The notes under the pieces are model-generated. The model was not told the DNA's origin and made no database searches. It saw only the letters and a program-made list of their open reading frames with translations. This document shows positions 1 through 64,000 of a stretch of 64,000 nucleotides of DNA, in pieces. How positions within the stretch are numbered: position 1 is the stretch's first letter; each line of letters opens with the position of its first letter. Source of the DNA: Gammaproteobacteria bacterium (GTDB lineage Bacteria > Pseudomonadota > Gammaproteobacteria > DSM-16500); contig JABDBD010000004.1 in the NCBI GenBank assembly GCA_013288815.1, forward strand, positions 18,404-82,403, read 5' to 3'. Made by a program: the position numbers and the translations under genes.

Positions 1-2
1 CA

Positions 3-233
3 TCGATAGCTGCCTTGCCAGTGACTGCTATGGTGGCACCAGTCAGTGTGCCTATGACATCGGTACTACCCACTGACTCGATTGTAAAATTATCTCCTCT
101 GGATGGTCTTGTGCTTTTTAGTCATCACTCATCCGCTGCTTCACTAGTGCTGGCGTCTGTTAAGTCAAAAGTTATTAAGCCCATTAAGCTCAAAACGGAC
201 AGTGCTGCTAAGAAGGTGTTGGTGTTTTCATAA
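3..233 (+). CDS. possible 3' end of a hypothetical protein running in from the left edge
   Basis: Frame is open from base 3 to TAA at 231-233; low-complexity S/V/P/K-rich, no recognisable motif. Confidence 0.25.
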   Translation, partial: SIAALPVTAMVAPVSVPMTSVLPTDSIVKLSPLDGLVLFSHHSSAASLVLASVKSKVIKPIKLKTDSAAKKVLVFS

Positions 234-234
234 A

Positions 235-260
235 TAGTATATACTTTTTAATATAGACTA
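235..260. promoter_or_regulatory. probable vapBC autoregulatory operator (imperfect inverted repeat)
   Basis: TAGTATATA (235-243) and TATAGACTA (252-260) are 8/9 complementary and lie just upstream of vapB. Confidence 0.5.
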
Positions 261-274
261 CTGGGGGCTCTATT

Positions 275-508
275 ATGAAAATAGCTAAATTGTTTCAAAA
301 TGGCCAGAGCCAAGCTGTTCGTTTACCAAAAGAATTTCGATTTGAAGGCGAAGAGGTTTTTATTAAAAAAATGGGTGAAGTGACTATCCTCATTCCTGTT
401 AAAAATCCGTGGGGATCACTACGAAATAGCATTAATAAATTTTCTGATGACTTTATGGATTCTAGAGCACAACCGAAACAACAAGAACGGGAAGATATTT
501 TTTTATGA
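275..508 (+). CDS. vapB: VapB antitoxin (AbrB/MazE/SpoVT fold)
   Basis: N-terminal AKLFQNGQSQAVRLPKEFRF signature, 77 aa, ATGA overlap with a vapC start. Confidence 0.92.
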   Translation: MKIAKLFQNGQSQAVRLPKEFRFEGEEVFIKKMGEVTILIPVKNPWGSLRNSINKFSDDFMDSRAQPKQQEREDIFL

Positions 509-741
509 AATACATGCTAGTACCGTTTCCATTTAATTTTGACCGGTTGCATCTCATCTTGCATTTATCTTTGAGCGATTAGTCTTTCAAAAAATGCTCG
601 AGTTAGCGGAGCTAGCCCTCCGCTTTTTTGAAAGACTAATCGCTCAAATCTAAACGCAATCTGAGCGCAACCGGTCAAAATTAAATGGAAACGGTACTAG
701 ATACAAACATGTGTATTTATATTATCAAGAAGCATCCTGAA
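505..741 (+). pseudogene. vapC: vapC toxin remnant, interrupted by a 180 bp palindromic insertion and truncated
   Basis: Removing 521-700 restores MKYMLDTNMCIYIIKKHPE, a typical PIN-domain VapC N-terminus; the insertion carries an in-frame TAG and the rest of the gene is replaced by the convergent GT gene. Confidence 0.88.
517..700. mobile_element. palindromic MITE/RPE-like hairpin element, copy A
   Basis: CTAG at 517-520 and 697-700; perfect terminal arms GTACCGTTTCCATTTAATTTTGACCGGTTGC / GCAACCGGTCAAAATTAAATGGAAACGGTAC; perfect inner stem; the empty site can be reconstructed in vapC. Confidence 0.88.
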
Positions 742-1918
742 GACGCAGATGCTCATATTGTTGAATAATCGCATCAACAATCTCTTGATTAGACATGAAC
801 GTTTTTAATTTCTCGTAACCATTATTTCCTAAATTCGCAGCCATTTGTTTATCGACCGCTAATAATAAAATTTTCTCAGCAAGATCATATTGTTTGAAGG
901 GATTAAATAAAAGCCCTGTTTTTTTATCATCTATCAACCAAGCAGTAGGGCCGCGATCAGATCCAATGATTGCGCGTGCATTTGCCATGGCTTCTGTCAT
1001 GACTAATCCAAAGGCTTCCAATCCTATGCTGGGAAAGATAAGGGCGATACATTCTTGAAATAACTCTTGCGGATTTACCCAGCCACAAAAAAAGATGTTG
1101 TTCTCTAATTTTAATTGCTGGACCTTTTGTTCTAGTGATTTTTTTAAAGAACCTTTACCCGCTATTTTCAATATTAAATTTTGATTGTGTTGACACGCTA
1201 ATGCAAACTCATCAATTAATATATCAATGCCTTTATGCTTTTCGAGTTGACCGATATACATAAAACAATTCATTTTTTTATTGTTTCTATCAATGGTGCT
1301 ATTTTCTGGATGGAAAGGCGGTATATAAATGGCATTTTTAAAATTATTTTTTTCTAAATAGGTTACAAGTAATGGCGAGGGCGCCATAAATTTTTTAACG
1401 GTTTTTTTTAAAAGTGTTTTACGTTTATAAAAAGCAAATAAATGTGCGAGATACAATAAAAAATTTTTTCCTCTTTGATGTTCTCGCCAGCAAAGCGCAT
1501 TTAATCCCGTCGGGCAAACTTGTAAGGTATTGTGGACATTCCATCCTGTTGGACAGATAGAAGTATAGTCATGCACGGTTTGAATGACAGGATAAGGCAT
1601 GACTGCTTTTAATAAAGAAACAGTGTAGGTTCTGACGTTATGTAAATGGATGATGTCTGGCGAAAAGTTTTCGATGACTTGCTTTAATTCTTGATATTTT
1701 GCAGGGCTGAAAAACATTCGCCACCATTGACGTATGGGTAATGATGAAGAACTTTTTACTATTTCAAAATCAGGGCCGCTCTCAGCTTTTTCTCCAAAGC
1801 CTAAGCTAAAAACGGTGAGACCCGCTTGTTTTTTTAGTGCATTTTTTAAGGTAAAAAAATGCTTTTCTGCGCCTCCGGCAGATTCGGAATGAGTGTCTGT
1901 GATTAATAATATTTTCAT
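725..1918 (-). CDS. glycosyltransferase family 4
   Basis: MKILLIT...GGAEK N-terminus, GQLEKHKG, EAFGLVMTEAMA; ATG at 1918 preferred over the ORF-track start at 1945. Confidence 0.88.
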   Translation of the reverse strand: MKILLITDTHSESAGGAEKHFFTLKNALKKQAGLTVFSLGFGEKAESGPDFEIVKSSSSLPIRQWWRMFFSPAKYQELKQVIENFSPDIIHLHNVRTYTVSLLKAVMPYPVIQTVHDYTSICPTGWNVHNTLQVCPTGLNALCWREHQRGKNFLLYLAHLFAFYKRKTLLKKTVKKFMAPSPLLVTYLEKNNFKNAIYIPPFHPENSTIDRNNKKMNCFMYIGQLEKHKGIDILIDEFALACQHNQNLILKIAGKGSLKKSLEQKVQQLKLENNIFFCGWVNPQELFQECIALIFPSIGLEAFGLVMTEAMANARAIIGSDRGPTAWLIDDKKTGLLFNPFKQYDLAEKILLLAVDKQMAANLGNNGYEKLKTFMSNQEIVDAIIQQYEHLRLQDAS

Positions 1919-2036
1919 AGAGCCTATAAAATAACACATTGACATGGAATTACTTTAGGCTAAAGTATAACCCTTCAAAAAAAACAATCGTAATCTGCTG
2001 TTTTCGTGTACTTATTAATCAGTTGTAGGGAATATT

Positions 2037-2651
2037 ATGCGCAATTATATTCAAGATGAAATACAGAAAACGCTTACTGTGTTGTCACGTATTGAGCAAG
2101 ATGAAGCAATATTGACTGCAGCTGAAGACATTGCGAGACAGTGTATTACGGCATTACGACATGGCAACAAAATTTTATTTGCTGGTAATGGCGGTAGTGC
2201 GGCAGATGCTCAGCATTTAGCTGCAGAGCTAGTGAGCCGGTTATGTTACGATCGTCCAGCTTTGTCTGCGATTGCGTTAACAACGGATACGTCAGCGTTA
2301 ACGGCTATCGGTAATGATTATGCGTTTGAATATTTATTTGCTAGACAAGTCGAAGCATTAGGCCAAAAAGGCGATGTGCTGATTGGTATTTCAACATCTG
2401 GGAAATCAATGAATATTCTGCGAGCTTTTGAAGTTGCGCATGCTAAAGGCTTAATAACGGTTGGTTTTACACGAGATCATGCACCGTTAATGAGTGAGCG
2501 TTGTGATCTGACGTTGAATATTCCTGCGCGAGAAACTCCCAAAATACAAGAGTGTCATATTCTGTTTGGCCACATTATTTGTTCTTTGATCGAAGAAGAA
2601 ATATTTGGTGCTGAATACAATCCTAAGCGCCAAAAAGCCGCTGTTTTCTAA
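2037..2651 (+). CDS. gmhA: sedoheptulose-7-phosphate isomerase
   Basis: GNGGSAADAQHLAAEL, TAIGNDY, FARQVEALG, GISTSGKS, IQECHI. Confidence 0.93.
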   Translation: MRNYIQDEIQKTLTVLSRIEQDEAILTAAEDIARQCITALRHGNKILFAGNGGSAADAQHLAAELVSRLCYDRPALSAIALTTDTSALTAIGNDYAFEYLFARQVEALGQKGDVLIGISTSGKSMNILRAFEVAHAKGLITVGFTRDHAPLMSERCDLTLNIPARETPKIQECHILFGHIICSLIEEEIFGAEYNPKRQKAAVF

Positions 2652-3343
2652 TGCAGGCGATTATTTTAGCGGGAGGGTTTGGTACCCGATTGCGCTCGGT
2701 TATCGGCAATATTCCTAAGCCTATGGCGCCTATTCAGGGCAAACCTTTTTTAGCCTACCTGCTGGACTATCTTCAATCTCAAGGCATCACAGAAGTCGTG
2801 TTGTCTGTGCATTATCTATATGAACAAATACAAACTTACTTCAGTAACGCTTATCGAGGTATTGCGATCCATTACGCAATTGAGGATCAGCCTTTAGGCA
2901 CGGGTGGGGCAATTGTTCATGCGCTAGAGTCTATAAAAACTTTGCACCCTGTTTTTGTGTTAAATGGGGATACTTTTCTGCAGCTTGATTATCGCAATAT
3001 GTGGGATTTACACACAAAAAACTCGCCAGTATTGACGATGGCGTTGCGCAGTGTGCCTGACTGTTATCGGTATGGTGCAGTGCAAGTTGAGGGTAATACT
3101 GTCAACTCATTTAGTGAGAAAGGTGTTGTGCAGGCTGGTTTGATTAATGCTGGGGTCTATTTAATTGAGCCAACGTTATTCCACAATCTTCCTATCAACA
3201 AACAATTTTCATTTGAAAATGAATTCTTATTCCCCTTCGTTAAGCAGCTTAAACCCCAAGCATTTTTAGTCGATAATTACTTTATCGACATTGGGATCCC
3301 TGAGGATTATGCTAACGCTTTGAATCTGTTTCCTATTTTATAA
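2651..3343 (+). CDS. hddC: D-glycero-alpha-D-manno-heptose-1-phosphate guanylyltransferase-like nucleotidyltransferase
   Basis: LAGGFGTRLRS...PKPMAP, PLGTGGA, NGDT, FIDIGIPEDY; coupled to gmhA. Confidence 0.8.
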   Translation: MQAIILAGGFGTRLRSVIGNIPKPMAPIQGKPFLAYLLDYLQSQGITEVVLSVHYLYEQIQTYFSNAYRGIAIHYAIEDQPLGTGGAIVHALESIKTLHPVFVLNGDTFLQLDYRNMWDLHTKNSPVLTMALRSVPDCYRYGAVQVEGNTVNSFSEKGVVQAGLINAGVYLIEPTLFHNLPINKQFSFENEFLFPFVKQLKPQAFLVDNYFIDIGIPEDYANALNLFPIL

Positions 3344-3452
3344 CTATTTCGTAATTTTTTTTTAAAAACATTCCTACGGTAACCTGTTATTTTTTGGAAA
3401 AAAATAGTATGATTTCACGTTTGTTCGCCTGAAACTATAAAAAGGACCGTTT

Positions 3453-4613
3453 ATGCAGAAAGAATTTCTTTTTACTTCTGAATCCGTCTCAGAAGGACAC
3501 CCAGATAAAATTGCAGATCAAATTTCCGATGCGATTTTGGATGCAATGTTACAGCAAGATCCACGCTCTCGTGTAGCCTGTGAAACATTTGTTAAAACAG
3601 GAATGGTTTTAGTGGGAGGCGAAGTGACCACCAGCGCTTGGGTTGATATCGAGCAAATCACGCGTAATGTGGTGCGTGATATTGGTTACAATAGCTCCGA
3701 AATGGGATTTGATTGGGAATCCTGTGCAATTATGTCTGCGATTGGCAAACAATCTCCCGATATCGCGCAAGGTGTAGATCGCACCAAATTGGAAGAACAA
3801 GGCGCTGGCGATCAAGGGTTAATGTTTGGTTATGCAACGAATGAAACGGTAGGATTAATGCCTGCACCGATTTATTACGCTCACGAACTGGTGAAGCGTC
3901 AAGCAAAATTACGCAAAGATGGGACCTTAAATTGGTTGCGTCCGGATGCAAAAAGCCAAATTACTTTCCGTTATGTTGATGATAAGCCAGTGGGTGTTCA
4001 AACAGTTGTGTTGTCAACTCAACATCATCCTGACATTAGCCATTCTGATTTAACGAATGCAGTTATCGACGAAATTATCAAACCAACGATTCCTGCGGAA
4101 TGGTTAGATAAAAATACGCAATACTTAGTGAATCCAACAGGACGTTTTGTGATTGGTGGTCCACTCGGAGATTGCGGATTAACCGGCAGAAAAATTATTG
4201 TTGATACCTACGGCGGTATGGCAAGACACGGCGGTGGTTGTTTTTCTGGGAAAGATCCTTCTAAAGTTGATCGCTCTGCAGCTTATGCGTGTCGCTACGT
4301 TGCTAAAAATATTGTTGCCTCGGGTATCGCAGATCGTTGTGAAATTCAAATTTCTTATGCAATCGGTGTTGCAGAACCAACATCAATTCACGTTGAAACA
4401 TTTGGCACAGGAAAAATTTCGAATCAAGAAATTATTAAATTAATTAGAGAAAATTTTGATTTACGCCCATACGGAATTATCAAAATGTTAGATCTGATGA
4501 AGCCAATGTACAGACCCACAGCAAGTTACGGACATTTTGGTCGAGATGATTTGAATGTGAGCTGGGAAAAAACGGATAAAGTCGATACCTTACGTAAAGC
4601 AGCCAATTTTTAA
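3453..4613 (+). CDS. metK: S-adenosylmethionine synthetase
   Basis: [35 protein letters not shown]. Confidence 0.98.
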
Positions 4614-4626
4614 CGGAGCAGGTTAT

Positions 4627-5940
4627 ATGCAAGCACAAACCATTTCAAAAGTAACAACAGATTTTAAAGTCGCTGATATTGATCTTGCTGATTGGGGTCG
4701 AAAAGAAATTCGAATTGCTGAAACCGAAATGCCAGGATTAATGGCGCTGCGTGAAATGCATAAAGGTAAAAAACCTTTGAAAGGCGCCAGAATAGTTGGT
4801 TGCTTGCATATGACCGTACAAACAGCTGTGCTGATTGAAACCTTGATAGATTTAGGCGCTGAAGTGCGTTGGTCTTCTTGCAATATTTTTTCTACCCAAG
4901 ATCATGCGGCAGCAGCGATTGCAAAAGCAGGCATTCCAGTATTTGCATGGAAAGGTGAAACAGAAGAAGAGTATTGGTGGTGTGTAGAGCAAACTATTAC
5001 AGGCCCTAATGGATGGAAACCTAATTTGATTTTGGATGATGGCGGTGATTTAACATTAATGATCCATCAGAAATATCCTCAGCTTCTTGCTCATATCAAA
5101 GGTGTGTCTGAAGAAACAACGACAGGTGTGCATCGTCTTTATGAAATGCATAAAACAGGCGAATTAAAAGTTGCTGCAATCAATGTTAACGATTGCGTGA
5201 CAAAATCCAAGTTTGATAATTTGTATGGCTGTCGTGAATCGTTAGTAGATGGCATTAAGCGTGCGACAGATGTCATGATTGCTGGAAAAATTGCTGTGAT
5301 TTGCGGTTATGGCGATGTGGGTAAAGGCTGCGCACAATCATTAAGAGGATTGGGTGCGACAGTGTGGGTCACTGAAATCGATCCTATTTGTGCATTACAA
5401 GCGGCAATGGAAGGTTACCGTGTTGTCACGATGGATCACGCGGCATCTCTCGGTAATATTTTTGTAACCGCAACGGGTAATGCGAATGTCATTACTCATG
5501 AACATATGAAAAAAATGCAAGACCAAACGATAGTTTGTAATATCGGTCACTTTGATTCTGAAATTGATATTGCTTCATTGCGTCAATATCAATGGGAAAA
5601 TATCAAACCGCAAGTGGATCATGTGATTTTCCCTGATGGAAAACGTTTGATTGTGTTGGCGGAAGGACGTCTGGTGAATTTAGGTTGTGCGACGGGTCAT
5701 CCAAGTTTTGTGATGTCAACATCATTTACCAATCAAGTATTGGCTCAGCTAGAATTATGGCAGCATGCAGAAAAATATTCTATTGGCGTGCATATTTTAC
5801 CGAAAAAACTCGATGAAATGGTTGCGCGATTACATTTAAAAAAATTGGGTGTGCAATTAACTGAATTAACAGAGGAACAAGCTCACTACTTAAATGTTTC
5901 TGTTAATGGTCCTTATAAACCTGATCATTATCGATATTAA
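4627..5940 (+). CDS. ahcY: adenosylhomocysteinase
   Basis: [50 protein letters not shown]. Confidence 0.98.
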
Positions 5941-5964
5941 TTTACCAACAGGAAGTTAGTAACT

Positions 5965-6972
5965 ATGAAACAATACCAAGTATATGGCATAGGAAATGCT
6001 TTAGTTGATATCGATTTTGAAGTGAGCTCGTGCACTCTTGAACGGTTAAACATTGAAAAAGGTGTTATGACACTGATTGATGAGGCAACACATCATCAAT
6101 TGCTGGAAGAATTGGAAGGGATTAAGCATTTAAAAGCGTGTGGCGGCTCAGCTGCTAACACACTTTTTACGACCCAACAGTTAGGTGCAAAAACATTTTA
6201 TTCATGTAAAGTCGGAAATGATAAGTCCGGTGATTTTTTCTATCGAGAGTTGGTTTCGAATGGTATTCAAACCAATTTGAAAGAAGACGAGCGAGAAGGC
6301 GTCACTGGAAAATGCATTGTATTAGTCACACCTGATGCAGATCGTACGATGAATACATTTTTAGGTGCAACTTCAAAATTTTCAAAAAACGAACTGTCTA
6401 TCGATGCGTTACAAAATTCAGAATATCTTTATATAGAAGGCTACTTAGTGGCCTCACCAACAGGTTGTGAAGCGGCTATTTTAGCGTGCCAGTCTGCAGA
6501 AGCTGCTCAAGTCAAGGTTGCCTTGAGCTTGTCTGATCCGAATATGGTGACATATTTCAAAGATGGATTGTGTAACATCATTGGTGAACAAGTTGATCTC
6601 TTGTTTTGTAATGAGCGTGAAGCATTAATTTTTACAAATTCTCAAACGTTAAGTGATGCGAAAGACGAACTAAAAAAATATGCTAAAACATTTGCTATTA
6701 CCCGTGGAGGTGATGGTTCTGTTATTTATGATGGTCACCAATTCCATGAGGTTCCTGCGTATCCGGCGAATGTTGTCGATACAGTTGGAGCGGGCGATGT
6801 GTTTGCAGGCGCTTTTTTGTTTGGCATTACAAAAGGTTTTAGTTACTTAGAATCAGCCGATTTAGCGAGTTTTGCAGCTGCAAAAGTCGTTGCAAAATTC
6901 GGACCACGGTTGAATCAACAGGAGATTGCTGATGTTCAACAGGCTGTTTTGAAGGAAGTTGTTTTTGCTTAA
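5965..6972 (+). CDS. PfkB-family adenosine/nucleoside kinase
   Basis: GIGNALVD, GGSAAN, DRTMNTFLGA, DTVGAGD; directly follows ahcY. Confidence 0.85.
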   Translation: MKQYQVYGIGNALVDIDFEVSSCTLERLNIEKGVMTLIDEATHHQLLEELEGIKHLKACGGSAANTLFTTQQLGAKTFYSCKVGNDKSGDFFYRELVSNGIQTNLKEDEREGVTGKCIVLVTPDADRTMNTFLGATSKFSKNELSIDALQNSEYLYIEGYLVASPTGCEAAILACQSAEAAQVKVALSLSDPNMVTYFKDGLCNIIGEQVDLLFCNEREALIFTNSQTLSDAKDELKKYAKTFAITRGGDGSVIYDGHQFHEVPAYPANVVDTVGAGDVFAGAFLFGITKGFSYLESADLASFAAAKVVAKFGPRLNQQEIADVQQAVLKEVVFA

Positions 6973-7072
6973 TCAACGAAATCTACCCATACCCACTTTT
7001 AAAAAGAGTGTTGTTGCGTAAATCAGTTTTTTCCTTTTCATAAAGAAGGGATTTGAACATAGATAAAAAATT

Positions 7073-10000
7073 ATGACCCCAGTTTCTAGCAAAGAGATAT
7101 TAGAAAACGCACTGAAACAACGTATCCTACTGCTAGACGGCGGTATGGGTACAATGATTCAATCCTATCATTTGCAAGAACATGAGTATCGTGGTGAGCG
7201 CTTTAAAAATTTTCCAGTTGATTTAAAAGGGAATAATGATCTTTTATCGTTAACCCAGCCGCAGATTGTTTATGAAATTCACGCAGGTTATCTGGCTGCG
7301 GGTGCCGATTTGATTGAAACAAATACCTTTAATTCAACTGCCATTTCATTATCAGATTATCAAATGGCAGATCTTGCTTATGAGTTTAATTTTCAGGGGG
7401 CACGCTTAGCGCGGAAAGCTGCAGATGCTATGACACTGCAAACACCTGAAAAACCGAGATTTGTTGTAGGAATATTGGGTCCAACCAGTCGGACAGCATC
7501 GCTTTCACCAGATGTGAACGATCCTGGATTTCGAAATGTTCATTTTGATGAGTTAGTTGTAGCGTATACAGAGTCTATTCGCGGCCTAATTGATGGTTGT
7601 GTTGATATCTTGATGATAGAAACCATTTTCGATACGTTAAATTGCAAAGCTGCTATTTTTGCAGTTGAAAAGTATTTTGCAGATCATCAAATCAAATTGC
7701 CATTAATGATTTCAGGAACGATAACAGATGCCAGTGGCAGAACGTTATCAGGTCAAACCACACAAGCTTTTTGGCATTCTGTTCGTCATGCTAATCCATT
7801 TAGTATTGGTTTGAATTGTGCATTAGGTGCTGCAGCTTTGCGTCCATACATTCAAGAGTTATCGACTATTGCAGATACTTATATTAGTTTACATGCGAAC
7901 GCAGGGTTGCCCAATGCGTTTGGTGAGTACGATGAGTCACCTCAAGAAACGGCAGCGATTATTCGAGAATTTGCTGAGTCTGGCTTTATTAACATTGTAG
8001 GAGGTTGTTGTGGCACAACGCCACTTCATATTCGTGCTTTAGCTGAAACCGTTCAAACAATCAAACCACGCTCTATCTCCATCATCCCCAAAGCTTGTCG
8101 TCTCAGTGGTCTTGAGCCACTGACAATTTCTTCTGACTCTCTTTTTGTGAATGTAGGTGAGCGAACTAATGTGACTGGATCATTGCGTTTTGCAGAATTG
8201 ATTCGAAATAATGAATATACAACAGCACTAGAAGTAGCGCGTGATCAAGTCATTAATGGTGCGCAAATCATCGATGTCAACATGGATGAAGGCATGTTGG
8301 ATGCTGAGGCTGCCATGGTGAAATTTTTAAATTTAATCGCAGCAGAGCCTGATATTGCGCGTGTACCTGTGATGATAGACTCATCCAAATGGTCAGTGAT
8401 TGAAGCAGGATTAAAGTGCATCCAAGGAAAAGGCGTTATTAATTCCATTAGTTTGAAAGATGGAGAAGAAGCTTTTTTTGAAAAGGCTATACTTGCTAAA
8501 CGTTATGGCGCAGCAATTGTTGTGATGGCTTTCGATGAGCAAGGTCAAGCAGATACAGAAGAACGCAAAGTTGCAATTTGTCAGCGTTGTTATGATTTAT
8601 TAGTGAATAAAGTTCAATTTCCACCGGAAGATATTATTTTTGATCCCAATATTTTTGCGGTTGCGACGGGGATAGAAGAGCACAATAATTACGGCGTGGA
8701 TTTCATTCAAGCAACAAAGCGAATCAAAGAAACATTACCATTTGCATTGGTGAGCGGTGGTGTCAGTAACGTTTCATTTGCTTTTCGAGGCAATAACCCA
8801 ATACGCGAAGCGATTCATGCTGTATTTTTGTATCATGCAATACGCGCAGGAATGAGTATGGGGATTGTTAATGCAAATAGTTTGGCGATTTATGAAGATA
8901 TTCCAAAAGATTTGTTGGTGTTAGTTGAGGATGTTATTTTAAATCGATCGGCTACGGCTACCGATAAATTATTAGAAGTGGCCAATTCTGTCAAAGGACA
9001 AACAAAAGCAAAGACAGAAGATTTAAGCTGGCGTGAAAAACCGATTACAGAGCGTTTATCCTACTCATTAATTAAAGGGATCAACACCTATATTACAGAA
9101 GATACCGAAGAAGCCCGGATCGCATTAGGCAGTCCTTTGAAAGTGATAGAAGAACCGTTGATGGATGGCATGAATGTTGTTGGGGATTTATTTGGTGCAG
9201 GGAAAATGTTTTTGCCACAGGTTGTTAAAAGTGCGCGCGTCATGAAGCAAGCAGTTGCTTATCTGGTTCCGTTTTTAGAAGCAGAAAAAAAAGGTGTACA
9301 GCAACACAAAGGAAAACTGTTATTAGCTACGGTAAAAGGTGACGTACATGATATTGGAAAAAATATTGTTGGCGTCGTTTTACGTTGCAATAATTATGAT
9401 GTGATTGATTTGGGCGTGATGGTTTCTTGCGAAAAAATACTTGATATTGCTAAGAATGAGAATGTAGACATGATAGGCCTGAGTGGGTTAATCACGCCTT
9501 CATTGGAAGAGATGATTCATGTCGCGAAAGAGATGCAACGTCAACAATTTACGGTCCCATTGTTAATTGGTGGCGCAACGACTTCGCGTGCACACACAGC
9601 CATTAAAATTGAAGAGCATTATGCGCATGGAGTGGTTCATGTGGTTGATGCATCTAGAGCAGTGGGTGTGGCAAGTCAGTTATTAAGTGATGTTAACAAA
9701 GACAATTTTATTCAGCAAACTCGAGAAGAATATCAAACCTTACGTCAGCGTCATCAAAATAAAAAAAATGAAAATGAATTGATTTCATTGAGTGAAGCGC
9801 GTGAAAACAAATTAAAGGTCGATTGGCATAGTTATTCTCCTAAAAAGCCTGAATTTTTGGGTACGAAAGCATTTTCAGATTACTCAGTAGAGCAGCTAAT
9901 CGAATATATAGATTGGGCGCCTTTTTTTCAAGTGTGGGAATTGGCGGGTCGGTATCCAGCAATTTTACATGACGATGTTGTTGGCGAGACTGCGCGCACA

Positions 10001-10753
10001 TTATTTGCAGATGCGAAAGTGATGTTAGATAAGTTAGTCACAGAAAAATGGTTGACAGCTTCTGGTGTTATCGGATTCTTTCCAGCGAATAGTGTCGATG
10101 ATGATATTGAAATTTATACGGATGAAAATCGTGACCAGCTATTAATGACTTTTCGTATGTTGCGTCAACAAACACGAAAGTCATCAGGGAAACCGAATGC
10201 ATGCTTAGCTGACTTTGTTGCGCCAAAATCAACAGGAATTGCAGATTATTTAGGTGGTTTTGCTGTTACATCAGGATTGGGCTTAGAAAAATATATTTCT
10301 GACTTTGAGAAAAATCATGATGAATATAATAGTATTTTATTAAAAGCTCTCGCAGACCGTTTAGCAGAAGCATTTGCTGAGCATATGCATTTTCGTGTTC
10401 GTAAAGAATTTTGGGGCTATCATCCCGCTGAAAGCTTAACGAATGAAGAGTTAATCGCTGAAAAATATTTGGGTATTCGTCCGGCGCCTGGTTACCCAGC
10501 ATGTCCTGATCATACGGAAAAACCTTTTTTATTTCATTTGCTCAATGTTCAGCAGAATGCAAATATGTCGCTCACTGAAAATTTTGCTATGTTACCAGCG
10601 TCTTCTGTGAGTGGGTTTTATTTTTCTCATCCGCAGTCACATTATTTTGGTGTGGGGAAAATTCATCAAGATCAAGTTGTTGATTATGCAAAACGCAAAC
10701 AAATGGATCTGACTCTTGTTAAACGATGGCTTGCGCCACATCTTACGGATTAA
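7073..10753 (+). CDS. metH: cobalamin-dependent methionine synthase
   Basis: [34 protein letters not shown]12 motif, [12 protein letters not shown]; 1226 aa. Confidence 0.98.
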
Positions 10754-10765
10754 AGGAATGTTGAG

Positions 10766-11647
10766 ATGAATCATAGTGGATTGCGAATCAGTTTTGAATT
10801 TTTCCCACCTAAAACAATTGAAGGAGAAAAGTTGCTTCACAAGGCAGTAAAAGCTCTTTCTGAAACGCAACCCGATTTTTTTTCAGTAACCTATGGAGCC
10901 GGAGGAACAACGCAAACTGGGACATTGGATGTTGTTAAAATGATACAACAGAAAGCCCATCTCAACGTTGCGCCTCATTTAACATGCGTAGGCTCTACTC
11001 GTGATAACATCACTGAGATAATTAATCAGTATAAAAATAATGGTGTCCGTCGCATTGTTGCATTGCGAGGGGATTTGCATCCTCATGCGGAGCACATCGG
11101 TGATTTAAAGTTTGCTTATGAGCTGATTGCATTAATTCGAAAATTAACTCACGATACGTTTCATATTGAAGCTGCTGCCTATCCTGAGTTTCATCCACAG
11201 GCAGAAAACGCATTGATGGATATGAAGAACTTTAAGCAAAAAATAAATGCGGGAGCCAATAGTGCTATTACTCAGTATTTCTTCAACCCAGATTCGTATT
11301 TTTACTTTTTAGATTATTGTGCAAAACTCGGTATTTATGTGCCGGTTATTCCTGGTATAATGCCGATCACGAATTTTACAAAACTAGTGCGTTTTTCAAG
11401 CTTATGCGGTGCGGAAATTCCTAGATGGATTTATAAGCGTTTGGAAGCGTATGGTGATGATGAGCTTTCACTTCAATCATTTGGTTTGGAAGTGGTCTAT
11501 GATCTATGCGAACGATTAATTAAAGGTGGAGCGCCTGGCTTGCATTTTTATACGCTTAATCAAGCAGAAGCGACGCTTAAATTGTTGAAGATGCTCAATT
11601 TAAAAAGCCAGTTGCCAGTTGTAAAAAAGGTAGATATAAAAGTTTGA
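10766..11647 (+). CDS. metF: 5,10-methylenetetrahydrofolate reductase
   Basis: SFEFFPPK, SVTYGAGG, ALRGD, AITQYFF, GLHFYTLN. Confidence 0.96.
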   Translation: MNHSGLRISFEFFPPKTIEGEKLLHKAVKALSETQPDFFSVTYGAGGTTQTGTLDVVKMIQQKAHLNVAPHLTCVGSTRDNITEIINQYKNNGVRRIVALRGDLHPHAEHIGDLKFAYELIALIRKLTHDTFHIEAAAYPEFHPQAENALMDMKNFKQKINAGANSAITQYFFNPDSYFYFLDYCAKLGIYVPVIPGIMPITNFTKLVRFSSLCGAEIPRWIYKRLEAYGDDELSLQSFGLEVVYDLCERLIKGGAPGLHFYTLNQAEATLKLLKMLNLKSQLPVVKKVDIKV

Positions 11648-11664
11648 TAAAGGAATGATGAGAA

Positions 11665-12678
11665 ATGGATATTGACAATACTTCACAAGCACATCCTAAA
11701 CAATTATCTATTGTTGTCCCCGTTTATAAAGAAGCTTCGAATATCCAACCATTTCTTCAGCGTTTAGAGCCTGTTCTTGCTAAGCTAAATATCCAATATG
11801 AGATTATCTTTTGTCTAGATCCTTCACCGGATCATACTGAGGAAGTGATATTAAAAGAAATTGAGCGAAATACGCATATTCAGTTACTTGTATTTTCCAG
11901 ACGGTTTGGGCAGCCTGCTGCAACGATGGCTGGAATTCTTCATTGCAAAGGCCAAGCTTGTGTTGTGATCGATGTGGATTTACAAGATCCTCCAGAATTA
12001 ATTGTAATGATGTATCACAAGTTTAAAGAAGGCTTTGAAGTTGTCTATGCAAAACGAAATTCACGCAAAGGTGAAACGTTAATTAAGCGGTTTCTTTCTT
12101 TTATTGGATACAAACTCATTAATAAATTGAGTGATGTTTATATTCCCCGAGATACCGGCGATTTTCGCATTTTATCGAGACGTGTGATAGAAGAGATTCG
12201 ATTGCTGCAAGAAACACATGGTTTTTTACGTGGCTTAGTCGCATACGTCGGATTCAAACAAACATTTGTGGCGTATGATAGAGATGAACGATTTGCTGGG
12301 CAGGGTAATTATAATCGATTTACTGGCTCACTTAAAATTGGATTGAATGGATTAATCAGTTTTAGTAGCAGACCTTTGCAGGTTATGTCGATTAGCGGTG
12401 CATTTTTTGCAGGGTTCAGTTTTCTTCTGGGTACTTGGTATGTTTTTCAAAAGCTCATTGGAATTAATCTAACACCAGGATTATCGACAACAGTATTGTT
12501 TATTACTTTCTTTTCGGGCGTGCAATTACTTTCTCTGGGTTTGATGGGTGAATATATAGGCCGAATTTATGATGAAGTGAAAAAACGTCCTATGTTTATT
12601 TTAGATCGGAACGTGACACATGATTCCTTGATGAAAAAAAAGGAAACTACTAAAGAAAATAAATGTGAATATTTATAA
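11665..12678 (+). CDS. GT2 polyprenol-phosphate glycosyltransferase (GtrB/ArnC-like)
   Basis: FSRRFGQPAA, DVDLQDPPE, TGDFR, two C-terminal TM helices, GEYIGRIYDEVKKRP. Confidence 0.9.
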   Translation: MDIDNTSQAHPKQLSIVVPVYKEASNIQPFLQRLEPVLAKLNIQYEIIFCLDPSPDHTEEVILKEIERNTHIQLLVFSRRFGQPAATMAGILHCKGQACVVIDVDLQDPPELIVMMYHKFKEGFEVVYAKRNSRKGETLIKRFLSFIGYKLINKLSDVYIPRDTGDFRILSRRVIEEIRLLQETHGFLRGLVAYVGFKQTFVAYDRDERFAGQGNYNRFTGSLKIGLNGLISFSSRPLQVMSISGAFFAGFSFLLGTWYVFQKLIGINLTPGLSTTVLFITFFSGVQLLSLGLMGEYIGRIYDEVKKRPMFILDRNVTHDSLMKKKETTKENKCEYL

Positions 12679-13097
12679 TGTCTTTACATTTGCAATACAT
12701 AAACTACCTTTTAGCGAATAAAAAATCGATTATTTCCTTTTGTGTTGTTGGTTTATTGACAGCAATTATTTATTTTATTGCTTTCACTGTTTTTTGGAAA
12801 ATATTAGGTATGGGATATATCCTATCTCTTACCTTATCTAACATTTTTTCCATCTTATTTCATTTTACAACGAATAATAGAATTACTTTTCAAAATAAAA
12901 ATACCCGGTTTTCAACTAAAGTAGCAAAGTATTCAGTTCTGCTTACAATAAATTATGTCATCACTGTGTTGATAGTGAGTGCTATGGTTGAAAAATTTAA
13001 TGTGTCTCCTTATCTGGGGATTATTATAGCCATTGGCGTCAATGTAAATTTAGGTTATCTCATGTCGCGTTACTGGGTGTTTCGAAATATAGAATAG
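12678..13097 (+). CDS. GtrA-family polyprenol-phosphate-sugar flippase
   Basis: 139 aa, four hydrophobic segments, ends YLMSRYWVF; coupled to the GtrB-like gene. Confidence 0.82.
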   Translation: MSLHLQYINYLLANKKSIISFCVVGLLTAIIYFIAFTVFWKILGMGYILSLTLSNIFSILFHFTTNNRITFQNKNTRFSTKVAKYSVLLTINYVITVLIVSAMVEKFNVSPYLGIIIAIGVNVNLGYLMSRYWVFRNIE

Positions 13098-13112
13098 AAA
13101 AGGAGAGTTTGA

Positions 13113-14069
13113 TTGCGTTATTTTATTACCGGATGCGCAGGATTTATTGGCAGCAATTTAGCGGACAGACTGCTGAGTGAGGGCCATGAAGTCGTTGGTT
13201 ACGATAACTTTTCTACGGGCTTTAATGAATTTTTAGTGAATGCGAATGAATCTTCACGATTTAAGTTAGTTAAGGCGGACTTATTAGATAAAGATCTATT
13301 AATTGCCGCAATGAAAAATATCGATATTGTTTGTCATATGGCTGCCAATGCAGATGTTCGTTATGGTACTCATCATCCACACAAAGATTTAGAACAAAAT
13401 GCAATCGCAACATTCCATGTGTTAGAAGCGATGAGAGAGAATGGCGTAAAAAAAATTGCTTTTGCATCAACGGGCTCTATTTATGGTGAAGCAGAGATGA
13501 TTCCTACACCTGAACATGCTCCTTTTCCGATTCAAACGTCACTCTATGGAGCTTCTAAGTTAGCTGCTGAGGGGCTTATTCAAGCGTATTGTGAGGGATT
13601 TGATTTTCAAGCCTATATTTTTCGGTTTGTTTCAATTCTCGGTGAGCGCTATACGCATGGACACATCTTTGATTTTTACAAACAATTACTGAATGATGCG
13701 ACGAGGCTTACCATTTTGGGAAATGGTAAACAACGCAAATCTTATTTATATATTCAGGACTGCATAGATGGAATGCTCTCTGCATTACAATTATCAACAA
13801 ACAAAGTCAATATTTATAATTTAGGAACGGATGAATATTGCGATGTCAATAATTCAATCGGTTGGATTAGTGAATTTTTAAATGTGAGCCCTGAAAAAAT
13901 TTATACGGGTGGAAATAAAGGTTGGATAGGTGACAACCCATTTATATTTCTCGATTGTGAACGCATGCGTAACTTAGGTTGGAAACCAAAGCTATCGATA
14001 CGTGAGGGTGTCACAAAAACAATTAAATATTTGACAGAAAATCCATGGATAATGGAGTTTAGAGAATGA
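13113..14069 (+). CDS. NAD-dependent nucleotide-sugar epimerase (LmbM-like candidate)
   Basis: GCAGFIG, ASTGSIYG, YGASK; TTG start preceded by an AGGAG RBS. Confidence 0.88.
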   Translation: MRYFITGCAGFIGSNLADRLLSEGHEVVGYDNFSTGFNEFLVNANESSRFKLVKADLLDKDLLIAAMKNIDIVCHMAANADVRYGTHHPHKDLEQNAIATFHVLEAMRENGVKKIAFASTGSIYGEAEMIPTPEHAPFPIQTSLYGASKLAAEGLIQAYCEGFDFQAYIFRFVSILGERYTHGHIFDFYKQLLNDATRLTILGNGKQRKSYLYIQDCIDGMLSALQLSTNKVNIYNLGTDEYCDVNNSIGWISEFLNVSPEKIYTGGNKGWIGDNPFIFLDCERMRNLGWKPKLSIREGVTKTIKYLTENPWIMEFRE

Positions 14070-15358
14070 AAATTGCCGTGATAGGATTATGGCATTTAGG
14101 CTGTGTTACCGCAGCTTGTTTAGCGAAAGCAGGCCATGATGTTGTTGGCTATGATAATAATGCAGAGATCATACAACAATTAAAAATCGGAAAAGCTCCT
14201 TTATTTGAGCCGGGATTAGATGGTCTCATTCTTACTATGCAACAGCAAAGAAAATTAAAATTTAATATGGATGCGAATCATATTACAGACGCAGACATTG
14301 TATGGGTGACGTTTGACACACCCGTTGATCAGGATGATAGAGCAGACACGCTTTGGGTTGAGGCTGAGATAAAAAAGTTATTTCCTTATCTTAAAAATGA
14401 TGGCGTCATGATTATTTCTTCGCAGTTACCCGTAGGCACGATAGATAAACTTCATAAAGAATTTACTCACTGTCTGCCAAAAAATAAAATAACACTCGTT
14501 TGTATTCCTGAAAATTTACGTTTAGGAAAATCAATTGCCGTGTTTTCTCATCCTGATCGAATTATTGTTGGACTGGATGATCTAGAAAAAAAATCTGAAA
14601 TTCAAACATTGCTGAAACCTATCTCAGAAAATATTGTGTGGATGTCTGTCGTTTCTGCAGAAATGACAAAACATGCCATTAATTCCTTTCTCGCTGTATC
14701 CGTTACGTTTATCAATGAGCTAGCAGCAATATGCGAAACAGTTGGAGCAAATGCAAAAGACGTTGAGGCTGGATTAAAAACGGAAGAACGGATTGGACCA
14801 AAGGCTTACTTGCGTCCAGGTGGTGCAATTGCAGGCGGTACGTTGATGCGAGACGTAAATTATTTAGAAGAAATAGGTAAGAATAAACATCGTGAAACCT
14901 GTTTGCTTTCATCTGTTATCAAGAGTAATCACTATCACAAACAATGGTCGTGTCGTAAATTGTTAGATGTGTTAAAAAATATAAATGGCAAAACAATTGC
15001 TATGCTAGGTTTAACTTACAAAGCGGACACAGATACATTGCGGCGTTCTTCAGCGATAGAAACGTGCGAATGGTTAGCAAAAGAAGGTGTGGTTATTCAT
15101 GCTTATGATCCTGGTATTGCTTGTTTGCCTCCTCAACTAGCCCAGTTTATTTCGATTAAACATACTGTTGCCGATGCATTGAAGACGGCAGATGCAGTCA
15201 TCATATCGACTGAACATCCTCAATTTCAAGAATTGACAGCAAATGATTTTTGTCAATCATCGATAAAACAAATTGTGCTTGATCCTAGCGGTTTTGTTGC
15301 AAAAAAATTAATGAATGATAGTCGTATCCAATATTTTTCAGTCGGAGTTCCTTCATGA
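14066..15358 (+). CDS. UDP-glucose/GDP-mannose dehydrogenase-family protein lacking the catalytic Cys (LmbL-like candidate)
   Basis: GLWHLG, PENLRLG, AEMTKHAIN, GGTLMRD in place of GGxCxxxD. Confidence 0.85.
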   Translation: MKIAVIGLWHLGCVTAACLAKAGHDVVGYDNNAEIIQQLKIGKAPLFEPGLDGLILTMQQQRKLKFNMDANHITDADIVWVTFDTPVDQDDRADTLWVEAEIKKLFPYLKNDGVMIISSQLPVGTIDKLHKEFTHCLPKNKITLVCIPENLRLGKSIAVFSHPDRIIVGLDDLEKKSEIQTLLKPISENIVWMSVVSAEMTKHAINSFLAVSVTFINELAAICETVGANAKDVEAGLKTEERIGPKAYLRPGGAIAGGTLMRDVNYLEEIGKNKHRETCLLSSVIKSNHYHKQWSCRKLLDVLKNINGKTIAMLGLTYKADTDTLRRSSAIETCEWLAKEGVVIHAYDPGIACLPPQLAQFISIKHTVADALKTADAVIISTEHPQFQELTANDFCQSSIKQIVLDPSGFVAKKLMNDSRIQYFSVGVPS

Positions 15359-16227
15359 ATTTATCTGGGTGTTGTGTTCTTATAACGGGTGCGAGTCAAG
15401 GATTGGGTTTTGAAATTGCAAAACACTTTGTCTCGGAAGGTGCACGTGTCATGATTTGTGCGCGTGATGTATCAAATTTATTGTCTGCTAAAAATGAATT
15501 ATTAAAAATTGCAGTGAATGATGCTCAGGTTTTTTCATTGACGGCAGATATTTCAAAAAAAGATGACGTTGAAAGATTGGTGAGTGAGTCGATTAGTAGA
15601 ATGGGTAAATTAGATGTGCTGGTTGCAAATGCTGGTATTTACGGCCCAAAAGGGTGCATTGAAGAAACGGATTGGGAAGAGTGGTCTGCTGCGATCGATA
15701 TCAATCTGAAGGGAACAGTGCTGCAATGCCGTTCAGTTATTCCGTATTTTAAAAAACAAGGCAGCGGTAAAATAATCATTTTATCAGGCGGCGGGGCAAC
15801 CAAGCCTATGCCATTTCTCAGTGCATATGCAGCATCAAAAGCAGGCGTTGTGCGCTTTGCTGAAACATTAGCAGAAGAAGTCAGTGAGTATCATATTGAT
15901 GTCAATACCATTGCTCCAGGTTCCCTAAACACGCGACTATTGGGTGAGATATTAGAAGCTGGGCCCCAAAAAGTGGGTGAGAAATTCTACGCGAGTGCTT
16001 TACAGCAACAAGAGAATGGCGGTACGGCGTTTAGTATACCGGTGTCATTATGTTCTTTCTTAGCATCATCAAAAAGTAATGGAATAACCGGAAAGTTACT
16101 GAGTGCATTATGGGATCCTTGGTCTAAACTTCCGGAATTAATCGATGAATTGAAACGCTCGGATATTTATACGTTGCGACGAATCATTCCTAGCGACAGA
16201 AATAAATCATGGGATGAAATGCTGTGA
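15355..16227 (+). CDS. short-chain dehydrogenase/reductase
   Basis: TGASQGLG, ANAG, YAASK. Confidence 0.88.
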   Translation: MNLSGCCVLITGASQGLGFEIAKHFVSEGARVMICARDVSNLLSAKNELLKIAVNDAQVFSLTADISKKDDVERLVSESISRMGKLDVLVANAGIYGPKGCIEETDWEEWSAAIDINLKGTVLQCRSVIPYFKKQGSGKIIILSGGGATKPMPFLSAYAASKAGVVRFAETLAEEVSEYHIDVNTIAPGSLNTRLLGEILEAGPQKVGEKFYASALQQQENGGTAFSIPVSLCSFLASSKSNGITGKLLSALWDPWSKLPELIDELKRSDIYTLRRIIPSDRNKSWDEML

Positions 16228-17213
16228 ATATTGCAATCATAGGATGTGGTTTAATCGGAGAAAAACGGGCAAATTCACTCTTGTCGCAGCATGTTGTATT
16301 GTGTGTTGATGTTGTCGAAAGCAAGGCAGAATCACTTGCAAAAAAATTTCCAGCTTGTCAAGTTTCATCAAAATGGGAAGATGCCATTAATGATCCTAAG
16401 ATTGAGTTGATTATTATAGCTACGCTGCATCACTCCTTAGCGGAGATTGCATTGGCAGCAGCGCAACAAGGAAAACATATTTTAATTGAAAAACCAGGTG
16501 CAAGAAATTCGGCGGAATTAAAACTTATCATGGAAGCTGCGAAAAAATCAGGTTCTTTAATTCATGTTGGATTTAATCATCGATATCATCGTGCGCTACG
16601 CAAAGCCAAGGAATTAATTGATCAAAATGAATTAGGTGATCTCATGTTCGTTCGTGGTCGATATGGGCACGGCGGTAGACTTGGTTATGAAAAAGAATGG
16701 CGTGCGCAACCTGCTTTGTCTGGTGGCGGTGAATTGATTGATCAAGGTGTGCATCTCATCGATCTTGCGCGCTGGTTTTTAGGCGAGTTCACCCATGTTC
16801 AGGGTCATGCACATACTTATTTTTGGGATATGCCTGTCGATGACAATGGTTTTTTAATTTTGAAAACAGCCAAACAACAAACTGCTTTTTTACATGTCAG
16901 TTGCACTGAATGGAAGAATTTATTTTCATTTGAAATTTATGGTCGCCAAGGAAAAATTGATATTCATGGTTTGGGTGGTAGTTATGGACTAGAGAAAATT
17001 ACATTTTATAAAATGTCTCCAACGATGGGGCCTCCAGAGACGTTTTCATGGGAATATCCTATGTTGGATAATTCCTGGGAGGTGGAAATGGCAGAATTTT
17101 TGAATGATATTAAAAATCATCGCCAACCGAAGACAAATTTGCACGATGCAGAATCCGCTTTGAAAATTGTGGAAGAAATTTATAGGATATCTCACTATGA
17201 TTATTGTACGTAG
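16224..17213 (+). CDS. Gfo/Idh/MocA oxidoreductase (LmbZ-like candidate)
   Basis: GCGLIG, IEKPG, GFNHRY, GGGELIDQGVHLIDL. Confidence 0.88.
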   Translation: MNIAIIGCGLIGEKRANSLLSQHVVLCVDVVESKAESLAKKFPACQVSSKWEDAINDPKIELIIIATLHHSLAEIALAAAQQGKHILIEKPGARNSAELKLIMEAAKKSGSLIHVGFNHRYHRALRKAKELIDQNELGDLMFVRGRYGHGGRLGYEKEWRAQPALSGGGELIDQGVHLIDLARWFLGEFTHVQGHAHTYFWDMPVDDNGFLILKTAKQQTAFLHVSCTEWKNLFSFEIYGRQGKIDIHGLGGSYGLEKITFYKMSPTMGPPETFSWEYPMLDNSWEVEMAEFLNDIKNHRQPKTNLHDAESALKIVEEIYRISHYDYCT

Positions 17214-18177
17214 CCCTTTACGCATATCGTTGGGTGGTGGTGGAACTGACTTACCTTCTTATTATCAAGATCATACGGGTTTTTTAATTGCAGCTGCGAT
17301 TGATAAATACGTTTATATCACATTGCATCAAACTTTTGTGCAAGAGTTAATTATTAAATATTCCAAATTAGAAAGAGTCTATTCGTTAGATGAAATTGAG
17401 CATCCCATTATTCGCGAAGCATTACGTTATTTGTCTGTTCCTGCGCCTCAGCTTGAAATCACTAGCATGGCAGATATCCCTTCTGGGACAGGATTAGGTT
17501 CTTCAGGAAGCTTTACGACTGCTTTGCTAAAGGCGCTGCATACTCTCAAAAAAAACTTAATTCATCCGCGTGAATTAGCTGAGCAAGCATGCCACATTGA
17601 GCTTAATTTATTGAAAGAACCTATAGGCAAACAAGATCAATATATTGCTGCTTATGGTGGGATCACTTGTTTTCGTTTTTTAACAAATCATCAGGTCGAA
17701 GCTTGGCCGCTGCAGATTGAGCAAGAAACATTGTTTAATTTAGAAGATAACTTATTACTTTTTTTTACTGGATATTCACGGTCAGCTTCTACTATTCTGT
17801 TGGAACAAGATCAAAAATCGAAAGAAAAAGAATCCGATATGATATCTAATTTACATTTTATTAAAGAGCTTGGCCTAAAAAGTAAAGACGCATTGGAATC
17901 TGGAAATTTGCTGGAATTTGCTGAGCTAATGAATGTTCACTGGGAATATAAAAAGCAGCGCTCACGGAATATGAGTAATAATAATATTGATGATTGGTAT
18001 GCATTGGCCAGAAAAAATGGTGCGCTCGGTGGAAAAATGATTGGAGCTGGCGGAGGTGGCTTTCTCATGTTCTACACACAGGACAAGCTAAAATTGCGAC
18101 ACACTATGCGAGAGGCTGGATTAAGTGAAGTGCGTTTTCGGTTTGATTTTTCAGGAACGCAGGTGTTAGCACAGTAA
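17197..18177 (+). CDS. GHMP-family sugar-phosphate kinase (HddA/LmbP-like)
   Basis: RSPLRISLGGGGTD, GTGLGSS, GKQDQY, GAGGGGF; ATG at 17197 preferred. Confidence 0.9.
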   Translation: MIIVRSPLRISLGGGGTDLPSYYQDHTGFLIAAAIDKYVYITLHQTFVQELIIKYSKLERVYSLDEIEHPIIREALRYLSVPAPQLEITSMADIPSGTGLGSSGSFTTALLKALHTLKKNLIHPRELAEQACHIELNLLKEPIGKQDQYIAAYGGITCFRFLTNHQVEAWPLQIEQETLFNLEDNLLLFFTGYSRSASTILLEQDQKSKEKESDMISNLHFIKELGLKSKDALESGNLLEFAELMNVHWEYKKQRSRNMSNNNIDDWYALARKNGALGGKMIGAGGGGFLMFYTQDKLKLRHTMREAGLSEVRFRFDFSGTQVLAQ

Positions 18178-18186
18178 GGAATTAAC

Positions 18187-18888
18187 ATGTTACCTATCGT
18201 GATTATTGCTGGAGGATTAGCAACACGGCTGCGTCCTGTCACTGAGACCATACCGAAGTCGCTGATTGATATTAATGGCGAACCTTTCGTCTCTCATCAG
18301 CTGCATCTATTGAGAGAAAATGGTATAAAGGAAGTCGTGATGTGTTTAGGATATTTAGGCGAGAAAATTGTCGATTTTGTCGGTAACGGGCATCAGTTTA
18401 ATCTTCATGTGCAGTATGTTTTTGATGGTGAAAAACTTTTAGGTACCGCTGGTGCAATCAAAAAAGCATTATCATTGCTGAGTGAAAATTTTTTTGTTAT
18501 CAATGGCGATTCTTATCTTCCGTGTGATTATTTGGCAATACAAAATGCTTTTTTTAAGTTAAATAAAAAAGCATTAATGACAGTATTCCGTAATGAAAAT
18601 GTTGGGGATATGAGTAATGTTGAATATGTCGATGGTGTCATTGTGAATTACGACAAACAAAATCGAAATGACCGCATGAAATATATCGATTATGGATTAG
18701 AAGTATTCTCTCAAAAAGCATTTGAAGATCTCTCTGACAATCAAGTGTGTGATTTAAGTGTGATTTATCAAAAATTAATAAGAGAAAGTCAATTAGCTGC
18801 TTGTGAAGTGAAACAGAAATTTTATGAGAATGGATCATTCAGTGGAATTGCGGATCTTGAATCTTATTTACAGATTGAGAGTGTTTAA
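18187..18888 (+). CDS. sugar-1-phosphate nucleotidyltransferase (HddC/LmbO-like)
   Basis: AGGLATRLRP...IPKSL, LLGTAGA, NGDSY. Confidence 0.88.
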   Translation: MLPIVIIAGGLATRLRPVTETIPKSLIDINGEPFVSHQLHLLRENGIKEVVMCLGYLGEKIVDFVGNGHQFNLHVQYVFDGEKLLGTAGAIKKALSLLSENFFVINGDSYLPCDYLAIQNAFFKLNKKALMTVFRNENVGDMSNVEYVDGVIVNYDKQNRNDRMKYIDYGLEVFSQKAFEDLSDNQVCDLSVIYQKLIRESQLAACEVKQKFYENGSFSGIADLESYLQIESV

Positions 18889-18911
18889 TTTTAAAAAATA
18901 AAGGAGCAATA

Positions 18912-19532
18912 ATGCATTTTATAAAAACTTTTTTAACTGAGGCTGCCGAAATTCTCGCACAACTCAACACCCACCAAATTGAAAATGCGATTCAGATCTT
19001 GGCGTCACTGAAAAAAAATAATGGCAGATTGTTTGTGCTAGGTGTAGGCGGCAGTGCAGGTAATGCTTCCCATGCCGTGAATGATTTTCGAAAAATTGTC
19101 GGTATCGAAGCGTATGCTCCAACCGACAATGTCTCTGAATTAACTGCACGTACGAATGATGAAGGTTGGTCTACTGTTTTTTCAAACTGGTTAGCAGTGA
19201 GTCGTTTAAATTCGAATGATGCTATTCTTATTCTATCCGTTGGTGGAGGTAATCTCGAAAAAAATGTGAGCCCTAATTTAGTTGAAGCATTAATATATGC
19301 AAAAAAGATCGGTGCAAAAATCATAGGAATTGTTGGTAGAGATGGTGGCTATACCGCAAAAGTAGCAGATGCTTGTATCATTATTCCCACGCCTAATCCT
19401 GACAATACAACACCGCATGCAGAAGCATTTCAAGCAGTGATTTGGCATTTATTTGTTTCTCATCCAGCATTAAAAAAATCACAAACGAAGTGGGAGTCTG
19501 TTGTCTATGAAAAGGAAAGCAGTGTTTTTTGA
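18912..19532 (+). CDS. SIS-domain sugar-phosphate isomerase (divergent GmhA/LmbN-like)
   Basis: GVGGSAGNASHAVND, TARTNDEGW, TPHAEAFQ. Confidence 0.85.
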   Translation: MHFIKTFLTEAAEILAQLNTHQIENAIQILASLKKNNGRLFVLGVGGSAGNASHAVNDFRKIVGIEAYAPTDNVSELTARTNDEGWSTVFSNWLAVSRLNSNDAILILSVGGGNLEKNVSPNLVEALIYAKKIGAKIIGIVGRDGGYTAKVADACIIIPTPNPDNTTPHAEAFQAVIWHLFVSHPALKKSQTKWESVVYEKESSVF

Positions 19533-20043
19533 TAGAGATGGCGTTCTAAATTATGCCGTGCTGAGAAATGGAAAAACGTTTCCACCTCCAACGTTAGATG
19601 ATTTGCGCATTCCACCAGATGCGTTTTCTGCATTAACATCTTTAAAAGCAGCGGGATATTTATTAGTTGGAGCGACTAATCAACCAGATGTAGCAAGAGG
19701 CACAACGCCACGCCAAACGGTTGAAGCAATTAATTTAAAATTAATGCAAGAGTTGCCGTTGGATGAAATTCGTGTGTGTTATCACGACAATCAAGATAAT
19801 TGTTTATGTCGAAAACCACAGCCAGGATTATTATTAGAGGCTGCGAGTATACATGCGATTGATTTATCGAACAGTATCATGATTGGAGATAGAGCTAAGG
19901 ATTTAGAGGCGGGAGCGCGAGTGGGTTGTAAAACAATTTGGATGCGCTATGATCATACTTTGGAAGAGGTGCAAGGTTCGGATTTTATTGCAACTTCACT
20001 ATCAGAAGCTGCGCAGTGGATACAAGCCTTACAAAATATTTAA
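19507..20043 (+). CDS. gmhB: HAD-IIIA sugar bisphosphate phosphatase (GmhB/LmbK-like)
   Basis: FFDRDGVLN, TNQ, CYH...CLCRKPQPG, IGD. Confidence 0.85.
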   Translation: MKRKAVFFDRDGVLNYAVLRNGKTFPPPTLDDLRIPPDAFSALTSLKAAGYLLVGATNQPDVARGTTPRQTVEAINLKLMQELPLDEIRVCYHDNQDNCLCRKPQPGLLLEAASIHAIDLSNSIMIGDRAKDLEAGARVGCKTIWMRYDHTLEEVQGSDFIATSLSEAAQWIQALQNI

Positions 20044-20058
20044 TTCAAGGAGGGATGA

Positions 20059-20796
20059 ATGTTAATACCAAATCTAAAAGTAAAATTATTTGCAGATGGT
20101 GCGGATAAAAAAGGAATGTTTGAGATGAATCAGCATTCCTTGATTAGCGGGTTTACAACCAACCCTACCTTAATGAAAAAGGCGGGTATCACAAATTACA
20201 AAGCATTCGCTCAAGAAATAGTACAGATGATTCCTGACAAACCCATCTCATTTGAGGTTTTCTCGGATAACTTTTATGAAATGCATGATCAAGCATTAGA
20301 AATTTCCAGCTGGGGCGAAAATGTTTACGTTAAAATTCCAGTGACGAATACAAAAGCAGAATCCTCCTTAAGGTTGATTCGGCAGCTAGCTAAAGCGGGC
20401 GTTAAACAGAATGTCACAGCGTTGATGACCTTAGGCCAAGTTCGGGATGTCAGCATGGCATTGGCCGAAGGGCCTTCAGCATACATATCCGTGTTTGCGG
20501 GGCGTATCGCAGATACGGGCCGAGATCCCATTCCGGTCATGGCAGCAGCAATTGAAATGCTGAGGCCTTATCCACAACTTGAGCTCATATGGGCGAGTAC
20601 TCGCGAACTTTTGAACATATTTCAAGCGAATGAAATTGGCTGTCATATTATTACTGTGCCCAATGATTTGCTCAATAAATTTGGCAATATCGGTAAAGAT
20701 CTGCACGAGTTTTCATTAGAAACAGTCAATATGTTTTATCAGGATGCGGTTAGTGCTGGGTTTTCTTTGGACATTCCTGTGTCGGCTGAGAATTAA
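20059..20796 (+). CDS. short transaldolase/FSA-family enzyme (LmbR-like candidate)
   Basis: GFTTNPTL, VYVKIP Schiff-base Lys, NVTA, SVFAGRIADTG. Confidence 0.88.
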   Translation: MLIPNLKVKLFADGADKKGMFEMNQHSLISGFTTNPTLMKKAGITNYKAFAQEIVQMIPDKPISFEVFSDNFYEMHDQALEISSWGENVYVKIPVTNTKAESSLRLIRQLAKAGVKQNVTALMTLGQVRDVSMALAEGPSAYISVFAGRIADTGRDPIPVMAAAIEMLRPYPQLELIWASTRELLNIFQANEIGCHIITVPNDLLNKFGNIGKDLHEFSLETVNMFYQDAVSAGFSLDIPVSAEN

Positions 20797-20895
20797 ATAT
20801 TTGTCTGTACACGTACCAAAGTTTGTTTAACCAAGGTATTATAGTAGATGGCGATTGTATAGAATATTCCGGAAAATTACACCATTTGCAAGTTA

Positions 20896-21102
20896 GATGT
20901 GTGTCACCCCGCAAAATTTTCGTCCACTTAATTTTGAGAAAAACGCAGAAAATACACGAAAATTTGTGCGGGGCCTGGATTGCAGCATTGAGAGGAACAC
21001 TGTTTCTTTCAAAATTTGCACCAGGCCCCGCACAAAAACGCGAATGAGGTTCTGTTTTCTTACATAATTTGAGAGCGCGTTTTTTGCGGGGTGACACCCA
21101 TC
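20896..21102. mobile_element. 207 bp MITE-like element with nested inverted repeats
   Basis: 20/21 terminal IR GATG(T/G)GTGTCACCCCGCAAAA; 16/16 inner IR TTTGTGCGGGGCCTGG / CCAGGCCCCGCACAAA. Confidence 0.75.
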
Positions 21103-21150
21103 GAGTGATTAGAAATGTATGCAATTTTCAATGCGATTGGAGTGAAGCAT

Positions 21151-21393
21151 ATGTTAGTGGGCGTAGTAGAAGTAAAACTTTTAAGTGAGTATAAGCTCTT
21201 TCTGCGATTTGAAGATGGGAGAAGCGGTGAGGTTGATATTTCACAAATAATACCATTTAAAGGTATTTTTGCTAAACTTGCTGATAAGGATTTCTTTTCT
21301 AGAGTCAAAGTTAATCCCGATGTTGGAACCATATGCTGGGAAAATGGTGCAGATATTTCACCCTGCACGCTTTATAAAATGCTTGCGCATTGA
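21151..21393 (+). CDS. DUF2442-family putative antitoxin (orphan)
   Basis: YKLFLRFEDGRSGEVD...FFSRVKVN...GTICWENGADISPCTLY; GGAG RBS before ATG 21151. Confidence 0.82.
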   Translation: MLVGVVEVKLLSEYKLFLRFEDGRSGEVDISQIIPFKGIFAKLADKDFFSRVKVNPDVGTICWENGADISPCTLYKMLAH

Positions 21394-21483
21394 TAATCGT
21401 ATTATCTTGTCCAATCCAATCTGACCAAACACGCTAACTTATTTTTTTTTGTATTTGTAAGAACCCCACAACTCGGAGAGTGA

Positions 21484-24444
21484 ATGAAAATATTTTTACC
21501 CATGTTTGATTTATACGCGACAGAAGGTGGCGGACAAACAATTTATCAGCAAATTATTCAGAATAAAAAAGATTGTACGTTTTATTATCTTAGGTTAGAT
21601 GAAAAAAAGCATGTCATTAAACCTGACAACGTGATTGCTATTCCCTTTCATTATTTCTACGCCCATGTGTCAATCCCTGGGATGCCTGGCTATATTTACG
21701 AAAAATTTCATGATGCCATGGATATGGCTAAGTCAGTTCAGCTGCATTCACCAGGAATTTATTTTGATTACATCGATACGCCTGATTACAATCAAAATGG
21801 GATTTTCATTGGTCAAGCACTACAACAGCACGGTATTTGTTATGGAAGCTTGGTATTAGCGATGCATGGAGCTCTCTCCACATCGTTTAAATATAATTGG
21901 CCTTCAATCCTCGTCAAAAAAAATAGGATCTTGGCCAAGCTGCGGCATTTAGAAAATCTTCAATACCAAACCGTTGATCATCGCTATGCGATTAGCATTG
22001 AATATGCAAACCAGTGGGACAAAAAATATAAAGGCTTGTCATGCACTATCGTCGATCCATTAGTTTTTCTTGAGAGACCGCGACATTTTGAAACATTTTC
22101 TAAAAACGAAAAGATCGATATTTATTGTGTCTGTCGGAAAGAAAGAAGAAAAGGCCCTGATATTTTTATCGATTTGATGTGGTTTCTAAATAAAGATAGT
22201 TACAACAAAGCCTATATCATTGGTGATGAAGACAACTGTGGAAGAGGGTCAAAAGCTCATCTTGAGCAAATGGCAACGTTGCGTGATGTGTCTATTATTA
22301 ATTTACCTTCATTGAAGCGTGATGAGTTAATGCAGTATTTTAATCGTAAAGCTATTAATGTGGTTTCTTCACGATATGAATCACTGAGTTTGAGTGCGCT
22401 TGAGTCGTTGCTGCATGGATGTCCCACTTTAATTAGTCGTCAATGCGGTGTGACTACGTATTTAAAAACATTTCATCCAAATATTCCTTTTTATGAAATA
22501 GACAATACATGCGCGCGTGAAGGTGCTGCGATGATCAATCATATCATTCAAAATTACGATGAAGAGCGTATTAAGCTAATTCATGCAATTCATTCATTAC
22601 CTGCCATCAACAAAGAACATGAATTAAAAAATATTTATGTAGACACGAACGTATTTAATAAAAATGCTCGAGATCGTGTGGATGATTTATTCTTAACTTG
22701 TTTTGCTATTCAAAATAATAAATCAAATAGCAAAATCATTCAATTAGTTAAGAACACAAAATTACGCTCTCTAGTACGTGAAATACTTGGAAATAAATTC
22801 AAAAAACTACAAAAATTAAAATGGATTTTAAAAAGTACCTCGTTAAAGGATTTAAAAAATGAATACCTGTTGAAAGTGATAGCGAAGCTTATTTTAGTTG
22901 AGCCAAGGTCATTTGCTCAGTGGTGTTTTGCGATGAATGCTAATGGAATTAAAAGACGATTACAGAAAACTCTTCCTGAGAAAACAAAGGAAGAGATTCA
23001 ATTTAAAATTCAACAATTTCAAAATCTAGTTTCTAAAAGATATGTTGATCGATCCAATTTATATAATGAATTGGCTACTCTAGAAGAAAAGCGCAATAAC
23101 CCGCTGATTTCTGCTGTCTATCAATCCAGAATTATGCGATGGCAAGGAAGAAAGAATTTTTTTGTTTTGGATCGTGCTGCAGATATTTTAAAGCAAGGTG
23201 GTTACCAAGCTGAGGCAGATGTATTGCCAGTGATATACGGTAAAAACACGTCGTTAGAATTGCAGAAAGCTTACTTACAAAAAAAACTGGAAGAAAACTT
23301 AAGTAAAAAAGATTTACCTTTTGAGTTGATAGACGATAGGCGTACTCGATTGTATTATAAAGTTTCGGTCATTATATCGTTATATTCAGCTGCCAATAAA
23401 ATGTTAACGTTTATAAAAATGATTACCCAACAAACTATTTATCCTCAAGGTACGATGGAAATCATTTTTGTGGATAGCGGTTCGCCAACCAATGAGTATG
23501 AGATTTTTAAGCAATGCAGCGATGTATTGCATGATGTGATTTATGTCAGGAGTCAAAATAGAGAAACAATTCAATGCGCTTGGAATCGAGGTATCAAACT
23601 TGCGCGTGGTGAATATGTTAATTTTATAGCGGCTGATGAGGGTTTACATCCAGATTGTTTAGAGATACTTGTCAATGAGTTAGATAAAAATGCTGACGTC
23701 GACTGGGTGATGGGTAATGCATTTGTCGCTGAAATTGACAAAAAAGGCCAGTTATATAGTGACATCATGCCCTATAATAGAAATGGCGGCAAGTATCATT
23801 CTCATCTTCTTGATTGCACTTATATCAATTATACACCGGGTTTATATCGAAAAAGTGTCCATGAAAAATATGGATATTATGACGAAACATTTTCTGCGGC
23901 AGGTGATACAGAATTTAAAAATCGAGTTCTTCCTTTTATTAATATCAAATTTATTCCTCGTGTGTTGGGCTCGTTTAATAATTACCAGGAAGTGCGTACG
24001 ACTGCGCATCCGCGTGCGGAAATCGAAGATACTCGTGCTTGGTATTTGTTTCGGACGCCTGGCGGAGTTGCCTATATATTTCAAAATAAGAGCGAAGCAG
24101 ATTTGATTGATTTGTTAAAGGATACACTTGGCTATCGCAAAGCATTCTGTGGTCATTTGAGCACGGATATTGAGCTTGGCTTAAGTGTCTGTACGTATTT
24201 GTATGCACTGACTAGAAATAACAAATATAAAATATTGGAAAACTTTTACAAGATGTTGATCGAAGCTTGCAAAAGCATAGAAATGTTTAACAGCAAAATT
24301 CCGTTTAGAACGATGGTGTTGGAATCTAAACATTTTAATCGGATTAAAAAAGAAATTGCGAAGATGTTAGAGGTTGATGTGCTGCCAAAGATTTCTATAT
24401 TTCATGATAATCGATATGAGCAGCATTGGTGGCCTTGGGGTTGA
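21484..24444 (+). CDS. large two-domain glycosyltransferase (N-terminal GT-B/GT4-like, C-terminal GT2)
   Basis: GGGQT, RKERRKGPD, SRYESLSLSALES (GT4-like); VSVIISLY, VDSGS, AWNRG, AADE (GT2). Confidence 0.78.
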   Translation: MKIFLPMFDLYATEGGGQTIYQQIIQNKKDCTFYYLRLDEKKHVIKPDNVIAIPFHYFYAHVSIPGMPGYIYEKFHDAMDMAKSVQLHSPGIYFDYIDTPDYNQNGIFIGQALQQHGICYGSLVLAMHGALSTSFKYNWPSILVKKNRILAKLRHLENLQYQTVDHRYAISIEYANQWDKKYKGLSCTIVDPLVFLERPRHFETFSKNEKIDIYCVCRKERRKGPDIFIDLMWFLNKDSYNKAYIIGDEDNCGRGSKAHLEQMATLRDVSIINLPSLKRDELMQYFNRKAINVVSSRYESLSLSALESLLHGCPTLISRQCGVTTYLKTFHPNIPFYEIDNTCAREGAAMINHIIQNYDEERIKLIHAIHSLPAINKEHELKNIYVDTNVFNKNARDRVDDLFLTCFAIQNNKSNSKIIQLVKNTKLRSLVREILGNKFKKLQKLKWILKSTSLKDLKNEYLLKVIAKLILVEPRSFAQWCFAMNANGIKRRLQKTLPEKTKEEIQFKIQQFQNLVSKRYVDRSNLYNELATLEEKRNNPLISAVYQSRIMRWQGRKNFFVLDRAADILKQGGYQAEADVLPVIYGKNTSLELQKAYLQKKLEENLSKKDLPFELIDDRRTRLYYKVSVIISLYSAANKMLTFIKMITQQTIYPQGTMEIIFVDSGSPTNEYEIFKQCSDVLHDVIYVRSQNRETIQCAWNRGIKLARGEYVNFIAADEGLHPDCLEILVNELDKNADVDWVMGNAFVAEIDKKGQLYSDIMPYNRNGGKYHSHLLDCTYINYTPGLYRKSVHEKYGYYDETFSAAGDTEFKNRVLPFINIKFIPRVLGSFNNYQEVRTTAHPRAEIEDTRAWYLFRTPGGVAYIFQNKSEADLIDLLKDTLGYRKAFCGHLSTDIELGLSVCTYLYALTRNNKYKILENFYKMLIEACKSIEMFNSKIPFRTMVLESKHFNRIKKEIAKMLEVDVLPKISIFHDNRYEQHWWPWG

Positions 24445-24479
24445 GTGATAGCCGCATAATTTCTATCGAGATTTTTTAC

Positions 24480-24586
24480 TTCTCCCCTTGTGGGAGAAGT
24501 CGCCCGAAGGGCGGATGAGGGGTGTTTTTGGCTTAAAATCACCCCTCACCCGTCGCTTCGCGCCGACCTCTCCCACAAGGGGAGAG
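24480..24586. repeat. REP/RIME-like inverted doublet
   Basis: TCTCCCCTTGTGGGAGAAGTCGCCCGAAGGGCGGATGAGGGGTG ... CACCCCTCACCCGTCGCTTCGCGCCGACCTCTCCCACAAGGGGAGA; GC-rich, intergenic. Confidence 0.8.
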
Positions 24587-24685
24587 TTAAAATAGATATT
24601 CAAAATATGCGTCGATCTCTCAGGCTTTGGGGTGCTGAGTTGTCTTTAACAAAGAGATATAACGTAGATTTATAGGAGAATAATA

Positions 24686-25891
24686 ATGAACTGCAGAAAC
24701 TGCCATGGTGAAAACTTAGAATTAGTGATTGACTTAGGAATGCAGCCGTGGGGAAATAATTTTTTACCAATTTCTGTCAATCAAACAGTACCTCTTTATC
24801 CTCTGCAATCATTTTTTTGTCATGGCTGCACAATGATGCAGTTGGGATACACTGTGCCAAAAGAAACAATGTTTGTAGATCATAATTATGTTTCTGGGAC
24901 TACTCATTCGTTAAGAGTTCATTTTAAAAAACTCTGTGAGGATATGTTGAAGAAAATAAAATTTCAAGATACAGATTATGTTCTGGATATTGGTGGAAAT
25001 GATGGAACGTTTCTCGCGCAATTTGAAAATAAAGTGAAAGTATTAAATGTTGATTCGGGTGTAAAACAAGCTGAGATATCAAATTCGAATGGAATAGAAT
25101 GCATTAATCAATTTTTTAATTTAAAGACGGCTCAACAAATCTTATCGACACGAGGGCATGCGAAAGCAATTCATGGGTCAGGAGTATTTTTTCATCTGGA
25201 AGAGTTGCATTCTGTCTTTGAAGGCATTGAATTGTTGTTAGCAAAAGATGGTGTGTTGGTTGCTGAATTTATTTATCTTCCTGATATGGTGCGCAATGGT
25301 GCATACGATCAAATTTATCATGAGCATCTTTTATATTATACTTTGCATTCCTTCAGTAAGTTATTAGCTAAGCATCATCTTGAAATTCATGATGCTGAGT
25401 TATTACCTATTCATGGTGGAAGTTGTATTGCTTACATATCGCATCAGGGCGAACAAAAACAAACGGAACGATTAAAAGACTTGTTGGCAATCGAAGAAAA
25501 TGAAGGATTTAATACAGCTGATTGTTATAAGCAATTTGCAAAGCGAATTACGGGTATGCGAAATGATTTGGTCGCAATCATTCGGGATCTAAAAAATCAA
25601 GGTAAATCCATTCAAGCCTTAGGTGCCCCTGTTAAAGGTTCGACGATTATTAATTACTGTCAATTATCACATAACGAATTAGATTGCGCTGTTGAAGTGA
25701 ATCGTTTGAAGTGTGAAACGTATTTCCCCGGGACGAAAATTCCAGTCTACCATCAAGATGAAGTTGAAAAACCCGATGCTTATCTATTGTTGTCTTGGAA
25801 TTTTAAAGATGAAATTCTTTCTAAGTTAAACGATTTTCGCGCCAACGGCGGAAAAATTATTTCTCCGCTTCCTCAACCAGAATTAATTTAA
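24686..25891 (+). CDS. SAM-dependent NDP-hexose C-methyltransferase (TylCIII/NovU-type)
   Basis: N-terminal CxxC...LGMQPWGN...CxxC zinc site, DIGGNDG, YDQIYHEH, HGGS, GAPVKG, LLSWNF. Confidence 0.88.
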   Translation: MNCRNCHGENLELVIDLGMQPWGNNFLPISVNQTVPLYPLQSFFCHGCTMMQLGYTVPKETMFVDHNYVSGTTHSLRVHFKKLCEDMLKKIKFQDTDYVLDIGGNDGTFLAQFENKVKVLNVDSGVKQAEISNSNGIECINQFFNLKTAQQILSTRGHAKAIHGSGVFFHLEELHSVFEGIELLLAKDGVLVAEFIYLPDMVRNGAYDQIYHEHLLYYTLHSFSKLLAKHHLEIHDAELLPIHGGSCIAYISHQGEQKQTERLKDLLAIEENEGFNTADCYKQFAKRITGMRNDLVAIIRDLKNQGKSIQALGAPVKGSTIINYCQLSHNELDCAVEVNRLKCETYFPGTKIPVYHQDEVEKPDAYLLLSWNFKDEILSKLNDFRANGGKIISPLPQPELI

Positions 25892-25904
25892 TTGTGAGTG
25901 TGTT

Positions 25905-26843
25905 ATGAAAATATTAGTTACCGGTGCGACAGGATTTTTGGGATGTCATTTAGTAAAGCATTTAACACGTGCCAATCACGATGTCATTGGGCTGGGATCA
26001 AAAGACGCTAATTTATTAAACCCTGATGCGTTAAATAAATTCTCTGCAGAAAAATTCGATAGCATTTTTCATTTGGCGGCTTGGACGCAGGCAGGTGATT
26101 TTTGTTTAATACATCCTGGAGAACAATGGCTTATTAATCAGCAAATGAATACTACCGTGTTAAACTGGTGGCATCAACATCAACCGCAAGCCAAAATGAT
26201 TTCCATGGGTACTAGCTGCGCTTACGAAGAGGGGATTCATTTAAGTGAAGAAAAATACTTAGAAGGCTCTCCTATTAAAGATTTGTATTCATATGCAATG
26301 ACAAAACGCATGCTGCATATTGGCCAAGTCATGTTGAATAGACAATTTGGTTTAAACTATTTAACGATAGTACCATCAACGTTGTACGGCCCTGAGTATC
26401 ACCTAGGTACCAAACAAATGCATTTTATCTTTGATTTAGCATGGAAGATTTTAGATTTCAAATATTTTAAAAAGCCGGTCGTGTTGTGGGGCGATGGTCA
26501 GCAACGGCGTGAGTTAGTATTTGTCGATGATTTTATTTCGACTTTATTGCAATTAGATAACATTTCTCAAAACGATATTGTGAATATTGGAGCAGGTGAG
26601 GATTACACTATCCAAGAATTTGCAGAAGCAATTTGCCGCTGCGTCAATGTCGATAGTCGTTGTTTGCAGTATGATACGAGTAAATACGTGGGTGCGAAGT
26701 CAAAAATGCTATCCATTACAAAATTAGATGCCTTACTGCCGTATCGAGCAAAAACATCATTATTTGATGGGCTATCAAAGACGCTGCTATGGTTAGAAAA
26801 GCAGTTTTTGGTGATGAGTGAGCCTGCTGCCTTTGCTAAATAA
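25905..26843 (+). CDS. GDP-fucose-synthase-like NDP-4-keto-sugar epimerase/reductase
   Basis: GATGFLG, GTSCAY, YAMTKR, LWGDGQQRRE. Confidence 0.78.
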   Translation: MKILVTGATGFLGCHLVKHLTRANHDVIGLGSKDANLLNPDALNKFSAEKFDSIFHLAAWTQAGDFCLIHPGEQWLINQQMNTTVLNWWHQHQPQAKMISMGTSCAYEEGIHLSEEKYLEGSPIKDLYSYAMTKRMLHIGQVMLNRQFGLNYLTIVPSTLYGPEYHLGTKQMHFIFDLAWKILDFKYFKKPVVLWGDGQQRRELVFVDDFISTLLQLDNISQNDIVNIGAGEDYTIQEFAEAICRCVNVDSRCLQYDTSKYVGAKSKMLSITKLDALLPYRAKTSLFDGLSKTLLWLEKQFLVMSEPAAFAK

Positions 26844-26849
26844 CTGAGG

Positions 26850-27146
26850 TTATATAATGTCTGTGAAATGTCCAGCAGCATATTCATGTAATACGCTGGC
26901 GATAAAGGTTTGATAAGGTAACCCCTTATACGCGGCTTTTTGTTTTAGGCGATCTAAATCAATGCTCGAAAGACGAAGCGTTACTCGTTCATCTTTGCGA
27001 AGAGAGTTTGCAGCTGCTTCTCTGGCAAATGCTAGTTCATCTTTAGCGTTCTCTACCGTCTTCCACTCGCCACGCTCAACAGATTCCAAGAGGTCTTGTT
27101 CTTCACTATCAAGCTTCACATTAAAAACATCTCGTTTTTTCTTCAT
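26850..27146 (-). CDS. CopG/BrnA-type ribbon-helix-helix antitoxin (orphan)
   Basis: LDSEEQDLLESVERGEW...KDERVTLRLS..DLDRLKQKAAYKGLPYQTFIASVLH. Confidence 0.85.
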   Translation of the reverse strand: MKKKRDVFNVKLDSEEQDLLESVERGEWKTVENAKDELAFAREAAANSLRKDERVTLRLSSIDLDRLKQKAAYKGLPYQTFIASVLHEYAAGHFTDII

Positions 27147-27199
27147 TAATCACCTCTCTTGCCTAAATACTTTTTAGAATGTGTTTTTTCTATTTTCAT
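27146..27199 (-). pseudogene. internally deleted BrnT-like toxin remnant (17 aa)
   Basis: MKIEKTHSKKYLGKRGD*; TAA overlaps the antitoxin ATG (TAATG); resembles fused start and end of a toxin gene. Confidence 0.55.
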
Positions 27200-27207
27200 A
27201 TACTATA

Positions 27208-27236
27208 AATATATAACAATGTGCGACTTTTGCCAA
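27208..27236 (-). promoter_or_regulatory. putative sigma70 promoter of the TA locus
   Basis: TTGGCA-N17-TATATT on the minus strand just upstream of the mini-ORF. Confidence 0.4.
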
Positions 27237-27273
27237 CAGGTGTAACTAATTTTACAGCTAGGCGAAGTTATAT

Positions 27274-28506
27274 TTACATAATACAACAAGCATGACTTTT
27301 TGGATCTTCTTGAGGCGCTGTCTTCCAGGTGCTTTCAGTTAAATACCCTGTGACGATTTGATTTACGTCTTTATACAAATGTGCATCTTGATCTAAACAC
27401 TGTGTTACGTCTTTGCGATAATTTAATATTTCTTTTAGATTCAAGACGAGGAGCTTGTTAGATGTCATTGTATTACTATTTGCATGAACACAGACGCGGC
27501 CGCTGTCATCTACAGCGACATGCCACGGTTCATATTTTCCTAAATCTACTGTTTTCATTATCCGTGTTTTCATATTAAATAAAAAAAGTTTATAGCCTAA
27601 TGACATAATTAATAAATGTTCGCTATCAGGAAGCGGATATACGTAACTTGTCCAAAATCCACGTTTACAACTACCATCTTCACACTGAATGTCCTTGTCC
27701 CACCAGCTCCATTTATCTACGCAACGTGTCCCTTCCCATACTTGAAAATAATCGTATACAGCCGAATGATAAGTGAGTAGGCGACCATCTGGTAAAGGGA
27801 CGAAGTTTTTAGAGCAATAATCTGAATCGCGAGCATGCTCTGGAGTTATCATCTCAATTTGTTTGAATTCAACCTCTGCCTCGGGTGTTCTTTCAAATAA
27901 CATCATTTTGTAATCGTAATGGCGACCGCTGATTTGACATGCAAATATCTTATTATGCAATTTAGCTAGAGGAGCACAAATAGATTCTCCATCTTGTACA
28001 ATGATTGGCAAGCTTACTTTTTGATTATATTTTTTTTGTTGCAGATCGTGTGTCAACAGAATATATTTGTTATCGTTATTGGCGCCTTTATCATTGCATT
28101 TTGAAATCGTTATAAATTTCTGATTATCTAAACACATGCCTCCACGACAATCTAAACGCATATCCTCGCGTGGTATCTCGCTTATCTTTTCTAAAGTATG
28201 CGCATTTAAAATTAATGTGTTGGAATAATCGTTAACAAGAATGAATTCTGTCGGAGATATCGAAAGAACAAAGCGATGACTATATTTCAGATCTGGGTAT
28301 TTACATTCTGCCAATGCTTTTCCTTTGATAGGATCAATCAGCAAAAGATGCATAGAGTCATCCTGGTTAGCTTGTTTATCTTTAGGTCCTATTAGAAGCA
28401 CATTACCATTGGACAAATAGTACGATCGACTAGATCCTAAGCTGTAATCACAATTTGTTTTATAAAAAATAATAGGGTTGGTTTTACGATTCGTTCTGAA
28501 AAACAT
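27274..28506 (-). CDS. hypothetical effector-like protein: beta-rich/propeller-like body, F-box-like motif, C-terminal CaaX (CCIM)
   Basis: Repeated short beta-strand patterns (LPDGRLLTY, LPDSEHLLI); HLYKDVNQIVTGYL; ends HACCIM*. Confidence 0.65.
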   Translation of the reverse strand: MFFRTNRKTNPIIFYKTNCDYSLGSSRSYYLSNGNVLLIGPKDKQANQDDSMHLLLIDPIKGKALAECKYPDLKYSHRFVLSISPTEFILVNDYSNTLILNAHTLEKISEIPREDMRLDCRGGMCLDNQKFITISKCNDKGANNDNKYILLTHDLQQKKYNQKVSLPIIVQDGESICAPLAKLHNKIFACQISGRHYDYKMMLFERTPEAEVEFKQIEMITPEHARDSDYCSKNFVPLPDGRLLTYHSAVYDYFQVWEGTRCVDKWSWWDKDIQCEDGSCKRGFWTSYVYPLPDSEHLLIMSLGYKLFLFNMKTRIMKTVDLGKYEPWHVAVDDSGRVCVHANSNTMTSNKLLVLNLKEILNYRKDVTQCLDQDAHLYKDVNQIVTGYLTESTWKTAPQEDPKSHACCIM

Positions 28507-28556
28507 ATATTGCCTGCTTTTTGAAAGTTAGATGAATAAAAATAGCAAGTGACTAG

Positions 28557-28743
28557 CTAAGGACCTGTGCAACAATAACTTATCTTTCTTGCATCTCATC
28601 TTGAGGCTATCTTTGAACGTTTTATTCTTCGAGAAAACACTTACATAGCGCAACTATGCGCGTATTTTCTCGAAGAATAAAACGTTCAAATCTAACCTCA
28701 ATCTGAGCGCAAGAAAGATAAGTTATTGTTGCACAGGTCCTAA
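28557..28743. mobile_element. palindromic MITE/RPE-like hairpin element, copy B
   Basis: CTAA at 28557-28560 and 28740-28743; perfect arms GGACCTGTGCAACAATAACTTATCTTTCTTGC / GCAAGAAAGATAAGTTATTGTTGCACAGGTCC; internal motifs shared with copy A. Confidence 0.88.
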
Positions 28744-31700
28744 TACGTCAATAAAGGCTCTCTTAAATTATCTCTTAAGTTATCTCTTAAGTTATCTCTT
28801 AAGTTATCTCTTAAGTTATCAGCAACGTTATTATTTGGCTGTCTAATTAAATCCTCAACGTCATCCCCTGCTACTTGAAGTGTGTCTCCAATCACTTTTT
28901 TCCCTATCAAGAAATCTGGGATATGTTTCTCAATCTCGCTTAAGGACTCGAGAAGTTGTTTTTTATTTTTCTTGAGGTAATCATGAAGTCCTTTGTTGTG
29001 TTCTTTTAGTTGCTTCATGACTTCTTTCACACGGTAGCCGGATTGACTCATCCACCATTGCAATGCTTTTAGTGCATCGAACTCAAGCTGCAATGTGCTT
29101 ACTTTAAAGAAACATGAAAAGCAACGAGTTCTATTCTTAGCTTTTTTTGTATCATTTTCAATGCAATTTATTAAATCAATTCTACTGGCTGTTGATAAAA
29201 ACGGTTTGAGCATCGTACCTGTTCGGCCCTCAGATAACAGATGACACTCACGATCAGTTAAAAAACTTGTGAAAATATGCAAGTTATTTTGATTTACTAG
29301 TTGTGCATATATTTTTTGGAGAGCATCCATTTTATCTTGTTTTATATTTGAAAATTGGCGAGCGTTGAATTTCTCGTTAAATAATTCATTTTTACGTTGA
29401 ACAATTTTATTTAAAAGCTCTATTTTCAAATTTTCTTTAATCACTCTCTCTTCATCAGCCAGTGCTTGCTGAGAAGATTGAATCCGCTTTACCATAAATT
29501 GTTTGGTTAGCCAATCATGACTACTTGCGGAAGAAAATAATTCACGACGTTGCGACAAAATTGCTTGTGTATATGGGAAGTTTTTTCCTCCTTCAAATCT
29601 ATAACCTAGCGCTGCTATTTTTGATGAAAATACTTCAACTATGTCGCGAAATGATTTTCCGCCAACCGATATAGCGCTTGATATATATCCTTCCTTTAAA
29701 TAAAGTTGAGTTTCTAATTTATCAAATAAAAGAGTAAAGTTATAAAGAACATGATTGATTTGTTTTGCTGCGTGCAGGAATTGATCCGTTGATAAAATAG
29801 ATAATGAGTCAATTAACTGAGAAGCGCGACTAGCAAATTTAAATAATTGGCGTGGATTTTTTAATATGAAGGCTATCGCAGATGTTTCTTTTTGCTGAGC
29901 GGCAATTAACATGTCTGCTTTTTCAAAGCCTTTCTTAACAGCAGCTTTGATAGTTTCGTCTCTATTTGAGAGGTCATTCAGCGCAGAATAGAGTAGTCGA
30001 ATATCCTGAAGCGCGCCTTTTAATGTATCATTATCAGAAGCATAATCATTTTTGCTAACCCAGGCTAGTTTTGCAGGATGATCCGATAAGGGCGCAACCG
30101 CCGCTTGTTGTAGAGTCCCTATTGCGCTCGTTAATAGATCCGCAATCGGTGGTAATGCATTAATAAACGGGTGATGGCGTAATGCTTGCAACTCTCCCAT
30201 CACGTTTGTCAGTGATGAGATAGTTGTATTTAAATTACGGATAGTTTGTTGGAAGTGACTAATGGGTATTGCGCGTCTTTTATCTTCAGCAGTTGCTTTT
30301 GCTTGTAAAATTTTAGCTTCATTTGCTAATTTCTTAATATGTTTAATCGACTGAGCAATTGGAACCATCCACGAGGTGAACATATTAATGTTAACATTGA
30401 CTAAATTATCTTGATACTTTTCCTCTGAGTGTTTTTCTTCTTCTGTCACATCAATACAAACTCTCAATAGACTATCATCAACAAAACAATCTTGATGAAT
30501 GTTTTGGTCTAATTCGTCTTTTAATTTTTCTTCACACTTGCCAACAATAGCAAGAACTCTATCAAACACATTTTCTTTTGACTCTGCACCGTTTGATTGA
30601 GTTATGACTGATATCAATTGCTTGGTACCGCTAATTAACGCTGGCACATCGCTATCAATTATTTCTTCTCGTACATTTTCATGTGATATAGGTATGATAG
30701 GCCAATTCGATATTGTTCGTGGTAATTGTTCTAATACTTTTTCTGCTTGTTCGATTAGCTCTTTGTTATCGCTTTCTTGTTTTTTGAACCAAGCAGTACG
30801 ATTGTTAATGCGATCCATTGCATTCTGATAAATTAAACGGATCTTTGTTATAATTGTTTTATTCGTTCCCTCTTTTATGTATTTTTTAATGACCGTATCC
30901 AAATCCGTTATGCTCAGTGGCAAATGAGCGACTGGTTTTTGAGACTGTTGTTGATCCGGGTTAGTTATCTCTGGCGGTAATTTAGATTTGAGTAGTAGAA
31001 GTTGTTCTTTTTTAGATTTTTCTCGACCAAGTGTTGTCGGGTTTTCTTCGTATTCACGAATTTTAGCATCAATGATATTGATACTTTGTTTTTTGGCATT
31101 TTCCCAAATGTTTTTTTGAACGGCATCTTCTTGAAGTAATTGTTGGGATAGTGCGATAGGAAATAATTTTCGTTCTGCTAAAATCGATTTTGAAAATGGA
31201 TAAAGCTCTTCACACATCGGGTAACCCGCTTTTTTCATATCAGAAACATAAAGGCGAGTAAATTTCTCTGCTAATTGATGAAATGATAATGTGATACGTG
31301 TTTCAGGTGCTGAGGCATTGCTACTGTTGTTACTGGTAGTGAAAATAGGTTCGTCCAGTAATTTTTGTTTGTCGAGTCCGGATCGGCTAGCGACTTTTTC
31401 TAATAATAAATATGCGCGACGTATTCGAGTATTTAATTCTGATGCAACAATTAAAATAATATCTTGAGCAGTTTCAGAATAACTTGAAAAGTTATCACCT
31501 AATTTTTCTTCCATTAAGCGAATACCATCCTGCAATTTTTGGATGTGAAATGGCGGTAAAATAGTACTAATTGAGAAAGCTGAGGCATTATTAGGGATAG
31601 AGTTATTGATAGCTGGAGTAGCCACCAATCCTCCAACAATAAGATCTAATTCAAGATTATTAAAGGCTTTGATTAGCTCTGGCCCAAGTTTAATCCGATC

Positions 31701-32099
31701 TATAGCGGCAGCAATAATTTGTGGTGTCGTGTTTTTTTTATCATGAACAATAATAGAAAATATTTTTACTTCTTCGATAAACTTTTTTAACTCTTTTGCA
31801 AATTGTCCCCATTTGCTATCAGCTGGATTAGGGCTGTTGGATGGTCGTTTCAGTGTTTCTAATTTTTTACTAGCCATATCAATAAAAGCCATAATAGCAG
31901 GAGCATGTTCGTGCCATTGCCACAACAGTTGCTGAAGCTGCACTAATGCACCTTGAGAGCTCTCCATGAATTCTTTGGGTTTTGTTGTTGCGAGATCATA
32001 CCAACTGATATCGGGAAGCACAGGCGAAGCTACTGTAGTGGAACTTGCTGAAGACGTTTGTGGCGAGGTTCTATGCATAAAAGATCTCTTGAAATCCAA
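28740..32099 (-). CDS. large alpha-helical hypothetical protein, candidate type IV secretion effector
   Basis: 1119 aa ORF, helical/coiled composition, no housekeeping motif; alternative start ATG 32078. Confidence 0.7.
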   Translation of the reverse strand: MDFKRSFMHRTSPQTSSASSTTVASPVLPDISWYDLATTKPKEFMESSQGALVQLQQLLWQWHEHAPAIMAFIDMASKKLETLKRPSNSPNPADSKWGQFAKELKKFIEEVKIFSIIVHDKKNTTPQIIAAAIDRIKLGPELIKAFNNLELDLIVGGLVATPAINNSIPNNASAFSISTILPPFHIQKLQDGIRLMEEKLGDNFSSYSETAQDIILIVASELNTRIRRAYLLLEKVASRSGLDKQKLLDEPIFTTSNNSSNASAPETRITLSFHQLAEKFTRLYVSDMKKAGYPMCEELYPFSKSILAERKLFPIALSQQLLQEDAVQKNIWENAKKQSINIIDAKIREYEENPTTLGREKSKKEQLLLLKSKLPPEITNPDQQQSQKPVAHLPLSITDLDTVIKKYIKEGTNKTIITKIRLIYQNAMDRINNRTAWFKKQESDNKELIEQAEKVLEQLPRTISNWPIIPISHENVREEIIDSDVPALISGTKQLISVITQSNGAESKENVFDRVLAIVGKCEEKLKDELDQNIHQDCFVDDSLLRVCIDVTEEEKHSEEKYQDNLVNVNINMFTSWMVPIAQSIKHIKKLANEAKILQAKATAEDKRRAIPISHFQQTIRNLNTTISSLTNVMGELQALRHHPFINALPPIADLLTSAIGTLQQAAVAPLSDHPAKLAWVSKNDYASDNDTLKGALQDIRLLYSALNDLSNRDETIKAAVKKGFEKADMLIAAQQKETSAIAFILKNPRQLFKFASRASQLIDSLSILSTDQFLHAAKQINHVLYNFTLLFDKLETQLYLKEGYISSAISVGGKSFRDIVEVFSSKIAALGYRFEGGKNFPYTQAILSQRRELFSSASSHDWLTKQFMVKRIQSSQQALADEERVIKENLKIELLNKIVQRKNELFNEKFNARQFSNIKQDKMDALQKIYAQLVNQNNLHIFTSFLTDRECHLLSEGRTGTMLKPFLSTASRIDLINCIENDTKKAKNRTRCFSCFFKVSTLQLEFDALKALQWWMSQSGYRVKEVMKQLKEHNKGLHDYLKKNKKQLLESLSEIEKHIPDFLIGKKVIGDTLQVAGDDVEDLIRQPNNNVADNLRDNLRDNLRDNLRDNLREPLLTY
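28759..28820. repeat. 12 bp coding tandem repeat, 5 units (NLRD)
   Basis: TCTCTTAA(G/A)TTA x5 encoding DNLRDNLRDNLRDNLRDNLRE on the minus strand. Confidence 0.95.
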
Positions 32100-32413
32100 T
32101 GCTTATTGTAAAGATTGTAATAGTACCTTAATTTGATTGGGCAATCAATGATCATTCAAAGAAAAATATGGCAGAAAAAATGCACATAAATAGGCGATTC
32201 AAGTTCTAACTTACTTATTTCTTATGAAAATGATAGGTTTTGTTTGCAGCGTGTGATTAAATTGATGGCGTTAGCAAATTATGGCTAAACTATGCACGAT
32301 AAACACATAACAATTTCCAATCACTTAAAGCCAGTACCTTCTGAGAAAGAACAAATTGTATAGTAGGTAATGTAGGTTTAGTTCACGCTCGTCGCCCCGC
32401 GGCTTGTCAGGCT

Positions 32414-33700
32414 TTATTTTGAAAATAAGTGTGATAGCAATCTCTGTGGATTATGAAAATCTAACCATTTCTCAGAAACCCATTTTGCAGTTTGTTCGTA
32501 TGCATCATATTGTGAAATCACTTTTAGCAAAGACTCTGAAATTGACTCCGATGTTAGATATATTTCACCCGCAAATTCCGGAAGTTCTGTTTTCGTTATT
32601 TTAAATTCATTGAGCTGTGATGACATCCAGCTATTCTGCGGGACAATAACAGGAATACCAGCCACTAATGCTTCGGTAAAAATGCCCGAGCTTCTGGCGG
32701 AGTATGCTGTGTTGTCATAAGGGAGTAGTATGATGTCACTGCGAAGAACGAGTTCACGGTAATCCGTTGGGCTTAAAGGTTGCATGAGTAATGTGACGAG
32801 CTCAGCAGGATAAGTTTCTAATATTCTTCGAGCAGCGACTGCTGCAGGTTCACCTTCTTCAATATTAAAGTTTGACTGAACGGTGAAATGAATAGGTCTT
32901 GGTGTCTTTTTCTGTATTTCATTAATAATTTTTGGCAGATGGTGATAGCCTTTCTCGGTGCGGGCATCGCCAATGTAGTTAATAAATAATTTATCTTTCT
33001 TAGCGATAGCGTTATTCTCACCAAAGTTTTTTTCAATCGGAATAGGTAAGGTGTTAAATGAGACTAAGTTTAATTGATTATATAGTTTTGTGAGTGGATC
33101 TGTATCGGTATAGAAAAAAACATTGTTACATTTCATTGTCTGTAGTAAATGAAGCGCTTTCTTCAGTTGGTCAGTATAAATATCAGAATGAAATAGCAAA
33201 TGCCACGCAGCCTTTTGATAATCAGTATTCTGTTTAAAAAAATGAATCAGCCCCATTAATTCATTTTCTGTTGTCGTTGGGATAAAAACGACATCGTTCT
33301 GTTGTAATGGTAATTGCGTAAAAAGGTTGGCAGTATCTTTTGTAAAAGCTTTGATTTTGTATCGAGTGAAAATAGCTTTTATAAAATGCTTAAATCGTTC
33401 TTTTTTATTTTTTTGAGTGATAGTGAGTGAATTATTTGTCGTGACAAGTTTGATATTTTTCTGTTTGAACCGGCGAAAAAAATAGTAGAGAGGGAATTTT
33501 TTCGGTACCAACCGTTGGCCCATACGATAAGTTGAAATAAAGTTTAATTCTGCATTTTCAGAATCTTGAAACTTTTTATTCACTGCTAAATAGGCGTGAT
33601 ATCCCATTTCGTTGGCGGCTCTGCACACGCGAGTTGAATACTCGTAATAGTGTCCAGTCCAGCCTTCGATGGCGGGTTCGATGAGAATAAATTTTTGCAT
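32414..33700 (-). CDS. GT-B (GT4-like) glycosyltransferase
   Basis: GWTGHYYEY, YIGDARTEKG, LLPYD..YSARSSGIFTEAL. Confidence 0.78.
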   Translation of the reverse strand: MQKFILIEPAIEGWTGHYYEYSTRVCRAANEMGYHAYLAVNKKFQDSENAELNFISTYRMGQRLVPKKFPLYYFFRRFKQKNIKLVTTNNSLTITQKNKKERFKHFIKAIFTRYKIKAFTKDTANLFTQLPLQQNDVVFIPTTTENELMGLIHFFKQNTDYQKAAWHLLFHSDIYTDQLKKALHLLQTMKCNNVFFYTDTDPLTKLYNQLNLVSFNTLPIPIEKNFGENNAIAKKDKLFINYIGDARTEKGYHHLPKIINEIQKKTPRPIHFTVQSNFNIEEGEPAAVAARRILETYPAELVTLLMQPLSPTDYRELVLRSDIILLPYDNTAYSARSSGIFTEALVAGIPVIVPQNSWMSSQLNEFKITKTELPEFAGEIYLTSESISESLLKVISQYDAYEQTAKWVSEKWLDFHNPQRLLSHLFSK

Positions 33701-33705
33701 AGATA

Positions 33706-34644
33706 TTAGATATTCGTATATCGACTATTTCGCAGGATAGAATACCCTTTAATTAACTCAATAATGCCTGCATCCAGCATGTATTCAGGTTTAAATCCGG
33801 TTTTTTCAATTTTTTCATTGGAGACTATGTAGTCACGTTTGTCGGGATCTTCACCAATAGCGGCTTCTGAGTAGACAAAGTCTTTGACGTGTTGTTGGAT
33901 TTTTTCACAGAGTTCAATTTTGGACAAATTCGCATTGCTTAAACCGACATTGTAGGCTTGGCCTTTCATGGTTTCAAAGTTTTTCAAAGCATGTAAAAAG
34001 GCGCGAGCGACATCTCGGACGTGTATAAAGTTTCGTTTAGCATGTCCCTCAAAAATAACCGCGGATCTATCCATCACAGCCCGATAAACAAAGTCGTTGA
34101 CTAACAAATCAATGCGCATGCGTGGAGACAAGCCAAATACGGTTGCTAAACGAAATGTAACGCTATTTCCAGCGTCTAAAACAGCTTTTTCTGCATCAAC
34201 TTTAGTGACACCATAAAGTGAAATAGGGCGTAAGGGTGTGTCTTCGGTGCAATATTTTCCTTTTTCGCCAATGCCATATCCGCTATTGGTTGTTGGATAA
34301 ATAATTTTTTGTTTGGGTGTGCGCAAGGACAGTAATAATTGAATGGCTTCAAAGTTAATAGAGCGAGCAGCTGTTTGGTCAAATTGGCAAGCTGGTGCAC
34401 CGACAATAGCTGCTAGCGGTATAATAATGTCTGCATTTTTCATGACCTTTTCCATCAAGGTGCGGTCCCTGCAGTCACCCCGAACAACTTCAAAGTCAGG
34501 ATTTGCACAGCATTCAAGTAAGCTATTCTGTGAAAATAAAAAAATATCTAAAACCGTAACGTGATATCCCGCACTTAATAAAGCAGGTGCTAATGTAGAT
34601 CCCAAATAGCCTGCGCCGCCGGTAATTAAAATGCGTTCTTTCAC
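33706..34644 (-). CDS. NAD-dependent GDP-heptose 4-dehydrogenase-like SDR (Cj1427-like)
   Basis: GGAGYLG, IIPLAAIVGAP, TTNSGYGIGEK, TFRLATVFG.SPRMR.DLLVNDF, IGEDPDKRDY; GTG start 34644 with AAGGAAG RBS. Confidence 0.8.
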   Translation of the reverse strand: MKERILITGGAGYLGSTLAPALLSAGYHVTVLDIFLFSQNSLLECCANPDFEVVRGDCRDRTLMEKVMKNADIIIPLAAIVGAPACQFDQTAARSINFEAIQLLLSLRTPKQKIIYPTTNSGYGIGEKGKYCTEDTPLRPISLYGVTKVDAEKAVLDAGNSVTFRLATVFGLSPRMRIDLLVNDFVYRAVMDRSAVIFEGHAKRNFIHVRDVARAFLHALKNFETMKGQAYNVGLSNANLSKIELCEKIQQHVKDFVYSEAAIGEDPDKRDYIVSNEKIEKTGFKPEYMLDAGIIELIKGYSILRNSRYTNI

Positions 34645-34744
34645 GATAAGCTTCCTTTTTTGCAGTAGAATAATGATGGCAATACTACTGAAATATTGAT
34701 GTAGGGGCAAGAAATCTGAGGATTGCAGGTTTTGATTTTTATTC

Positions 34745-35893
34745 CTAGCTGATGGGCTGGTTAGGTTTTAGGTGTAATAAAAAATCACTAATGGGGATAC
34801 ACAATATATTTTGTTTTAATATTTTTTCTTTGCCACCATAAAGTAACAGGGTGGTGCATGTTGGGTAATCATTTTTAAATTCCTGCAATCCTCTTAAGTC
34901 GGCTGGCTTAATAGAGGCTGATTTTTTTACTTCAATAGCAAAGAAGCCAATCTCCCCATAAATAATAAAATCCACTTCTAGCCCAGATTTAGTGCGCCAA
35001 AAATAGAGTGTGCCCTCTTTGTCCGAATAGTCTATCCATGCTCTTAGATGTTGGGCGACTAAGGTTTCAAGAGCATGACCAGCTATTTCTTCTGGATTAT
35101 CGAGTGGCCCCATAGGGCGAATTGATTGAAAGACTCCAGCATCAAAAAAATAAAATTTTGGGTGGTGTGTCAGGATTCGTTTTGCTTTTTTAGTAAAAAT
35201 GGTCAGTTTAAAACTAAGCAAGAGGTCTTCTAAAATTTGTACGTAATTCTCAACGGTATTGCTGCTAATATGGCACTCACGAGCAATATTGGTATAGTTA
35301 ATGATGGATGCTTGCGAGAAACTAATAACTTCTAAGAACTGGCTGAATTGATCTACTTTTCGAACGAGTCCTTCCATTTGGACTTCTTCTTGCATATAAA
35401 GAGCGATATATGTTTTTAGGTCATTGACTGGATCTATCGAGTTTAACACCAATGGCAGCATGCCTAGTTTTAAATTTTTTTCTAAGTGGAATTGTTTTGG
35501 AATTTCAGCAGCCATAAAGGGGTGTAAGTGTTTTAGCTGTGCTCTGCCGGCTAATAAATCGACGCCTGTTCTTTTTAATTTTCTAGCGCTAGATCCGGTT
35601 AAAATAAACCGCCAACCCTTTTTCATTTCTATTAATTGGTGAACGACACTTAATAGCTCAGGAACCTTTTGCACTTCATCAATAACAAAGGTTTTTGTCA
35701 TTGGATCAGCTAATACTAAGTCTAATAATCTTTCTGGATAGGCTCTATATTGTCGATAAGAGGCTGGGTCTAATAGGTCAACAATAGTTACATTGTTAAT
35801 TTTATTAACTAACAATGACTTACCTGTTCCTCGAGGTCCAAATAAAAAAAAACTTCTTTCAGAAACATGGAAAAAACGAGGTACTATTTCCAT
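34745..35893 (-). CDS. AAA+ ATPase with DUF4143 C-terminal domain
   Basis: GPRGTGKS, IDEVQ, LTGSS, LAGRA, PKFYFFDAG, EVDF..AIEVK. Confidence 0.88.
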   Translation of the reverse strand: MEIVPRFFHVSERSFFLFGPRGTGKSLLVNKINNVTIVDLLDPASYRQYRAYPERLLDLVLADPMTKTFVIDEVQKVPELLSVVHQLIEMKKGWRFILTGSSARKLKRTGVDLLAGRAQLKHLHPFMAAEIPKQFHLEKNLKLGMLPLVLNSIDPVNDLKTYIALYMQEEVQMEGLVRKVDQFSQFLEVISFSQASIINYTNIARECHISSNTVENYVQILEDLLLSFKLTIFTKKAKRILTHHPKFYFFDAGVFQSIRPMGPLDNPEEIAGHALETLVAQHLRAWIDYSDKEGTLYFWRTKSGLEVDFIIYGEIGFFAIEVKKSASIKPADLRGLQEFKNDYPTCTTLLLYGGKEKILKQNILCIPISDFLLHLKPNQPIS

Positions 35894-36002
35894 TTTTCCT
35901 TCCTTTTTTGAATTAGTGTTTCATAAAAGGATACTAAAATATTGCATGAAAATCAATTCAACAATCGCTAAACTGACGGCAAATATATTTAGGAGCAACG
36001 TT

Positions 36003-37241
36003 GTGCCTCAACCAAATCAAAATCTCAATATAACAACAGCCGATTTTATAGTGATTGGCGCAGGAGTCATTGGTTTAAATATTGCAAGAGAGTTAAAACG
36101 ACGTTTCACGGATAGCCATATTATTGTTATCGAAAAAGAAAATGAAGTGGCTGAGCATGCGAGTGGGCGCAATAGTGGTGTGTTGCATGCCGGATTTTAT
36201 TATACAAAAGACAGCCTCAAAGCAAAATTTACTCGCGATGGAAATAAAGCATTAACCGAGTATTGCGAAGAAAAAAAAATTGCTATGAATCGTTGTGGAA
36301 AATTAGTCGTTGCTCGCCATGAAGGAGAGTTGTCTGGATTAAATGAATTACTCCATCGCGGTAAACAAAATGGAATTGAATTACAATTTATTTCTGAACA
36401 AGAAGCGCGTGAAATTGAGCCGCGTGTCAAAACATTTGCGCATGCGCTTTTTTCGCCGACGACATCATCTGTATCTCCAAAAGTAGTGATGGAGAATATT
36501 TTAGTAGATGCTGAACGAGAAAAAATTAACGTATTAAAGGGCGTGAAATATTTGGGAAGAAAATATAATAAAATTCGTACGAACAACGGAATATTCGAGG
36601 CGGCTTATATTATTAATACCGCGGGTTTGTATGCGGATTTGATTGCCAAAGATTTTGGGTTCTCAAAAAACTACACGATTCTTCCCTTTAAGGGATTATA
36701 TCTTTATGCTTCAAATTCAAATGAGAAACTCAATACGAATATCTATCCTGTTCCTAACTTGCATAATCCATTTTTAGGCGTTCATTTTACAGTGACTGTC
36801 GATGGAAAAGTCAAAATAGGGCCGACAGCGATTCCAGCCTTTTGGCGTGAGCATTATCAAGGTTTTTCAAGATTTAATCTTTCTGAAATATATAAAATAG
36901 TATTATGTGAGTTAGGATTATTTGTAAAAGCGGGTTTTGATTTTCGCAATTTAGCATTTGAAGAAATTAAAAAATATAGCCGCAGTGTGTTGACCAAGCA
37001 TGCCAGTGAATTAGCAACACACATTCATAAAAGTAATTATGTAACCTGGGGGAAGCCAGGTATCAGGGCGCAATTGTTAAATACACAGACACGCAAATTA
37101 GAAATGGATTTTATTATCGAAGGGGATAATAAATCCATGCATGTTCTGAATGCGGTTTCGCCAGCGTTTACGTGTTCTATACCGTTTTCACGATATGTGG
37201 TCGATAAAATTGAGGTTCAGCTTTCTCGTAGTCACGGTTGA
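36003..37241 (+). CDS. lhgO: L-2-hydroxyglutarate oxidase/dehydrogenase
   Basis: IGAGVIG, HASGRNSGVLHAGFYY, IYPVP..PFLGVHFT, GIRAQ, NAVSPAFT; GTG 36003 after AGGAG. Confidence 0.82.
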   Translation: MPQPNQNLNITTADFIVIGAGVIGLNIARELKRRFTDSHIIVIEKENEVAEHASGRNSGVLHAGFYYTKDSLKAKFTRDGNKALTEYCEEKKIAMNRCGKLVVARHEGELSGLNELLHRGKQNGIELQFISEQEAREIEPRVKTFAHALFSPTTSSVSPKVVMENILVDAEREKINVLKGVKYLGRKYNKIRTNNGIFEAAYIINTAGLYADLIAKDFGFSKNYTILPFKGLYLYASNSNEKLNTNIYPVPNLHNPFLGVHFTVTVDGKVKIGPTAIPAFWREHYQGFSRFNLSEIYKIVLCELGLFVKAGFDFRNLAFEEIKKYSRSVLTKHASELATHIHKSNYVTWGKPGIRAQLLNTQTRKLEMDFIIEGDNKSMHVLNAVSPAFTCSIPFSRYVVDKIEVQLSRSHG

Positions 37242-38338
37242 GCAGCTGGAGTAAGACTTAAGCTGGCTTCTTGATAAGCAGAAATTTGACTGAGAGTGAT
37301 GCGCGCCATGTCTGCGTCTTGATGCCATGCTTTGTGCCATATGACAACTTGTTCTAATGCTTTTTCTAATGACCACCGTGGTTTCCAGCCAAGATCAGTA
37401 TAAGCAAGCGTACTATCTAATTTCAGTAAATGCGTTTCATGTAATGGTGTATGAATAGCTTCTAACTCTATATGTGCATTGTCACCCCAACGTTGCGCCA
37501 ACATCTCAGCGACTTGACTGACGGTGGCGTCACCTTTTGCATCCGGCCCGAAATTCCAAGCGCGGGCAAATTGATTGCCAGTAGCTGAGAGTAGGTGTTC
37601 GGCAAGTTGAAGATAACCTGCTAGGGGTTCTAATACATGTTGCCAGGGGCGTATTGCGTGAGGAAAACGCAAGCGTACAGGTTTTTTTGCTTTAAATGCG
37701 CGTAAACAATCTGGCACTAGCCTGTCAACAGCCCAATCTCCGCCACCTATCACATTGCCAGCACGAACTGTTGCGACGCGAATGGGGTGGTCTGATTCCT
37801 CATTAAAAAAACTTTCTCGATAACTTGCGGTCACTAGTTCTGCGGCGGCTTTAGAAGCGCTATAGGGATCATGACCCCCGAGTGCATCTGTTTCGCGATA
37901 AGCATGATAATGCTCTCGATTCTGATAGACTTTGTCTGTTGTAACGATAATGATTGCGCGAATCGAGTCACTAGTGCGTGCAGCTTCTAAAACATGTGCT
38001 GTGCCAAGAATATTACTGGTTAATGTGCCTAGAGGGTTACGATAGCTTTCTCGTACTAACGGTTGAGCTGCTAAATGAAAGATAATTTCTGGGCGCGACT
38101 GCTGGATGGTTGATTTCAATTGTTCGAGGTCTGCAAGATCAGCGCGAGTCTCTGACGTGAGTAGCTTAGCAATCTTGGCAACGTCAAATAAGTTGAGTTG
38201 AGTAGGAGGTTCAAGAGAGTAACCATGAATGTTCGCGCCAAGATGATGTAACCACGATGTAAGCCATCCACCTTTGAAGCCAGTGTGGCCAGTGATTAAG
38301 ACTGAGCGATTTTTCCATACATTTGCGTGTATCTTCAT
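37232..38338 (-). CDS. rfbG: CDP-glucose 4,6-dehydratase
   Basis: [54 protein letters not shown]. Confidence 0.95.
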
Positions 38339-39168
38339 GCGATATCCACTGTTTCTTTTATCTCGGTATGTTTCAACACATTGGGTTTAGACCATATGTC
38401 CCAGGGCGCATCGCCTGAATTCCAAAGGTTTTCAAGATGATTTTTATCCCGCAACGTATCCATGGGTTGCCAAAATCCATTATGTTCATAAGCCATCAAT
38501 TGGCCGTTTGCAGCAAGTGTATTTAATGGGGTTTCTTCCCAACTTGTTGTGTCATTATCAATAAGTGCAAGACACTTAGGCGAGAGAATAAAAAAACCAC
38601 CGTTAATCATGCCGCCATCACCTCGAGGTTTTTCCATAAAACCGGAAACCTTCTTGTTGTGGTCTAGCTGTAGAGCACCAAAACGACCGGGTGGTTTAAC
38701 AGCTGTGATGGTAGCCCACTTGCCATGTTGCTGATGAAAAAGAAGTTGTGCTGAGATGTCAATATCAGCCACACCATCGCCATAAGTAAAACAAAAAGCA
38801 TCTTCGTCAATAAGATAGTTAGCAACGCGTTTCAGACGGCTTCCAGTGGGTGTGTTTTCACCTGTATCGACGAGTGTGACTTTCCAGGGTTCTGCGTTTT
38901 GTTGGTGGACTTCCATGGTGTTGTTCGCGATATCAAAAGTGATATCTGACATATGTAAAAAATAATTTGCAAAGTATTCTTTGATGAGATAGCCCTTATA
39001 ACCACAGCAAATGATAAACTCATGGATGCCATGAGCGCTGTATATTTTCATGATATGCCAAAGTATCGGTTTGCCGCCGATTTCAATCATCGGCTTTGGT
39101 CTGGCATTGGATTCTTCCGAAATGCGAGATCCTAATCCGCCTGCGAGAATAACAGCTTTCATATCCAT
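38335..39168 (-). CDS. rfbF: glucose-1-phosphate cytidylyltransferase
   Basis: [46 protein letters not shown]. Confidence 0.95.
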
Positions 39169-39283
39169 TCCTTGTGATATTTTTTTACTGTGGTGCGATA
39201 ATCCGAATCTAGGATAATGTTATAACAAAATGGTTGCTAAACAAAATTGCTTTAACATATAGTTAGTCAGTCACGAAGCGGCT

Positions 39284-39413
39284 TTAAGAAGGTGATTGCT
39301 GATTTTGTATATAATCTTTGATAATTGCAATAGGAGCACCGCCGCAGCTGCTGGCAAAATAACTGGGGGGCCAAAGCACTCCTTTCCAATAGTATTTCTG
39401 TTGAGTTCTTCAT
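39284..39413 (-). pseudogene. tnpA: IS200/IS605 Y1 transposase remnant with internal deletion
   Basis: ATG 39413 gives MKNSTE; another frame gives YYWKGVLWPPSYFASSCGGAPIAIIKDYIQNQQSPS*, the TnpA C-terminus. Confidence 0.85.
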
Positions 39414-39436
39414 AGGCCAAGCAGTATAGTACACAC

Positions 39437-39487
39437 ATGAAAATAAAAAAAGCCTACAAGTTTAGATTAAAAATGACTGCTGAGTGA
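39437..39487 (+). pseudogene. tnpB: TnpB N-terminal fragment
   Basis: MKIKKAYKFRLKMTAE*, the TnpB N-terminal signature, divergent from the tnpA remnant as in IS605-group elements. Confidence 0.8.
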
Positions 39488-39620
39488 GGTGCAAATGGAC
39501 TATCAAGATAAAGTTGATCTACGTCGTTCACAACGCGGTCTAGAGGAAGAAATTACTGACGCTAGGGTGGATGCATTATGTGTTTGCCCGATTAATTTAA
39601 CAGAGCAGTAATCTCGTTCC

Positions 39621-40892
39621 TTAGCTTTCTGCGATTCGAAATGCATGCTCCATATAATCTTGCTCTCTCATTGATATCCCCAGGGATCTTGCTTCTTTGC
39701 GCCAACCTTTAACTGCTTTAATGACTTCTTGAATAATTTTGTTAGCGCGCTCTGGTTTTATTCTGAAATATTCAGCAACTTCTTTGGCAAGTATGAGGTC
39801 TTGTGAGTTGTCAGTTTCAGAAATATTTAGTTTTAATCCGTTACCACTAGCAACTGGATTAATATCATATGCGGGTGATAGCACCCATCCATTGTCTTGT
39901 AGAATAAAGCCGTGATTTCTCAAATGATCATCTACATTGGAAACACAAATAAAAAATACAATTCTTGTCCACAATTGTGTCAGATCCTGTTCGGGTTGTG
40001 CGCCTTGTTGCATGATGAATTCAGCAAGTTCCAGATAACTTGCTCCTTTCGATGCGTCATCACCATCAGAATGTTGAAGTAATGTCATAGCAGAAGCAAA
40101 ATGAATACGTTCACCCTGGTTGGTACGATCAAATCGTTTACTGATAAAGGTGTGATGGCGGCTATTGAATTTCTGTAGCATCGCTTTTGGTATATTGAGT
40201 TTTGCACGTTCCGCGAGGTTATAGACAATCATTTCCCATGCACCAATATCGTATTCATCATTTCCACTGGGAAATTTAGCGATCCATAAATGTTTTTTTT
40301 CATCGACAACGCTTGCTTTAGGGCGAGCACCACCTAATGATCCGCCCGGTGCAATAAGCATTTGTAACCATTTTGAGTAGCTTGGATTTTTTTCTGAATT
40401 TTCTTTTTCAAGCTCTAAACTTGCATGTTCTAATTCTCGCAATGAAGTCCAAGGTGGTGAAGCATAAGTTTTGTTGTTATCCAGAAAAGGTCCTTGTGGA
40501 TCCGTGCGAAATCGAAGCGCGCCCATGCGATGTTCATCATAAACTCCTAAGAGATAATCTGATTCTAAAAGTTTTTTTTCTTTGCGACCTTCCTCGCGAG
40601 CAAGTTGTGCTTCTCGACGGTTCATGAGGAAGCGTCCCCAGCGATCAGGGGAGGAATCTAGAAAGATTCCAAAATTTTCTTGCCCTTGAGGAGCATATTG
40701 TGGCCCTTGAAATAACTGAAGGGATGGATCTAAAGCATGGGCTTGATTATGCTTAAGCCATTCGTGGTTATACTCGAAAGAAAATATTTCTTTGCCGCGT
40801 GAAAGGGCAGCATGTAAAACGCCTACCAAGGTTGGTTGAGATAAGCCTATCCAGTGTGCGTGGACTTCAATATGCTGCTGGGTTTTATTCAT
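39621..40892 (-). CDS. hipA: HipA-family kinase toxin
   Basis: DSSPDRWGR, GGSLGGARPKA, WIAKFPS, DDHLRNHGF, LSPAYDINP. Confidence 0.92.
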   Translation of the reverse strand: MNKTQQHIEVHAHWIGLSQPTLVGVLHAALSRGKEIFSFEYNHEWLKHNQAHALDPSLQLFQGPQYAPQGQENFGIFLDSSPDRWGRFLMNRREAQLAREEGRKEKKLLESDYLLGVYDEHRMGALRFRTDPQGPFLDNNKTYASPPWTSLRELEHASLELEKENSEKNPSYSKWLQMLIAPGGSLGGARPKASVVDEKKHLWIAKFPSGNDEYDIGAWEMIVYNLAERAKLNIPKAMLQKFNSRHHTFISKRFDRTNQGERIHFASAMTLLQHSDGDDASKGASYLELAEFIMQQGAQPEQDLTQLWTRIVFFICVSNVDDHLRNHGFILQDNGWVLSPAYDINPVASGNGLKLNISETDNSQDLILAKEVAEYFRIKPERANKIIQEVIKAVKGWRKEARSLGISMREQDYMEHAFRIAES

Positions 40893-41223
40893 GAGATTTT
40901 TTCTTTGTTGATTTTAATTTTGGTGCGCGTGCTTTGATGGGTAGGTCAGCATCTTGAAGCTTCCGACCTAGTTCATCATCACGTGCTATTAACCGTAAAT
41001 CTTTCTCAAGACCTAAGCAGAGTAAAACATTAACATAAGCACTGAATGTTACGCTTGCATCTCCTCGTTCAATTGCTCGAAGTGTATTGCGAGCAATTCC
41101 CGCGCGCTCAGCAACCATGGCTGCAGAAAATTTCCGTCGCAGCCGTGCTAGACGAATGTTTTCGCCCATTTCTGCCAACAAACGTTGTGCAGATGGTAGT
41201 ATTGGTTTTTTCTCTCTTCCCAT
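40885..41223 (-). CDS. Xre HTH antitoxin (HipB-like)
   Basis: GENIRLARLRR...AERAGIARNTLRAIERG; overlaps the hipA start. Confidence 0.88.
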   Translation of the reverse strand: MGREKKPILPSAQRLLAEMGENIRLARLRRKFSAAMVAERAGIARNTLRAIERGDASVTFSAYVNVLLCLGLEKDLRLIARDDELGRKLQDADLPIKARAPKLKSTKKKSHE

Positions 41224-41455
41224 AATGGTCAATACCTTAAACGTTTATATATATTAATGTTTATACTATTGATCATTATAGCAGATATTTTATGTAAGAG
41301 AATAGAATTTGCATGAGTATGTACCTCATAGCAGAATCTGCATTGACCTTTAATATAGTAATATAGCTACCATACTGTAATTGTTTTTTTTCATAAAAAT
41401 GCATATAATTACCCTGTAAAAATGACAATTGAATGATAAAATACAGGGTATTTTT

Positions 41456-42781
41456 ATGAAAAGGGCAATTATTCAAGAGCTTATAAAATGGAAAAATGCG
41501 CCTGGCAGAATGCCCTTGTTGGTGAGAGGGGCGCGTCAAACTGGTAAAAGCTACATTATTAAGCGCTTAGGACAAGACTATTTCAAGAATACAATTATCA
41601 TCAATTTTGAGTTAGAGCCTCGTTACAAAAATTGTTTTAAGACGCTTGATCCCAAAAAAGTTATTCAAGAAATAGAAATACTCTCTAATCAAAGTGTTGT
41701 TCCTGGTGAAAGTCTTTTATTCTTGGATGAAATCCAAGAATGTCCCGCCGCTATCCAGTCTTTACGATATTTTTTTGAAAATTTACCTAATCTCCATGTA
41801 ATTGGAGCGGGATCATTTCTTGAATTTAGCTTGGGAGAAAAAACGCATGGTATGCCTGTTGGCCGTGTAGAATTTCAATATCTTTATCCAATGACGTTTA
41901 GTGAAATGTTGATAGTCTTAGCAGAGGATAAGATATTAGAGTTTATGAAAAATTTGCGAATCACTGATACGATACCTACTTCTATTCACCAAAAATTACT
42001 AGAATTAATGCGCTTATACTGCATAACAGGAGGTATGCCACAGGTCTTAGCGCACTATTCAGAACACAGAAATTTATTACAATGCCGTCACATGCAGACT
42101 GCTTTATTAAACACGTATCGCTCTGATTTTGGAAAATATGCTACCCGCGTACAGCAACAATTTTGTGAACGTGTTTTTGAAAAAGCACCAACGTTAATAT
42201 GCCAACATTTTAAGTATACGGATATTGATCCTGATTTAGATGGTCGATCCATCAAAGCTGCCATCAAGTTACTTTGTAAGGCCAATGTCTTAACACCAAT
42301 TTATTATACGTCTGCAAATGGCTTACCTTTATCTGCTACACAGATAGAAAAACGTTATAAGTTATTATTTTTGGATATTGGATTAGTACAAGCTAGCTCT
42401 CACATCTCACCCGAGCTGTTACTTAATCAAGATTTAATGCAAATTAATCGCGGGACTTTGACAGAACAATTCATTGGTCAGCATCTTATCACTTTGCAAG
42501 CCAGCAATGATCGCGCAACTTTGTATTACTGGCAACGTGATGCGCGTGGCAGCCAAGCTGAAGTAGATTATGTCATTGCATTAGGATCACAAATCATTCC
42601 CATGGAAATCAAAGCAGGAAAAACAGGACGTTTAAAATCCTTGCATCTTTTTATGGAATCACACAAAAGTCAGTTAGGGATTAAACTCTCTCAAGAAAGT
42701 TTTAATACTCGCGAAAAAATTTGGGTGGTACCCTTGTATCTGATTGAAGAATTGCCACGATTGATAGAAAACGCCAGGTAG
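41456..42781 (+). CDS. AAA+ ATPase with DUF4143 C-terminal domain
   Basis: GARQTGKS, LDEIQ, GAGS, PVGRV, GGMP, AEVDY..PMEIKAG. Confidence 0.88.
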   Translation: MKRAIIQELIKWKNAPGRMPLLVRGARQTGKSYIIKRLGQDYFKNTIIINFELEPRYKNCFKTLDPKKVIQEIEILSNQSVVPGESLLFLDEIQECPAAIQSLRYFFENLPNLHVIGAGSFLEFSLGEKTHGMPVGRVEFQYLYPMTFSEMLIVLAEDKILEFMKNLRITDTIPTSIHQKLLELMRLYCITGGMPQVLAHYSEHRNLLQCRHMQTALLNTYRSDFGKYATRVQQQFCERVFEKAPTLICQHFKYTDIDPDLDGRSIKAAIKLLCKANVLTPIYYTSANGLPLSATQIEKRYKLLFLDIGLVQASSHISPELLLNQDLMQINRGTLTEQFIGQHLITLQASNDRATLYYWQRDARGSQAEVDYVIALGSQIIPMEIKAGKTGRLKSLHLFMESHKSQLGIKLSQESFNTREKIWVVPLYLIEELPRLIENAR

Positions 42782-42817
42782 CTTAAACACTCCTCAGAAC
42801 TTTAATACTTTAATACT

Positions 42818-42845
42818 TTGACATACTTATAATAACTTATATAAT
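42818..42845 (+). promoter_or_regulatory. consensus sigma70 promoter
   Basis: TTGACA (42818-42823)-N16-TATAAT (42840-42845). Confidence 0.7.
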
Positions 42846-43041
42846 ACGCCGTATAAATTTTATATTAACGGCGCGCGCGTGTACAATAAATATTCTGTTG
42901 TCGTGTCGGCTGTGTTTTGAACGCTTCTATCCTCTCTTGTGCATTTCACTTAGATTATCAATCCAAGACGAACATCATGCATCACTTATGAAGATAGACT
43001 TGTTTAAAACTAAACGCAGGCTATAGCGGGTAAATTATATT

Positions 43042-43764
43042 ATGCAATCAGCTTCTATTTTAGAGCAATACGACATTGCTTTAGAAAATAAAAATCAAAC
43101 TCAAAGCAGCTATTTGATTTTCTTAGCTATGATGTCTTTAAATATCATGCTTTGCACCGGCGTGCTCTCCATGATAGTAAAAGTCGGATTTCTTTACACC
43201 ATGGCAGGAACATTAGTGGTGCCATTGTGGTTCACTTTAAATGACATCATCGCAGAAGTTTATGGTTATAAAGTTGCAAAAAAAATAATATGGTTTGGCT
43301 TCGCGTGCCAAGCAATTTTTGGTATTGCTTCTAATCTTCTTATTCAACTACCAGAACCTGGCTTTGCACATAATCAACATGCTTATCAAACAGTCTTACA
43401 ACCTATATTACACATTTGCGCAAGCGGCTTCTTTGCCTTTATTGCTGGCGGGTTTATTAATATTTACCTTATTTCGAAATGGAAAATCTTATTGCGTGGA
43501 CGATATTTTTGGTTGCGAAGCTTGGGTGCTTCAACAATTTCTGAGTTTATTTTTACAGTACTTGCCGTGCTCTTAATTCAACTAGGTAAATTACCTTTAA
43601 GTGGAATTCTAACTATTATTATCACGTCGTATTCATTAAAAGTTATTTACAGCATTTTCTTAGCCTATCCTGCAAATCTCTTAGCCTTGATCATCAAGAA
43701 AGCTGACGAAGTTGATGTTTATGACTACAACACTAATTTTAATCCTTTTAAATTTACAGACTAA
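43042..43764 (+). CDS. VUT/YhhQ-family (queuosine precursor) transporter
   Basis: PLWFTLNDIIAEVYGY, KWKILLRGRYFWLRSLGAST, DVYDYNTNFNPF; several TM helices. Confidence 0.85.
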   Translation: MQSASILEQYDIALENKNQTQSSYLIFLAMMSLNIMLCTGVLSMIVKVGFLYTMAGTLVVPLWFTLNDIIAEVYGYKVAKKIIWFGFACQAIFGIASNLLIQLPEPGFAHNQHAYQTVLQPILHICASGFFAFIAGGFINIYLISKWKILLRGRYFWLRSLGASTISEFIFTVLAVLLIQLGKLPLSGILTIIITSYSLKVIYSIFLAYPANLLALIIKKADEVDVYDYNTNFNPFKFTD

Positions 43765-43854
43765 AATATCAAGTAGCTTTTATGAAACCTCCGTTTATTA
43801 GTGCATACTCAATACAAAATTATTTAACTGCTGAAAATGGAATCATTGAAGCAT

Positions 43855-44150
43855 TTGACATCCTCTCCGCCCTAAAGGACGAAGATTCCTGATTATCACA
43901 TCAGACTGAGCATGGCTCACGCTTTCTCAGTAGTTCCTGCTTCCGATCTCTTGTGAGATTCGATTCACAGGCCAACACGGCGTGCCCCGCCGCTAACACA
44001 TTCTTTGCTGCATGAATGTCGGCATCTTCCTGATGCTCGCACTGGGTACAACAAAATTCAGATTGCAAAAGACGATTGTTTTTATCGATATTCCAGCAAA
44101 TCACGCACTGCTGACTCGTATACTTTGGATTTACTTTCATGAATATTCCA
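43855..44150 (-). mobile_element. tnpB: IS200/IS605 right end with TnpB C-terminal fragment
   Basis: VNPKYTSQQC..C...C..C..DADIHAAKNVLAAGHAVLAC, then CAGGAATCTTCGTCCTTTAGGGCGGAGAGGATGTCAA (hairpin plus TCAA end). Confidence 0.9.
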
Positions 44151-44275
44151 CTTTTTTCGCTCCGGGCCACAAAAATCTGACATTTCTGAACCTTTTTGGA
44201 ATCCGAAAACCAATTGTCAACAGACCCTATATTGCATATCTCAAAATGCAATGGAGATAGGTTGATAGTAGGTAG

Positions 44276-45334
44276 TTACTCATGTGTTTCAACAGTGAGT
44301 CTTTCTAAATGACGATAGTCACGGCGATTCATCGTCGTTTCGCTATACTGCATATTGTCATAAAAAATAATTTGCGAACCAGCAGATTCAAATTGAAATG
44401 GGACTAGTAATAAATCTTTTAATGCTTCACACAGCTTAGCTTTATTTTCTGGCGTTACAAAAAACAACATGAAACCGCCGCCGCCTGCACCTAATAATTT
44501 TCCGCCGATAGCGCCAGATTTTTTAGCTCTATCGTAAATATCATCGATGAATGTCGGTGATATATTTTGACTGATTTTGCGTTTTAACATCCAACTTTCA
44601 TGTAAAAGTCGGCCAAAGTCGGTGATGTCGCTTCCGTTTGACAGGATGTCAATCGATTCGTCTACCATTTTATGCATAGCATGTAATTCATTTTGTTTTT
44701 TGGGTATCGATAGGATTTTATCAGCTGCAATATCAGAAGCAGTACGAGAAATTCCTGTAAAAAACAATACGAGATGGTCTTGTAAAGCATGTAACCGTTG
44801 TTGCGGTAAGACTAATGGGGAAACATCAAAATTTCCACTAGGTTGTATAGTAATTTTGTTGAGTCCACCAAAAGCAGTTTGAATTTGATCTTGAGTGCCA
44901 ACGTTTTCTCTTAAGATGTCGCGTTCAACATGGATGGCCTCGGTTGCTAATTTCCGTTTGCTGGAGATATTTCCCCGTAACGCATGCATGGCATTCAGTA
45001 ATCCGACAGTAAATGCAGAACTGGAGCCCAAGCCAGATCGAGAAGGAAGATCACCTTGATGATGAATTTCAACGCCTTGGTTAATTTGTAAGTAATTTAA
45101 AGCAGCTCTAACGACAGGATGTTGTATATCGTCGTGTTCAAAGACTTCTTCAACTTTGTTCCAGACGACTCGTGTTTTATGCTTGAAAAACGCAGGAAGT
45201 AATCGGCAATGCAAATAACAATAATGATTAATCGTTGTAGCAAGTACAGCCCCGCCATGCTCTTGAAACCACGTATGATAATCAGTGCCACCGCCAAAAA
45301 AAGAAACTCGAAAAGGTGTGCGGCTGATTATCAT
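44276..45334 (-). CDS. hddA: D-glycero-alpha-D-manno-heptose-7-phosphate kinase-like GHMP kinase
   Basis: SRTPFRVSFFGGGTD, RSGLGSSS, GTQDQ, GAGGGGF. Confidence 0.82.
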   Translation of the reverse strand: MIISRTPFRVSFFGGGTDYHTWFQEHGGAVLATTINHYCYLHCRLLPAFFKHKTRVVWNKVEEVFEHDDIQHPVVRAALNYLQINQGVEIHHQGDLPSRSGLGSSSAFTVGLLNAMHALRGNISSKRKLATEAIHVERDILRENVGTQDQIQTAFGGLNKITIQPSGNFDVSPLVLPQQRLHALQDHLVLFFTGISRTASDIAADKILSIPKKQNELHAMHKMVDESIDILSNGSDITDFGRLLHESWMLKRKISQNISPTFIDDIYDRAKKSGAIGGKLLGAGGGGFMLFFVTPENKAKLCEALKDLLLVPFQFESAGSQIIFYDNMQYSETTMNRRDYRHLERLTVETHE

Positions 45335-45511
45335 TCTAAAATTCTCCCTTAGTGACGCCGATTATCCGCAAGTTATTGTTGATTTTGTAGACATAACCCC
45401 ACTTCTTGTGAGGTCAGTAAAGCGCGGGAGTTTAGCATGCTAAGCAGGGGGTGGCAATTGATTGGTTTTGGGGTGGTTTGTTATGGTTGTTATAACAAAC
45501 CAGTCATAAAA

Positions 45512-47755
45512 TCAGGTTGTTTCATAAGCATACTGATAAGATGCTGATGACCCATAAGATGAAATCGTTTTTAAATGATTAAATACTATGCCGTTGATTT
45601 CGATGCCATGTGCATGAGATTTTCGAATAGCTTGCTTAATGTCTCTTATTGTATCTCTGCCAGCGGTGACTACGAAAAGTTTTGTATCGCATTTCTGAGC
45701 AATTAATATTGCATCAGAAACAGCAAGAACAGGTGGTGTATCAATAATGATTTGAGCGAAATCTTGTTTTAGTGCTTCAAGAAATTGATGGTAACGAGGA
45801 TTTTCGAATAGTTCAATCGGATGCGCTTTATAAGTACCGCGTGGAATAAAAAAGAAATTATTAGAAATAGGATGGATAATTTGTTGAAGTTCACATTTTC
45901 CTTCCAAATATTCACTTAATCCCGGATTTTGTATTCTATCAAACTTAACGTGTAAGCTGCCTCTTCTGATATCAGCATCAATTAATAGGGTTTTTTTACC
46001 AGTATCAGCAATTATCTGTGCTAAGTTTAATGATACAAAACTTTTACCTATGCCGCTCAATGTTCCCATGATCGCGATGACTTGGTGATTTTGAGAGTAA
46101 GACATAATTTGTAAGCTCATGCGTAAGCTTCGCAGGCTTTCAACGGCGATATCATCAGGATCTTGTTTAGCCAAGATCTTAGATGTAGACAATGGTGTTC
46201 TCAGTGTATGCAGTGTTTTTTGACTCAATTTTTCTATCCGCTTTTGACCTTGACTGTAAGGAACGATACTGAGGATGGGAATTTCAATTTCATTTTCTAA
46301 TTGATCAGAGGCTGCTATTGTCCTATTAAATGCAGATTTAAGAATGATTGCAATGGATGATAAGAAAGCTCCCATCAGAAAACCCATGATCATAGTGAGG
46401 AGCTTATGGGTAGGAACAGAAGAAGGTGGAGTAGCGTCAGTCAATGCGGTAATAGTGGGCAACAAACCTGCTTTGGCAAGCTCTAATTGAGCTTCACTGT
46501 TTAATAAAGACATGTACATCGCATTTTTTATTTTTGCATCGCGGTATAAGTTTATTTCTTGTTGGTTAGCCGTAGGAAATTGTCTAATTTGTGATTTTAA
46601 TTCTGCTAATTGTTTTTGCAGCTCGGCTTCCTTATGTACCATCGCGAGAATAATAGGATGTTGGTCTGTGTAGATTTGGGATAAATCTTCTTTTTCAGAT
46701 CTTAATTTTTCTAGATTTTGTTCTACAGTCATTAATTGTTTAGCCAAAGATTGGCTTTTCATGGACATGCTTAATGTATTATTTTGACTATGATATTGGT
46801 TAATCAAATCTTCTGATTGGCTTAGCTTGGCTTTTAATTCAGGCAATCGTTGGCTCAAGAATTCTAGTGTTTTTTGTGTTTCTTGAGATTTTTCTTGGAT
46901 ATTTTTTTCGATAGTATAACTGATGATCCCATTTAAGGCTCTAACGACTCTATTAGGGTCTGTGTCACTCAGTTGTAATTGTGAAATACCCGTTGATTGC
47001 ATTGGATCATTTCCAAATATGGGTGATATTTTTAAATTACGTACTAAACCATTTAACATGGAAAGTGGGGATTGTATTTGTAAATAAAATTCAGTTTCTG
47101 GGCGTGCGTGAAATGAGGATAGTTCCAGCTGAAATCCATTGTCTTGACTGATTAATTGTCCAGCTTTTCCAGAGAGAACTGGTCGCCCATTGGATGAATA
47201 CAGAGTGAATGTGTTTTCTTTTTCAGCGACTAAACGAAAAATTTGTCCTAGATATTTTGATGGTACAGAAAAATTTTTAACTTCTATGGCCTCACCGCCC
47301 CACGCATACTTTTTTAATCCTAGCAAAGGGCTAGCTACATTGTCGCCTTGGTAACGTCTAGCTATCCAAGCTCCAACGATAGGAAAGTAATTGGTTTTAA
47401 CAATGATATTTAGTCCAATATTTTTAATAACAGGCTCTAAAATATAGCGTGTTTTAATGACAGCCAATTGTGCCTCTGAGTCTGATTCCGTAGAAGATTT
47501 ATACCCGAATTTACTCAGCAAATTACTGTTGCTGGATGACGTATTAATTTGAATTAATGCGGTGGATTGATATTGAGGTTGTACAGTAAATGTATACAGA
47601 AATGCAATTAAAAAGGTTATTATGGATGTACCTAGAATAAACCAGATATGCTGATAAAGTTGTGTTGCGACACTACGAATGTCTAAACCTTCATCCGGAA
47701 AAAATCCTGTGGAGGTGGTGATGGGTAATTGATTATTTTGATGAGCTCCACTCAT
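45512..47755 (-). CDS. wzc: polysaccharide co-polymerase / BY-kinase
   Basis: Two TM segments, GIGKS Walker A, LLIDADIRRG, IIIDTPP, C-terminal Tyr cluster SYGSSASYQYAY. Confidence 0.92.
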   Translation of the reverse strand: MSGAHQNNQLPITTSTGFFPDEGLDIRSVATQLYQHIWFILGTSIITFLIAFLYTFTVQPQYQSTALIQINTSSSNSNLLSKFGYKSSTESDSEAQLAVIKTRYILEPVIKNIGLNIIVKTNYFPIVGAWIARRYQGDNVASPLLGLKKYAWGGEAIEVKNFSVPSKYLGQIFRLVAEKENTFTLYSSNGRPVLSGKAGQLISQDNGFQLELSSFHARPETEFYLQIQSPLSMLNGLVRNLKISPIFGNDPMQSTGISQLQLSDTDPNRVVRALNGIISYTIEKNIQEKSQETQKTLEFLSQRLPELKAKLSQSEDLINQYHSQNNTLSMSMKSQSLAKQLMTVEQNLEKLRSEKEDLSQIYTDQHPIILAMVHKEAELQKQLAELKSQIRQFPTANQQEINLYRDAKIKNAMYMSLLNSEAQLELAKAGLLPTITALTDATPPSSVPTHKLLTMIMGFLMGAFLSSIAIILKSAFNRTIAASDQLENEIEIPILSIVPYSQGQKRIEKLSQKTLHTLRTPLSTSKILAKQDPDDIAVESLRSLRMSLQIMSYSQNHQVIAIMGTLSGIGKSFVSLNLAQIIADTGKKTLLIDADIRRGSLHVKFDRIQNPGLSEYLEGKCELQQIIHPISNNFFFIPRGTYKAHPIELFENPRYHQFLEALKQDFAQIIIDTPPVLAVSDAILIAQKCDTKLFVVTAGRDTIRDIKQAIRKSHAHGIEINGIVFNHLKTISSYGSSASYQYAYETT

Positions 47756-48631
47756 TTATGAAAGTCCCTTGATAGTATAATAAGTTGAGAAGTTAGGCAG
47801 CACTTGATTAACGAAGCTATTCCAGCTGTTCAACGTTGCTGCTGATACATAGACGATATCGTTTTCTTGCAAAGGAAATTGTTCTGCAATGATGAGTGAC
47901 TGTGGAGATTGTGCATTTATCCAAAATATAGTGGGTTGTTGATACGATCCACGTACTAAATAAATATGAGTAGGATCCGCTGACCCTGGGTTAATGCCAC
48001 CTGCACTGCTAATCGCTTCCATTAATGTTAATGGCTTATCTGTTATGGGTTGCATCCCTGGATTTCTTACTTCTCCAAGTACATATGTATTTCTATTTCG
48101 AAATTTGGCAACTTGCACTGTGACTTGTGGTTTACGTATATACATAGACAGGCGTTGTGTAATCTTATCTTGTATTTCATCAATGGTTAATCCGGCGACT
48201 TTTAAGTGACCGACATAGGGATAAAAAATTGTTCCGTCTGACTGCACCAGAACGGCTGGATTGGAAGCATTCGTTCCACTCGACGCTATGGTTGTCGAGG
48301 TGCTTCCCGCATTTGGGAGCGACGTATTTGATGTGGCCACAGTGCTGATATCCGAGTGTCCCCAAACAATAATATTTAAATTGTCAAAAGCGCCTATTCG
48401 GTAAGGTTGTGGTTCTAATGCTGGTTGTAGTAACTGTTGTCCTTCGGGTGTGCTCAATAGTTCTGCGCTCACAGGCATCAATTTAGGTGAGATCCATTGA
48501 CCATTAATCTTATGTGGGGTCGCAATGGTATTTGAACCTAGATAATTATCAGGAATTAAGGGTGCGCAACCATTTATAAAGCCAATAGTGGCAGCAAGTA
48601 AGACTATTTTATTTATTCGGATACGTGACAT
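47756..48631 (-). CDS. wza: outer-membrane polysaccharide export lipoprotein (short)
   Basis: Lipobox INGC, YRIG.FD.LNIIVWGH, DGTIFYPYVG, PQVTV, LQENDIVYV. Confidence 0.88.
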   Translation of the reverse strand: MSRIRINKIVLLAATIGFINGCAPLIPDNYLGSNTIATPHKINGQWISPKLMPVSAELLSTPEGQQLLQPALEPQPYRIGAFDNLNIIVWGHSDISTVATSNTSLPNAGSTSTTIASSGTNASNPAVLVQSDGTIFYPYVGHLKVAGLTIDEIQDKITQRLSMYIRKPQVTVQVAKFRNRNTYVLGEVRNPGMQPITDKPLTLMEAISSAGGINPGSADPTHIYLVRGSYQQPTIFWINAQSPQSLIIAEQFPLQENDIVYVSAATLNSWNSFVNQVLPNFSTYYTIKGLS

Positions 48632-49074
48632 GCTAAAATCCTTGTTTTCCAATCCTGCCAGGCAAGCTCGATTTGTTGAAAGGTTTTCTCAAACGCATTA
48701 TAGGGTTGCTTATAGGGATCTTGAATTTCAAATTGACTCCAATGCCCTAATAAAAATGTTTTTCCTGTTGCCGACATAAAATGACTAGAAAGAAAATTTA
48801 ATTGTTGATATGTCATGACAAGGATCAGGCTGAACTTTCTAACAAGAATATCTGTCAGTTGCAATCCTTTATGGGTAGAAATATTTATTCCATGTTCCAG
48901 CATAACTTTTTGAGCACTTAAATCTGCAGCGTGATTAACAAGCGCACCGATTCCAGCAGAGTTTACTACAATGGGTGAGTCAGAAAATTTTAACTGATGA
49001 CGAAAATAACCTTCTGCCATGGGACTTCGACAAATATTTCCTTGGCAAACCATTAATATTGACTCCATTGCCAA
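48613..49074 (-). CDS. wzb: low-molecular-weight protein tyrosine phosphatase
   Basis: VCQGNICRSPMAE, DPY. Confidence 0.92.
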   Translation of the reverse strand: MAMESILMVCQGNICRSPMAEGYFRHQLKFSDSPIVVNSAGIGALVNHAADLSAQKVMLEHGINISTHKGLQLTDILVRKFSLILVMTYQQLNFLSSHFMSATGKTFLLGHWSQFEIQDPYKQPYNAFEKTFQQIELAWQDWKTRILACHVSE

Positions 49075-49254
49075 TGCTCTATCCTTTGGTAGGTTAATTT
49101 TTGTAGGCTAGAATTCTACGAGGTTGACTGGGTGGTTGCAAGGGTTTCGTGTGAATTCAATTTTGTAAGAATTCACAAAAGTTTAGTGGGTTTCCTAAGA
49201 TGTTTTGTTATAATCCCGCAATCAAAAAGGATCTTATCGTCAGGATGATTTGTT

Positions 49255-50376
49255 ATGAAAGTGTTGACAGTATTTGGTACACGGCCAGAAGCCATAAAGA
49301 TGATCCCAGTTCTGAAGGCTCTTACTGAGTGCTCGATTGAATCAAGAATATGTGTAACAGGTCAACATCGGAGTATGCTAGATCAAGTATTATCACTCTA
49401 TAATATCACTCCCCATTACGATCTCGATATCATGGAAGTCAATCAAACTCTCACTAGTATTACTCGTAAGGTGATGAGTGGATTAGAATCGGTTTTTTCT
49501 GAATTTAAGCCGGACTGGGTATTAGTTCAGGGTGATACCAGCACCACTTTTGCAAGTTCTCTTGCTGCATTTTACAAAAAAATATTTGTAGGGCACATAG
49601 AGGCAGGGTTGCGCACTCGCCATATCTATTCTCCCTGGCCAGAGGAAATGAATCGTCAGTTAACAACACGTATTGCTAATTTACATTTTGCTCCTACTCT
49701 TGAGGCCAAAGAAAATTTATTAGCTGAGCAAGTGCTGGAAGAAAAAATTTCCGTGACGGGCAATACGGTTATTGATACGTTGCTTGAGACTGTAAACTAT
49801 TTTGATTCAAATCCGCATATTACTGCGTCAATCGCTGAGCAATTTAACTTTTTAGATAAAAATCGTAAATTGATATTAATTACGTCGCACCGAAGAGAGA
49901 ACTTTGGTAATGGCTTGCAACAAGTCTGTCGCGCATTGCTGCATTTGTCTGAGCGTAATGATGTTCAGATTCTGTATCCTGTACATTTAAATCCGAATAT
50001 CTCTGATACCGTGGATAAATTATTACGCAATAAAAAAAATATTTTTTTAATTCATCCTCAAGAATACTTACCCTTTGTCTATTTAATGATGCGATCTTAT
50101 CTCATTTTAACGGATTCCGGCGGCATACAAGAAGAGGCTCCATCGTTAGGAAAGCCAGTGCTGGTTGCTCGAGATACGACTGAGAGACCTGAAGGAATTG
50201 CGGCAGGGACAGCAAAATTAGTTGGTGTTAACAAAGATGAAATCATTAGACATATCGAAGAATTATTAGATAACAAAATGATATATGAACAAATGAGTCA
50301 ATCGCAGAATCCCTATGGCGATGGCAAAGCAGCGCAACGAATAGTAGAGAGATTACAACATGAGCATAGTGTTTAA
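49255..50376 (+). CDS. wecB: UDP-GlcNAc 2-epimerase (non-hydrolysing)
   Basis: FGTRPEAIK, TGQHR, VQGDT, HIEAGLRT, PWPEEMNR, TDSGGIQEEAP. Confidence 0.96.
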   Translation: MKVLTVFGTRPEAIKMIPVLKALTECSIESRICVTGQHRSMLDQVLSLYNITPHYDLDIMEVNQTLTSITRKVMSGLESVFSEFKPDWVLVQGDTSTTFASSLAAFYKKIFVGHIEAGLRTRHIYSPWPEEMNRQLTTRIANLHFAPTLEAKENLLAEQVLEEKISVTGNTVIDTLLETVNYFDSNPHITASIAEQFNFLDKNRKLILITSHRRENFGNGLQQVCRALLHLSERNDVQILYPVHLNPNISDTVDKLLRNKKNIFLIHPQEYLPFVYLMMRSYLILTDSGGIQEEAPSLGKPVLVARDTTERPEGIAAGTAKLVGVNKDEIIRHIEELLDNKMIYEQMSQSQNPYGDGKAAQRIVERLQHEHSV

Positions 50377-51658
50377 TAATATAGCAATAATAGGTTTAGG
50401 GTATATTGGATTACCAACTGCTGCAATGCTTGCTTCAAAGGCAATTCATGTGCGCGGAGTCGATATTAATGAGAATATCATTACGACGATTAACTCTGGA
50501 AAGGTGCATATTGTTGAGCATGGTCTTGAAGATATTGTACATGATGCTGTGAAGTCAGAGTATTTGCAGGCCTCAAAGTTTCCAGAGTCTGCTGATGCAT
50601 TTATAATTACAGTTCCAACACCTTTTAAAGAAAATTACGAACCAGATTTGTCATTTGTAACGGCAGCGGTTGATTCCATTGCGCCTGTATTGAAAAAAGG
50701 TGATCTCATCATTTTAGAGTCAACCTCGCCTGTTGGTACAACAGAGCAAATCTCCTATCAATTAGCAAAGTTGAGAGATGACCTTGTTTTCCCGCATCAA
50801 TCTGAAAAATGTGATATTCATATTGCGTATTGTCCTGAGAGAGTCATGCCTGGGAGAGTCATTCGAGAGCTGATTGAAAATGATAGAATTATAGGTGGGA
50901 TGACAGCGCAATGTTCGATGAAGGCAAAAGCATTATATCAATTGTTTGTTATAGGTGAATGCATTACGACAACTTGTCGATTAGCAGAAATGACTAAGCT
51001 AACAGAAAACGCTTTCAGAGACGTTAATATTGCATTTGCAAATGAACTCTCAATGATATGTGACAAATTAAATATTAATGTCTGGGAATTGATAAAATTA
51101 GCGAATCATCATCCTCGCGTTAACATTCTGCAGCCTGGACCGGGTGTAGGTGGGCATTGTATTGCTGTGGATCCTTGGTTTATTGTCAATGCAGCGAATG
51201 AAGAAGCTAAGCTTATTCGTGCTGCGCGAGAGGTTAACGACAGAAAAGAACACTTTGTAACAACAAAAATAAAAAATGCAGCGCAAGATTTTTCAAAACC
51301 TGTTATTGCTTGCTTGGGAATAACTTACAAAGCAGATACAGATGATATTCGCGAAAGTCCGACGATTAACATCTTGAGACAGCTTGCATTAGAGGCTGAT
51401 TATGATTTTTTAATTGTTGAGCCAAATGTGAGTCAGTTACCTCATGTTTTTTCTCAGAATAAAAAATTTAAATTGGTGTCAATTGAAACAGCGTTAGCTT
51501 CAGCAAACATTGTTGTGCTGATGGTAAATCATAAAGAATTTCATGAATTAATCACAAAGTTTTCCCATCCTAAAACAGTTCTGAATTTTGCTAGCGCAAA
51601 GCAATTTTTAAAATCAACATCACACAAAATAAAAGAAGAGCCACTGATTCCTGCATGA
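50360..51658 (+). CDS. wecC: UDP-ManNAc dehydrogenase
   Basis: GLGYIGLPTA, ESTSPVGTT, CPERV, PGPGVGGHCIAVDPWF. Confidence 0.94.
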   Translation: MSIVFNNIAIIGLGYIGLPTAAMLASKAIHVRGVDINENIITTINSGKVHIVEHGLEDIVHDAVKSEYLQASKFPESADAFIITVPTPFKENYEPDLSFVTAAVDSIAPVLKKGDLIILESTSPVGTTEQISYQLAKLRDDLVFPHQSEKCDIHIAYCPERVMPGRVIRELIENDRIIGGMTAQCSMKAKALYQLFVIGECITTTCRLAEMTKLTENAFRDVNIAFANELSMICDKLNINVWELIKLANHHPRVNILQPGPGVGGHCIAVDPWFIVNAANEEAKLIRAAREVNDRKEHFVTTKIKNAAQDFSKPVIACLGITYKADTDDIRESPTINILRQLALEADYDFLIVEPNVSQLPHVFSQNKKFKLVSIETALASANIVVLMVNHKEFHELITKFSHPKTVLNFASAKQFLKSTSHKIKEEPLIPA

Positions 51659-52899
51659 ATATTTTATTTTTAACTGATAATTTTTTTCCGGAACGAAATG
51701 CTGCTGCTTCGCGTGTATATGAGCGAGCTTGTTATTGGGTTAAGTGGGGGCATCAGGTAACAGTGATTACGTGCACTCCTAATTTTCCGGAAGGGAAGGT
51801 GTTTAAAGGGTATAAAAATAAATGGTATCAAGTTGAAAATATAGACGGTATTCGAGTTGTTCGGATCAAAACATTTATTGCTGCGAATAAAGGATTTTTT
51901 TTACGAATAATCGATTCTATATCATTTACGATTCCAGCCATTATAGCCGGTTTGTTCCAACAAAAACCTGATGTTGTTGTGGCAACTTCTCCAAGTCTTT
52001 TTGCTGCAGTAGCAGGATTGGTTGTTGCTAAAATTCGACGGCTACCTTTTGTCATGGAAGTCTCAGATCTTTGGCCTGCGTCGATTATCGGCGTTGGAGC
52101 TATGAAGGAAAGTTTTCTCATTCGGTGTTTAGAAAAACTAGAGTTATTTTTATATCGTCATGCTGCATCGCTAATTGTTTTGTCTCCTGCGTTTCAAGAA
52201 AATTTGATCTCCAGAAATATCTCGGCAGATAAGATTCATGTTGTTATCAACGGAGTCGATATGACGCGCTACTATCCGCGTCCACCCGAGTTAGAGCTTG
52301 CAAAACAATATCAAATAACTGCCGATCACTTTGTTGTGGGTTATATTGGTACGCATGGAATGGCTCATGCATTAGAAAATATTTTACACTCTGCAGAGCT
52401 GCTGAAGCATCAGCCCAATATTAAATTTTTATTTGTAGGTGCGGGAGCGGCTCGTGATGAATTAATGCGTGAAGCAGAAAAAAAAGCATTAAATAATGTG
52501 TGTTTTGTTCCTTCGCAAGCAAAAGAAAAAATAGCTGATTTTTGGAGTTTATGTCATATTGCGTTAGTCCATTTAAAAAATTCCCCTGTGTTTGCTGAAG
52601 TCATACCTTCTAAAATTTTTGAGGCTATGGGAATGGGCTTGCCTATTGTTATCGCTGCGCCTGCTGGTGTTGCGGTATCTATCGTAGAGGATGACAACGT
52701 GGGGGTGTCAGTAGAGCCTGAAAATCCCAAATTATTAGCACACACGATAAATCATTTTTTTGAAAATCCAGGCCAGCTTGAAGTGCTAGCAAAGAATAGT
52801 TATAAAAAAGCACCCAACTTTAGTCGTGAGCAACAAGCCAAGAATTTTATCTTGGTTCTCAAGCAAACATTGACGACTGTTCCAAATAATCATGAATAA
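51655..52899 (+). CDS. GT4 glycosyltransferase (WbuB-like)
   Basis: DNFFPERNA, PNFPEG, DLWPAS, GTHGMAH, PSKIFEAM. Confidence 0.88.
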   Translation: MNILFLTDNFFPERNAAASRVYERACYWVKWGHQVTVITCTPNFPEGKVFKGYKNKWYQVENIDGIRVVRIKTFIAANKGFFLRIIDSISFTIPAIIAGLFQQKPDVVVATSPSLFAAVAGLVVAKIRRLPFVMEVSDLWPASIIGVGAMKESFLIRCLEKLELFLYRHAASLIVLSPAFQENLISRNISADKIHVVINGVDMTRYYPRPPELELAKQYQITADHFVVGYIGTHGMAHALENILHSAELLKHQPNIKFLFVGAGAARDELMREAEKKALNNVCFVPSQAKEKIADFWSLCHIALVHLKNSPVFAEVIPSKIFEAMGMGLPIVIAAPAGVAVSIVEDDNVGVSVEPENPKLLAHTINHFFENPGQLEVLAKNSYKKAPNFSREQQAKNFILVLKQTLTTVPNNHE

Positions 52900-54544
52900 A
52901 AATTTTTATATGAAAGCTAGTACTTATTACCATACTCTTAAGTATCTTAAGTTAACACAGTTATATGGTCAGTTTGTTTTTCGATTTAAAAGGCCGAGGA
53001 TAAAATTTACTACCAACGCATCCCAAAAAAAAGTAAATGCAAAATGGACGCTTCCTATTTTAGAACTGCCACAGTTATCATTGCCAGATAGGCTAACCTT
53101 TCTGAATCAAGAAAAAAATATAACAGATAAAGATATCTGGAATAGTGGTACTGGTGACGAGAAGTTATGGAGGTATAACTTACATTATTTTGATTTTGTT
53201 AATTCAAAGAACTTTTCAAACGAAGGTAGTTGGTCTGCTTCGATTATTCATCGATGGATAAAAGAAAATCCTCCTGTCAATGGTTGTGGATGGGATCCGT
53301 ATCCTATTTCTCTTCGAGTAGTGAACTGGGTGAAATGGATTTTGAATGGGAATATCGCAAGCCAAGAAATGTTAGATAGTCTATATTTACAAAGTCGTTA
53401 TTTAAATAAGCGAATTGAGTTCCATATATTAGGAAACCATATTTTAGCAAATGCGAAAGCCTTATTGTTTGCTGGTCTATTTTTTAACGGTAAAGAATCT
53501 GAGGCATGGTTTAAGAAAGGACTGAAATTATATAATAAACAAATGAAAGCTCAAGTGCTGGAGGATGGTGGACATTTCGAATTAAGTCCAATGTATCATG
53601 CGATAATTTTAGAAGATTTACTCGATGTAATAAATATTTTCAAAACCTTTGATAAAGAAATAGATGCGTGCTGGCTAAAGCAATGTAAGAAAATGTTTTT
53701 TTGGTTACAAGCAATGTCTCATTTAGATGGCGACATTGCTTTTTTTAATGATGCTGCAGCTAATGTGGCGCCGACTTTAAGTCAGCTTCATGAATATTCA
53801 AATCGGCTTGGTCTGAATAATAAATTAAGTAATCTTGATTCAGTTCAAAGCTTTTCACAAAGCGGTTATTGTCGAATTCAAAAAAATAACATGTTGTTAT
53901 TAGCAGACATTGGCAATATAGGAGCGTCCTATCAACCTGGTCATGGTCATGCTGATGTATTAAGTTTTGAATTATCATTGGGTTCACAGAGAATGATTGT
54001 TAATTCGGGTACATCTACCTATAGTGAGAGTGATGAGCGTTTGAGACAGCGTAGCACGCATGCGCATAATACATTGGTTGTAGATGATAAAAATTCTTCA
54101 CATGTTTGGAAAAGTTTTAGGGTTGGACGAAGAGCACGAGTGCGTGACATTAAAATACAAAAATTAAATCACTTTCTACTTCTAAAGGCTTCTCATGATG
54201 GTTATTATCACGCGGATAAAATAATTCATACTCGATTGTGGAAAATTGAAAATAATAAACTCTTGATTGAGGACTCGGTGACTGGAGAGGGAATACATGC
54301 AGTTGATATTTATTTTCATTTTCACCCTGAAATTCAGGTCAACCAAGTTCAATCAAATTCATTTGATGTATTGACAAGATCTGGTTTAAAAATTGCTTCC
54401 ATAAAAATGAATAATGACTCACAGCTAGTTGAGAGTACTTATCACCCTGAATTTAATGTATCGATTGCCAATAAAAAAATTGTTACCAAGGTTTATCAGC
54501 CACTGCCCGCAGTTTTTCAAACTACCATTGAGTTTAATGACTAA
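52892..54544 (+). CDS. heparinase II/III-family protein
   Basis: LWRYNLHYFD, WDPYPISLR, GNH, DGGHFELSPMYH, PGHGHADVLSFELS, RSTHAHNT. Confidence 0.88.
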   Translation: MNKNFYMKASTYYHTLKYLKLTQLYGQFVFRFKRPRIKFTTNASQKKVNAKWTLPILELPQLSLPDRLTFLNQEKNITDKDIWNSGTGDEKLWRYNLHYFDFVNSKNFSNEGSWSASIIHRWIKENPPVNGCGWDPYPISLRVVNWVKWILNGNIASQEMLDSLYLQSRYLNKRIEFHILGNHILANAKALLFAGLFFNGKESEAWFKKGLKLYNKQMKAQVLEDGGHFELSPMYHAIILEDLLDVINIFKTFDKEIDACWLKQCKKMFFWLQAMSHLDGDIAFFNDAAANVAPTLSQLHEYSNRLGLNNKLSNLDSVQSFSQSGYCRIQKNNMLLLADIGNIGASYQPGHGHADVLSFELSLGSQRMIVNSGTSTYSESDERLRQRSTHAHNTLVVDDKNSSHVWKSFRVGRRARVRDIKIQKLNHFLLLKASHDGYYHADKIIHTRLWKIENNKLLIEDSVTGEGIHAVDIYFHFHPEIQVNQVQSNSFDVLTRSGLKIASIKMNNDSQLVESTYHPEFNVSIANKKIVTKVYQPLPAVFQTTIEFND

Positions 54545-54552
54545 GGATATTT

Positions 54553-56670
54553 ATGAAGAGAATTTTACAATCCTTAAAAACAGGCGAAACTGAGCTTGCA
54601 GAAACTCCCTGTCCAAACGTAAAACCGGGTCATTTATTAATTCAGACTAGCTATTCCTTATTATCACCTGGCACTGAAAAAATGTTGATTGACTTTGGTA
54701 AGTCATCACTCCTGCAGAAAATACGAAAACAGCCTGATAAGGTTAGAATGGTTGTCGATAAAATGAAAACAGATGGTATTTTGCCGACATTAGAAGCTGT
54801 GCGAAATAAGTTAGATCAGAAGTTGCCATTGGGATATTGTAACGTTGGATCAATATTAGAAGTTGGGTCGGGAGTGAAAAGCTTCCAGGTTGGTGACCGT
54901 GTTATCTCGAATGGTTCTCATGCAGAAATTGTATGTATTCCTAAAAATCTTTGCTGCAAAATTCCAGATTCTGTTTCGGATGAAGAGGCTGCATTTACTG
55001 TGATAGGTTCTATTGCTTTGCAAGGCATTCGCTTAGCAAATCCTACGTTGGGGGAATTTTTTGTTGTTATTGGTTTGGGCTTGATTGGATTATTGACTGT
55101 ACAATTACTTCGTGCGCAAGGTTGTCGTGTGCTAGGAATTGATTTTGACACAAAAAAAATTGAACTTGCTGCTTCGTTTGGTGCTGACACGGTCAATCTT
55201 TCATTAGGCGAAGATCCAATTGCAAAAGCACATGCTTTCTCAAGAGGGCGAGGTGTCGATGGGGTTTTAATTACAGCATCAACGCAAAGCAGTGAACCTG
55301 TTCATCAAGCAGCAACCATGTGCCGTAAAAAAGGACGTATTGTTTTAGTCGGTGTGACGGGATTGGAATTGTCTCGTGCCGATTTTTACGAAAAAGAACT
55401 TTCGTTTCAAGTTTCTTGCTCGTATGGCCCAGGCAGATATGATTCTCATTATGAAGAAGAAGGGCATGACTATCCTCTGGGGCATGTGCGTTGGACTGCG
55501 CAACGAAACTTCGAAGCATTTTTAGATATGCTTGCTAGTCAACATGTTGATGTGACTTCTCTCGTTTCTAAACGTTTTGCTTTTGATGATGCGCTTCAAG
55601 CTTATCAACATTTAAATGATAATAGTCATCCAATCGGTATTATCTTGGATTATCATAATAATGCGAATACTGCTTCGCGTTCTAAAACGATCACGCTGAA
55701 ATCGACAGTAGCGTCAAAAAAAACAAGCCAAGTCTGTATTGGAATGATAGGCGCAGGCAATTATGCCAGTCGCATATTAATTCCGGCATTCAAAAAAACA
55801 AATGCTCATTTAAAGATAATTGCCTGCAATGGTGGGATGAATGGTATTCATGTCGGAAAAAAATTTGGATTTGACGCAGCAACAACAGACGTACAAAGCA
55901 TTTTTTCAGACCCGGAAATTAATACTGTTGTTATTGCCACAAGACATAATAATCACGCTCAGCTTGTTTGTGAAAGTATTAAAGCAAATAAACATGTGTT
56001 TGTTGAAAAGCCGCTGTGTCTTACTTTCAATGAACTGCACGAGATTTCACAGCTCATCTCAAAAAATCCTTCATTACAGTTGATGGTAGGGTTTAATCGA
56101 CGTTTTGCTCCTCATATTCAAACAATTAAAAAATTATTAAACACAGTGAATGAACCCAAAACATTTATCATGACTGTGAATGCAGGTGACATTCCATCGA
56201 ATCATTGGACGCAGGATGCATCTGTAGGCGGCGGAAGAGTGATTGGCGAAGCATGCCATTTTATTGATCTTTTGCGTTTCTTGGCAGCAGCACCCATTGC
56301 AGATTTTCAAGTAACTAGAATGGGCAACACCTCTGTCACTGATGATAAAGTTACTATTACGCTTTCTTTTGCTGATGGATCATTTGGTACGATTCATTAT
56401 TTGGCAAATGGTCATAAAGGTTTTCCTAAAGAACGATTAGAAATATTTACTTCGGGGAAAATTTTACAGCTAGATAATTTTCGCAAATTGCTCGGGTGGG
56501 GTTGGTCTGGGTTTACCAAGATGAATTTATGGCGACAGGATAAGGGTCAATTGGCTTGTGCTCAGGCGTTTGTGGGCGCAATTGTAAATGGTTTAGCGTC
56601 ACCTATTTCGGTGGATGAGTTGGTTGAGGTGAGTAAGGTGACCTTAGAAATTGCGAGAGGGCACTGCTAA
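54553..56670 (+). CDS. bi-domain oxidoreductase (MDR dehydrogenase + Gfo/Idh/MocA)
   Basis: SPGTE, PLGYC, GLGLIG, SCSYGPGRYD; second domain IGAGNYA, VEKPL, GFNRRF. Confidence 0.9.
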   Translation: MKRILQSLKTGETELAETPCPNVKPGHLLIQTSYSLLSPGTEKMLIDFGKSSLLQKIRKQPDKVRMVVDKMKTDGILPTLEAVRNKLDQKLPLGYCNVGSILEVGSGVKSFQVGDRVISNGSHAEIVCIPKNLCCKIPDSVSDEEAAFTVIGSIALQGIRLANPTLGEFFVVIGLGLIGLLTVQLLRAQGCRVLGIDFDTKKIELAASFGADTVNLSLGEDPIAKAHAFSRGRGVDGVLITASTQSSEPVHQAATMCRKKGRIVLVGVTGLELSRADFYEKELSFQVSCSYGPGRYDSHYEEEGHDYPLGHVRWTAQRNFEAFLDMLASQHVDVTSLVSKRFAFDDALQAYQHLNDNSHPIGIILDYHNNANTASRSKTITLKSTVASKKTSQVCIGMIGAGNYASRILIPAFKKTNAHLKIIACNGGMNGIHVGKKFGFDAATTDVQSIFSDPEINTVVIATRHNNHAQLVCESIKANKHVFVEKPLCLTFNELHEISQLISKNPSLQLMVGFNRRFAPHIQTIKKLLNTVNEPKTFIMTVNAGDIPSNHWTQDASVGGGRVIGEACHFIDLLRFLAAAPIADFQVTRMGNTSVTDDKVTITLSFADGSFGTIHYLANGHKGFPKERLEIFTSGKILQLDNFRKLLGWGWSGFTKMNLWRQDKGQLACAQAFVGAIVNGLASPISVDELVEVSKVTLEIARGHC

Positions 56671-57702
56671 CGATTTTATTTTAATCCAAGTTAGAAATAG
56701 ACAAATGATTAAAATATTTAAGCATAGTTTAGATGCAGCTGGCCATTGAAGCAGTGTGAATGCAATGGGTAGTAATACACAGCAATTAATGATTAATATG
56801 CTTGTAGTCACTCGTTTGTGATTGGCACCAAAAGAAATTAAATGTTGGTATGCGTGCTCTCGGTGTGCGCTATACCATTTTTTGCCCTGATACATTCGAT
56901 ATAACAAAGTGAACGTCGCATCACAAATAAATATTGCTAACATCACCCACCAAAACGTAATAGGTAAAATATTGTTGTTGGCTGTATATAATCCTAAAAC
57001 AGCAAAAATATAACCTAAATATCCGCTCCCAACATCACCTAGGAAAATTTTTGCAGGCGGCCAATTCCAGATTGTAAATCCAGCGATGGATGCAGCTAAT
57101 AAACTCATGACTAGTGCTAAATAAGGTGCGCCTGTCCACCATAATGCTATGCTGCTTCCCATAGCAACAAACATTCCTTCACTACCTGCAAGACCATCGA
57201 TTCCATCCATAAAATTGTAAAAATTAATGTACCAAACAATACCTATTGCAGTTAATGTATAGTTAACTATATCTAGTAATATGTGTGGTGATGCCAAAGT
57301 TAAAAAGGAAAAGCTTCCCATCCAATAGAGTGCCCATGCTGCTGCTAAGCTATGAAGTAAAATGCGCCATTTTGCGCTGACAGAATAAATGTCATCACAG
57401 TAGCCTGTGGTGGCTATCGTTATTCCGCCGCCTATCAGTGCTAGATATAAATTTGTCTGAATGTAATTTGCCCACTTCAACCCGAAAAGAACGAAAGTAA
57501 ATGTCAGAACAATTGCGATGCCGCCACCGCGAGGAGTTGGAATAGCATGAGAGCTGCGTTCATTGGGAATATCCAGAATGGATTTTTTTATTGCATAAAG
57601 ACGTGTTGTCCCTGTGAATAATGCAGAAAACAAAAAAATGACTAAGCTGCCAGCAATAACTTCAATATAAGACAATAAAGTTCCTGTCAATTTTAATTCC
57701 AT
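56644..57702 (-). CDS. MraY/WecA-family polyprenyl-phosphate HexNAc-1-P transferase (WbpL-like)
   Basis: PNERSSH..PTPRGGG, NFYNFMDGIDG, PPAKIFLGDVGS, AHREHAYQ; ATG 57702. Confidence 0.9.
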   Translation of the reverse strand: MELKLTGTLLSYIEVIAGSLVIFLFSALFTGTTRLYAIKKSILDIPNERSSHAIPTPRGGGIAIVLTFTFVLFGLKWANYIQTNLYLALIGGGITIATTGYCDDIYSVSAKWRILLHSLAAAWALYWMGSFSFLTLASPHILLDIVNYTLTAIGIVWYINFYNFMDGIDGLAGSEGMFVAMGSSIALWWTGAPYLALVMSLLAASIAGFTIWNWPPAKIFLGDVGSGYLGYIFAVLGLYTANNNILPITFWWVMLAIFICDATFTLLYRMYQGKKWYSAHREHAYQHLISFGANHKRVTTSILIINCCVLLPIAFTLLQWPAASKLCLNILIICLFLTWIKIKSLAVPSRNF

Positions 57703-57709
57703 AAATTTC

Positions 57710-58699
57710 TTATGTAAGTTGATTTCGGTAAGCTGCAATAATATCGGGTAGCATTTTTTGTAAATCATAGTTTGGTTTAAAGCCTAAGTCACGCTGAATA
57801 GCTTGAGAATCATACTGGGCTGAGCCAAATAATTTTGACATTGCATCTGAGTTAAATGGTAAGCGACGACCTGTCATTTTTTTCCCTATATCCCCGATCG
57901 ATGCGAGGACCTTAAAAAACCACAATGGAACATGCCATCTTGGGACTTGTTTTCCCAGGGCTTGGCGCATCAATACATACAACTCACGAGTAGAGTAATA
58001 TTGACCATCTGTTACAAAATAAATTTGACCATTCGCTTTTGGATTATCGGCTGCTAATAAGGCAGCGTGACAAATATCGGTTACGCTGATGAGGGAGCGT
58101 CGATTATGTGTTTCGGGCAGAGGGGGGAAGTATCCGCGATCAATGCTACGAAGCATACTATCTAAATTACCTTTCCATGCTGGGCCATAAACAAGGGATG
58201 GGCGTAAGATGCAGGCATGTATCTTATGTGTCTTAGCAGTATCAAGAATCCATTTTTCAGCTTCTCTTTTTGCTATTCCGTAAGGTGAATTGGGTGGAGA
58301 TATGTATTGTTCGTCAATACATTGCTCACTATCTCGAACCGCTTTGACACTGCTGAAAAAAATAAATTTTTTAACATTTGACCGTATGGCTTCGTTTAGA
58401 ATATTTTTCGAGCCTTGTAAGTTGATAGAGTTATGTTGATTCGTAAAAGCTGGGTTATTATCTGCCCAGGCGTGCGCGTAGCCAGCTAAGTGATAGACGG
58501 TTTCAATGCCAGTGCAAATACCATGTAAGCTATCTGCATTTGTTAAATCCCCTTCAACAATTTCTATTTCTTTTGGTAGATTAGTAGATTTTTTAGTATC
58601 TCGAATGAGTGCTCGGATGGTGACGTTTTTTTGTAGAAGATGTTGGATAAGATGATTACCTATAAATCCAGTAGCACCTGTGATTAATATTTTTACCAT
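57710..58699 (-). CDS. NAD-dependent epimerase/reductase (WbpK/WbpV-like)
   Basis: GATGFIG, SSVKA, YGIAK, RPSLVYGP..KGNL, NRRSLISV. Confidence 0.82.
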   Translation of the reverse strand: MVKILITGATGFIGNHLIQHLLQKNVTIRALIRDTKKSTNLPKEIEIVEGDLTNADSLHGICTGIETVYHLAGYAHAWADNNPAFTNQHNSINLQGSKNILNEAIRSNVKKFIFFSSVKAVRDSEQCIDEQYISPPNSPYGIAKREAEKWILDTAKTHKIHACILRPSLVYGPAWKGNLDSMLRSIDRGYFPPLPETHNRRSLISVTDICHAALLAADNPKANGQIYFVTDGQYYSTRELYVLMRQALGKQVPRWHVPLWFFKVLASIGDIGKKMTGRRLPFNSDAMSKLFGSAQYDSQAIQRDLGFKPNYDLQKMLPDIIAAYRNQLT

Positions 58700-58923
58700 G
58701 AGGCAGTATCCTTCAAGCCAGAGTGAATTTAAGTGTCATTGTAAAGAAAAAAACTTTAAATTGACAATTTTCATATTTCTAGGTGACTTATATAAATCGA
58801 ATTCTTATTTGCATATCACAAGTGCTAACAATTTTTTATTTTTTTAATTTTCAAAACGGGCTATAGTAGCTAACCTCAGTTATGGGTTGCTTAATATGGA
58901 TTATCTTTATCAAGATATTTTAA

Positions 58924-59928
<1,005 letters not shown>

Positions 59929-59977
59929 TGGGACGCAGCCCTCTACAATACAGAAAATTAGAGCTAATGGATATTAT

Positions 59978-61138
59978 ATGATTCCTTATGGCCGGCAAGA
60001 CATTAATAAGGCAGATATTGCCGCTGTTATTGAAGTATTGCAATCTGATTGGTTGACTCAAGGTCCAGTTGTGCCTCGTTTTGAGCGGGCTATTGTAGAT
60101 AAGGTAGGTTCTAAATATGCAGTAGCTGTAAATTCTGCTACAAGTGCTTTGCATATTGCTTGTCTAGCATTAGATCTTGGTCCGGGTGATTGGTTATGGA
60201 CATCACCAAATACATTTGTTGCCTCAGCAAATTGCGGGCTTTACTGCGGTGCTAGAGTCGATTTTGTTGATATAGATCCACGTACTTATAACATGAGTGT
60301 TGAAGCTCTTACCACAAAGCTTGCACAAGCCGAGCAGCTTGGGACATTGCCGAAAATAGTTGTGCCAGTACATTTTGCTGGCCAGTCTTGTGATATGGCA
60401 TCGATATACGAGCTTGCGCAGAAGTATGGTTTTAAAGTTATTGAAGATGCTTCTCATGCTATCGGTGGAAGATACAAAAATCAATCTGTTGGGTGTTGTG
60501 CCTACAGCGATATCACTGTTTTTAGTTTCCATCCCGTAAAGATTATCACTACGGGTGAGGGAGGTATGGCATTAACAAATAACCCTCAATTAACTGAGCG
60601 GTTGCAATTATTCCGTTCGCATGGAATCACGCGTAATCCACCACAGATGCAAAATACTTCCATGGGCTCTTGGTATTATGAGCAGTTAGAGCTTGGATTT
60701 AATTACCGAATGACTGACATGCAGGCCGCCCTGGGCTTGAGTCAGCTTGAGCGGCTGGATGAATTTGTTTCGCGACGTCATGTTTTGGCGTCTGTATATA
60801 ATGAAGTGCTCATAGATCTTCCCTTGGTTTTGCCATTTCAGGAGAAGGATTGTTATTCTGCCTTTCATTTGTATGTTGTTCAGATAGATCCATTACATTC
60901 ACCGTTAGATAGGTGCAAGTTATTTGAATATTTGCGGGCGGAAGGTGTTTTTGTCAATGTTCACTATATTCCAATTCACACCCAGCCTTATTATCAGCGC
61001 ATGAATTTTCATCCGGGACAATTTAGAGTGTCGGAACAATATTATGAAAATGCACTTACCCTTCCTTTGTTTTTTGGTCTTGGAGATACGCAGCAAGCTA
61101 AGGTTGTCGAGTTGCTTCGTAAGGCCTTGCAGGTATGA
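59978..61138 (+). CDS. pseC: UDP-4-amino-4,6-dideoxy-AltNAc transaminase
   Basis: IPYGRQ, WLTQGP, NSATSALH, EDASHA, FSFHPVKIITTGEGG. Confidence 0.93.
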   Translation: MIPYGRQDINKADIAAVIEVLQSDWLTQGPVVPRFERAIVDKVGSKYAVAVNSATSALHIACLALDLGPGDWLWTSPNTFVASANCGLYCGARVDFVDIDPRTYNMSVEALTTKLAQAEQLGTLPKIVVPVHFAGQSCDMASIYELAQKYGFKVIEDASHAIGGRYKNQSVGCCAYSDITVFSFHPVKIITTGEGGMALTNNPQLTERLQLFRSHGITRNPPQMQNTSMGSWYYEQLELGFNYRMTDMQAALGLSQLERLDEFVSRRHVLASVYNEVLIDLPLVLPFQEKDCYSAFHLYVVQIDPLHSPLDRCKLFEYLRAEGVFVNVHYIPIHTQPYYQRMNFHPGQFRVSEQYYENALTLPLFFGLGDTQQAKVVELLRKALQV

Positions 61139-62034
61139 TTTTATCAAATGTCAAATTAGCCTTAGGAACCGTTCAATGGGGTATGCCATATGGCATCACA
61201 AATACGGATGGTCAGCCTGACTTGATTTCTGTTGAGAAAATAATGGATAGGGCGTTTACATCAGGAATTGACTTATTAGATACAGCAAGTGCCTATGGTA
61301 TCTCCGAGGAATTGCTTGGGCGATATGTAACTGAGGAGCGTTCCTTTAGAATTGTGACTAAAACAGTAGGTTTAGGTAATGAACGTATTGGGGATAAGGA
61401 GATAGAACGCTTAAAAAAAGGAATTGACCAGTCATTCATGCGGCTTCGAAGAAACAAAATTTATGGAATTTTAGTGCATGATGCTATGGAATTGTTACTC
61501 CCTGGCGGAGAGCGTGTTTTTTCAGAGCTTGAAGCGCTCAAACAAAGCAATTGTGTTGCTAAAATTGGAATTTCGGCTTATTCACCAGATGTTGTGTTGA
61601 AAGTTACGCAAAAATATCCTATTGATTTAGTTCAAGTACCGTTAAATTTATTAGATCAGCGAGTGGTAACATCCGGTATATTACAAAAGCTAAAAAATGA
61701 AGGTGTAGAAATACATGTGCGATCAGCTTTTCTTCAAGGTACTTTGCTTGCTGATATTAAAACGTTGCCTGCTAAATTTAATAGTATTCATAAACAATTT
61801 TCTTTAATCGAGGATGTGACTAAGCGTGCGGGCTTGTCAAAAATGGCGTTGGCATTAAGTTTTATTAAACGGATTCCCGAGGTCGATAGAATTCTAGTTG
61901 GTGTTCTAAACGAGCGACAGCTCGAAGAATGTCTGGCGGCAGTGAATTCAGATCAGATAGACGAAATTGATTTTAGGCAATTTGAATCTCATGATCTTTC
62001 GATTATTGATCCTAGTAGATGGAAGTTTGCATAA
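61135..62034 (+). CDS. aldo/keto reductase
   Basis: LGTVQWGMPYG, DTASAYG, TK, KIGISAY, HVRSAFLQG. Confidence 0.88.
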   Translation: MILSNVKLALGTVQWGMPYGITNTDGQPDLISVEKIMDRAFTSGIDLLDTASAYGISEELLGRYVTEERSFRIVTKTVGLGNERIGDKEIERLKKGIDQSFMRLRRNKIYGILVHDAMELLLPGGERVFSELEALKQSNCVAKIGISAYSPDVVLKVTQKYPIDLVQVPLNLLDQRVVTSGILQKLKNEGVEIHVRSAFLQGTLLADIKTLPAKFNSIHKQFSLIEDVTKRAGLSKMALALSFIKRIPEVDRILVGVLNERQLEECLAAVNSDQIDEIDFRQFESHDLSIIDPSRWKFA

Positions 62035-62810
62035 TGAATTTGTTCTCGATAAAAGATAAGGTTGCATTAGTAACAGGTGGTTATGGGCATTTAGGTAAAA
62101 GCATTACATCTGCATTAAGCAAGGCTGGGGCAATGGTAGTTGTCTTGGGTAAAAATAAAGATAAATTTGAAGCAGCTTTTGATGATAAAAATAATTTAAA
62201 TGTTTGTTTCCAAGAATGTGATATCTCCAGCACTGAAAGCATAGCAAGAGGCTATGAAGCTGTTCTTAAAAAGTATAATAGGTTAGATATTCTTGTTAAT
62301 AATGCGGTTTATCTTCAGGGTAGGGGTTCAGAACCGATAAGCGATACAGACTGGCAATATTCCATAGATGGATGTTTAACTTCTGTTTACAGATGTATTC
62401 GTGAAATTATTCCTTACTTCAAGACAAATGAAATAAGTAAAATCATTAATGTCTCATCTATGTATGGCATAGTTGCCCCGGATTTTAATATCTACTCCGG
62501 CTTTGAGCAGTATACGAATCATCCTGGTTATGGAGCAGCTAAAGCCGGTGTCATTCAGTTGACGAAGTATTTTGCCAGTTCTTTAAGGCAACATAATATT
62601 TTAGTGAATACTGTTTCACCAGGTGCTTTTCCAAGTGAAGAGGTTCAAAAAAGTAAGGGATTTATTGAAAATCTATCAAAAAAAAGTCTGCTCGGACGAA
62701 TAGGTAAACCAGAAGATCTTCAAGGGGTGTTTGTGTTTTTGAGTTCCAGTGCCTCTGATTTTATTACCGGGCAAAATATTGCTGTTGATGGTGGCTGGAC
62801 TGTTATTTGA
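62034..62810 (+). CDS. short-chain dehydrogenase/reductase
   Basis: TGGYGHLG, NNA, SSMYG, YGAAK, TGQNIAVDGG. Confidence 0.88.
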   Translation: MNLFSIKDKVALVTGGYGHLGKSITSALSKAGAMVVVLGKNKDKFEAAFDDKNNLNVCFQECDISSTESIARGYEAVLKKYNRLDILVNNAVYLQGRGSEPISDTDWQYSIDGCLTSVYRCIREIIPYFKTNEISKIINVSSMYGIVAPDFNIYSGFEQYTNHPGYGAAKAGVIQLTKYFASSLRQHNILVNTVSPGAFPSEEVQKSKGFIENLSKKSLLGRIGKPEDLQGVFVFLSSSASDFITGQNIAVDGGWTVI

Positions 62811-62871
62811 TTGTTGTTGTAATTTTTTGTGCGCATGCTCGCATTGTAAGTGTTAGTAATTTGAAGGTTAA

Positions 62872-63723
62872 ATGATGATAGGTGCAATAATTCAAGCAAG
62901 GATGGGATCGACCAGATTACCCGGTAAGGTCCTAAAATCTTTGCCATATGGATCTGAAAAATTACTCATCGATCAACTGATAGGGTCATTACTTTCTATA
63001 AATTTCATAGATAAATTAGTGCTTGCTACAACTGTAAATAGCAAAGATGACTTAATTTGTGAGCATATAATAAAAAAATATGGAGAGCACGTTATCTTGT
63101 TTCGTGGAAGTGAAGAGGATGTCCTTGAGCGCTACTATCTTGCCGCTAAAGAAAACAATCTTCATACTATTTTTCGATTTACAGCGGATAATCCCTGTGT
63201 GGATGCTAACGTTGTGCTTAATGCCTACCGTCAGTACGTTGCAAATAAAAAAGATTATTTGACAACGTTTGGGTATCCGCTGGGTCTTGATGTGGAAGTT
63301 TTTAGTTTTCATGCTCTAACAAAGGCATATGAAAAAGCGACATTGCAAACTGATAGAGAGAATGTTACTTCGTTTATTAGACACCATCCTGAGCTTTTTG
63401 ATATCGAAATGCTTCCAGCGAATGAATATAAAGATATTTCAGAGCTTCGTTTAACTGTAGATACTGATTTAGATTATATTCTAATGTGCTGTGTTTTTGA
63501 TTACTATAAGGATATGAAGGCGTCTATTGGTCTTTCAGAGATTTTAGCTTTATTTAAATTAAAGCCATGGTTGTTTAGCATGAACAAAAGTGTAGTGCAA
63601 AAAAGGTCGTACTATAATGTGGAAGATGAAACATTACATGCGATTTCATTGATTGAAAATTTAGAGATGCCAAATGTGTTGAAGAGACTGAAAGAAATGC
63701 TGAATTTTTCGTCCGCTATATGA
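62872..63723 (+). CDS. SpsF/PseF-like cytidylyltransferase
   Basis: IIQARMGSTRLPGKVL, RGSEEDVLERY, RFTADNP, RENVT, RLTVDT. Confidence 0.85.
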   Translation: MMIGAIIQARMGSTRLPGKVLKSLPYGSEKLLIDQLIGSLLSINFIDKLVLATTVNSKDDLICEHIIKKYGEHVILFRGSEEDVLERYYLAAKENNLHTIFRFTADNPCVDANVVLNAYRQYVANKKDYLTTFGYPLGLDVEVFSFHALTKAYEKATLQTDRENVTSFIRHHPELFDIEMLPANEYKDISELRLTVDTDLDYILMCCVFDYYKDMKASIGLSEILALFKLKPWLFSMNKSVVQKRSYYNVEDETLHAISLIENLEMPNVLKRLKEMLNFSSAI

Positions 63724-63759
63724 TACCTTATATTCATTTTTTCATTAGTATGTATTGAT

Positions 63760-64000
63760 ATGAAGATAGCAATTATCACAGATGGAAATAATGAACTAGG
63801 CTTAGGGCACGTATACCAATCCCTAACTTTGGCAAATGCTTTAAAAGAGCAATCAAGTAAATCGTTACGTATTAATTTCATGACCAAAAGCGATGAAGGG
63901 ATATGTCAATTTATCCATTCATCTGGTTATGATGTTGAACATTTTGATCATGACGAGCTGATTTTTGAAAAGCTACAGCTCGATCAGCCAGATCGGATAA
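63760..64000 (+). CDS. PseG/SpsG-like UDP-sugar hydrolase, 5' part (runs off the window)
   Basis: MKIAIITDGNNELGLGHVYQSLTLA, open to the window end; absent from the ORF track. Confidence 0.75.
   Translation, partial: MKIAIITDGNNELGLGHVYQSLTLANALKEQSSKSLRINFMTKSDEGICQFIHSSGYDVEHFDHDELIFEKLQLDQPDRI

Follow-up and report, generated by a model that had tools for sequence, protein, structure and literature searches.

The window, a stretch of 64,000 nucleotides, carries two long-hairpin elements, copy A (517-700) and copy B (28557-28743), which belong to a real family of mobile hairpins. The ends of copy A match those of IS630-family insertion sequences, and the element is flanked by a duplicated TA dinucleotide. 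Copy A is very likely a MITE of the IS630 type that is moved in trans, with copy B belonging to a sister lineage and the inner hairpin being carried as cargo. The window is part of a MAG (G000) of 2.48 Mb in 86 contigs, which is 83% complete.

Overall fold and layout of copies A and B

DNA folding yields one long hairpin for each copy, with energies of -77.7 kcal/mol (z = -21.2) for copy A and -78.5 kcal/mol (z = -21.0) for copy B, and none of 200 shuffles matches the native energy in either case. Read on the plus strand, both copies have the same layout: outer arm, TTGCATCTCATCTTG-n6-TCTTTGA, inner stem, and apical mini-hairpin on the left side, then inner stem, TCAAATCT-n6-CAATCTGAGCGCAA, and outer arm on the right. 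The outer and inner stems are unrelated in sequence between the two copies and each is self-complementary; two TC/TC mismatches, an AT/C bulge, and an A.C mismatch are retained in both. A pair of hairpins with a shared mismatched core and unrelated, self-complementary stems, as described by an earlier reading made from the sequence only (the sequence-only reading), is thus confirmed by folding and strand alignment. The features are as follows (window coordinates, with the strand where one is assigned).

505-785, plus strand: vapC (PIN toxin), interrupted by copy A at codon 5
518-519: left TA of the target-site duplication around copy A, supported by the empty sites of G004 and G003
520-546: left terminal inverted repeat of copy A, GTACCGTTTCCATTTAATTTTGACCGG, an IS630-family end shared with the element that holds a DDE_3 remnant
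547-574, minus strand: core of copy A, 5' side on the plus strand, TTGCATCTCATCTTG-n6-TCTTTGA, with the 15-mer identical in copies A and B
575-594: left arm of the inner stem of copy A, variable and compensated
595-623: apex of copy A, an asymmetric loop (TGCTCGA / CCTCCGC) around the mini-hairpin
624-643: right arm of the inner stem of copy A, perfect complement of 575-594
644-670, minus strand: core of copy A, 3' side on the plus strand, TCAAATCT-n6-CAATCTGAGCGCAA
671-697: right terminal inverted repeat of copy A, perfect complement of 520-546
698-699: right TA of the duplication around copy A, with the same support
28558-28560: left TAA target duplication of copy B, with TAA...TAA around all four B copies
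28561-28588: left terminal inverted repeat of copy B, GGACCTGTGCAACAATAACTTATCTTTC, class consensus GGRNC-n8-AATAAC
28589-28712, minus strand: inner module of copy B (core, inner stem, apex, inner stem, core)
28713-28740: right terminal inverted repeat of copy B
28741-28743: right TAA duplication of copy B

The body of copy A is 178 bp long and without coding capacity. On the minus strand, its core at 547-574 gives the AGAU halves of tandem G.A loops. In L001/G083 the outer arm is the same as in copy A and the inner stem is different, with compensation at each changed position. The apex of copy A reads on the plus strand as a terminator-like AGCGGAG-CTAGCC-CTCCGCT followed by T5, and the apex of copy B is of type 2 (CACTTA-CATAGCGCAACTATG-CGCGTA). 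Directly after copy B lies a 12-bp tandem repeat, TCTCTTAAGTTA, in about five copies (window 28759-28831).

Insertion into vapC and target-site duplications

Removal in silico of copy A together with one TA restores MKYMLDTNMCIYIIKK, and in two genomes of the same genus (G004 and G003) the vapC start MKYMLDTNMCIYIIKK is uninterrupted. The empty site of these relatives reads ATG-TTAG-ATAC, and the filled site of G000 reads ATG-CTA[element]TAG-ATAC; the real insertion that had been claimed for vapC is borne out by these intact sites. The gene is also truncated downstream, the excised frame being MKYMLDTNMCIYIIKKHPEDADAHIVE followed by a stop, and vapB upstream looks intact.

TA stands at both palindrome ends, plus chance extension, in most of the 141 elements examined, and the flanks outside TA differ from copy to copy. 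Because the palindromes usually end in TA and the flanks beyond it differ, the duplication is TA and not the 4-bp CTAR direct repeat proposed by the sequence-only reading; in copy A, the C and the G next to TA come from the target and from palindromy. Copy B is flanked by a TAA duplication instead. TAA...TAA flanks surround four of four B copies, and relatives with GG...AATAAC ends have matching TAA or TTA triplets.

Copy number, spread, and covariation

Both exact core motifs occur together in 11 copies in G000, seven of type A and four of type B, which are about 99 to 100% identical within each type and lie at unrelated sites. A covariance model built from eight variants recovered about 36 elements of 165 to 189 nt, in at least nine subfamilies, from G000; it also had matches in 38 of the 86 same-family genomes, representing 17 of 21 genera, and a model restricted to the inner module matched 40 of the 86, again in 17 of 21 genera. 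The recurrence of the core is far beyond chance, and the family that had been proposed from two copies has further members under both the motif scan and the covariance search.

Among the eight variants, 55 of 76 pairs have two-sided changes and very few have one-sided changes. Three or four types of Watson-Crick pair occur at 49 of 61 paired positions in a set of 78 non-redundant copies, and the core loops and mismatches are conserved in at least 80% of these copies. The proposal that the internal mismatched segment is fixed while the stems change agrees with both sets, the mismatches being kept and the stem changes being compensatory. No Rfam family reached the gathering score in the window; a loose E-value returned only generic long-hairpin miRNA models, far below threshold.

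G000 holds several derivative forms. Solo MITE termini of 14 to 56 nt, with no partner arm and beside unique sequence, are found outside the window for the A type (C16:2837, C17:27578, C54:1641, C77:405, and C47:56), the C type (C1:92463, C17:54979, C18:16042, and C67:3867), and the E type (C2:57749 and C20:30581). The same 20-mer, CTAG-TACGTTGTCGCA-CTAG, occurs at two unrelated sites, C17:54979 and C67:3867. These solo termini look like deletion remnants or products of repeated cleavage at an internal CTA. Two short derivatives of 87 bp (C2:71229-71315 and C70:4249-4335) consist of the inverted repeats and only GGCATCT-AAACGCAATCTGAGCGCC; a deletion joining ATCT repeats in the two halves of the core apparently produced them. 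At C23:9419-9696, an element of the TATACCC type (G) is nested at a TA in the apex of an element of the GGAACGAGC type (F).

Outer arms as ends of IS630-family insertion sequences

The sequence-only reading held that the termini vary. By sequence comparison, they are not free: the outer arms fall into a few classes that are conserved across genera, and four of these end classes correspond to terminal inverted repeats found in insertion sequences of the IS630 family (DDE_3). The copy A terminus, TAGTACCGTTTCCATTTARTTTTGAC, bounds a 546-bp element (L535:1360-1905) with a DDE_3 remnant (E = 3.7e-11). Many MITEs with other, unrelated interiors have this terminus too in Legionellales MAGs and in a Legionella isolate, as retained after extension filtering of a 15-mer scan that gave many chance matches. 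One G000 subfamily has the TATACCCATTACACYTCAAGATGCGAAC arm, which is also present in many MAGs of Coxiellaceae, Berkiellales, and other groups; in several of these MAGs the arm continues into a 1.1-kb insertion sequence, with three copies on one contig. The TATACCCATTAC class is the right inverted repeat of the 1.1-kb insertion sequence (~L066:4950-6055), whose 342-aa product scores DDE_3 (1.7e-34) plus HTH_33, which places it in the IS630 family. Since the left inverted repeat of this insertion sequence is unlike the right one, a MITE of the TATACCCATTAC class is a foldback of two right ends, a reading that covers the one class with both insertion sequence ends readable. In G065, the inverted repeats of two IS630 types match two further hairpin classes.

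In the second of these types (1.8 kb), the left inverted repeat at L302:1345-1420 is followed by its own inverted copy, CAGATAATTATTTTGGT...ACCAAAATAATTATCTGA; such an extension of an insertion sequence end into a hairpin is a possible first step toward foldback MITEs. In three Dehalococcoidia records (L182, L243, and L265), MITEs of 130 bp share the first 21 nt of the copy A terminus, TAGTACCGTTTCCATTTGAAT, and their presence in Chloroflexota MAGs means that the IS630 end type of copy A crosses phyla.

Neither an IS630 (DDE_3) transposase nor a fragment of one is present in the assembly of G000, where the L066 transposase has no match either; this MAG is 83% complete, and insertion sequences often remain unassembled. 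No core motifs flanking a transposase were found in G000.

A TA duplication is the signature of IS630/Tc1-mariner elements, and attC, REP/RAYT, and IS200/IS605 are without target duplication. The IS630-matching ends and the TA duplication therefore identify the elements as non-autonomous MITEs recognized by end sequence, contrary to the earlier proposal of recognition as folded ssDNA or RNA in the manner of attC or REP sites. With the variable termini understood as ordinary ends of IS630 type, the puzzle of an element conserved in shape but not in sequence is removed.

The end class of copy B

Ends of the form GGRNC-n8-AATAAC are shared by copy B, type F, and elements in G097, G023, G082, G093, and G065. 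Searches with PF13586 and PF01609 did not find a cognate insertion sequence for this B/F class, and an end-pattern search of 86 genomes found none with B-type ends. A degenerate scan of contigs for B ends gave mostly chance matches, and a metagenome scan gave two chance matches in coding DNA. When compared with IS5/PIF-Harbinger (Tourist-like) elements, copy B has both the 3-bp TWA duplication and ends that start with GG; no IS5-family insertion sequence with matching ends was found in the searches made. The transposase of copy B may be IS5/Harbinger-like or an IS630 variant.

A resident DDE_Tnp_1 insertion sequence on contig C16 of G000 has other ends and a 7-bp duplication. Also on C16, two to three tandem copies of a 41-bp mini-palindrome, CTAGATGGGCCACTTATA-n7-TATAAGTGGCCCATCTAG, lie at L385:2282-2385 and adjoin a 1.1-kb DDE_Tnp_1 insertion sequence (L385:1050-2148). 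This mini-palindrome may be a minimal MITE of two joined inverted repeats.

The inner module and its strand asymmetry

An inner module of about 125 nt is common to TA-type and TWA-type backbones and to at least five end classes. The covariance model search did not find it inside cognate insertion sequences. Movement does not require the module, given that MITEs combining A-class ends with other contents are multicopy. The module serves as cargo and is mildly novel, and the movement mechanism is ordinary. Co-correction of the arms, as supposed by the sequence-only reading, could plausibly proceed by quasipalindrome template switching, an established route for arm correction.

When folded as RNA, the minus strand (window orientation) is more stable in all 78 non-redundant copies, by a mean of 16 kcal/mol; the energies of copy A are -125.4 (minus) versus -113.3 (plus) kcal/mol, and that of the minus strand of copy B is -131.9 kcal/mol. 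G.U pairs total 340 on the minus strand versus 123 on the plus. Read on the minus strand, each TC/TC mismatch is a tandem G.A pair, AGAU opposite AGAU at a spacing of 9 bp, and the A.C mismatch is a G.U pair. The bias is not limited to the inherited core and extends to outer arms and inner stems: outer-arm mismatches in plus orientation comprise 47 A.C versus 12 G.T (about 41 versus 12 with one shared event merged), a count that the orientation choice of the model would, if anything, push the opposite way. Such a bias points to selection on, or damage to, one strand when it is single-stranded. Selection on a single-stranded form, probably RNA, would account for the bias, although transcription-linked deamination could produce it instead. 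The idea of a folded single strand, which fails for recognition of the element, thus survives in a weaker form for the inner module, as one strand systematically folds better.

The elements lie between genes, mostly at 3' ends; in G000, 14 of 34 are between convergent and 5 between divergent genes. In tandem contexts, where one neighbor gene reads in, 17 are read in the minus sense versus 9 in the plus sense, a trend that is not significant. Both window copies have a terminator-like apex on the plus strand; a unidirectional terminator was rejected because this feature is not conserved across the 78 copies. The inner hairpin might be a functional structured RNA, or a DNA module acting as a single strand, that rides MITE backbones of two transposon types in Coxiellaceae-like genomes, a possibility that we regard as doubtful; the features that define such a module are the phased AGAU-opposite-AGAU tandem G.A loops and the G.U pair, all on one strand.

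The conserved non-Watson-Crick features and the better folding of one strand in every copy would also suit an element that is recognized and moved as folded ssDNA by a structure-specific enzyme, in the manner of attC, REP/RAYT, or IS200/IS605, with the stem sequence free and only the mismatched core being read, and G000 does hold two short Y1_Tnp (HUH) fragments, of which one lies within the window (~39299-39403). However, these matches are 41-aa remnants, and HUH and integron systems do not make the TA and TWA duplications with clean empty sites that are observed here. The outer arms, moreover, are sequence-conserved classes identical to IS630 inverted repeats, and MITEs with the same ends and without the core are multicopy as well. 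The TA duplication and the matches to IS630 ends largely refute movement of this kind, which we consider very improbable.

Two further explanations concern the core itself. It could act in double-stranded DNA as a binding platform for a host factor or accessory protein that promotes transposition or tolerance of insertions, the strand asymmetry then merely reflecting direct repeats. Four to five AGAT motifs repeat in direct orientation in each arm at intervals of about 11 bp, so that AGAT (ATCT) occupies one and the same strand in the two arms with a period close to one helical turn; an IHF site is established for Correia elements, and the 87-bp deletion derivative is still present in two copies. 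Such a platform is nevertheless distinctly unlikely: there is no known candidate protein, mobility with A-class ends does not depend on the core, and the scattered mismatches of outer arms and inner stems that favor G.T on the same strand are left unexplained. A core without function, frozen in one successful MITE chassis, is unlikely too. On this view, nested insertion and palindrome extension would have exchanged its ends, quasipalindrome template switching would preserve the pairing of its arms, and the strand bias would be mutational in origin. Nested insertions do occur (the G-type element in the F-type apex), perfect arms with few G.U intermediates fit correction at the DNA level, and orientation relative to genes is not significantly biased. 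Template switching should, however, erase the TC/TC mismatches, the bulge, and the A.C mismatch, which are kept in at least 80% of 78 copies from 17 genera while the adjoining stems are saturated with change; a mutational bias would need a consistent orientation of transcription or replication, and none is seen.

The Y1_Tnp remnants, at window 39299-39403 (minus strand) and at C36:22550-22654 of G000, cover only the C-terminal third of the model. The window remnant, of an IS200-type HUH transposase, sits in the spacer before hipA.

Comparison with known elements

The closest known kinds are palindromic MITEs of IS630 type, namely ERIC/MITEEc1, Correia, and RUP. ERIC (IRU) of enterobacteria and vibrios is MITEEc1, which is filed under IS630 in ISfinder. 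Correia elements (NEMIS) of Neisseria are hairpin MITEs of 100 to 155 bp with 26-bp inverted repeats and a TA duplication, located at gene ends; their transcripts are processed as hairpins, and they have an internal site for a host factor. The name MITEEc1_IS630 for ERIC/IRU appears in PMC11602168, where Correia elements are cited as well. ERIC resembles the elements described here in being an imperfectly palindromic, intergenic MITE with insertion at TA and a long RNA hairpin when cotranscribed; unlike them, it is 127 bp long and of unrelated sequence, has one end class, and has no reported module shared across end classes. Correia elements are similar in being hairpin MITEs with inverted repeats, TA duplication, and gene-end location, but their sequence is unrelated, no transposase is known for them, and they do not have several end classes. 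RUP of Streptococcus pneumoniae (IS630-Spn1) is likewise a MITE with inverted repeats matching an IS630-family insertion sequence and with a TA duplication, but it is 107 bp long, is not a near-perfect long hairpin, and has no conserved mismatched core. Among plant elements, Stowaway (Tc1/mariner) resembles copy A in its TA duplication and stable hairpin, and Tourist (PIF/Harbinger) resembles copy B in its 3-bp TWA (TAA/TTA) duplication and ends starting with GG; the elements here differ from both in being bacterial and in that both end types carry one homologous inner module.

attC, REP/RAYT, and IS200/IS605 elements are recognized as a folded single strand with conserved extrahelical or mismatched bases and free stems, as the sequence-only reading proposed for the present family; their lack of a target duplication, much shorter length, and link to an integrase or an HUH enzyme are defining features that the elements here do not share. 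attC sites are 57 to 141 nt long, with R and L boxes and an adjacent integron integrase and cassette array. Identity with attC was rejected, as the copies are dispersed and intergenic, have TA/TAA duplications, and lack a cassette context. REP/RAYT and IS200/IS605 PATE elements are short GTAG-headed palindromes or subterminal hairpins with an HUH Y1 transposase; this identity was rejected as well, the two 41-aa Y1_Tnp remnants being the only trace of such an enzyme and the elements being 180 bp long with target duplications. Rickettsia palindromic elements are characterized by in-frame insertion in genes and by RPE consensus sequences; nearly all of the elements here lie between genes.

Coxiella burnetii, a related bacterium, has QMITE2, a long-hairpin MITE of 150 to 190 bp that lies at gene 3' ends and is weakly transcribed as an sRNA (PMC5896051). 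Its direct repeats are 7 to 11 nt long and vary in sequence, and its GTAG REP is targeted by IS1111 (PMC5896051). The elements here differ from it in their TA/TWA duplications and IS630-type ends, a distinction drawn from the published description of QMITE2. Unlike in QMITE2, which is targeted by IS1111, the IS110-family gene of G000 is not inside an element. A link to IS110 (bridge-RNA type) was rejected, as this sole family member, on C1, is neither in nor beside an element. The gene (DEDD_Tnp_IS110; C1:127264-127698, L031:622-2010) encodes 462 aa, is longer than usual, and has no clear ends.

Proposed mechanism and significance

In the explanation that we favor, an IS630/Tc1-mariner-type DDE transposase acting in trans would bind the 27- to 32-bp outer arms of copy A, and the element would be excised as double-stranded DNA and reinserted at a TA, which is duplicated. 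The cut-and-paste chemistry is expected by analogy with characterized members of the IS630 family. The transposase requires an identical binding site at either end, which would account for the perfect self-complementarity of the outer stems. Copy B would represent a sister lineage with another end class (GG...AATAAC) and a 3-bp TAA/TTA duplication.

The fixed non-Watson-Crick features of the inner module, namely two or three AGAU-AGAU tandem G.A loops, the bulge, and the G.U pair, would make sense only on the minus strand. We tentatively suggest, with somewhat less than even confidence, that the module may be kept by selection on the fold of a minus-sense read-through RNA at gene 3' ends. It could then work as an RNA-stability or RNase-processing hairpin, as in ERIC and Correia elements, and either this selection or quasipalindrome template switching, or the two together, would maintain the complementarity of the inner-stem arms.

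The elements break genes, as with vapC here, and occupy many gene 3' ends. They make up an undescribed, widespread MITE superfamily in uncultured Coxiella-like bacteria. If the module acts as RNA, it would show how transposons can spread small structured RNAs through a genome.

Follow-up and report, generated by a model that had tools for sequence, protein, structure and literature searches.

A horizontally mobile gene cassette for a putative nucleotide-activated higher-carbon sugar, probably an octose, in an uncultured Coxiella/Legionella-like bacterium

On balance, our analysis leads us to regard eleven adjacent genes in a 64,000-nt stretch of DNA (hereafter, the window) as a horizontally mobile operon that serves to make an unusual higher-carbon sugar in nucleotide-activated form, most likely an octose, and that includes its own lipid-carrier module. 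This reading builds on features that were observed directly: the gene families and their linkage, the conservation of nine of the genes, the loss of the catalytic Cys from a Ugd homologue, the intact active site of a transaldolase, and the co-inheritance of a GT2.

The eleven ORFs are located on the + strand at positions 11665-20796. Neighbouring ORFs are separated by -47 to +23 nt, and no terminator-like sites were found between the genes in this interval. Protein families were assigned by Pfam and NCBIfam models, with the NCBIfam equivalog thresholds as cut-offs, and the matches agree with the tightly coupled families listed by the first-pass annotation. The first gene (11665..12678) encodes a GtrB/ArnC/PgfS-like polyprenyl-phosphate glycosyltransferase of the GT2 family (337 aa; PF00535), followed by a small membrane protein of the GtrA family (12678..13097; 139 aa; PF04138, 68.6 bits). 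Four putative redox and tailoring enzymes come next: an extended-SDR protein resembling NDP-sugar epimerases/dehydratases, of the LmbM-type family (13113..14069; 318 aa; PF01370, 169.7 bits), a Ugd-family NDP-sugar dehydrogenase homologue (14066..15358; 430 aa; three UDPG_MGDP_dh domains), a classical SDR, presumably a ketoreductase (15355..16227; 290 aa; PF00106, 181 bits), and a Gfo/Idh/MocA oxidoreductase of the LmbZ-type family (16224..17213; 329 aa; PF01408, PF22725). The remaining genes encode an HddA/LmbP-type GHMP anomeric sugar-phosphate kinase (17167..18177; 336 aa; PF00288/PF08544), an HddC/MurU/LmbO-type sugar-1-phosphate nucleotidyltransferase (18187..18888; 233 aa; PF00483), an LmbN-type SIS-domain ketose-phosphate isomerase distant from GmhA (18912..19532; 206 aa; PF13580), a GmhB/LmbK-type HAD-IIIA sugar bisphosphate phosphatase (19501..20043; 180 aa; TIGR01656, 120.8 bits), and a short transaldolase of the 'staph-type' family TIGR02134 (20059..20796; 245 aa; PF00923, 144 bits).

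Nine of these genes, from the epimerase to the transaldolase, form a core that occurs in the same order in many bacterial phyla and in methanogens. Among the 53 related loci having enough flanking sequence, 36 contain all nine core genes and 29 keep them in the same order and on the same strand, a clustering far beyond chance. Core proteins are 45-86% identical among Coxiellaceae/Legionellaceae-type MAGs, Acidobacteriota, Polyangia, Planctomycetota, Mycolicibacterium, Burkholderiales, Chlorobiaceae, and Methanoregulaceae, the GHMP kinase being the most conserved (up to 86%). Because the phyla are intermingled in a concatenated tree of the cassette proteins, the whole cassette appears to have been transferred as a unit. 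Moreover, NTP-Gfo (P0186) and Gfo-HAD (P0202) gene fusions tie parts of the cassette together. These observations support a single conserved functional unit, in line with the initial assignment of the gene set to one pathway. Accessory methyltransferases and aminotransferases differ from locus to locus. In its nearest relatives, the cassette is flanked by polytopic membrane proteins; homologues of these are absent from the present genome, which is 83% complete.

The four activation chemistries and folds are those of the GDP-D-glycero-alpha-D-manno-heptose pathway (GmhA, HddA, GmhB, HddC) known from capsule and O-antigen loci of Campylobacter, Yersinia, and Burkholderia, and the SIS, GHMP, HAD, and NTP proteins have their closest characterised relatives among heptose enzymes. 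The structures nearest to the kinase are likewise a putative sugar kinase (4usk/4usm, ~155 bits) and a heptose phosphate kinase (3k85, 153 bits). All four proteins nevertheless fall well short of the heptose equivalog cut-offs: the kinase reaches 166 bits on the HddA model (cut-off 600), the SIS isomerase 55 bits on GmhA (cut-off 209), the phosphatase 114 bits on GmhB (cut-off 178), and the nucleotidyltransferase 116 bits on MurU and 87 bits on HddC, both under the cut-off. The same genome encodes separate heptose enzymes. As first noted from the sequence, canonical genes are present elsewhere in the window, namely gmhA (2037-2651), hddC (2651-3343), and an HddA-like gene (44276-45334); contig C33 carries a separate GmhB-type gene that scores better than the cassette phosphatase. 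Transketolase and HldE are also encoded, and both an ADP-heptose and a GDP-heptose route are present. Identity between the cassette paralogues and these heptose enzymes is only 25-38% (isomerase 25% to GmhA, nucleotidyltransferase 31.5% to HddC, kinase 38% to the HddA-like protein), in keeping with the view that a second set is unlikely to be needed just for heptose. These scores favour the interpretation that the cassette is not a heptose set. It further differs from the GDP-heptose pathway in its integral transaldolase, and from known heptose modification in its tailoring enzymes, a Cys-less Ugd-like protein, a Gfo protein, and a classical SDR.

A product with seven carbons is still the strongest competitor, although we consider it rather unlikely. 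The cassette would then make a tailored NDP-heptose for loading on the lipid carrier, starting from sedoheptulose-7-P formed by the transaldolase from erythrose-4-P and fructose-6-P. This reaction is the one that textbooks give for transaldolase, and capsules and O-antigens are well-known sites of tailored heptoses. The active site of the cassette enzyme is standard: the Asp, Asn, Glu, Lys, Thr, Ser-x-Phe, and Arg residues are kept, with Phe rather than the aldolase Tyr, and residue comparison revealed no feature pointing to ribose-5-P as acceptor. But transketolase already supplies sedoheptulose-7-P here, and two heptose routes exist in the genome, yet the transaldolase is kept in 48/53 related loci. 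We also know of no heptose pathway that combines a Cys-less Ugd homologue with a Gfo/Idh/MocA enzyme. Finally, transketolase, and thus erythrose-4-P, is missing from some carriers. In Pfam searches, Transketolase_N was absent from four cassette-bearing archaeal genomes (G243, G244, G246, G247), and Transket_pyr was not found in G243 or G244 either; in G243, the cassette is located on a 2.43-Mb contig. Both G243 and G244 encode the RuMP isomerase and the type-II dehydroquinate synthase of the erythrose-4-P-independent pathway, and the transketolase-free archaeal carriers contain transaldolases of the cassette type only. Therefore, erythrose-4-P and sedoheptulose-7-P should be unavailable in these methanogens, fructose-6-P and ribose-5-P should be available, and ribose-5-P would be the only sensible acceptor. 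The argument is drawn from Pfam searches of MAGs, covers a few archaeal genomes, and is inapplicable to the genome studied here, which has transketolase. It favours an eight-carbon over a seven-carbon product and gives indirect support to the NDP-octose proposed in the first-pass annotation, but the C8 chain length is not proven. In the literature searched, no envelope glycan of a cassette carrier is reported to contain a linear octose.

In its three-domain architecture and in the positions of the catalytic Lys, Asn, and Asp, the Ugd-like protein agrees with Ugd, WecC, and AlgD (208 bits to PDB 4a7p), but comparison with PDB 4a7p/3gg2 and the WecC of the window confirmed that it lacks the catalytic Cys: the motif GGT stands at the expected position, and GLWHLG replaces GxGxxG. 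The exchanges of Cys to Thr and of the second Gly of the dinucleotide loop to Trp are invariant in this protein and its 80 relatives (81/81). Because both residues are replaced in all 81 proteins, the product must be something other than a uronic acid. The nearest database relative of the Ugd-like protein is only 62% identical. The epimerase, the first gene of the conserved core, reaches 144 bits on the GalE model, which is below the cut-off, and its best PDB match is 3ehe, annotated as the UDP-glucose 4-epimerase GalE-1 (283 bits). In 75 of 80 loci, the SDR gene is flanked by the Ugd-like gene on one side and the Gfo gene on the other, and the Gfo/Idh/MocA protein matches 529 cluster representatives at E<1e-30.

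The predicted lipid-carrier module is coupled to the cassette both physically and evolutionarily, as had been suggested at first sight for a GtrA/GtrB-type system. The GT2 has a C-terminal TM helix (residues 273-291) and scores best with PgfS (243 bits) and ArnC (138 bits), in both cases under the equivalog cut-off. Its orthologues (62-77% identity) adjoin bacterial and archaeal cassettes in 22 of the 64 loci for which 4 kb or more of upstream sequence is available, so that it is co-inherited in about a third of them. The genome's other PgfS-like GT2, which adjoins an ArnT-like GT-C, is only 36% identical. GtrA, whose start overlaps the GT2 stop, has three TM helices in a hydropathy scan and is weakly conserved (25-41%) in 13 other loci. 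The arrangement of a C-terminally anchored GT2 followed by GtrA recalls GtrA/GtrB/GtrC, ArnC/ArnT, and PgfS-type systems, but these three-component systems use UDP-glucose or UDP-Ara4FN, whereas the donor here would be a higher-carbon NDP-sugar, and no GT-C partner, Wzx, or Wzy gene was found in the window. It is improbable, in our view, that the product is instead a C9 sugar built on a hexose-6-P acceptor, a sugar from another pentose phosphate, or a compound outside the envelope, such as a soluble metabolite or the sugar of a natural product. Two thirds of the related loci have no GT2 within 10 kb, methyltransferases and aminotransferases vary among them, and the lincosamide precedent is a secondary metabolite. 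However, the cassette of the window is embedded in a large polysaccharide locus that also contains Wza/Wzb/Wzc, WecA-like, GT4, and GT2 genes; other cassette loci contain a Bac_transf initiating transferase, glycosyltransferases, or STT3, the latter beside one archaeal variant; and NRPS, mycothiol-type, and resistance genes are absent nearby. To our knowledge, hexose phosphates are not transaldolase acceptors.

The transaldolase scores 324.6 bits on TIGR02134 (cut-off 282). That it is a housekeeping pentose-phosphate enzyme ending a heptose-type operon by chance, the eleven genes not forming one pathway, is very hard to believe: this genome and four relatives checked have no other PF00923 gene, and NCBI names its family simply 'transaldolase', but 47 of the 86 genomes of this order lack any PF00923 gene and thus have no such housekeeping need, a short transaldolase tracks the Ugd-like gene (24/25 genomes with it versus 13/61 without), its terminal position is constant even in carriers from phyla whose members usually have pentose-phosphate enzymes of their own, and, among the genomes checked, G242, G248, G250, G252, and G253 have a second, ordinary short transaldolase. 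In the order of the host, the transaldolase gene is accessory; it accompanies the cassette and is dedicated to it.

The octose reading draws its enzyme logic from lincosamide biosynthesis. Compared with published Lmb/Ccb assignments (PMC4351081 Table 2, Table DS1-1), eight of the nine lincomycin-sugar families are matched at the family level by Pfam/NCBIfam, as originally claimed. Both systems cluster a transaldolase, a SIS isomerase, a GHMP kinase, a HAD phosphatase, and a nucleotidyltransferase with a GalE-like epimerase, a Ugd-like dehydrogenase, and a Gfo/Idh/MocA oxidoreductase, and in both a dedicated transaldolase feeds a heptose-like activation line. In the lincosamide pathway, GDP-octose is converted by LmbM, LmbL, CcbZ, and CcbS (PMC12945683). 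The window, in contrast, has no C6 aminotransferase, the classical SDR occupying its place as noted before, and the cassette lacks carrier-protein fusions and thiol-transfer, amide-forming, and resistance genes; instead, it lies within a surface-polysaccharide locus together with the lipid-carrier GT2 and GtrA. Published identities of Ccb proteins to their closest non-lincosamide relatives are only 33-49%, the value for CcbL being 33% in 2015, and CcbR was nearest to a Cellulomonas transaldolase (PMC4351081 Table DS1-1). Therefore, CcbL and CcbR, at least, were probably recruited independently. CcbR has 222 aa, versus 245 aa for the TIGR02134-type enzyme, and, like LmbR, looks like a different transaldolase subfamily. 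By family, the cassette enzymes may be regarded as counterparts of LmbR/N/P/K/O/M/L/Z; orthology, an 8-deoxy product, and the nucleotide are what we infer beyond this.

Taken together, we propose a route in which every substrate and product is inferred from enzyme families. The transaldolase would transfer a C3 unit from fructose-6-P (or sedoheptulose-7-P) to ribose-5-P, yielding octulose-8-P, which the SIS isomerase would convert to the aldose. Phosphorylation at C1 by the GHMP kinase, removal of the terminal phosphate by the HAD-IIIA phosphatase, and nucleotidyl transfer would give an NDP-octose. Redox tailoring by the epimerase, the Cys-less Ugd-like protein, the Gfo/Idh/MocA oxidoreductase, and the classical SDR could then proceed by 6,8-dehydration and keto-reduction to an 8-deoxy-octose. 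The GtrB-like GT2 would place the sugar on polyprenyl phosphate, GtrA may assist its translocation, and the final transfer to LPS or a different glycan of the envelope would fall to a GT-C whose gene lies elsewhere. Most likely, an uncultured Coxiella/Legionella-like bacterium thus carries an octose enzyme logic that is otherwise known only from lincomycin.

The block at 11665-20796 consists of eleven ORFs, all on the forward strand, in which neighboring ORFs overlap by up to 47 nt or lie at most 23 nt apart. Pfam and NCBIfam scans agreed in every item with the families named in our first-pass annotation. The first gene encodes a GT2 glycosyltransferase (PF00535; best models PgfS with 243 bits and ArnC with 138 bits) and the second a GtrA-family protein (PF04138, 68.6 bits). 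The nine-gene cassette that follows begins with an extended-SDR epimerase, a Ugd-family protein (three domains), a classical SDR, and a Gfo/Idh/MocA oxidoreductase. The remaining genes encode a GHMP kinase that scores 166 bits with the HddA model (cut-off 600), a nucleotidyltransferase with 116 bits for MurU and 87 bits for HddC (cut-off 300), a SIS isomerase with 55 bits for GmhA (cut-off 209), a HAD-IIIA phosphatase with 114 bits for GmhB (cut-off 178), and a transaldolase of 245 aa, which is placed above the equivalog cut-off of TIGR02134 (324.6 versus 282 bits). A scan of the block found no terminator-like site within it. The promoter scan of the block performed no better than shuffled sequences and therefore does not set the operon boundaries.

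We subsequently searched the Ugd-like protein against one genome per species, which yielded 264 relatives, and analyzed the best 80 of these 264 loci. Among the 53 loci with enough flanking sequence, 36 contain all nine genes from the epimerase to the transaldolase, 29 of them in the same order and on the same strand within 9 kb, and the transaldolase is present as the terminal cassette gene in 48. The carriers include Acidobacteriota, Polyangia, Planctomycetota, Mycolicibacterium, Bdellovibrio, Chlorobiaceae, Burkholderiales, Asaia, Aquabacter, Omnitrophota, Elusimicrobia, and the archaeal Methanoregulaceae. The nearest loci are labeled as Coxiellaceae, Legionellaceae, Legionella sp., and unclassified Gammaproteobacteria. 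One locus labeled Coxiellaceae appears to come from a genome of the window's order, as its transaldolase match has the same coordinates. In a concatenated tree of eight cassette proteins the phyla are intermixed, and the window groups with MAGs of the Coxiellaceae/Legionella type. Carriage is patchy: the Ugd-like gene was found in 25 of 86 genomes (10 of 21 genera) of the window's order, DSM-16500, and in 7 of 151 genomes of a Solibacteraceae-type family. Two gene fusions, of the nucleotidyltransferase with Gfo (P0186) and of Gfo with the HAD phosphatase (P0202), were found among the Gfo relatives.

Some loci depart from this arrangement. A Methanoregulaceae genome (locus L092, G243:C1:1374500-1394400) encodes a second cassette-type transaldolase, 57% identical, which adjoins a GT2 with 62% identity to that of the window and an epimerase-like gene, without Ugd-like, Gfo, or kinase genes; this locus may represent a reduced or variant module. 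In the window's order, 13 genomes lack a Ugd-like gene at E<=1e-80 yet carry a short transaldolase of the cassette type, and seven carry a classical long transaldolase. Other module variants that contain a transaldolase may exist.

At the family level, the cassette resembles the lincosamide GDP-octose route. Comparison of the Pfam and NCBIfam assignments with those published for the Lmb and Ccb enzymes (PMC4351081, Table 2 and Table DS1-1) showed that eight of the nine enzyme families of that route are encoded together, as initially proposed: transaldolase (LmbR), SIS isomerase (LmbN), GHMP kinase (LmbP), HAD phosphatase (LmbK), nucleotidyltransferase (LmbO), epimerase (LmbM), Ugd-like protein (LmbL), and Gfo oxidoreductase (LmbZ/CcbZ). 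The ninth, the C6 aminotransferase LmbS/CcbS, has no counterpart among the eleven genes, again in line with the initial proposal. In the lincosamide pathway, LmbM, LmbL, CcbZ, and CcbS turn GDP-octose into GDP-lincosamide (PMC12945683). By analogy with this route, 6,8-dehydration followed by ketoreduction would yield an 8-deoxy-octose. A DegT/DnrJ/EryC1 aminotransferase is encoded in one related locus (L048:4026-5282), the only one scanned for this family among the five loci with members of its similarity cluster (L048, L026, L039, L075, and L077). Some cassette variants may thus make an amino sugar, nearer to lincosamine.

The resemblance does not extend to the gene neighborhoods. Lincosamide clusters contain genes for thiol transfer, amide formation, and resistance, whereas the neighbors in the window are metH/metF, glycosyltransferases, Wza/Wzb/Wzc, WecB/WecC, and PseB/PseC. 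According to PMC4351081 (Table DS1-1), the closest non-lincosamide relatives of the Ccb proteins are found in Solibacter usitatus for CcbK (49%), an uncultured acidobacterium for CcbZ (40%), Sorangium for CcbN (39%) and CcbP (37%), Acidobacterium for CcbO (38%), Methanosarcina for CcbM (46%), and Thermodesulfatator for CcbL (33%), while CcbR is closest to a Cellulomonas transaldolase (47%). It is suggestive that several of these organisms (Solibacter, Sorangium, and Acidobacteria) belong to groups that include cassette carriers. But the identities of 33-49% are lower than those between cassette members of different phyla, and CcbL and CcbR point elsewhere. Therefore, the cassette appears to work like the Lmb route without being a member of it. 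Two sequences from published lmbN primers (PMC4351081, S1 Table) had no match among the genome contigs searched, and no Lmb sugar enzyme was found among the PDB matches. One candidate for LmbZ/CcbZ among the best 150 Gfo representatives (P0123, 422 aa) was rejected, as it is instead a member of an archaeal-type cassette next to an STT3 gene. Ten candidates whose composition is of the high-GC type had uninformative names.

The Ugd-like protein is distinctive in its own right. UDP-glucose and GDP-mannose 6-dehydrogenases depend on a catalytic cysteine for the second oxidation, but the aligned position is occupied by threonine (GGT) in the window protein and in all 80 relatives, so that its description as a Cys-less homolog holds throughout the set. 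Likewise, all 81 sequences share the dinucleotide-binding loop G-[LM]-W-H-L-G, with tryptophan in place of the second glycine, while the Lys, Asn, and Asp positions are retained. The nearest database relative of the window copy is only 62% identical. Judged from these residues, the Ugd-like proteins form a subfamily of their own and cannot produce a uronic acid by the mechanism of the family.

The central question is whether the product has seven or eight carbons. None of the four relevant cassette proteins reaches the equivalog cut-off for GmhA, HddA, GmhB, or HddC of the GDP-D-glycero-alpha-D-manno-heptose pathway. This pathway takes sedoheptulose-7-P from central metabolism and has no transaldolase of its own, in contrast to the cassette with its terminal transaldolase gene. 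The window also contains separate gmhA (2037-2651; 190 bits, cut-off 209), hddC (2651-3343; 256 bits, cut-off 300), and HddA-like (44276-45334) genes, as had been noted at first reading. The host genome, a MAG of 2.48 Mb that is 83% complete, further encodes a transketolase, HldE, and, outside the cassette, a better-scoring GmhB. Since all these genes are present, the organism needs no cassette for making heptose. The cassette proteins are only 25% (SIS isomerase to GmhA), 31.5% (nucleotidyltransferase to HddC), and 38% (kinase to the HddA-like protein) identical to their heptose counterparts in the same genome. This bears out the earlier argument that a second sugar set is unlikely to be required just for heptose.

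The active site of the transaldolase is intact (Asp, Asn, Glu, Lys, Thr, Ser-x-Phe, and Arg in an alignment to PDB 3s0c). The protein retains every catalytic residue of the Thermoplasma enzyme and has Phe, not the aldolase-type Tyr, but the acceptor cannot be read from the sequence. In hosts with transketolase, the product may be a heptose. The distribution of the gene indicates an accessory role: 47 of the 86 genomes of the window's order contain no transaldolase at all, so it is not a housekeeping gene there, and among the genomes that carry the Ugd-like gene 24 of 25 have a short transaldolase, versus 13 of 61 among those that lack it, a purely descriptive comparison because related genomes are not independent. 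Among eight archaeal carriers checked, the Transketolase_N domain is absent from four (G243, G244, G246, and G247). The contig that carries the cassette of G243 measures 2.43 Mb, in a genome of 2.5 Mb. In this genome and in G244, Transket_pyr was not found either, all transaldolases are of the cassette type, and both encode the RuMP enzyme 6-phospho-3-hexuloisomerase and a type-II dehydroquinate synthase. Methanogens of this kind use fructose-6-P as the source of their pentose phosphates and begin aromatic biosynthesis by a route that does not require erythrose-4-P. Some archaeal carriers would accordingly be expected to lack the means of making C7 precursors. In a transketolase-free carrier, the only substrate that the transaldolase could lengthen beyond a hexose would be ribose-5-P, giving octulose-8-P, which is the LmbR reaction. 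Because of the separate heptose genes, the accessory nature of the transaldolase, and the transketolase-free archaeal carriers, the balance tilts modestly toward a product with eight carbons. The proposed NDP-octose pathway is partly supported, as a gene unit with matching families and a context that favors C8, while its 8-deoxy product is drawn from analogy.

Concerning the fate of this sugar, Gtr-type three-component systems comprise a membrane-anchored GtrB-like GT2 and an adjacent GtrA, and the window matches both. The GT2 has a C-terminal transmembrane helix at residues 273-291, and the GtrA gene starts within the stop codon of the GT2 gene. Orthologues of the GT2 that are 62-77% identical lie with the cassette in 22 of the 64 loci with enough upstream DNA, including archaeal ones; a second PgfS-like GT2 of the host genome is only 36% identical to the cassette GT2. 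These observations support the predicted role of the GT2 as a dedicated polyprenyl-phosphate sugar synthase. Gtr-type systems also have a cognate GT-C (GtrC/ArnT-type), but no polytopic protein of that kind, nor any Wzx or Wzy, is encoded in the 64-kb window. Three PMT_2 proteins are encoded elsewhere in the genome, on contigs C24 (L089), C15 (L090), and C47 (L088), none of them linked to the cassette: one is an ArnT-like GT-C beside the second PgfS-like GT2, one lies beside hldE, and one near another GtrA. At least two other predicted lipid-carrier glycosylation modules are therefore encoded in this organism. In related loci, the GT2 or the transaldolase directly adjoins large polytopic proteins without annotation, of which two belong to DUF6311. 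Neither DUF6311 nor homologues of the polytopic proteins beside the cassette in loci L003 and L005 were found in the 83%-complete genome, and the P0123 cassette, which is rearranged, adjoins an STT3 oligosaccharyltransferase gene. Thus, the proposed wiring to a Gtr module stands for the GT2 and GtrA, whereas the periplasmic acceptor step is putative, because the window holds no GT-C, Wzx, or Wzy and the polytopic neighbors of the relatives have no homologue in this genome. In other loci, a gene that the window lacks separates GT2 from GtrA (L011:7807-8598, L069:3487-4380, and L072:6990-8618); it encodes either a class-I SAM methyltransferase or a protein of ~540-590 aa in which a methyltransferase is fused to a GT2, which suggests that the cassette sugar is often methylated.

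Upstream of the block and on the same strand lie gmhA and hddC, followed by a block that covers the complete methyl cycle (metK, ahcY, a PfkB kinase, metH, and metF), together spanning 2037-11647; the metF stop is 17 nt before the GT2 start. Downstream follow a DUF2442 gene, a GT4-GT2 protein of 986 aa, a sugar C-methyltransferase (24686-25891), and a reductase. The remaining window is a surface-polysaccharide island with CDP-glucose genes, Wza/Wzb/Wzc, WecB/WecC, a WecA-like transferase, and PseB/PseC. It is interrupted at 39621-41232, 34745-35893, 41429-42781, and 43901-44251 by a HipA-like kinase with an HTH partner, two DUF4143/AAA_14 ATPases, and a TnpB fragment, suggesting mobile or defense-related insertions. 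Two large ORFs on the reverse strand (410 and 1119 aa; 27274-32099) in the middle of the glycan locus match no Pfam family and have no predicted membrane helices. A heparinase II/III-like protein (550 aa), followed by a zinc-type alcohol dehydrogenase fused to a Gfo/Idh/MocA domain (705 aa), is encoded at 52892-56670, between WecB/WecC/WcaI-like genes and the WecA-like transferase.

Taken together, the evidence partly supports an interpretation in which lincosamide-type higher-sugar logic is set in an envelope-glycan, lipid-carrier context. When we searched the literature for this cassette and for envelope glycans that contain octoses, only papers on lincosamides, apramycin, octulose metabolism, and yersiniose came up, and no characterization of the cassette was found among them. 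As a tentative and rather unlikely extension, a widespread, horizontally exchanged cassette could make a linear octose nucleotide, possibly the 8-deoxy oxygen analogue of lincosamine, and load it onto a polyprenyl-phosphate carrier for envelope glycans of many bacterial phyla and for archaeal glycans. Octoses other than Kdo would then be a regular but overlooked surface building block, and the lincomycin sugar pathway would have branched from an envelope pathway or arisen in parallel to one. The cassette is small and self-contained and has carriers in culture (Paraburkholderia dinghuensis, Pollutimonas bauzanensis, Aquabacter sp., and Mycolicibacterium sp.), which makes it directly testable. 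If the product is an octose, it would add a new monosaccharide class to the surface glycans of bacteria and archaea, encoded by a compact gene set that is exchanged across phyla, and would suggest an origin for lincosamide sugar chemistry. For this relative of intracellular bacteria of the Coxiella/Legionella type, the sugar would be a variable surface antigen.

Follow-up and report, generated by a model that had tools for sequence, protein, structure and literature searches.

Cj1427 of Campylobacter jejuni re-oxidises its tightly bound NADH with alpha-ketoglutarate (2-oxoglutarate, 2-OG), forming L-2-hydroxyglutarate (L-2-HG) by a ping-pong mechanism; among the members of its family, dependence on 2-OG is known for Cj1427 alone (PMC10680097). 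Our search of the literature found no report of an LhgO partner for Cj1427, and nothing relevant that links LhgO to heptose, polysaccharide or glycan synthesis or to Coxiella O-antigen.

WbpB of Pseudomonas aeruginosa is an enzyme of the Gfo/Idh/MocA type. It binds NADH tightly and forms D-2-HG from 2-KG (PMC8651671). D-2-HG inhibits WbpB, and deletion of the D-2-HG dehydrogenase lowers O-antigen. The FAD-dependent D-2-HG dehydrogenase PA0317 restores 2-KG and is required for full glycan synthesis (PMC8651671). For the L enantiomer, the reference enzymes are E. coli LhgO/LhgD (b2660), which sits in the glaH-lhgD-gabDT cluster of glutarate/lysine catabolism, and Drosophila L2HGDH (PDB 8w75). 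Five residues of the latter, S88, H92, Y289, H302 and R393, contact 2-OG/L-2-HG, the arginine binding the C5 carboxylate (PMC10726252).

The window analysed here, 64,000 nucleotides of a gammaproteobacterial contig, carries a Cj1427-type SDR gene and an LhgO-type gene separated by 1.4 kb. The best explanation of the data that follow is that the two proteins form a 2-OG/L-2-HG redox loop that feeds surface-sugar synthesis, a reading to which we assign a probability of roughly 0.7.

The SDR and flavoprotein genes of the window

The genes at and around the pair are as follows.

32414..33700, minus strand: GT4-like glycosyltransferase that follows the SDR gene in its operon after a 5-bp gap (weak Glycos_transf_1 match)
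33706..34644, minus strand: Cj1427-type extended SDR of 312 aa, predicted NDP-heptose C4-dehydrogenase (PDB 6vo6 match, Pfam Epimerase)
34745..35893, minus strand: intervening ATPase with AAA_14 and DUF4143 domains (Pfam), probably unrelated to the pathway
36003..37241, plus strand: LhgO, predicted L-2-hydroxyglutarate dehydrogenase, with 412 aa if begun at GTG 36003 and ATG 35946 as the other candidate start (NF008726, 8w75, pocket residues)
37232..38338, minus strand: rfbG, CDP-glucose 4,6-dehydratase RfbG (TIGR02622, 488 bits)
38335..39168, minus strand: rfbF, glucose-1-phosphate cytidylyltransferase RfbF (TIGR02623, 460 bits)

The SDR reading frame extends from 33706 to 34710 on the minus strand, and taking ATG 34644 as the start gives the 312-aa protein. 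Residues 1-311 align with residues 1-311 of PDB 6vo6 (E 6e-117, 393 bits, ~60% identity by eye), while the runner-up among PDB matches reaches only E 1.5e-21. The PDB titles of 6vo6 and 6vo8 say only 'Putative sugar-nucleotide epimerase/dehydratease'; we take both entries to be Cj1427. The first-pass annotation had credited this protein with four Cj1427 motifs and had proposed a comparison with Cj1427. All four are indeed present (IIPLAAIVGAP, TNSGYGIGEK, SPRMRIDLLVNDF and IGEDPDKRDY) and align with the same motifs in the two structures. Pfam Epimerase matches at 2.7e-33, the glycine-rich NAD motif is TGGAGYLGS, as befits an extended SDR fold, and the triad S121/Y144/K148, also common to Cj1427, is strictly or almost strictly conserved in alignment A1. 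Judged by its sequence, the protein is a genuine Cj1427-type enzyme. Its surroundings differ from those of Cj1427, its neighbours in the window being the GT4-like transferase, the ATPase, LhgO and the CDP-glucose genes.

Orthologues of the SDR were found at 123 distinct loci (53-76% identity). The nearest relatives, also in the SDR tree, are planctomycete sequences with 70-75% identity. A single-protein search of seven other genomes of the genus did not find the orthologue, the sole match being a 34%-identical family member in genome G003. The window SDR looks horizontally acquired.

The flavoprotein reading frame spans 35793-37241 on the plus strand. Translation probably begins at GTG 36003, with AGGAG standing 7 nt before it; TTG 35793 is an unlikely start. 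Against the NCBIfam model for L-2-hydroxyglutarate oxidase, NF008726, the protein reaches 320.5 bits (cut-off 299), the alignment covering positions 2-389 of the profile. Among solved structures the Drosophila enzyme, 8w75, is the closest (4.8e-50); identity to E. coli LhgD is 32%. The flavoprotein has the family model and the FAD GxGxxG motif (VIGAGVIG) in common with both, as well as all five L-2-HG contacts, the S, H, Y, H and R that correspond to those of the Drosophila enzyme; the same five are kept in every full-length SDR-linked homologue. By its signature and its intact predicted L-2-HG pocket the flavoprotein is an LhgO, and it is the single family member in the genome, which bears out the earlier claim of such a protein one gene away from the SDR. 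Unlike E. coli lhgD, the window gene belongs to a glycan locus. Moreover, tblastn with E. coli GlaH gave no match in the whole 2.48-Mb assembly (83% complete) or in any fetched locus; since a GlaH homologue is absent from both, LhgO here does not belong to a glaH-lhgO unit. This agrees with the earlier remark that lysine and glutarate catabolic genes are missing from the vicinity, where none was found. LhgO and the SDR gene lie on opposite strands with the ATPase gene between them and are not co-transcribed in the window, LhgO standing alone on the plus strand with minus-strand operons on either side.

Pairing of the two families in other genomes

The cross-phylum sample was the set of 123 distinct loci with a Cj1427-like gene, which are spread over many phyla and whose flanks add up to 1288 kb. 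An LhgO-type gene lies within 8 kb of the SDR gene in 13 of these loci, against a chance expectation of at most 0.43 loci, supposing one LhgO copy per 3 Mb in every genome (Poisson 2e-15). The pairing is thus above chance. Twelve of the 13 LhgO-type genes are on the same strand as the SDR, three of them directly adjacent (gaps of 14, 80 and 166 bp), and six score 321-555 bits on NF008726. The LhgO-linked loci occupy about ten separate places in the SDR tree and are found in Planctomycetota, Verrucomicrobiota, Alphaproteobacteria and Bdellovibrionota. When all 1973 ORFs of the genome were ranked by the number of SDR loci matched, LhgO came about 36th, tied with GmhA; the annotated ORFs ranked above it, those of the window, belong to sugar-nucleotide enzyme families.

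Of the 82 Cj1427-like loci whose flanks reach 5 kb or more, 69 have no LhgO nearby. Twenty SDR-bearing genomes of other phyla with no adjacent LhgO-type gene were sampled; four have a canonical LhgO, seven the short type and nine none or another type (five of the nine being Clostridia), figures that come without a matched background and are weakly informative. These nine, together with the two SDR-bearing genomes of the window's own order that lack LhgO (G003 and G105), indicate that the partnership is optional. No SDR-LhgO (SDR-DAO) fusion was found among the longer SDR-containing proteins, where only fusions to a DegT-type aminotransferase or a nucleotidyltransferase occur.

Among 86 genomes of the order, 24 have both families, two the SDR only, six LhgO only and 54 neither. 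LhgO is therefore present in 24/26 genomes with a Cj1427-family SDR vs 6/60 without (Fisher's test, 1.3e-13 over genomes, which are related and hence non-independent samples, and 0.0075 at the genus level). The two genes lie within 10 kb of each other in 15 of the 24, and they are present or absent together within genera g1, g6, g9 and g14. The profile behind these counts took in SDRs originally found beside LhgO, which could bias them, but a profile built from orthologues only still separates the family (160-214 bits vs at most 92 for other SDRs). A single-protein search had suggested that the relatives' LhgO genes lack a Cj1427 partner; the profile search overturned this. The recurrence of the pair beyond this genome, on which the first-pass annotation had staked its reading, is borne out both across phyla and within the order.

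Two operons are conserved in the order. The first, LhgO-[GmhA]-HldE-like-NTP transferase-SDR-GmhA2-transketolase, occurs in six genomes. The second, RmlA-LhgO-RmlC-SDR-x-RmlD, occurs in three (G023, G068 and G077) and not in the window itself. The best PDB match of the SDRs of both operons is Cj1427 (2e-32 and 3e-30), and translational coupling is seen within the operons of G015 and G023. The second operon resembles the dTDP-L-rhamnose pathway (RmlA-RmlB-RmlC-RmlD) in holding RmlA, RmlC and RmlD together, but no RmlB above the family cut-off was found in the three genomes, and LhgO and the SDR stand in its place. The arrangement implies a C4 oxidation that leaves C6 oxygenated, on the pattern of Cj1427/Cj1430/Cj1428.

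Within this lineage the association of LhgO extends to the Cj1427 family as a whole and is not confined to the window SDR. The genome carries a second Cj1427-family SDR, 36 kb from LhgO at the end of contig C4 (C4:91194-92009). LhgO probably serves both, and the 1.4-kb adjacency in the window may be due in part to rearrangement.

The proposed redox loop and alternative readings

The sugar genes that bear on the loop are the following.

2037..2651, plus strand: GmhA, sedoheptulose 7-phosphate isomerase (TIGR00441, 190.5 bits, just under the cut-off of 209)
2651..3343, plus strand: HddC-like heptose 1-phosphate guanylyltransferase (NF049965, 256 bits vs a cut-off of 300)
24686..26843, plus strand: sugar C-methyltransferase and SDR reductase (Pfam Methyltransf_13/14, Epimerase)
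44276..45334, minus strand: HddA-like GHMP kinase of the heptose 7-phosphate kinase type (best NCBIfam NF049969, 160 bits, below cut-off)

With a GmhB-like gene at 19501, candidates for all four heptose-activation gene types are present in the window, dispersed and each under its equivalog cut-off. HddA- and HddC-like genes, candidate counterparts of those that go with Cj1427, accompany the SDR here and in most orthologous loci, and they flank it in ~60% of these. HddA-like homologues, the commonest SDR partner elsewhere, adjoin it in 82/134 fetched loci (median 50% identity) and HddC-like homologues in 77/134.

We propose that the SDR substrate, predicted to be an NDP-heptose, would be made by the scattered GmhA, HddA-like, GmhB-like and HddC-like proteins. 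The SDR, in the fashion of Cj1427, would hold NAD(H) tightly and regain NAD+ by reducing 2-OG to L-2-HG, and the flavoprotein would convert L-2-HG back to 2-OG, handing the electrons to the respiratory chain. The two would jointly amount to a quinone-linked sugar-nucleotide 4-oxidase with 2-OG/L-2-HG as a catalytic shuttle, so that the keto-sugar step would be pulled forward and an inhibitory by-product removed. The same LhgO would probably work for the second Cj1427-family SDR. The use of 2-OG, the formation of the L-enantiomer and the oxidation of L-2-HG are predicted by homology, and the sugar substrate and the acceptor of the electrons are likewise predictions. Every claim of the first-pass annotation that could be tested in silico was upheld, and its interpretation is supported. 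The 4-keto sugar may be used by the C-methyltransferase and SDR reductase, the likeliest downstream candidates. This pair recurs (44% and 52-60% identity) beside Cj1427-like genes, e.g. at loci L026, L038, L045, L062, L063 and L069. In a further difference from the Cj1427 system, no 3,5-epimerase of the Cj1430 type was found in this genome.

The putative couple would mirror WbpB/D2HGDH (and also SerA/D2HGDH) in its re-oxidation of NADH by 2-KG and its dedicated FAD-dependent recycler. The enantiomer would be L instead of D, the fold of the WbpB producer differs from an extended SDR, and the window recycler is of the DAO family, another family than that of the Pseudomonas recycler. In addition, genes of the window type are clustered, often in one operon, whereas PA0317 is not described as a member of the O-antigen cluster (PMC8651671).

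An alternative assumes that LhgO recycles L-2-HG for the native Coxiella-type SDR of contig C4, its adjacency to the acquired Cj1427 orthologue being a by-product of rearrangement. The window LhgO is 65-71% identical to those that head an LhgO-GmhA-HldE-like-SDR-transketolase operon in G015, G110 and G111, and the pieces of that operon are spread over ~90 kb here (pfkB at 5965, GmhA/HddC at 2037-3343, the SDR at the end of C4 and a transketolase at the start of contig C32). The planctomycete affinity of the window SDR, and the failure of the single-protein search to find it elsewhere in the genus (seven genomes), also favour this alternative. Against it, true orthologues of the window SDR adjoin LhgO-type genes in other phyla, so that the window enzyme type has the partnership too. 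We consider it unlikely, and it is compatible with the redox loop, since one LhgO can serve two enzymes.

It is very improbable that LhgO serves simply in metabolite repair or catabolism and owes its position in a glycan locus to inherited synteny, with no functional link to the SDR. Other dehydrogenases, too, yield L-2-HG in side reactions (PMC10726252), LhgO occurs without a Cj1427-family SDR in six genomes of the order, and the window gene stands alone on its strand. Synteny, however, fails to explain the recurrence of the pair in Planctomycetota, Verrucomicrobiota, Alphaproteobacteria and Bdellovibrionota, its joint presence and absence within genera, or the translational coupling in G015 and G023. 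Moreover, neither the genome nor any comparison locus contains GlaH, the usual catabolic partner.

Least credible is that the flavoprotein acts in the glycan pathway on a substrate other than free L-2-HG, e.g. glycerol phosphate, a sugar-bound acid or a different 2-hydroxy acid: the window protein is barely over the LhgO cut-off and has 32% identity to E. coli LhgD, and an SDR-linked 378-aa subfamily falls under it (217-272 bits) and resembles type 2 glycerol-3-phosphate oxidase in its C-terminal third, but several SDR-linked genes are textbook LhgOs (509-555 bits), and all five contacts, including the arginine for the C5 carboxylate, are kept in every full-length SDR-linked member, whereas only four, without His302, are reported conserved in the glycerol-phosphate oxidase mpGlpO (PMC10726252).

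Returning to the redox loop, a broader and more tentative proposal, which we rate slightly below even odds, is that a Cj1427-family SDR with LhgO constitutes a widespread module that, in place of a 4,6-dehydratase, opens the route to 4-keto sugar nucleotides with the 6-hydroxyl retained. It would work in GDP-heptose pathways, in dTDP-hexose pathways where RmlB has been replaced, and possibly in CDP-sugar pathways, its shuttle wiring surface-glycan synthesis to the respiratory quinone pool. Cj1427 needs stoichiometric 2-OG in vitro, and a dedicated, often co-transcribed LhgO would explain how a drain on 2-OG and a build-up of L-2-HG are avoided. If this is true, LhgO would have a physiological role beyond lysine/glutarate catabolism, and the WbpB/D-2-HG dehydrogenase coupling would have its L-enantiomer counterpart. 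An LhgO gene in a glycan operon would then point to a C4-dehydrogenase of the ping-pong type and so to a 4-keto sugar formed without 6-deoxygenation; the rml operons without RmlB in relatives of the window are an example. Capsule or LPS synthesis may depend on LhgO in bacteria that bear the module, a possible weak point.

Genes around the pair

No homologue of the intervening ATPase was found in any Cj1427-like locus or in the relatives' LhgO loci, and the genome carries about nine diverged paralogues of it; both observations fit the later insertion suggested by the first-pass annotation. A recent duplication was rejected because the identity to the copy at 41429-42781 is 27% over partial length. 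Homologues of the GT4-like gene follow the SDR in 15/134 fetched loci (duplicates not removed). A promoter and terminator scan of 32-39.7 kb was uninformative, with 20 promoter-like sites vs 22.5 expected.

The closest glycan neighbours of the SDR/LhgO pair are the CDP-glucose genes, the heptose genes lying elsewhere in the window. rfbG is convergent with LhgO, whose end it overlaps by 10 bp. In one relative (G008), LhgO and rfbG form one operon that is divergent from rfbF.

The SDR and LhgO genes of the window

The window, which comes from an uncultured Coxiella/Legionella-like bacterium, holds a surface-glycan locus of mosaic make-up, in which a sugar dehydrogenase gene (SDR) and an L-2-hydroxyglutarate oxidase-type gene (LhgO) flank a single ATPase gene:

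33706-34710 (ORF; start ATG 34644), minus strand: SDR, a 312-aa extended SDR, from ORF translation and family match
34745-35893, minus strand: AAA_14/DUF4143 ATPase
35793-37241 (ORF), plus strand: LhgO, a DAO-family flavoprotein, from its NF008726 and 8w75 matches

When all PDB sequences were searched, the SDR matched 6vo6/6vo8 best (E = 6e-117, residues 1-311 on 1-311); the runner-up gave 1.5e-21. We take 6vo6/6vo8 to be Cj1427, the entry being titled only 'Putative sugar-nucleotide epimerase/dehydratease'. All four Cj1427-like motifs that the first-pass annotation had claimed for the SDR are found in it and in 6vo6/6vo8. The SDR looks horizontally gained, to judge from its sequence relatives: the nearest, at 70-75% identity, come from planctomycetes, and when the seven further genomes of the genus were searched with this one protein, the sole match was a family member of 34% identity in genome G003.

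On NF008726, the NCBIfam model for L-2-hydroxyglutarate oxidase (cut-off 299), LhgO reaches 320.5 bits, bearing out the earlier assignment of an LhgO-family flavoprotein one gene from the SDR, and it matches Drosophila L2HGDH (8w75) at 4.8e-50. Its start is likely GTG 36003, which lies seven bases 3' of AGGAG and yields 412 aa, as in the relatives; ATG 35946 is the alternative. The family has one member in the whole 2.48-Mb assembly. In the Drosophila L2HGDH structure, 2-oxoglutarate (2-OG) or L-2-hydroxyglutarate (L-2-HG) is held by S88, H92, Y289, H302 and R393, and mutation of these residues abolishes or impairs activity (PMC10726252). All five are kept in the window LhgO, in E. coli LhgD, in the relatives' proteins and in every full-length SDR-linked homologue, a short 378-aa subfamily included. 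This conservation argues against a different substrate for LhgO. No homologue of E. coli GlaH, with which LhgO normally works in glutarate catabolism, was found anywhere in the genome, in keeping with the earlier remark that glutarate catabolic genes are missing nearby.

A proposed 2-oxoglutarate shuttle and its closest analogue

Cj1427 purifies with non-exchangeable NADH, which alpha-ketoglutarate (2-OG) re-oxidises with formation of L-2-HG (PMC10680097). Given its sequence, the window SDR would act likewise, its bound NADH being re-oxidised by 2-OG to give L-2-HG. LhgO would then convert L-2-HG back to 2-OG and feed the electrons into the respiratory chain. In such a cycle 2-OG would be catalytic, the removal of L-2-HG would rid the cell of an inhibitory by-product, and the sugar oxidation would be drawn forward. 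Among demonstrated systems, the nearest parallel is the Pseudomonas aeruginosa couple of WbpB and D-2-HG dehydrogenase: WbpB holds NADH tightly and reduces 2-KG to D-2-HG, D-2-HG inhibits WbpB, and loss of the dehydrogenase reduces O-antigen (PMC8651671). The proposed window couple would be its L-enantiomer, gene-clustered counterpart. The literature searched yielded no paper tying LhgO to Cj1427, heptose, polysaccharide synthesis or Coxiella O-antigen.

Pairing of the two genes in other genomes

Scans of species genomes and metagenomes yielded 134 loci (123 distinct) with SDR orthologues of 53-76% identity, whose neighbours were scored with the window's proteins as tblastn queries. Most often these neighbours are HddA-like kinases (82 of 134 loci), followed by HddC-like nucleotidyltransferases (77 of 134). 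In 13 of the 123 distinct loci the SDR has an LhgO-type gene no more than 8 kb away, and all 13 are among the 82 loci with 5 kb or more of flank. Chance would supply at most 0.43 such loci (Poisson 2e-15; 1288 kb of flank, one LhgO or none assumed in each 3-Mb genome). Twelve of the 13 share the SDR strand, with gaps of 14, 80 and 166 bp in three; six are canonical LhgOs (321-555 bits) and five fall in the 378-aa subfamily (217-272 bits). The named carriers are a Gemmataceae, a Verrucomicrobiae, an alphaproteobacterium and a Pseudobdellovibrionaceae, and the LhgO-linked loci are scattered over about ten separate spots on the SDR tree. When all 1973 ORFs of the window's genome are ordered by number of SDR loci matched, LhgO ranks about 36th, tied with GmhA; those genes outranking it that lie in the window are sugar-nucleotide enzyme families. 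Because most Cj1427-like loci have no LhgO nearby, and some SDR-bearing genomes have none at all, the partnership is common but optional.

Some distant loci show further arrangements. In several heptose operons (L048, 6139-8724; L110; L112), the gene for the 378-aa LhgO type has a B12-binding radical SAM gene directly 5' of it and one for an RfbH-like PLP enzyme 3' of it. Proteins P0002-P0009 are natural fusions of a Cj1427-like SDR (59-63% identity) with a DegT/EryC1 aminotransferase, one of them filed under the mayfly Ephemera danica and probably a bacterial contaminant. Such fusions would place a 2-OG producer beside a 2-OG consumer, which fits the shuttle but is only suggestive. Others (P0011, P0012, P0016) join a Cj1427-like SDR to a nucleotidyltransferase.

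The window's own order was surveyed as well, each of its 86 genomes being searched for both families. A first impression that the relatives' glycan-locus LhgOs have no Cj1427 partner was an artefact of single-sequence sensitivity, and a profile search found the partners. An orthologue-only profile gives this Cj1427-related subfamily 160-214 bits and other SDRs at most 92, and the best solved relative is again Cj1427 (2e-32 and 3e-30). The order-wide profile was built partly from SDRs first seen beside LhgO; the orthologue-only profile supports this grouping. A Cj1427-family SDR occurs in 26 genomes and LhgO in 30, and the association holds at each level of counting, the genome-level samples spanning related genomes and so not being independent.

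Co-occurrence of Cj1427-family SDR and LhgO (both; SDR only; LhgO only; neither)
All 86 genomes: 24; 2; 6; 54 (Fisher 1.3e-13)
Genomes at least 90% complete: 16; 1; 5; 36 (p 4e-9)
Genera: 7; 1; 3; 10 (p 0.0075)

The two genes come and go together inside genera g1, g6, g9 and g14, and lie less than 10 kb apart in 15 of the 24 genomes with both. The first-pass annotation had named absence of the pairing from other genomes as one result that would refute its shuttle; the pairing does recur, in 13 of 123 distant loci and 24 of 26 SDR genomes of the order.

Two operon types stand out. Type A (six genomes, three genera) reads LhgO-[GmhA]-HldE-like-NTP transferase-SDR-GmhA2-x-transketolase N/C and is, by its predicted gene functions, a higher-sugar pathway that includes a transketolase reaction. 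It is seen in L015 (genome G015, 2927-12873), L158-L160, L163 and L164, the fuller order being pfkB-ManC-LhgO-GmhA-HldE-like-NTP transferase-SDR-GmhA2-x-split transketolase. Type B (three genomes, two genera) reads RmlA-LhgO-RmlC-SDR-x-RmlD, x being an unknown protein of 336 aa:

L157 (genome G023), 2155-7778: type B
L161 (genome G068): type B
L162 (genome G077): type B

None of the three type B genomes has RmlB (dTDP-glucose 4,6-dehydratase) above the family cut-off, so that LhgO and the SDR occupy the place of the 4,6-dehydratase. This is the arrangement one expects if the SDR makes a 4-keto sugar by net oxidation needing an external oxidant, and the gene content implies a dTDP-L-hexose retaining its 6-OH as the putative product. 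G077 also carries a compact HddA-SDR-GmhA cluster (L169; contig C69, 5597-8266) with a true orthologue of the window SDR, 59% identical and from another genus; its single LhgO is in the RmlB-less rml operon, on a different contig.

Surroundings and history of the window locus

2037-2651: GmhA, left end of the window
2651-3343: HddC-like guanylyltransferase, left end
19501-20043: GmhB-like phosphatase
32414-33700: GT4-like transferase, 5 bp downstream of the SDR
Convergent with LhgO: rfbG and rfbF, CDP-glucose genes
39621-41232: HipA-like kinase and HTH partner
41429-42781: second DUF4143 ATPase
43042-43764: Vut_1 transporter
43901-44251: TnpB C-terminal remnant
44276-45334: HddA-like kinase, then Wzc and Wza

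The GmhA, HddA-like, GmhB-like and HddC-like genes are dispersed, and each scores below its own equivalog cut-off; from their sequences, a supply route to GDP-heptose in the window is plausible. The ATPase between the SDR and LhgO has no counterpart at any comparison locus and its family numbers about nine diverged members in this genome, both of which fit its earlier description as a later insertion.

The window LhgO belongs to the local type and shares 65-71% identity with the LhgOs from type A operons in genus g9. This genome further encodes a native type A SDR (contig C4, 91194-92009), truncated where the contig stops, and the transketolase genes stand at the start of contig C32. On these grounds the type A operon of the ancestor appears to have become fragmented, leaving LhgO alone on the plus strand. 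LhgO most likely serves both the window SDR and the native one; the present 1.4-kb SDR-LhgO spacing may reflect selection to some extent.

Beyond rfbG and rfbF, an island (39621-44251; HipA-like kinase to TnpB remnant) interrupts the glycan locus. Between the halves of the locus, the minus strand encodes a 1119-aa protein with five DNLR repeats at its end (28740-32099); neither it nor the adjoining 410-aa protein (27274-28506) has a family match in Pfam or NCBIfam. Next to the WecB/WecC genes, the plus strand encodes a 705-aa fusion of zinc-type alcohol dehydrogenase and Gfo/Idh/MocA oxidoreductase domains (54553-56670). Gfo/Idh/MocA sugar dehydrogenases such as WbpB are also able to use 2-OG, and by analogy this fusion could be a further source of 2-HG.
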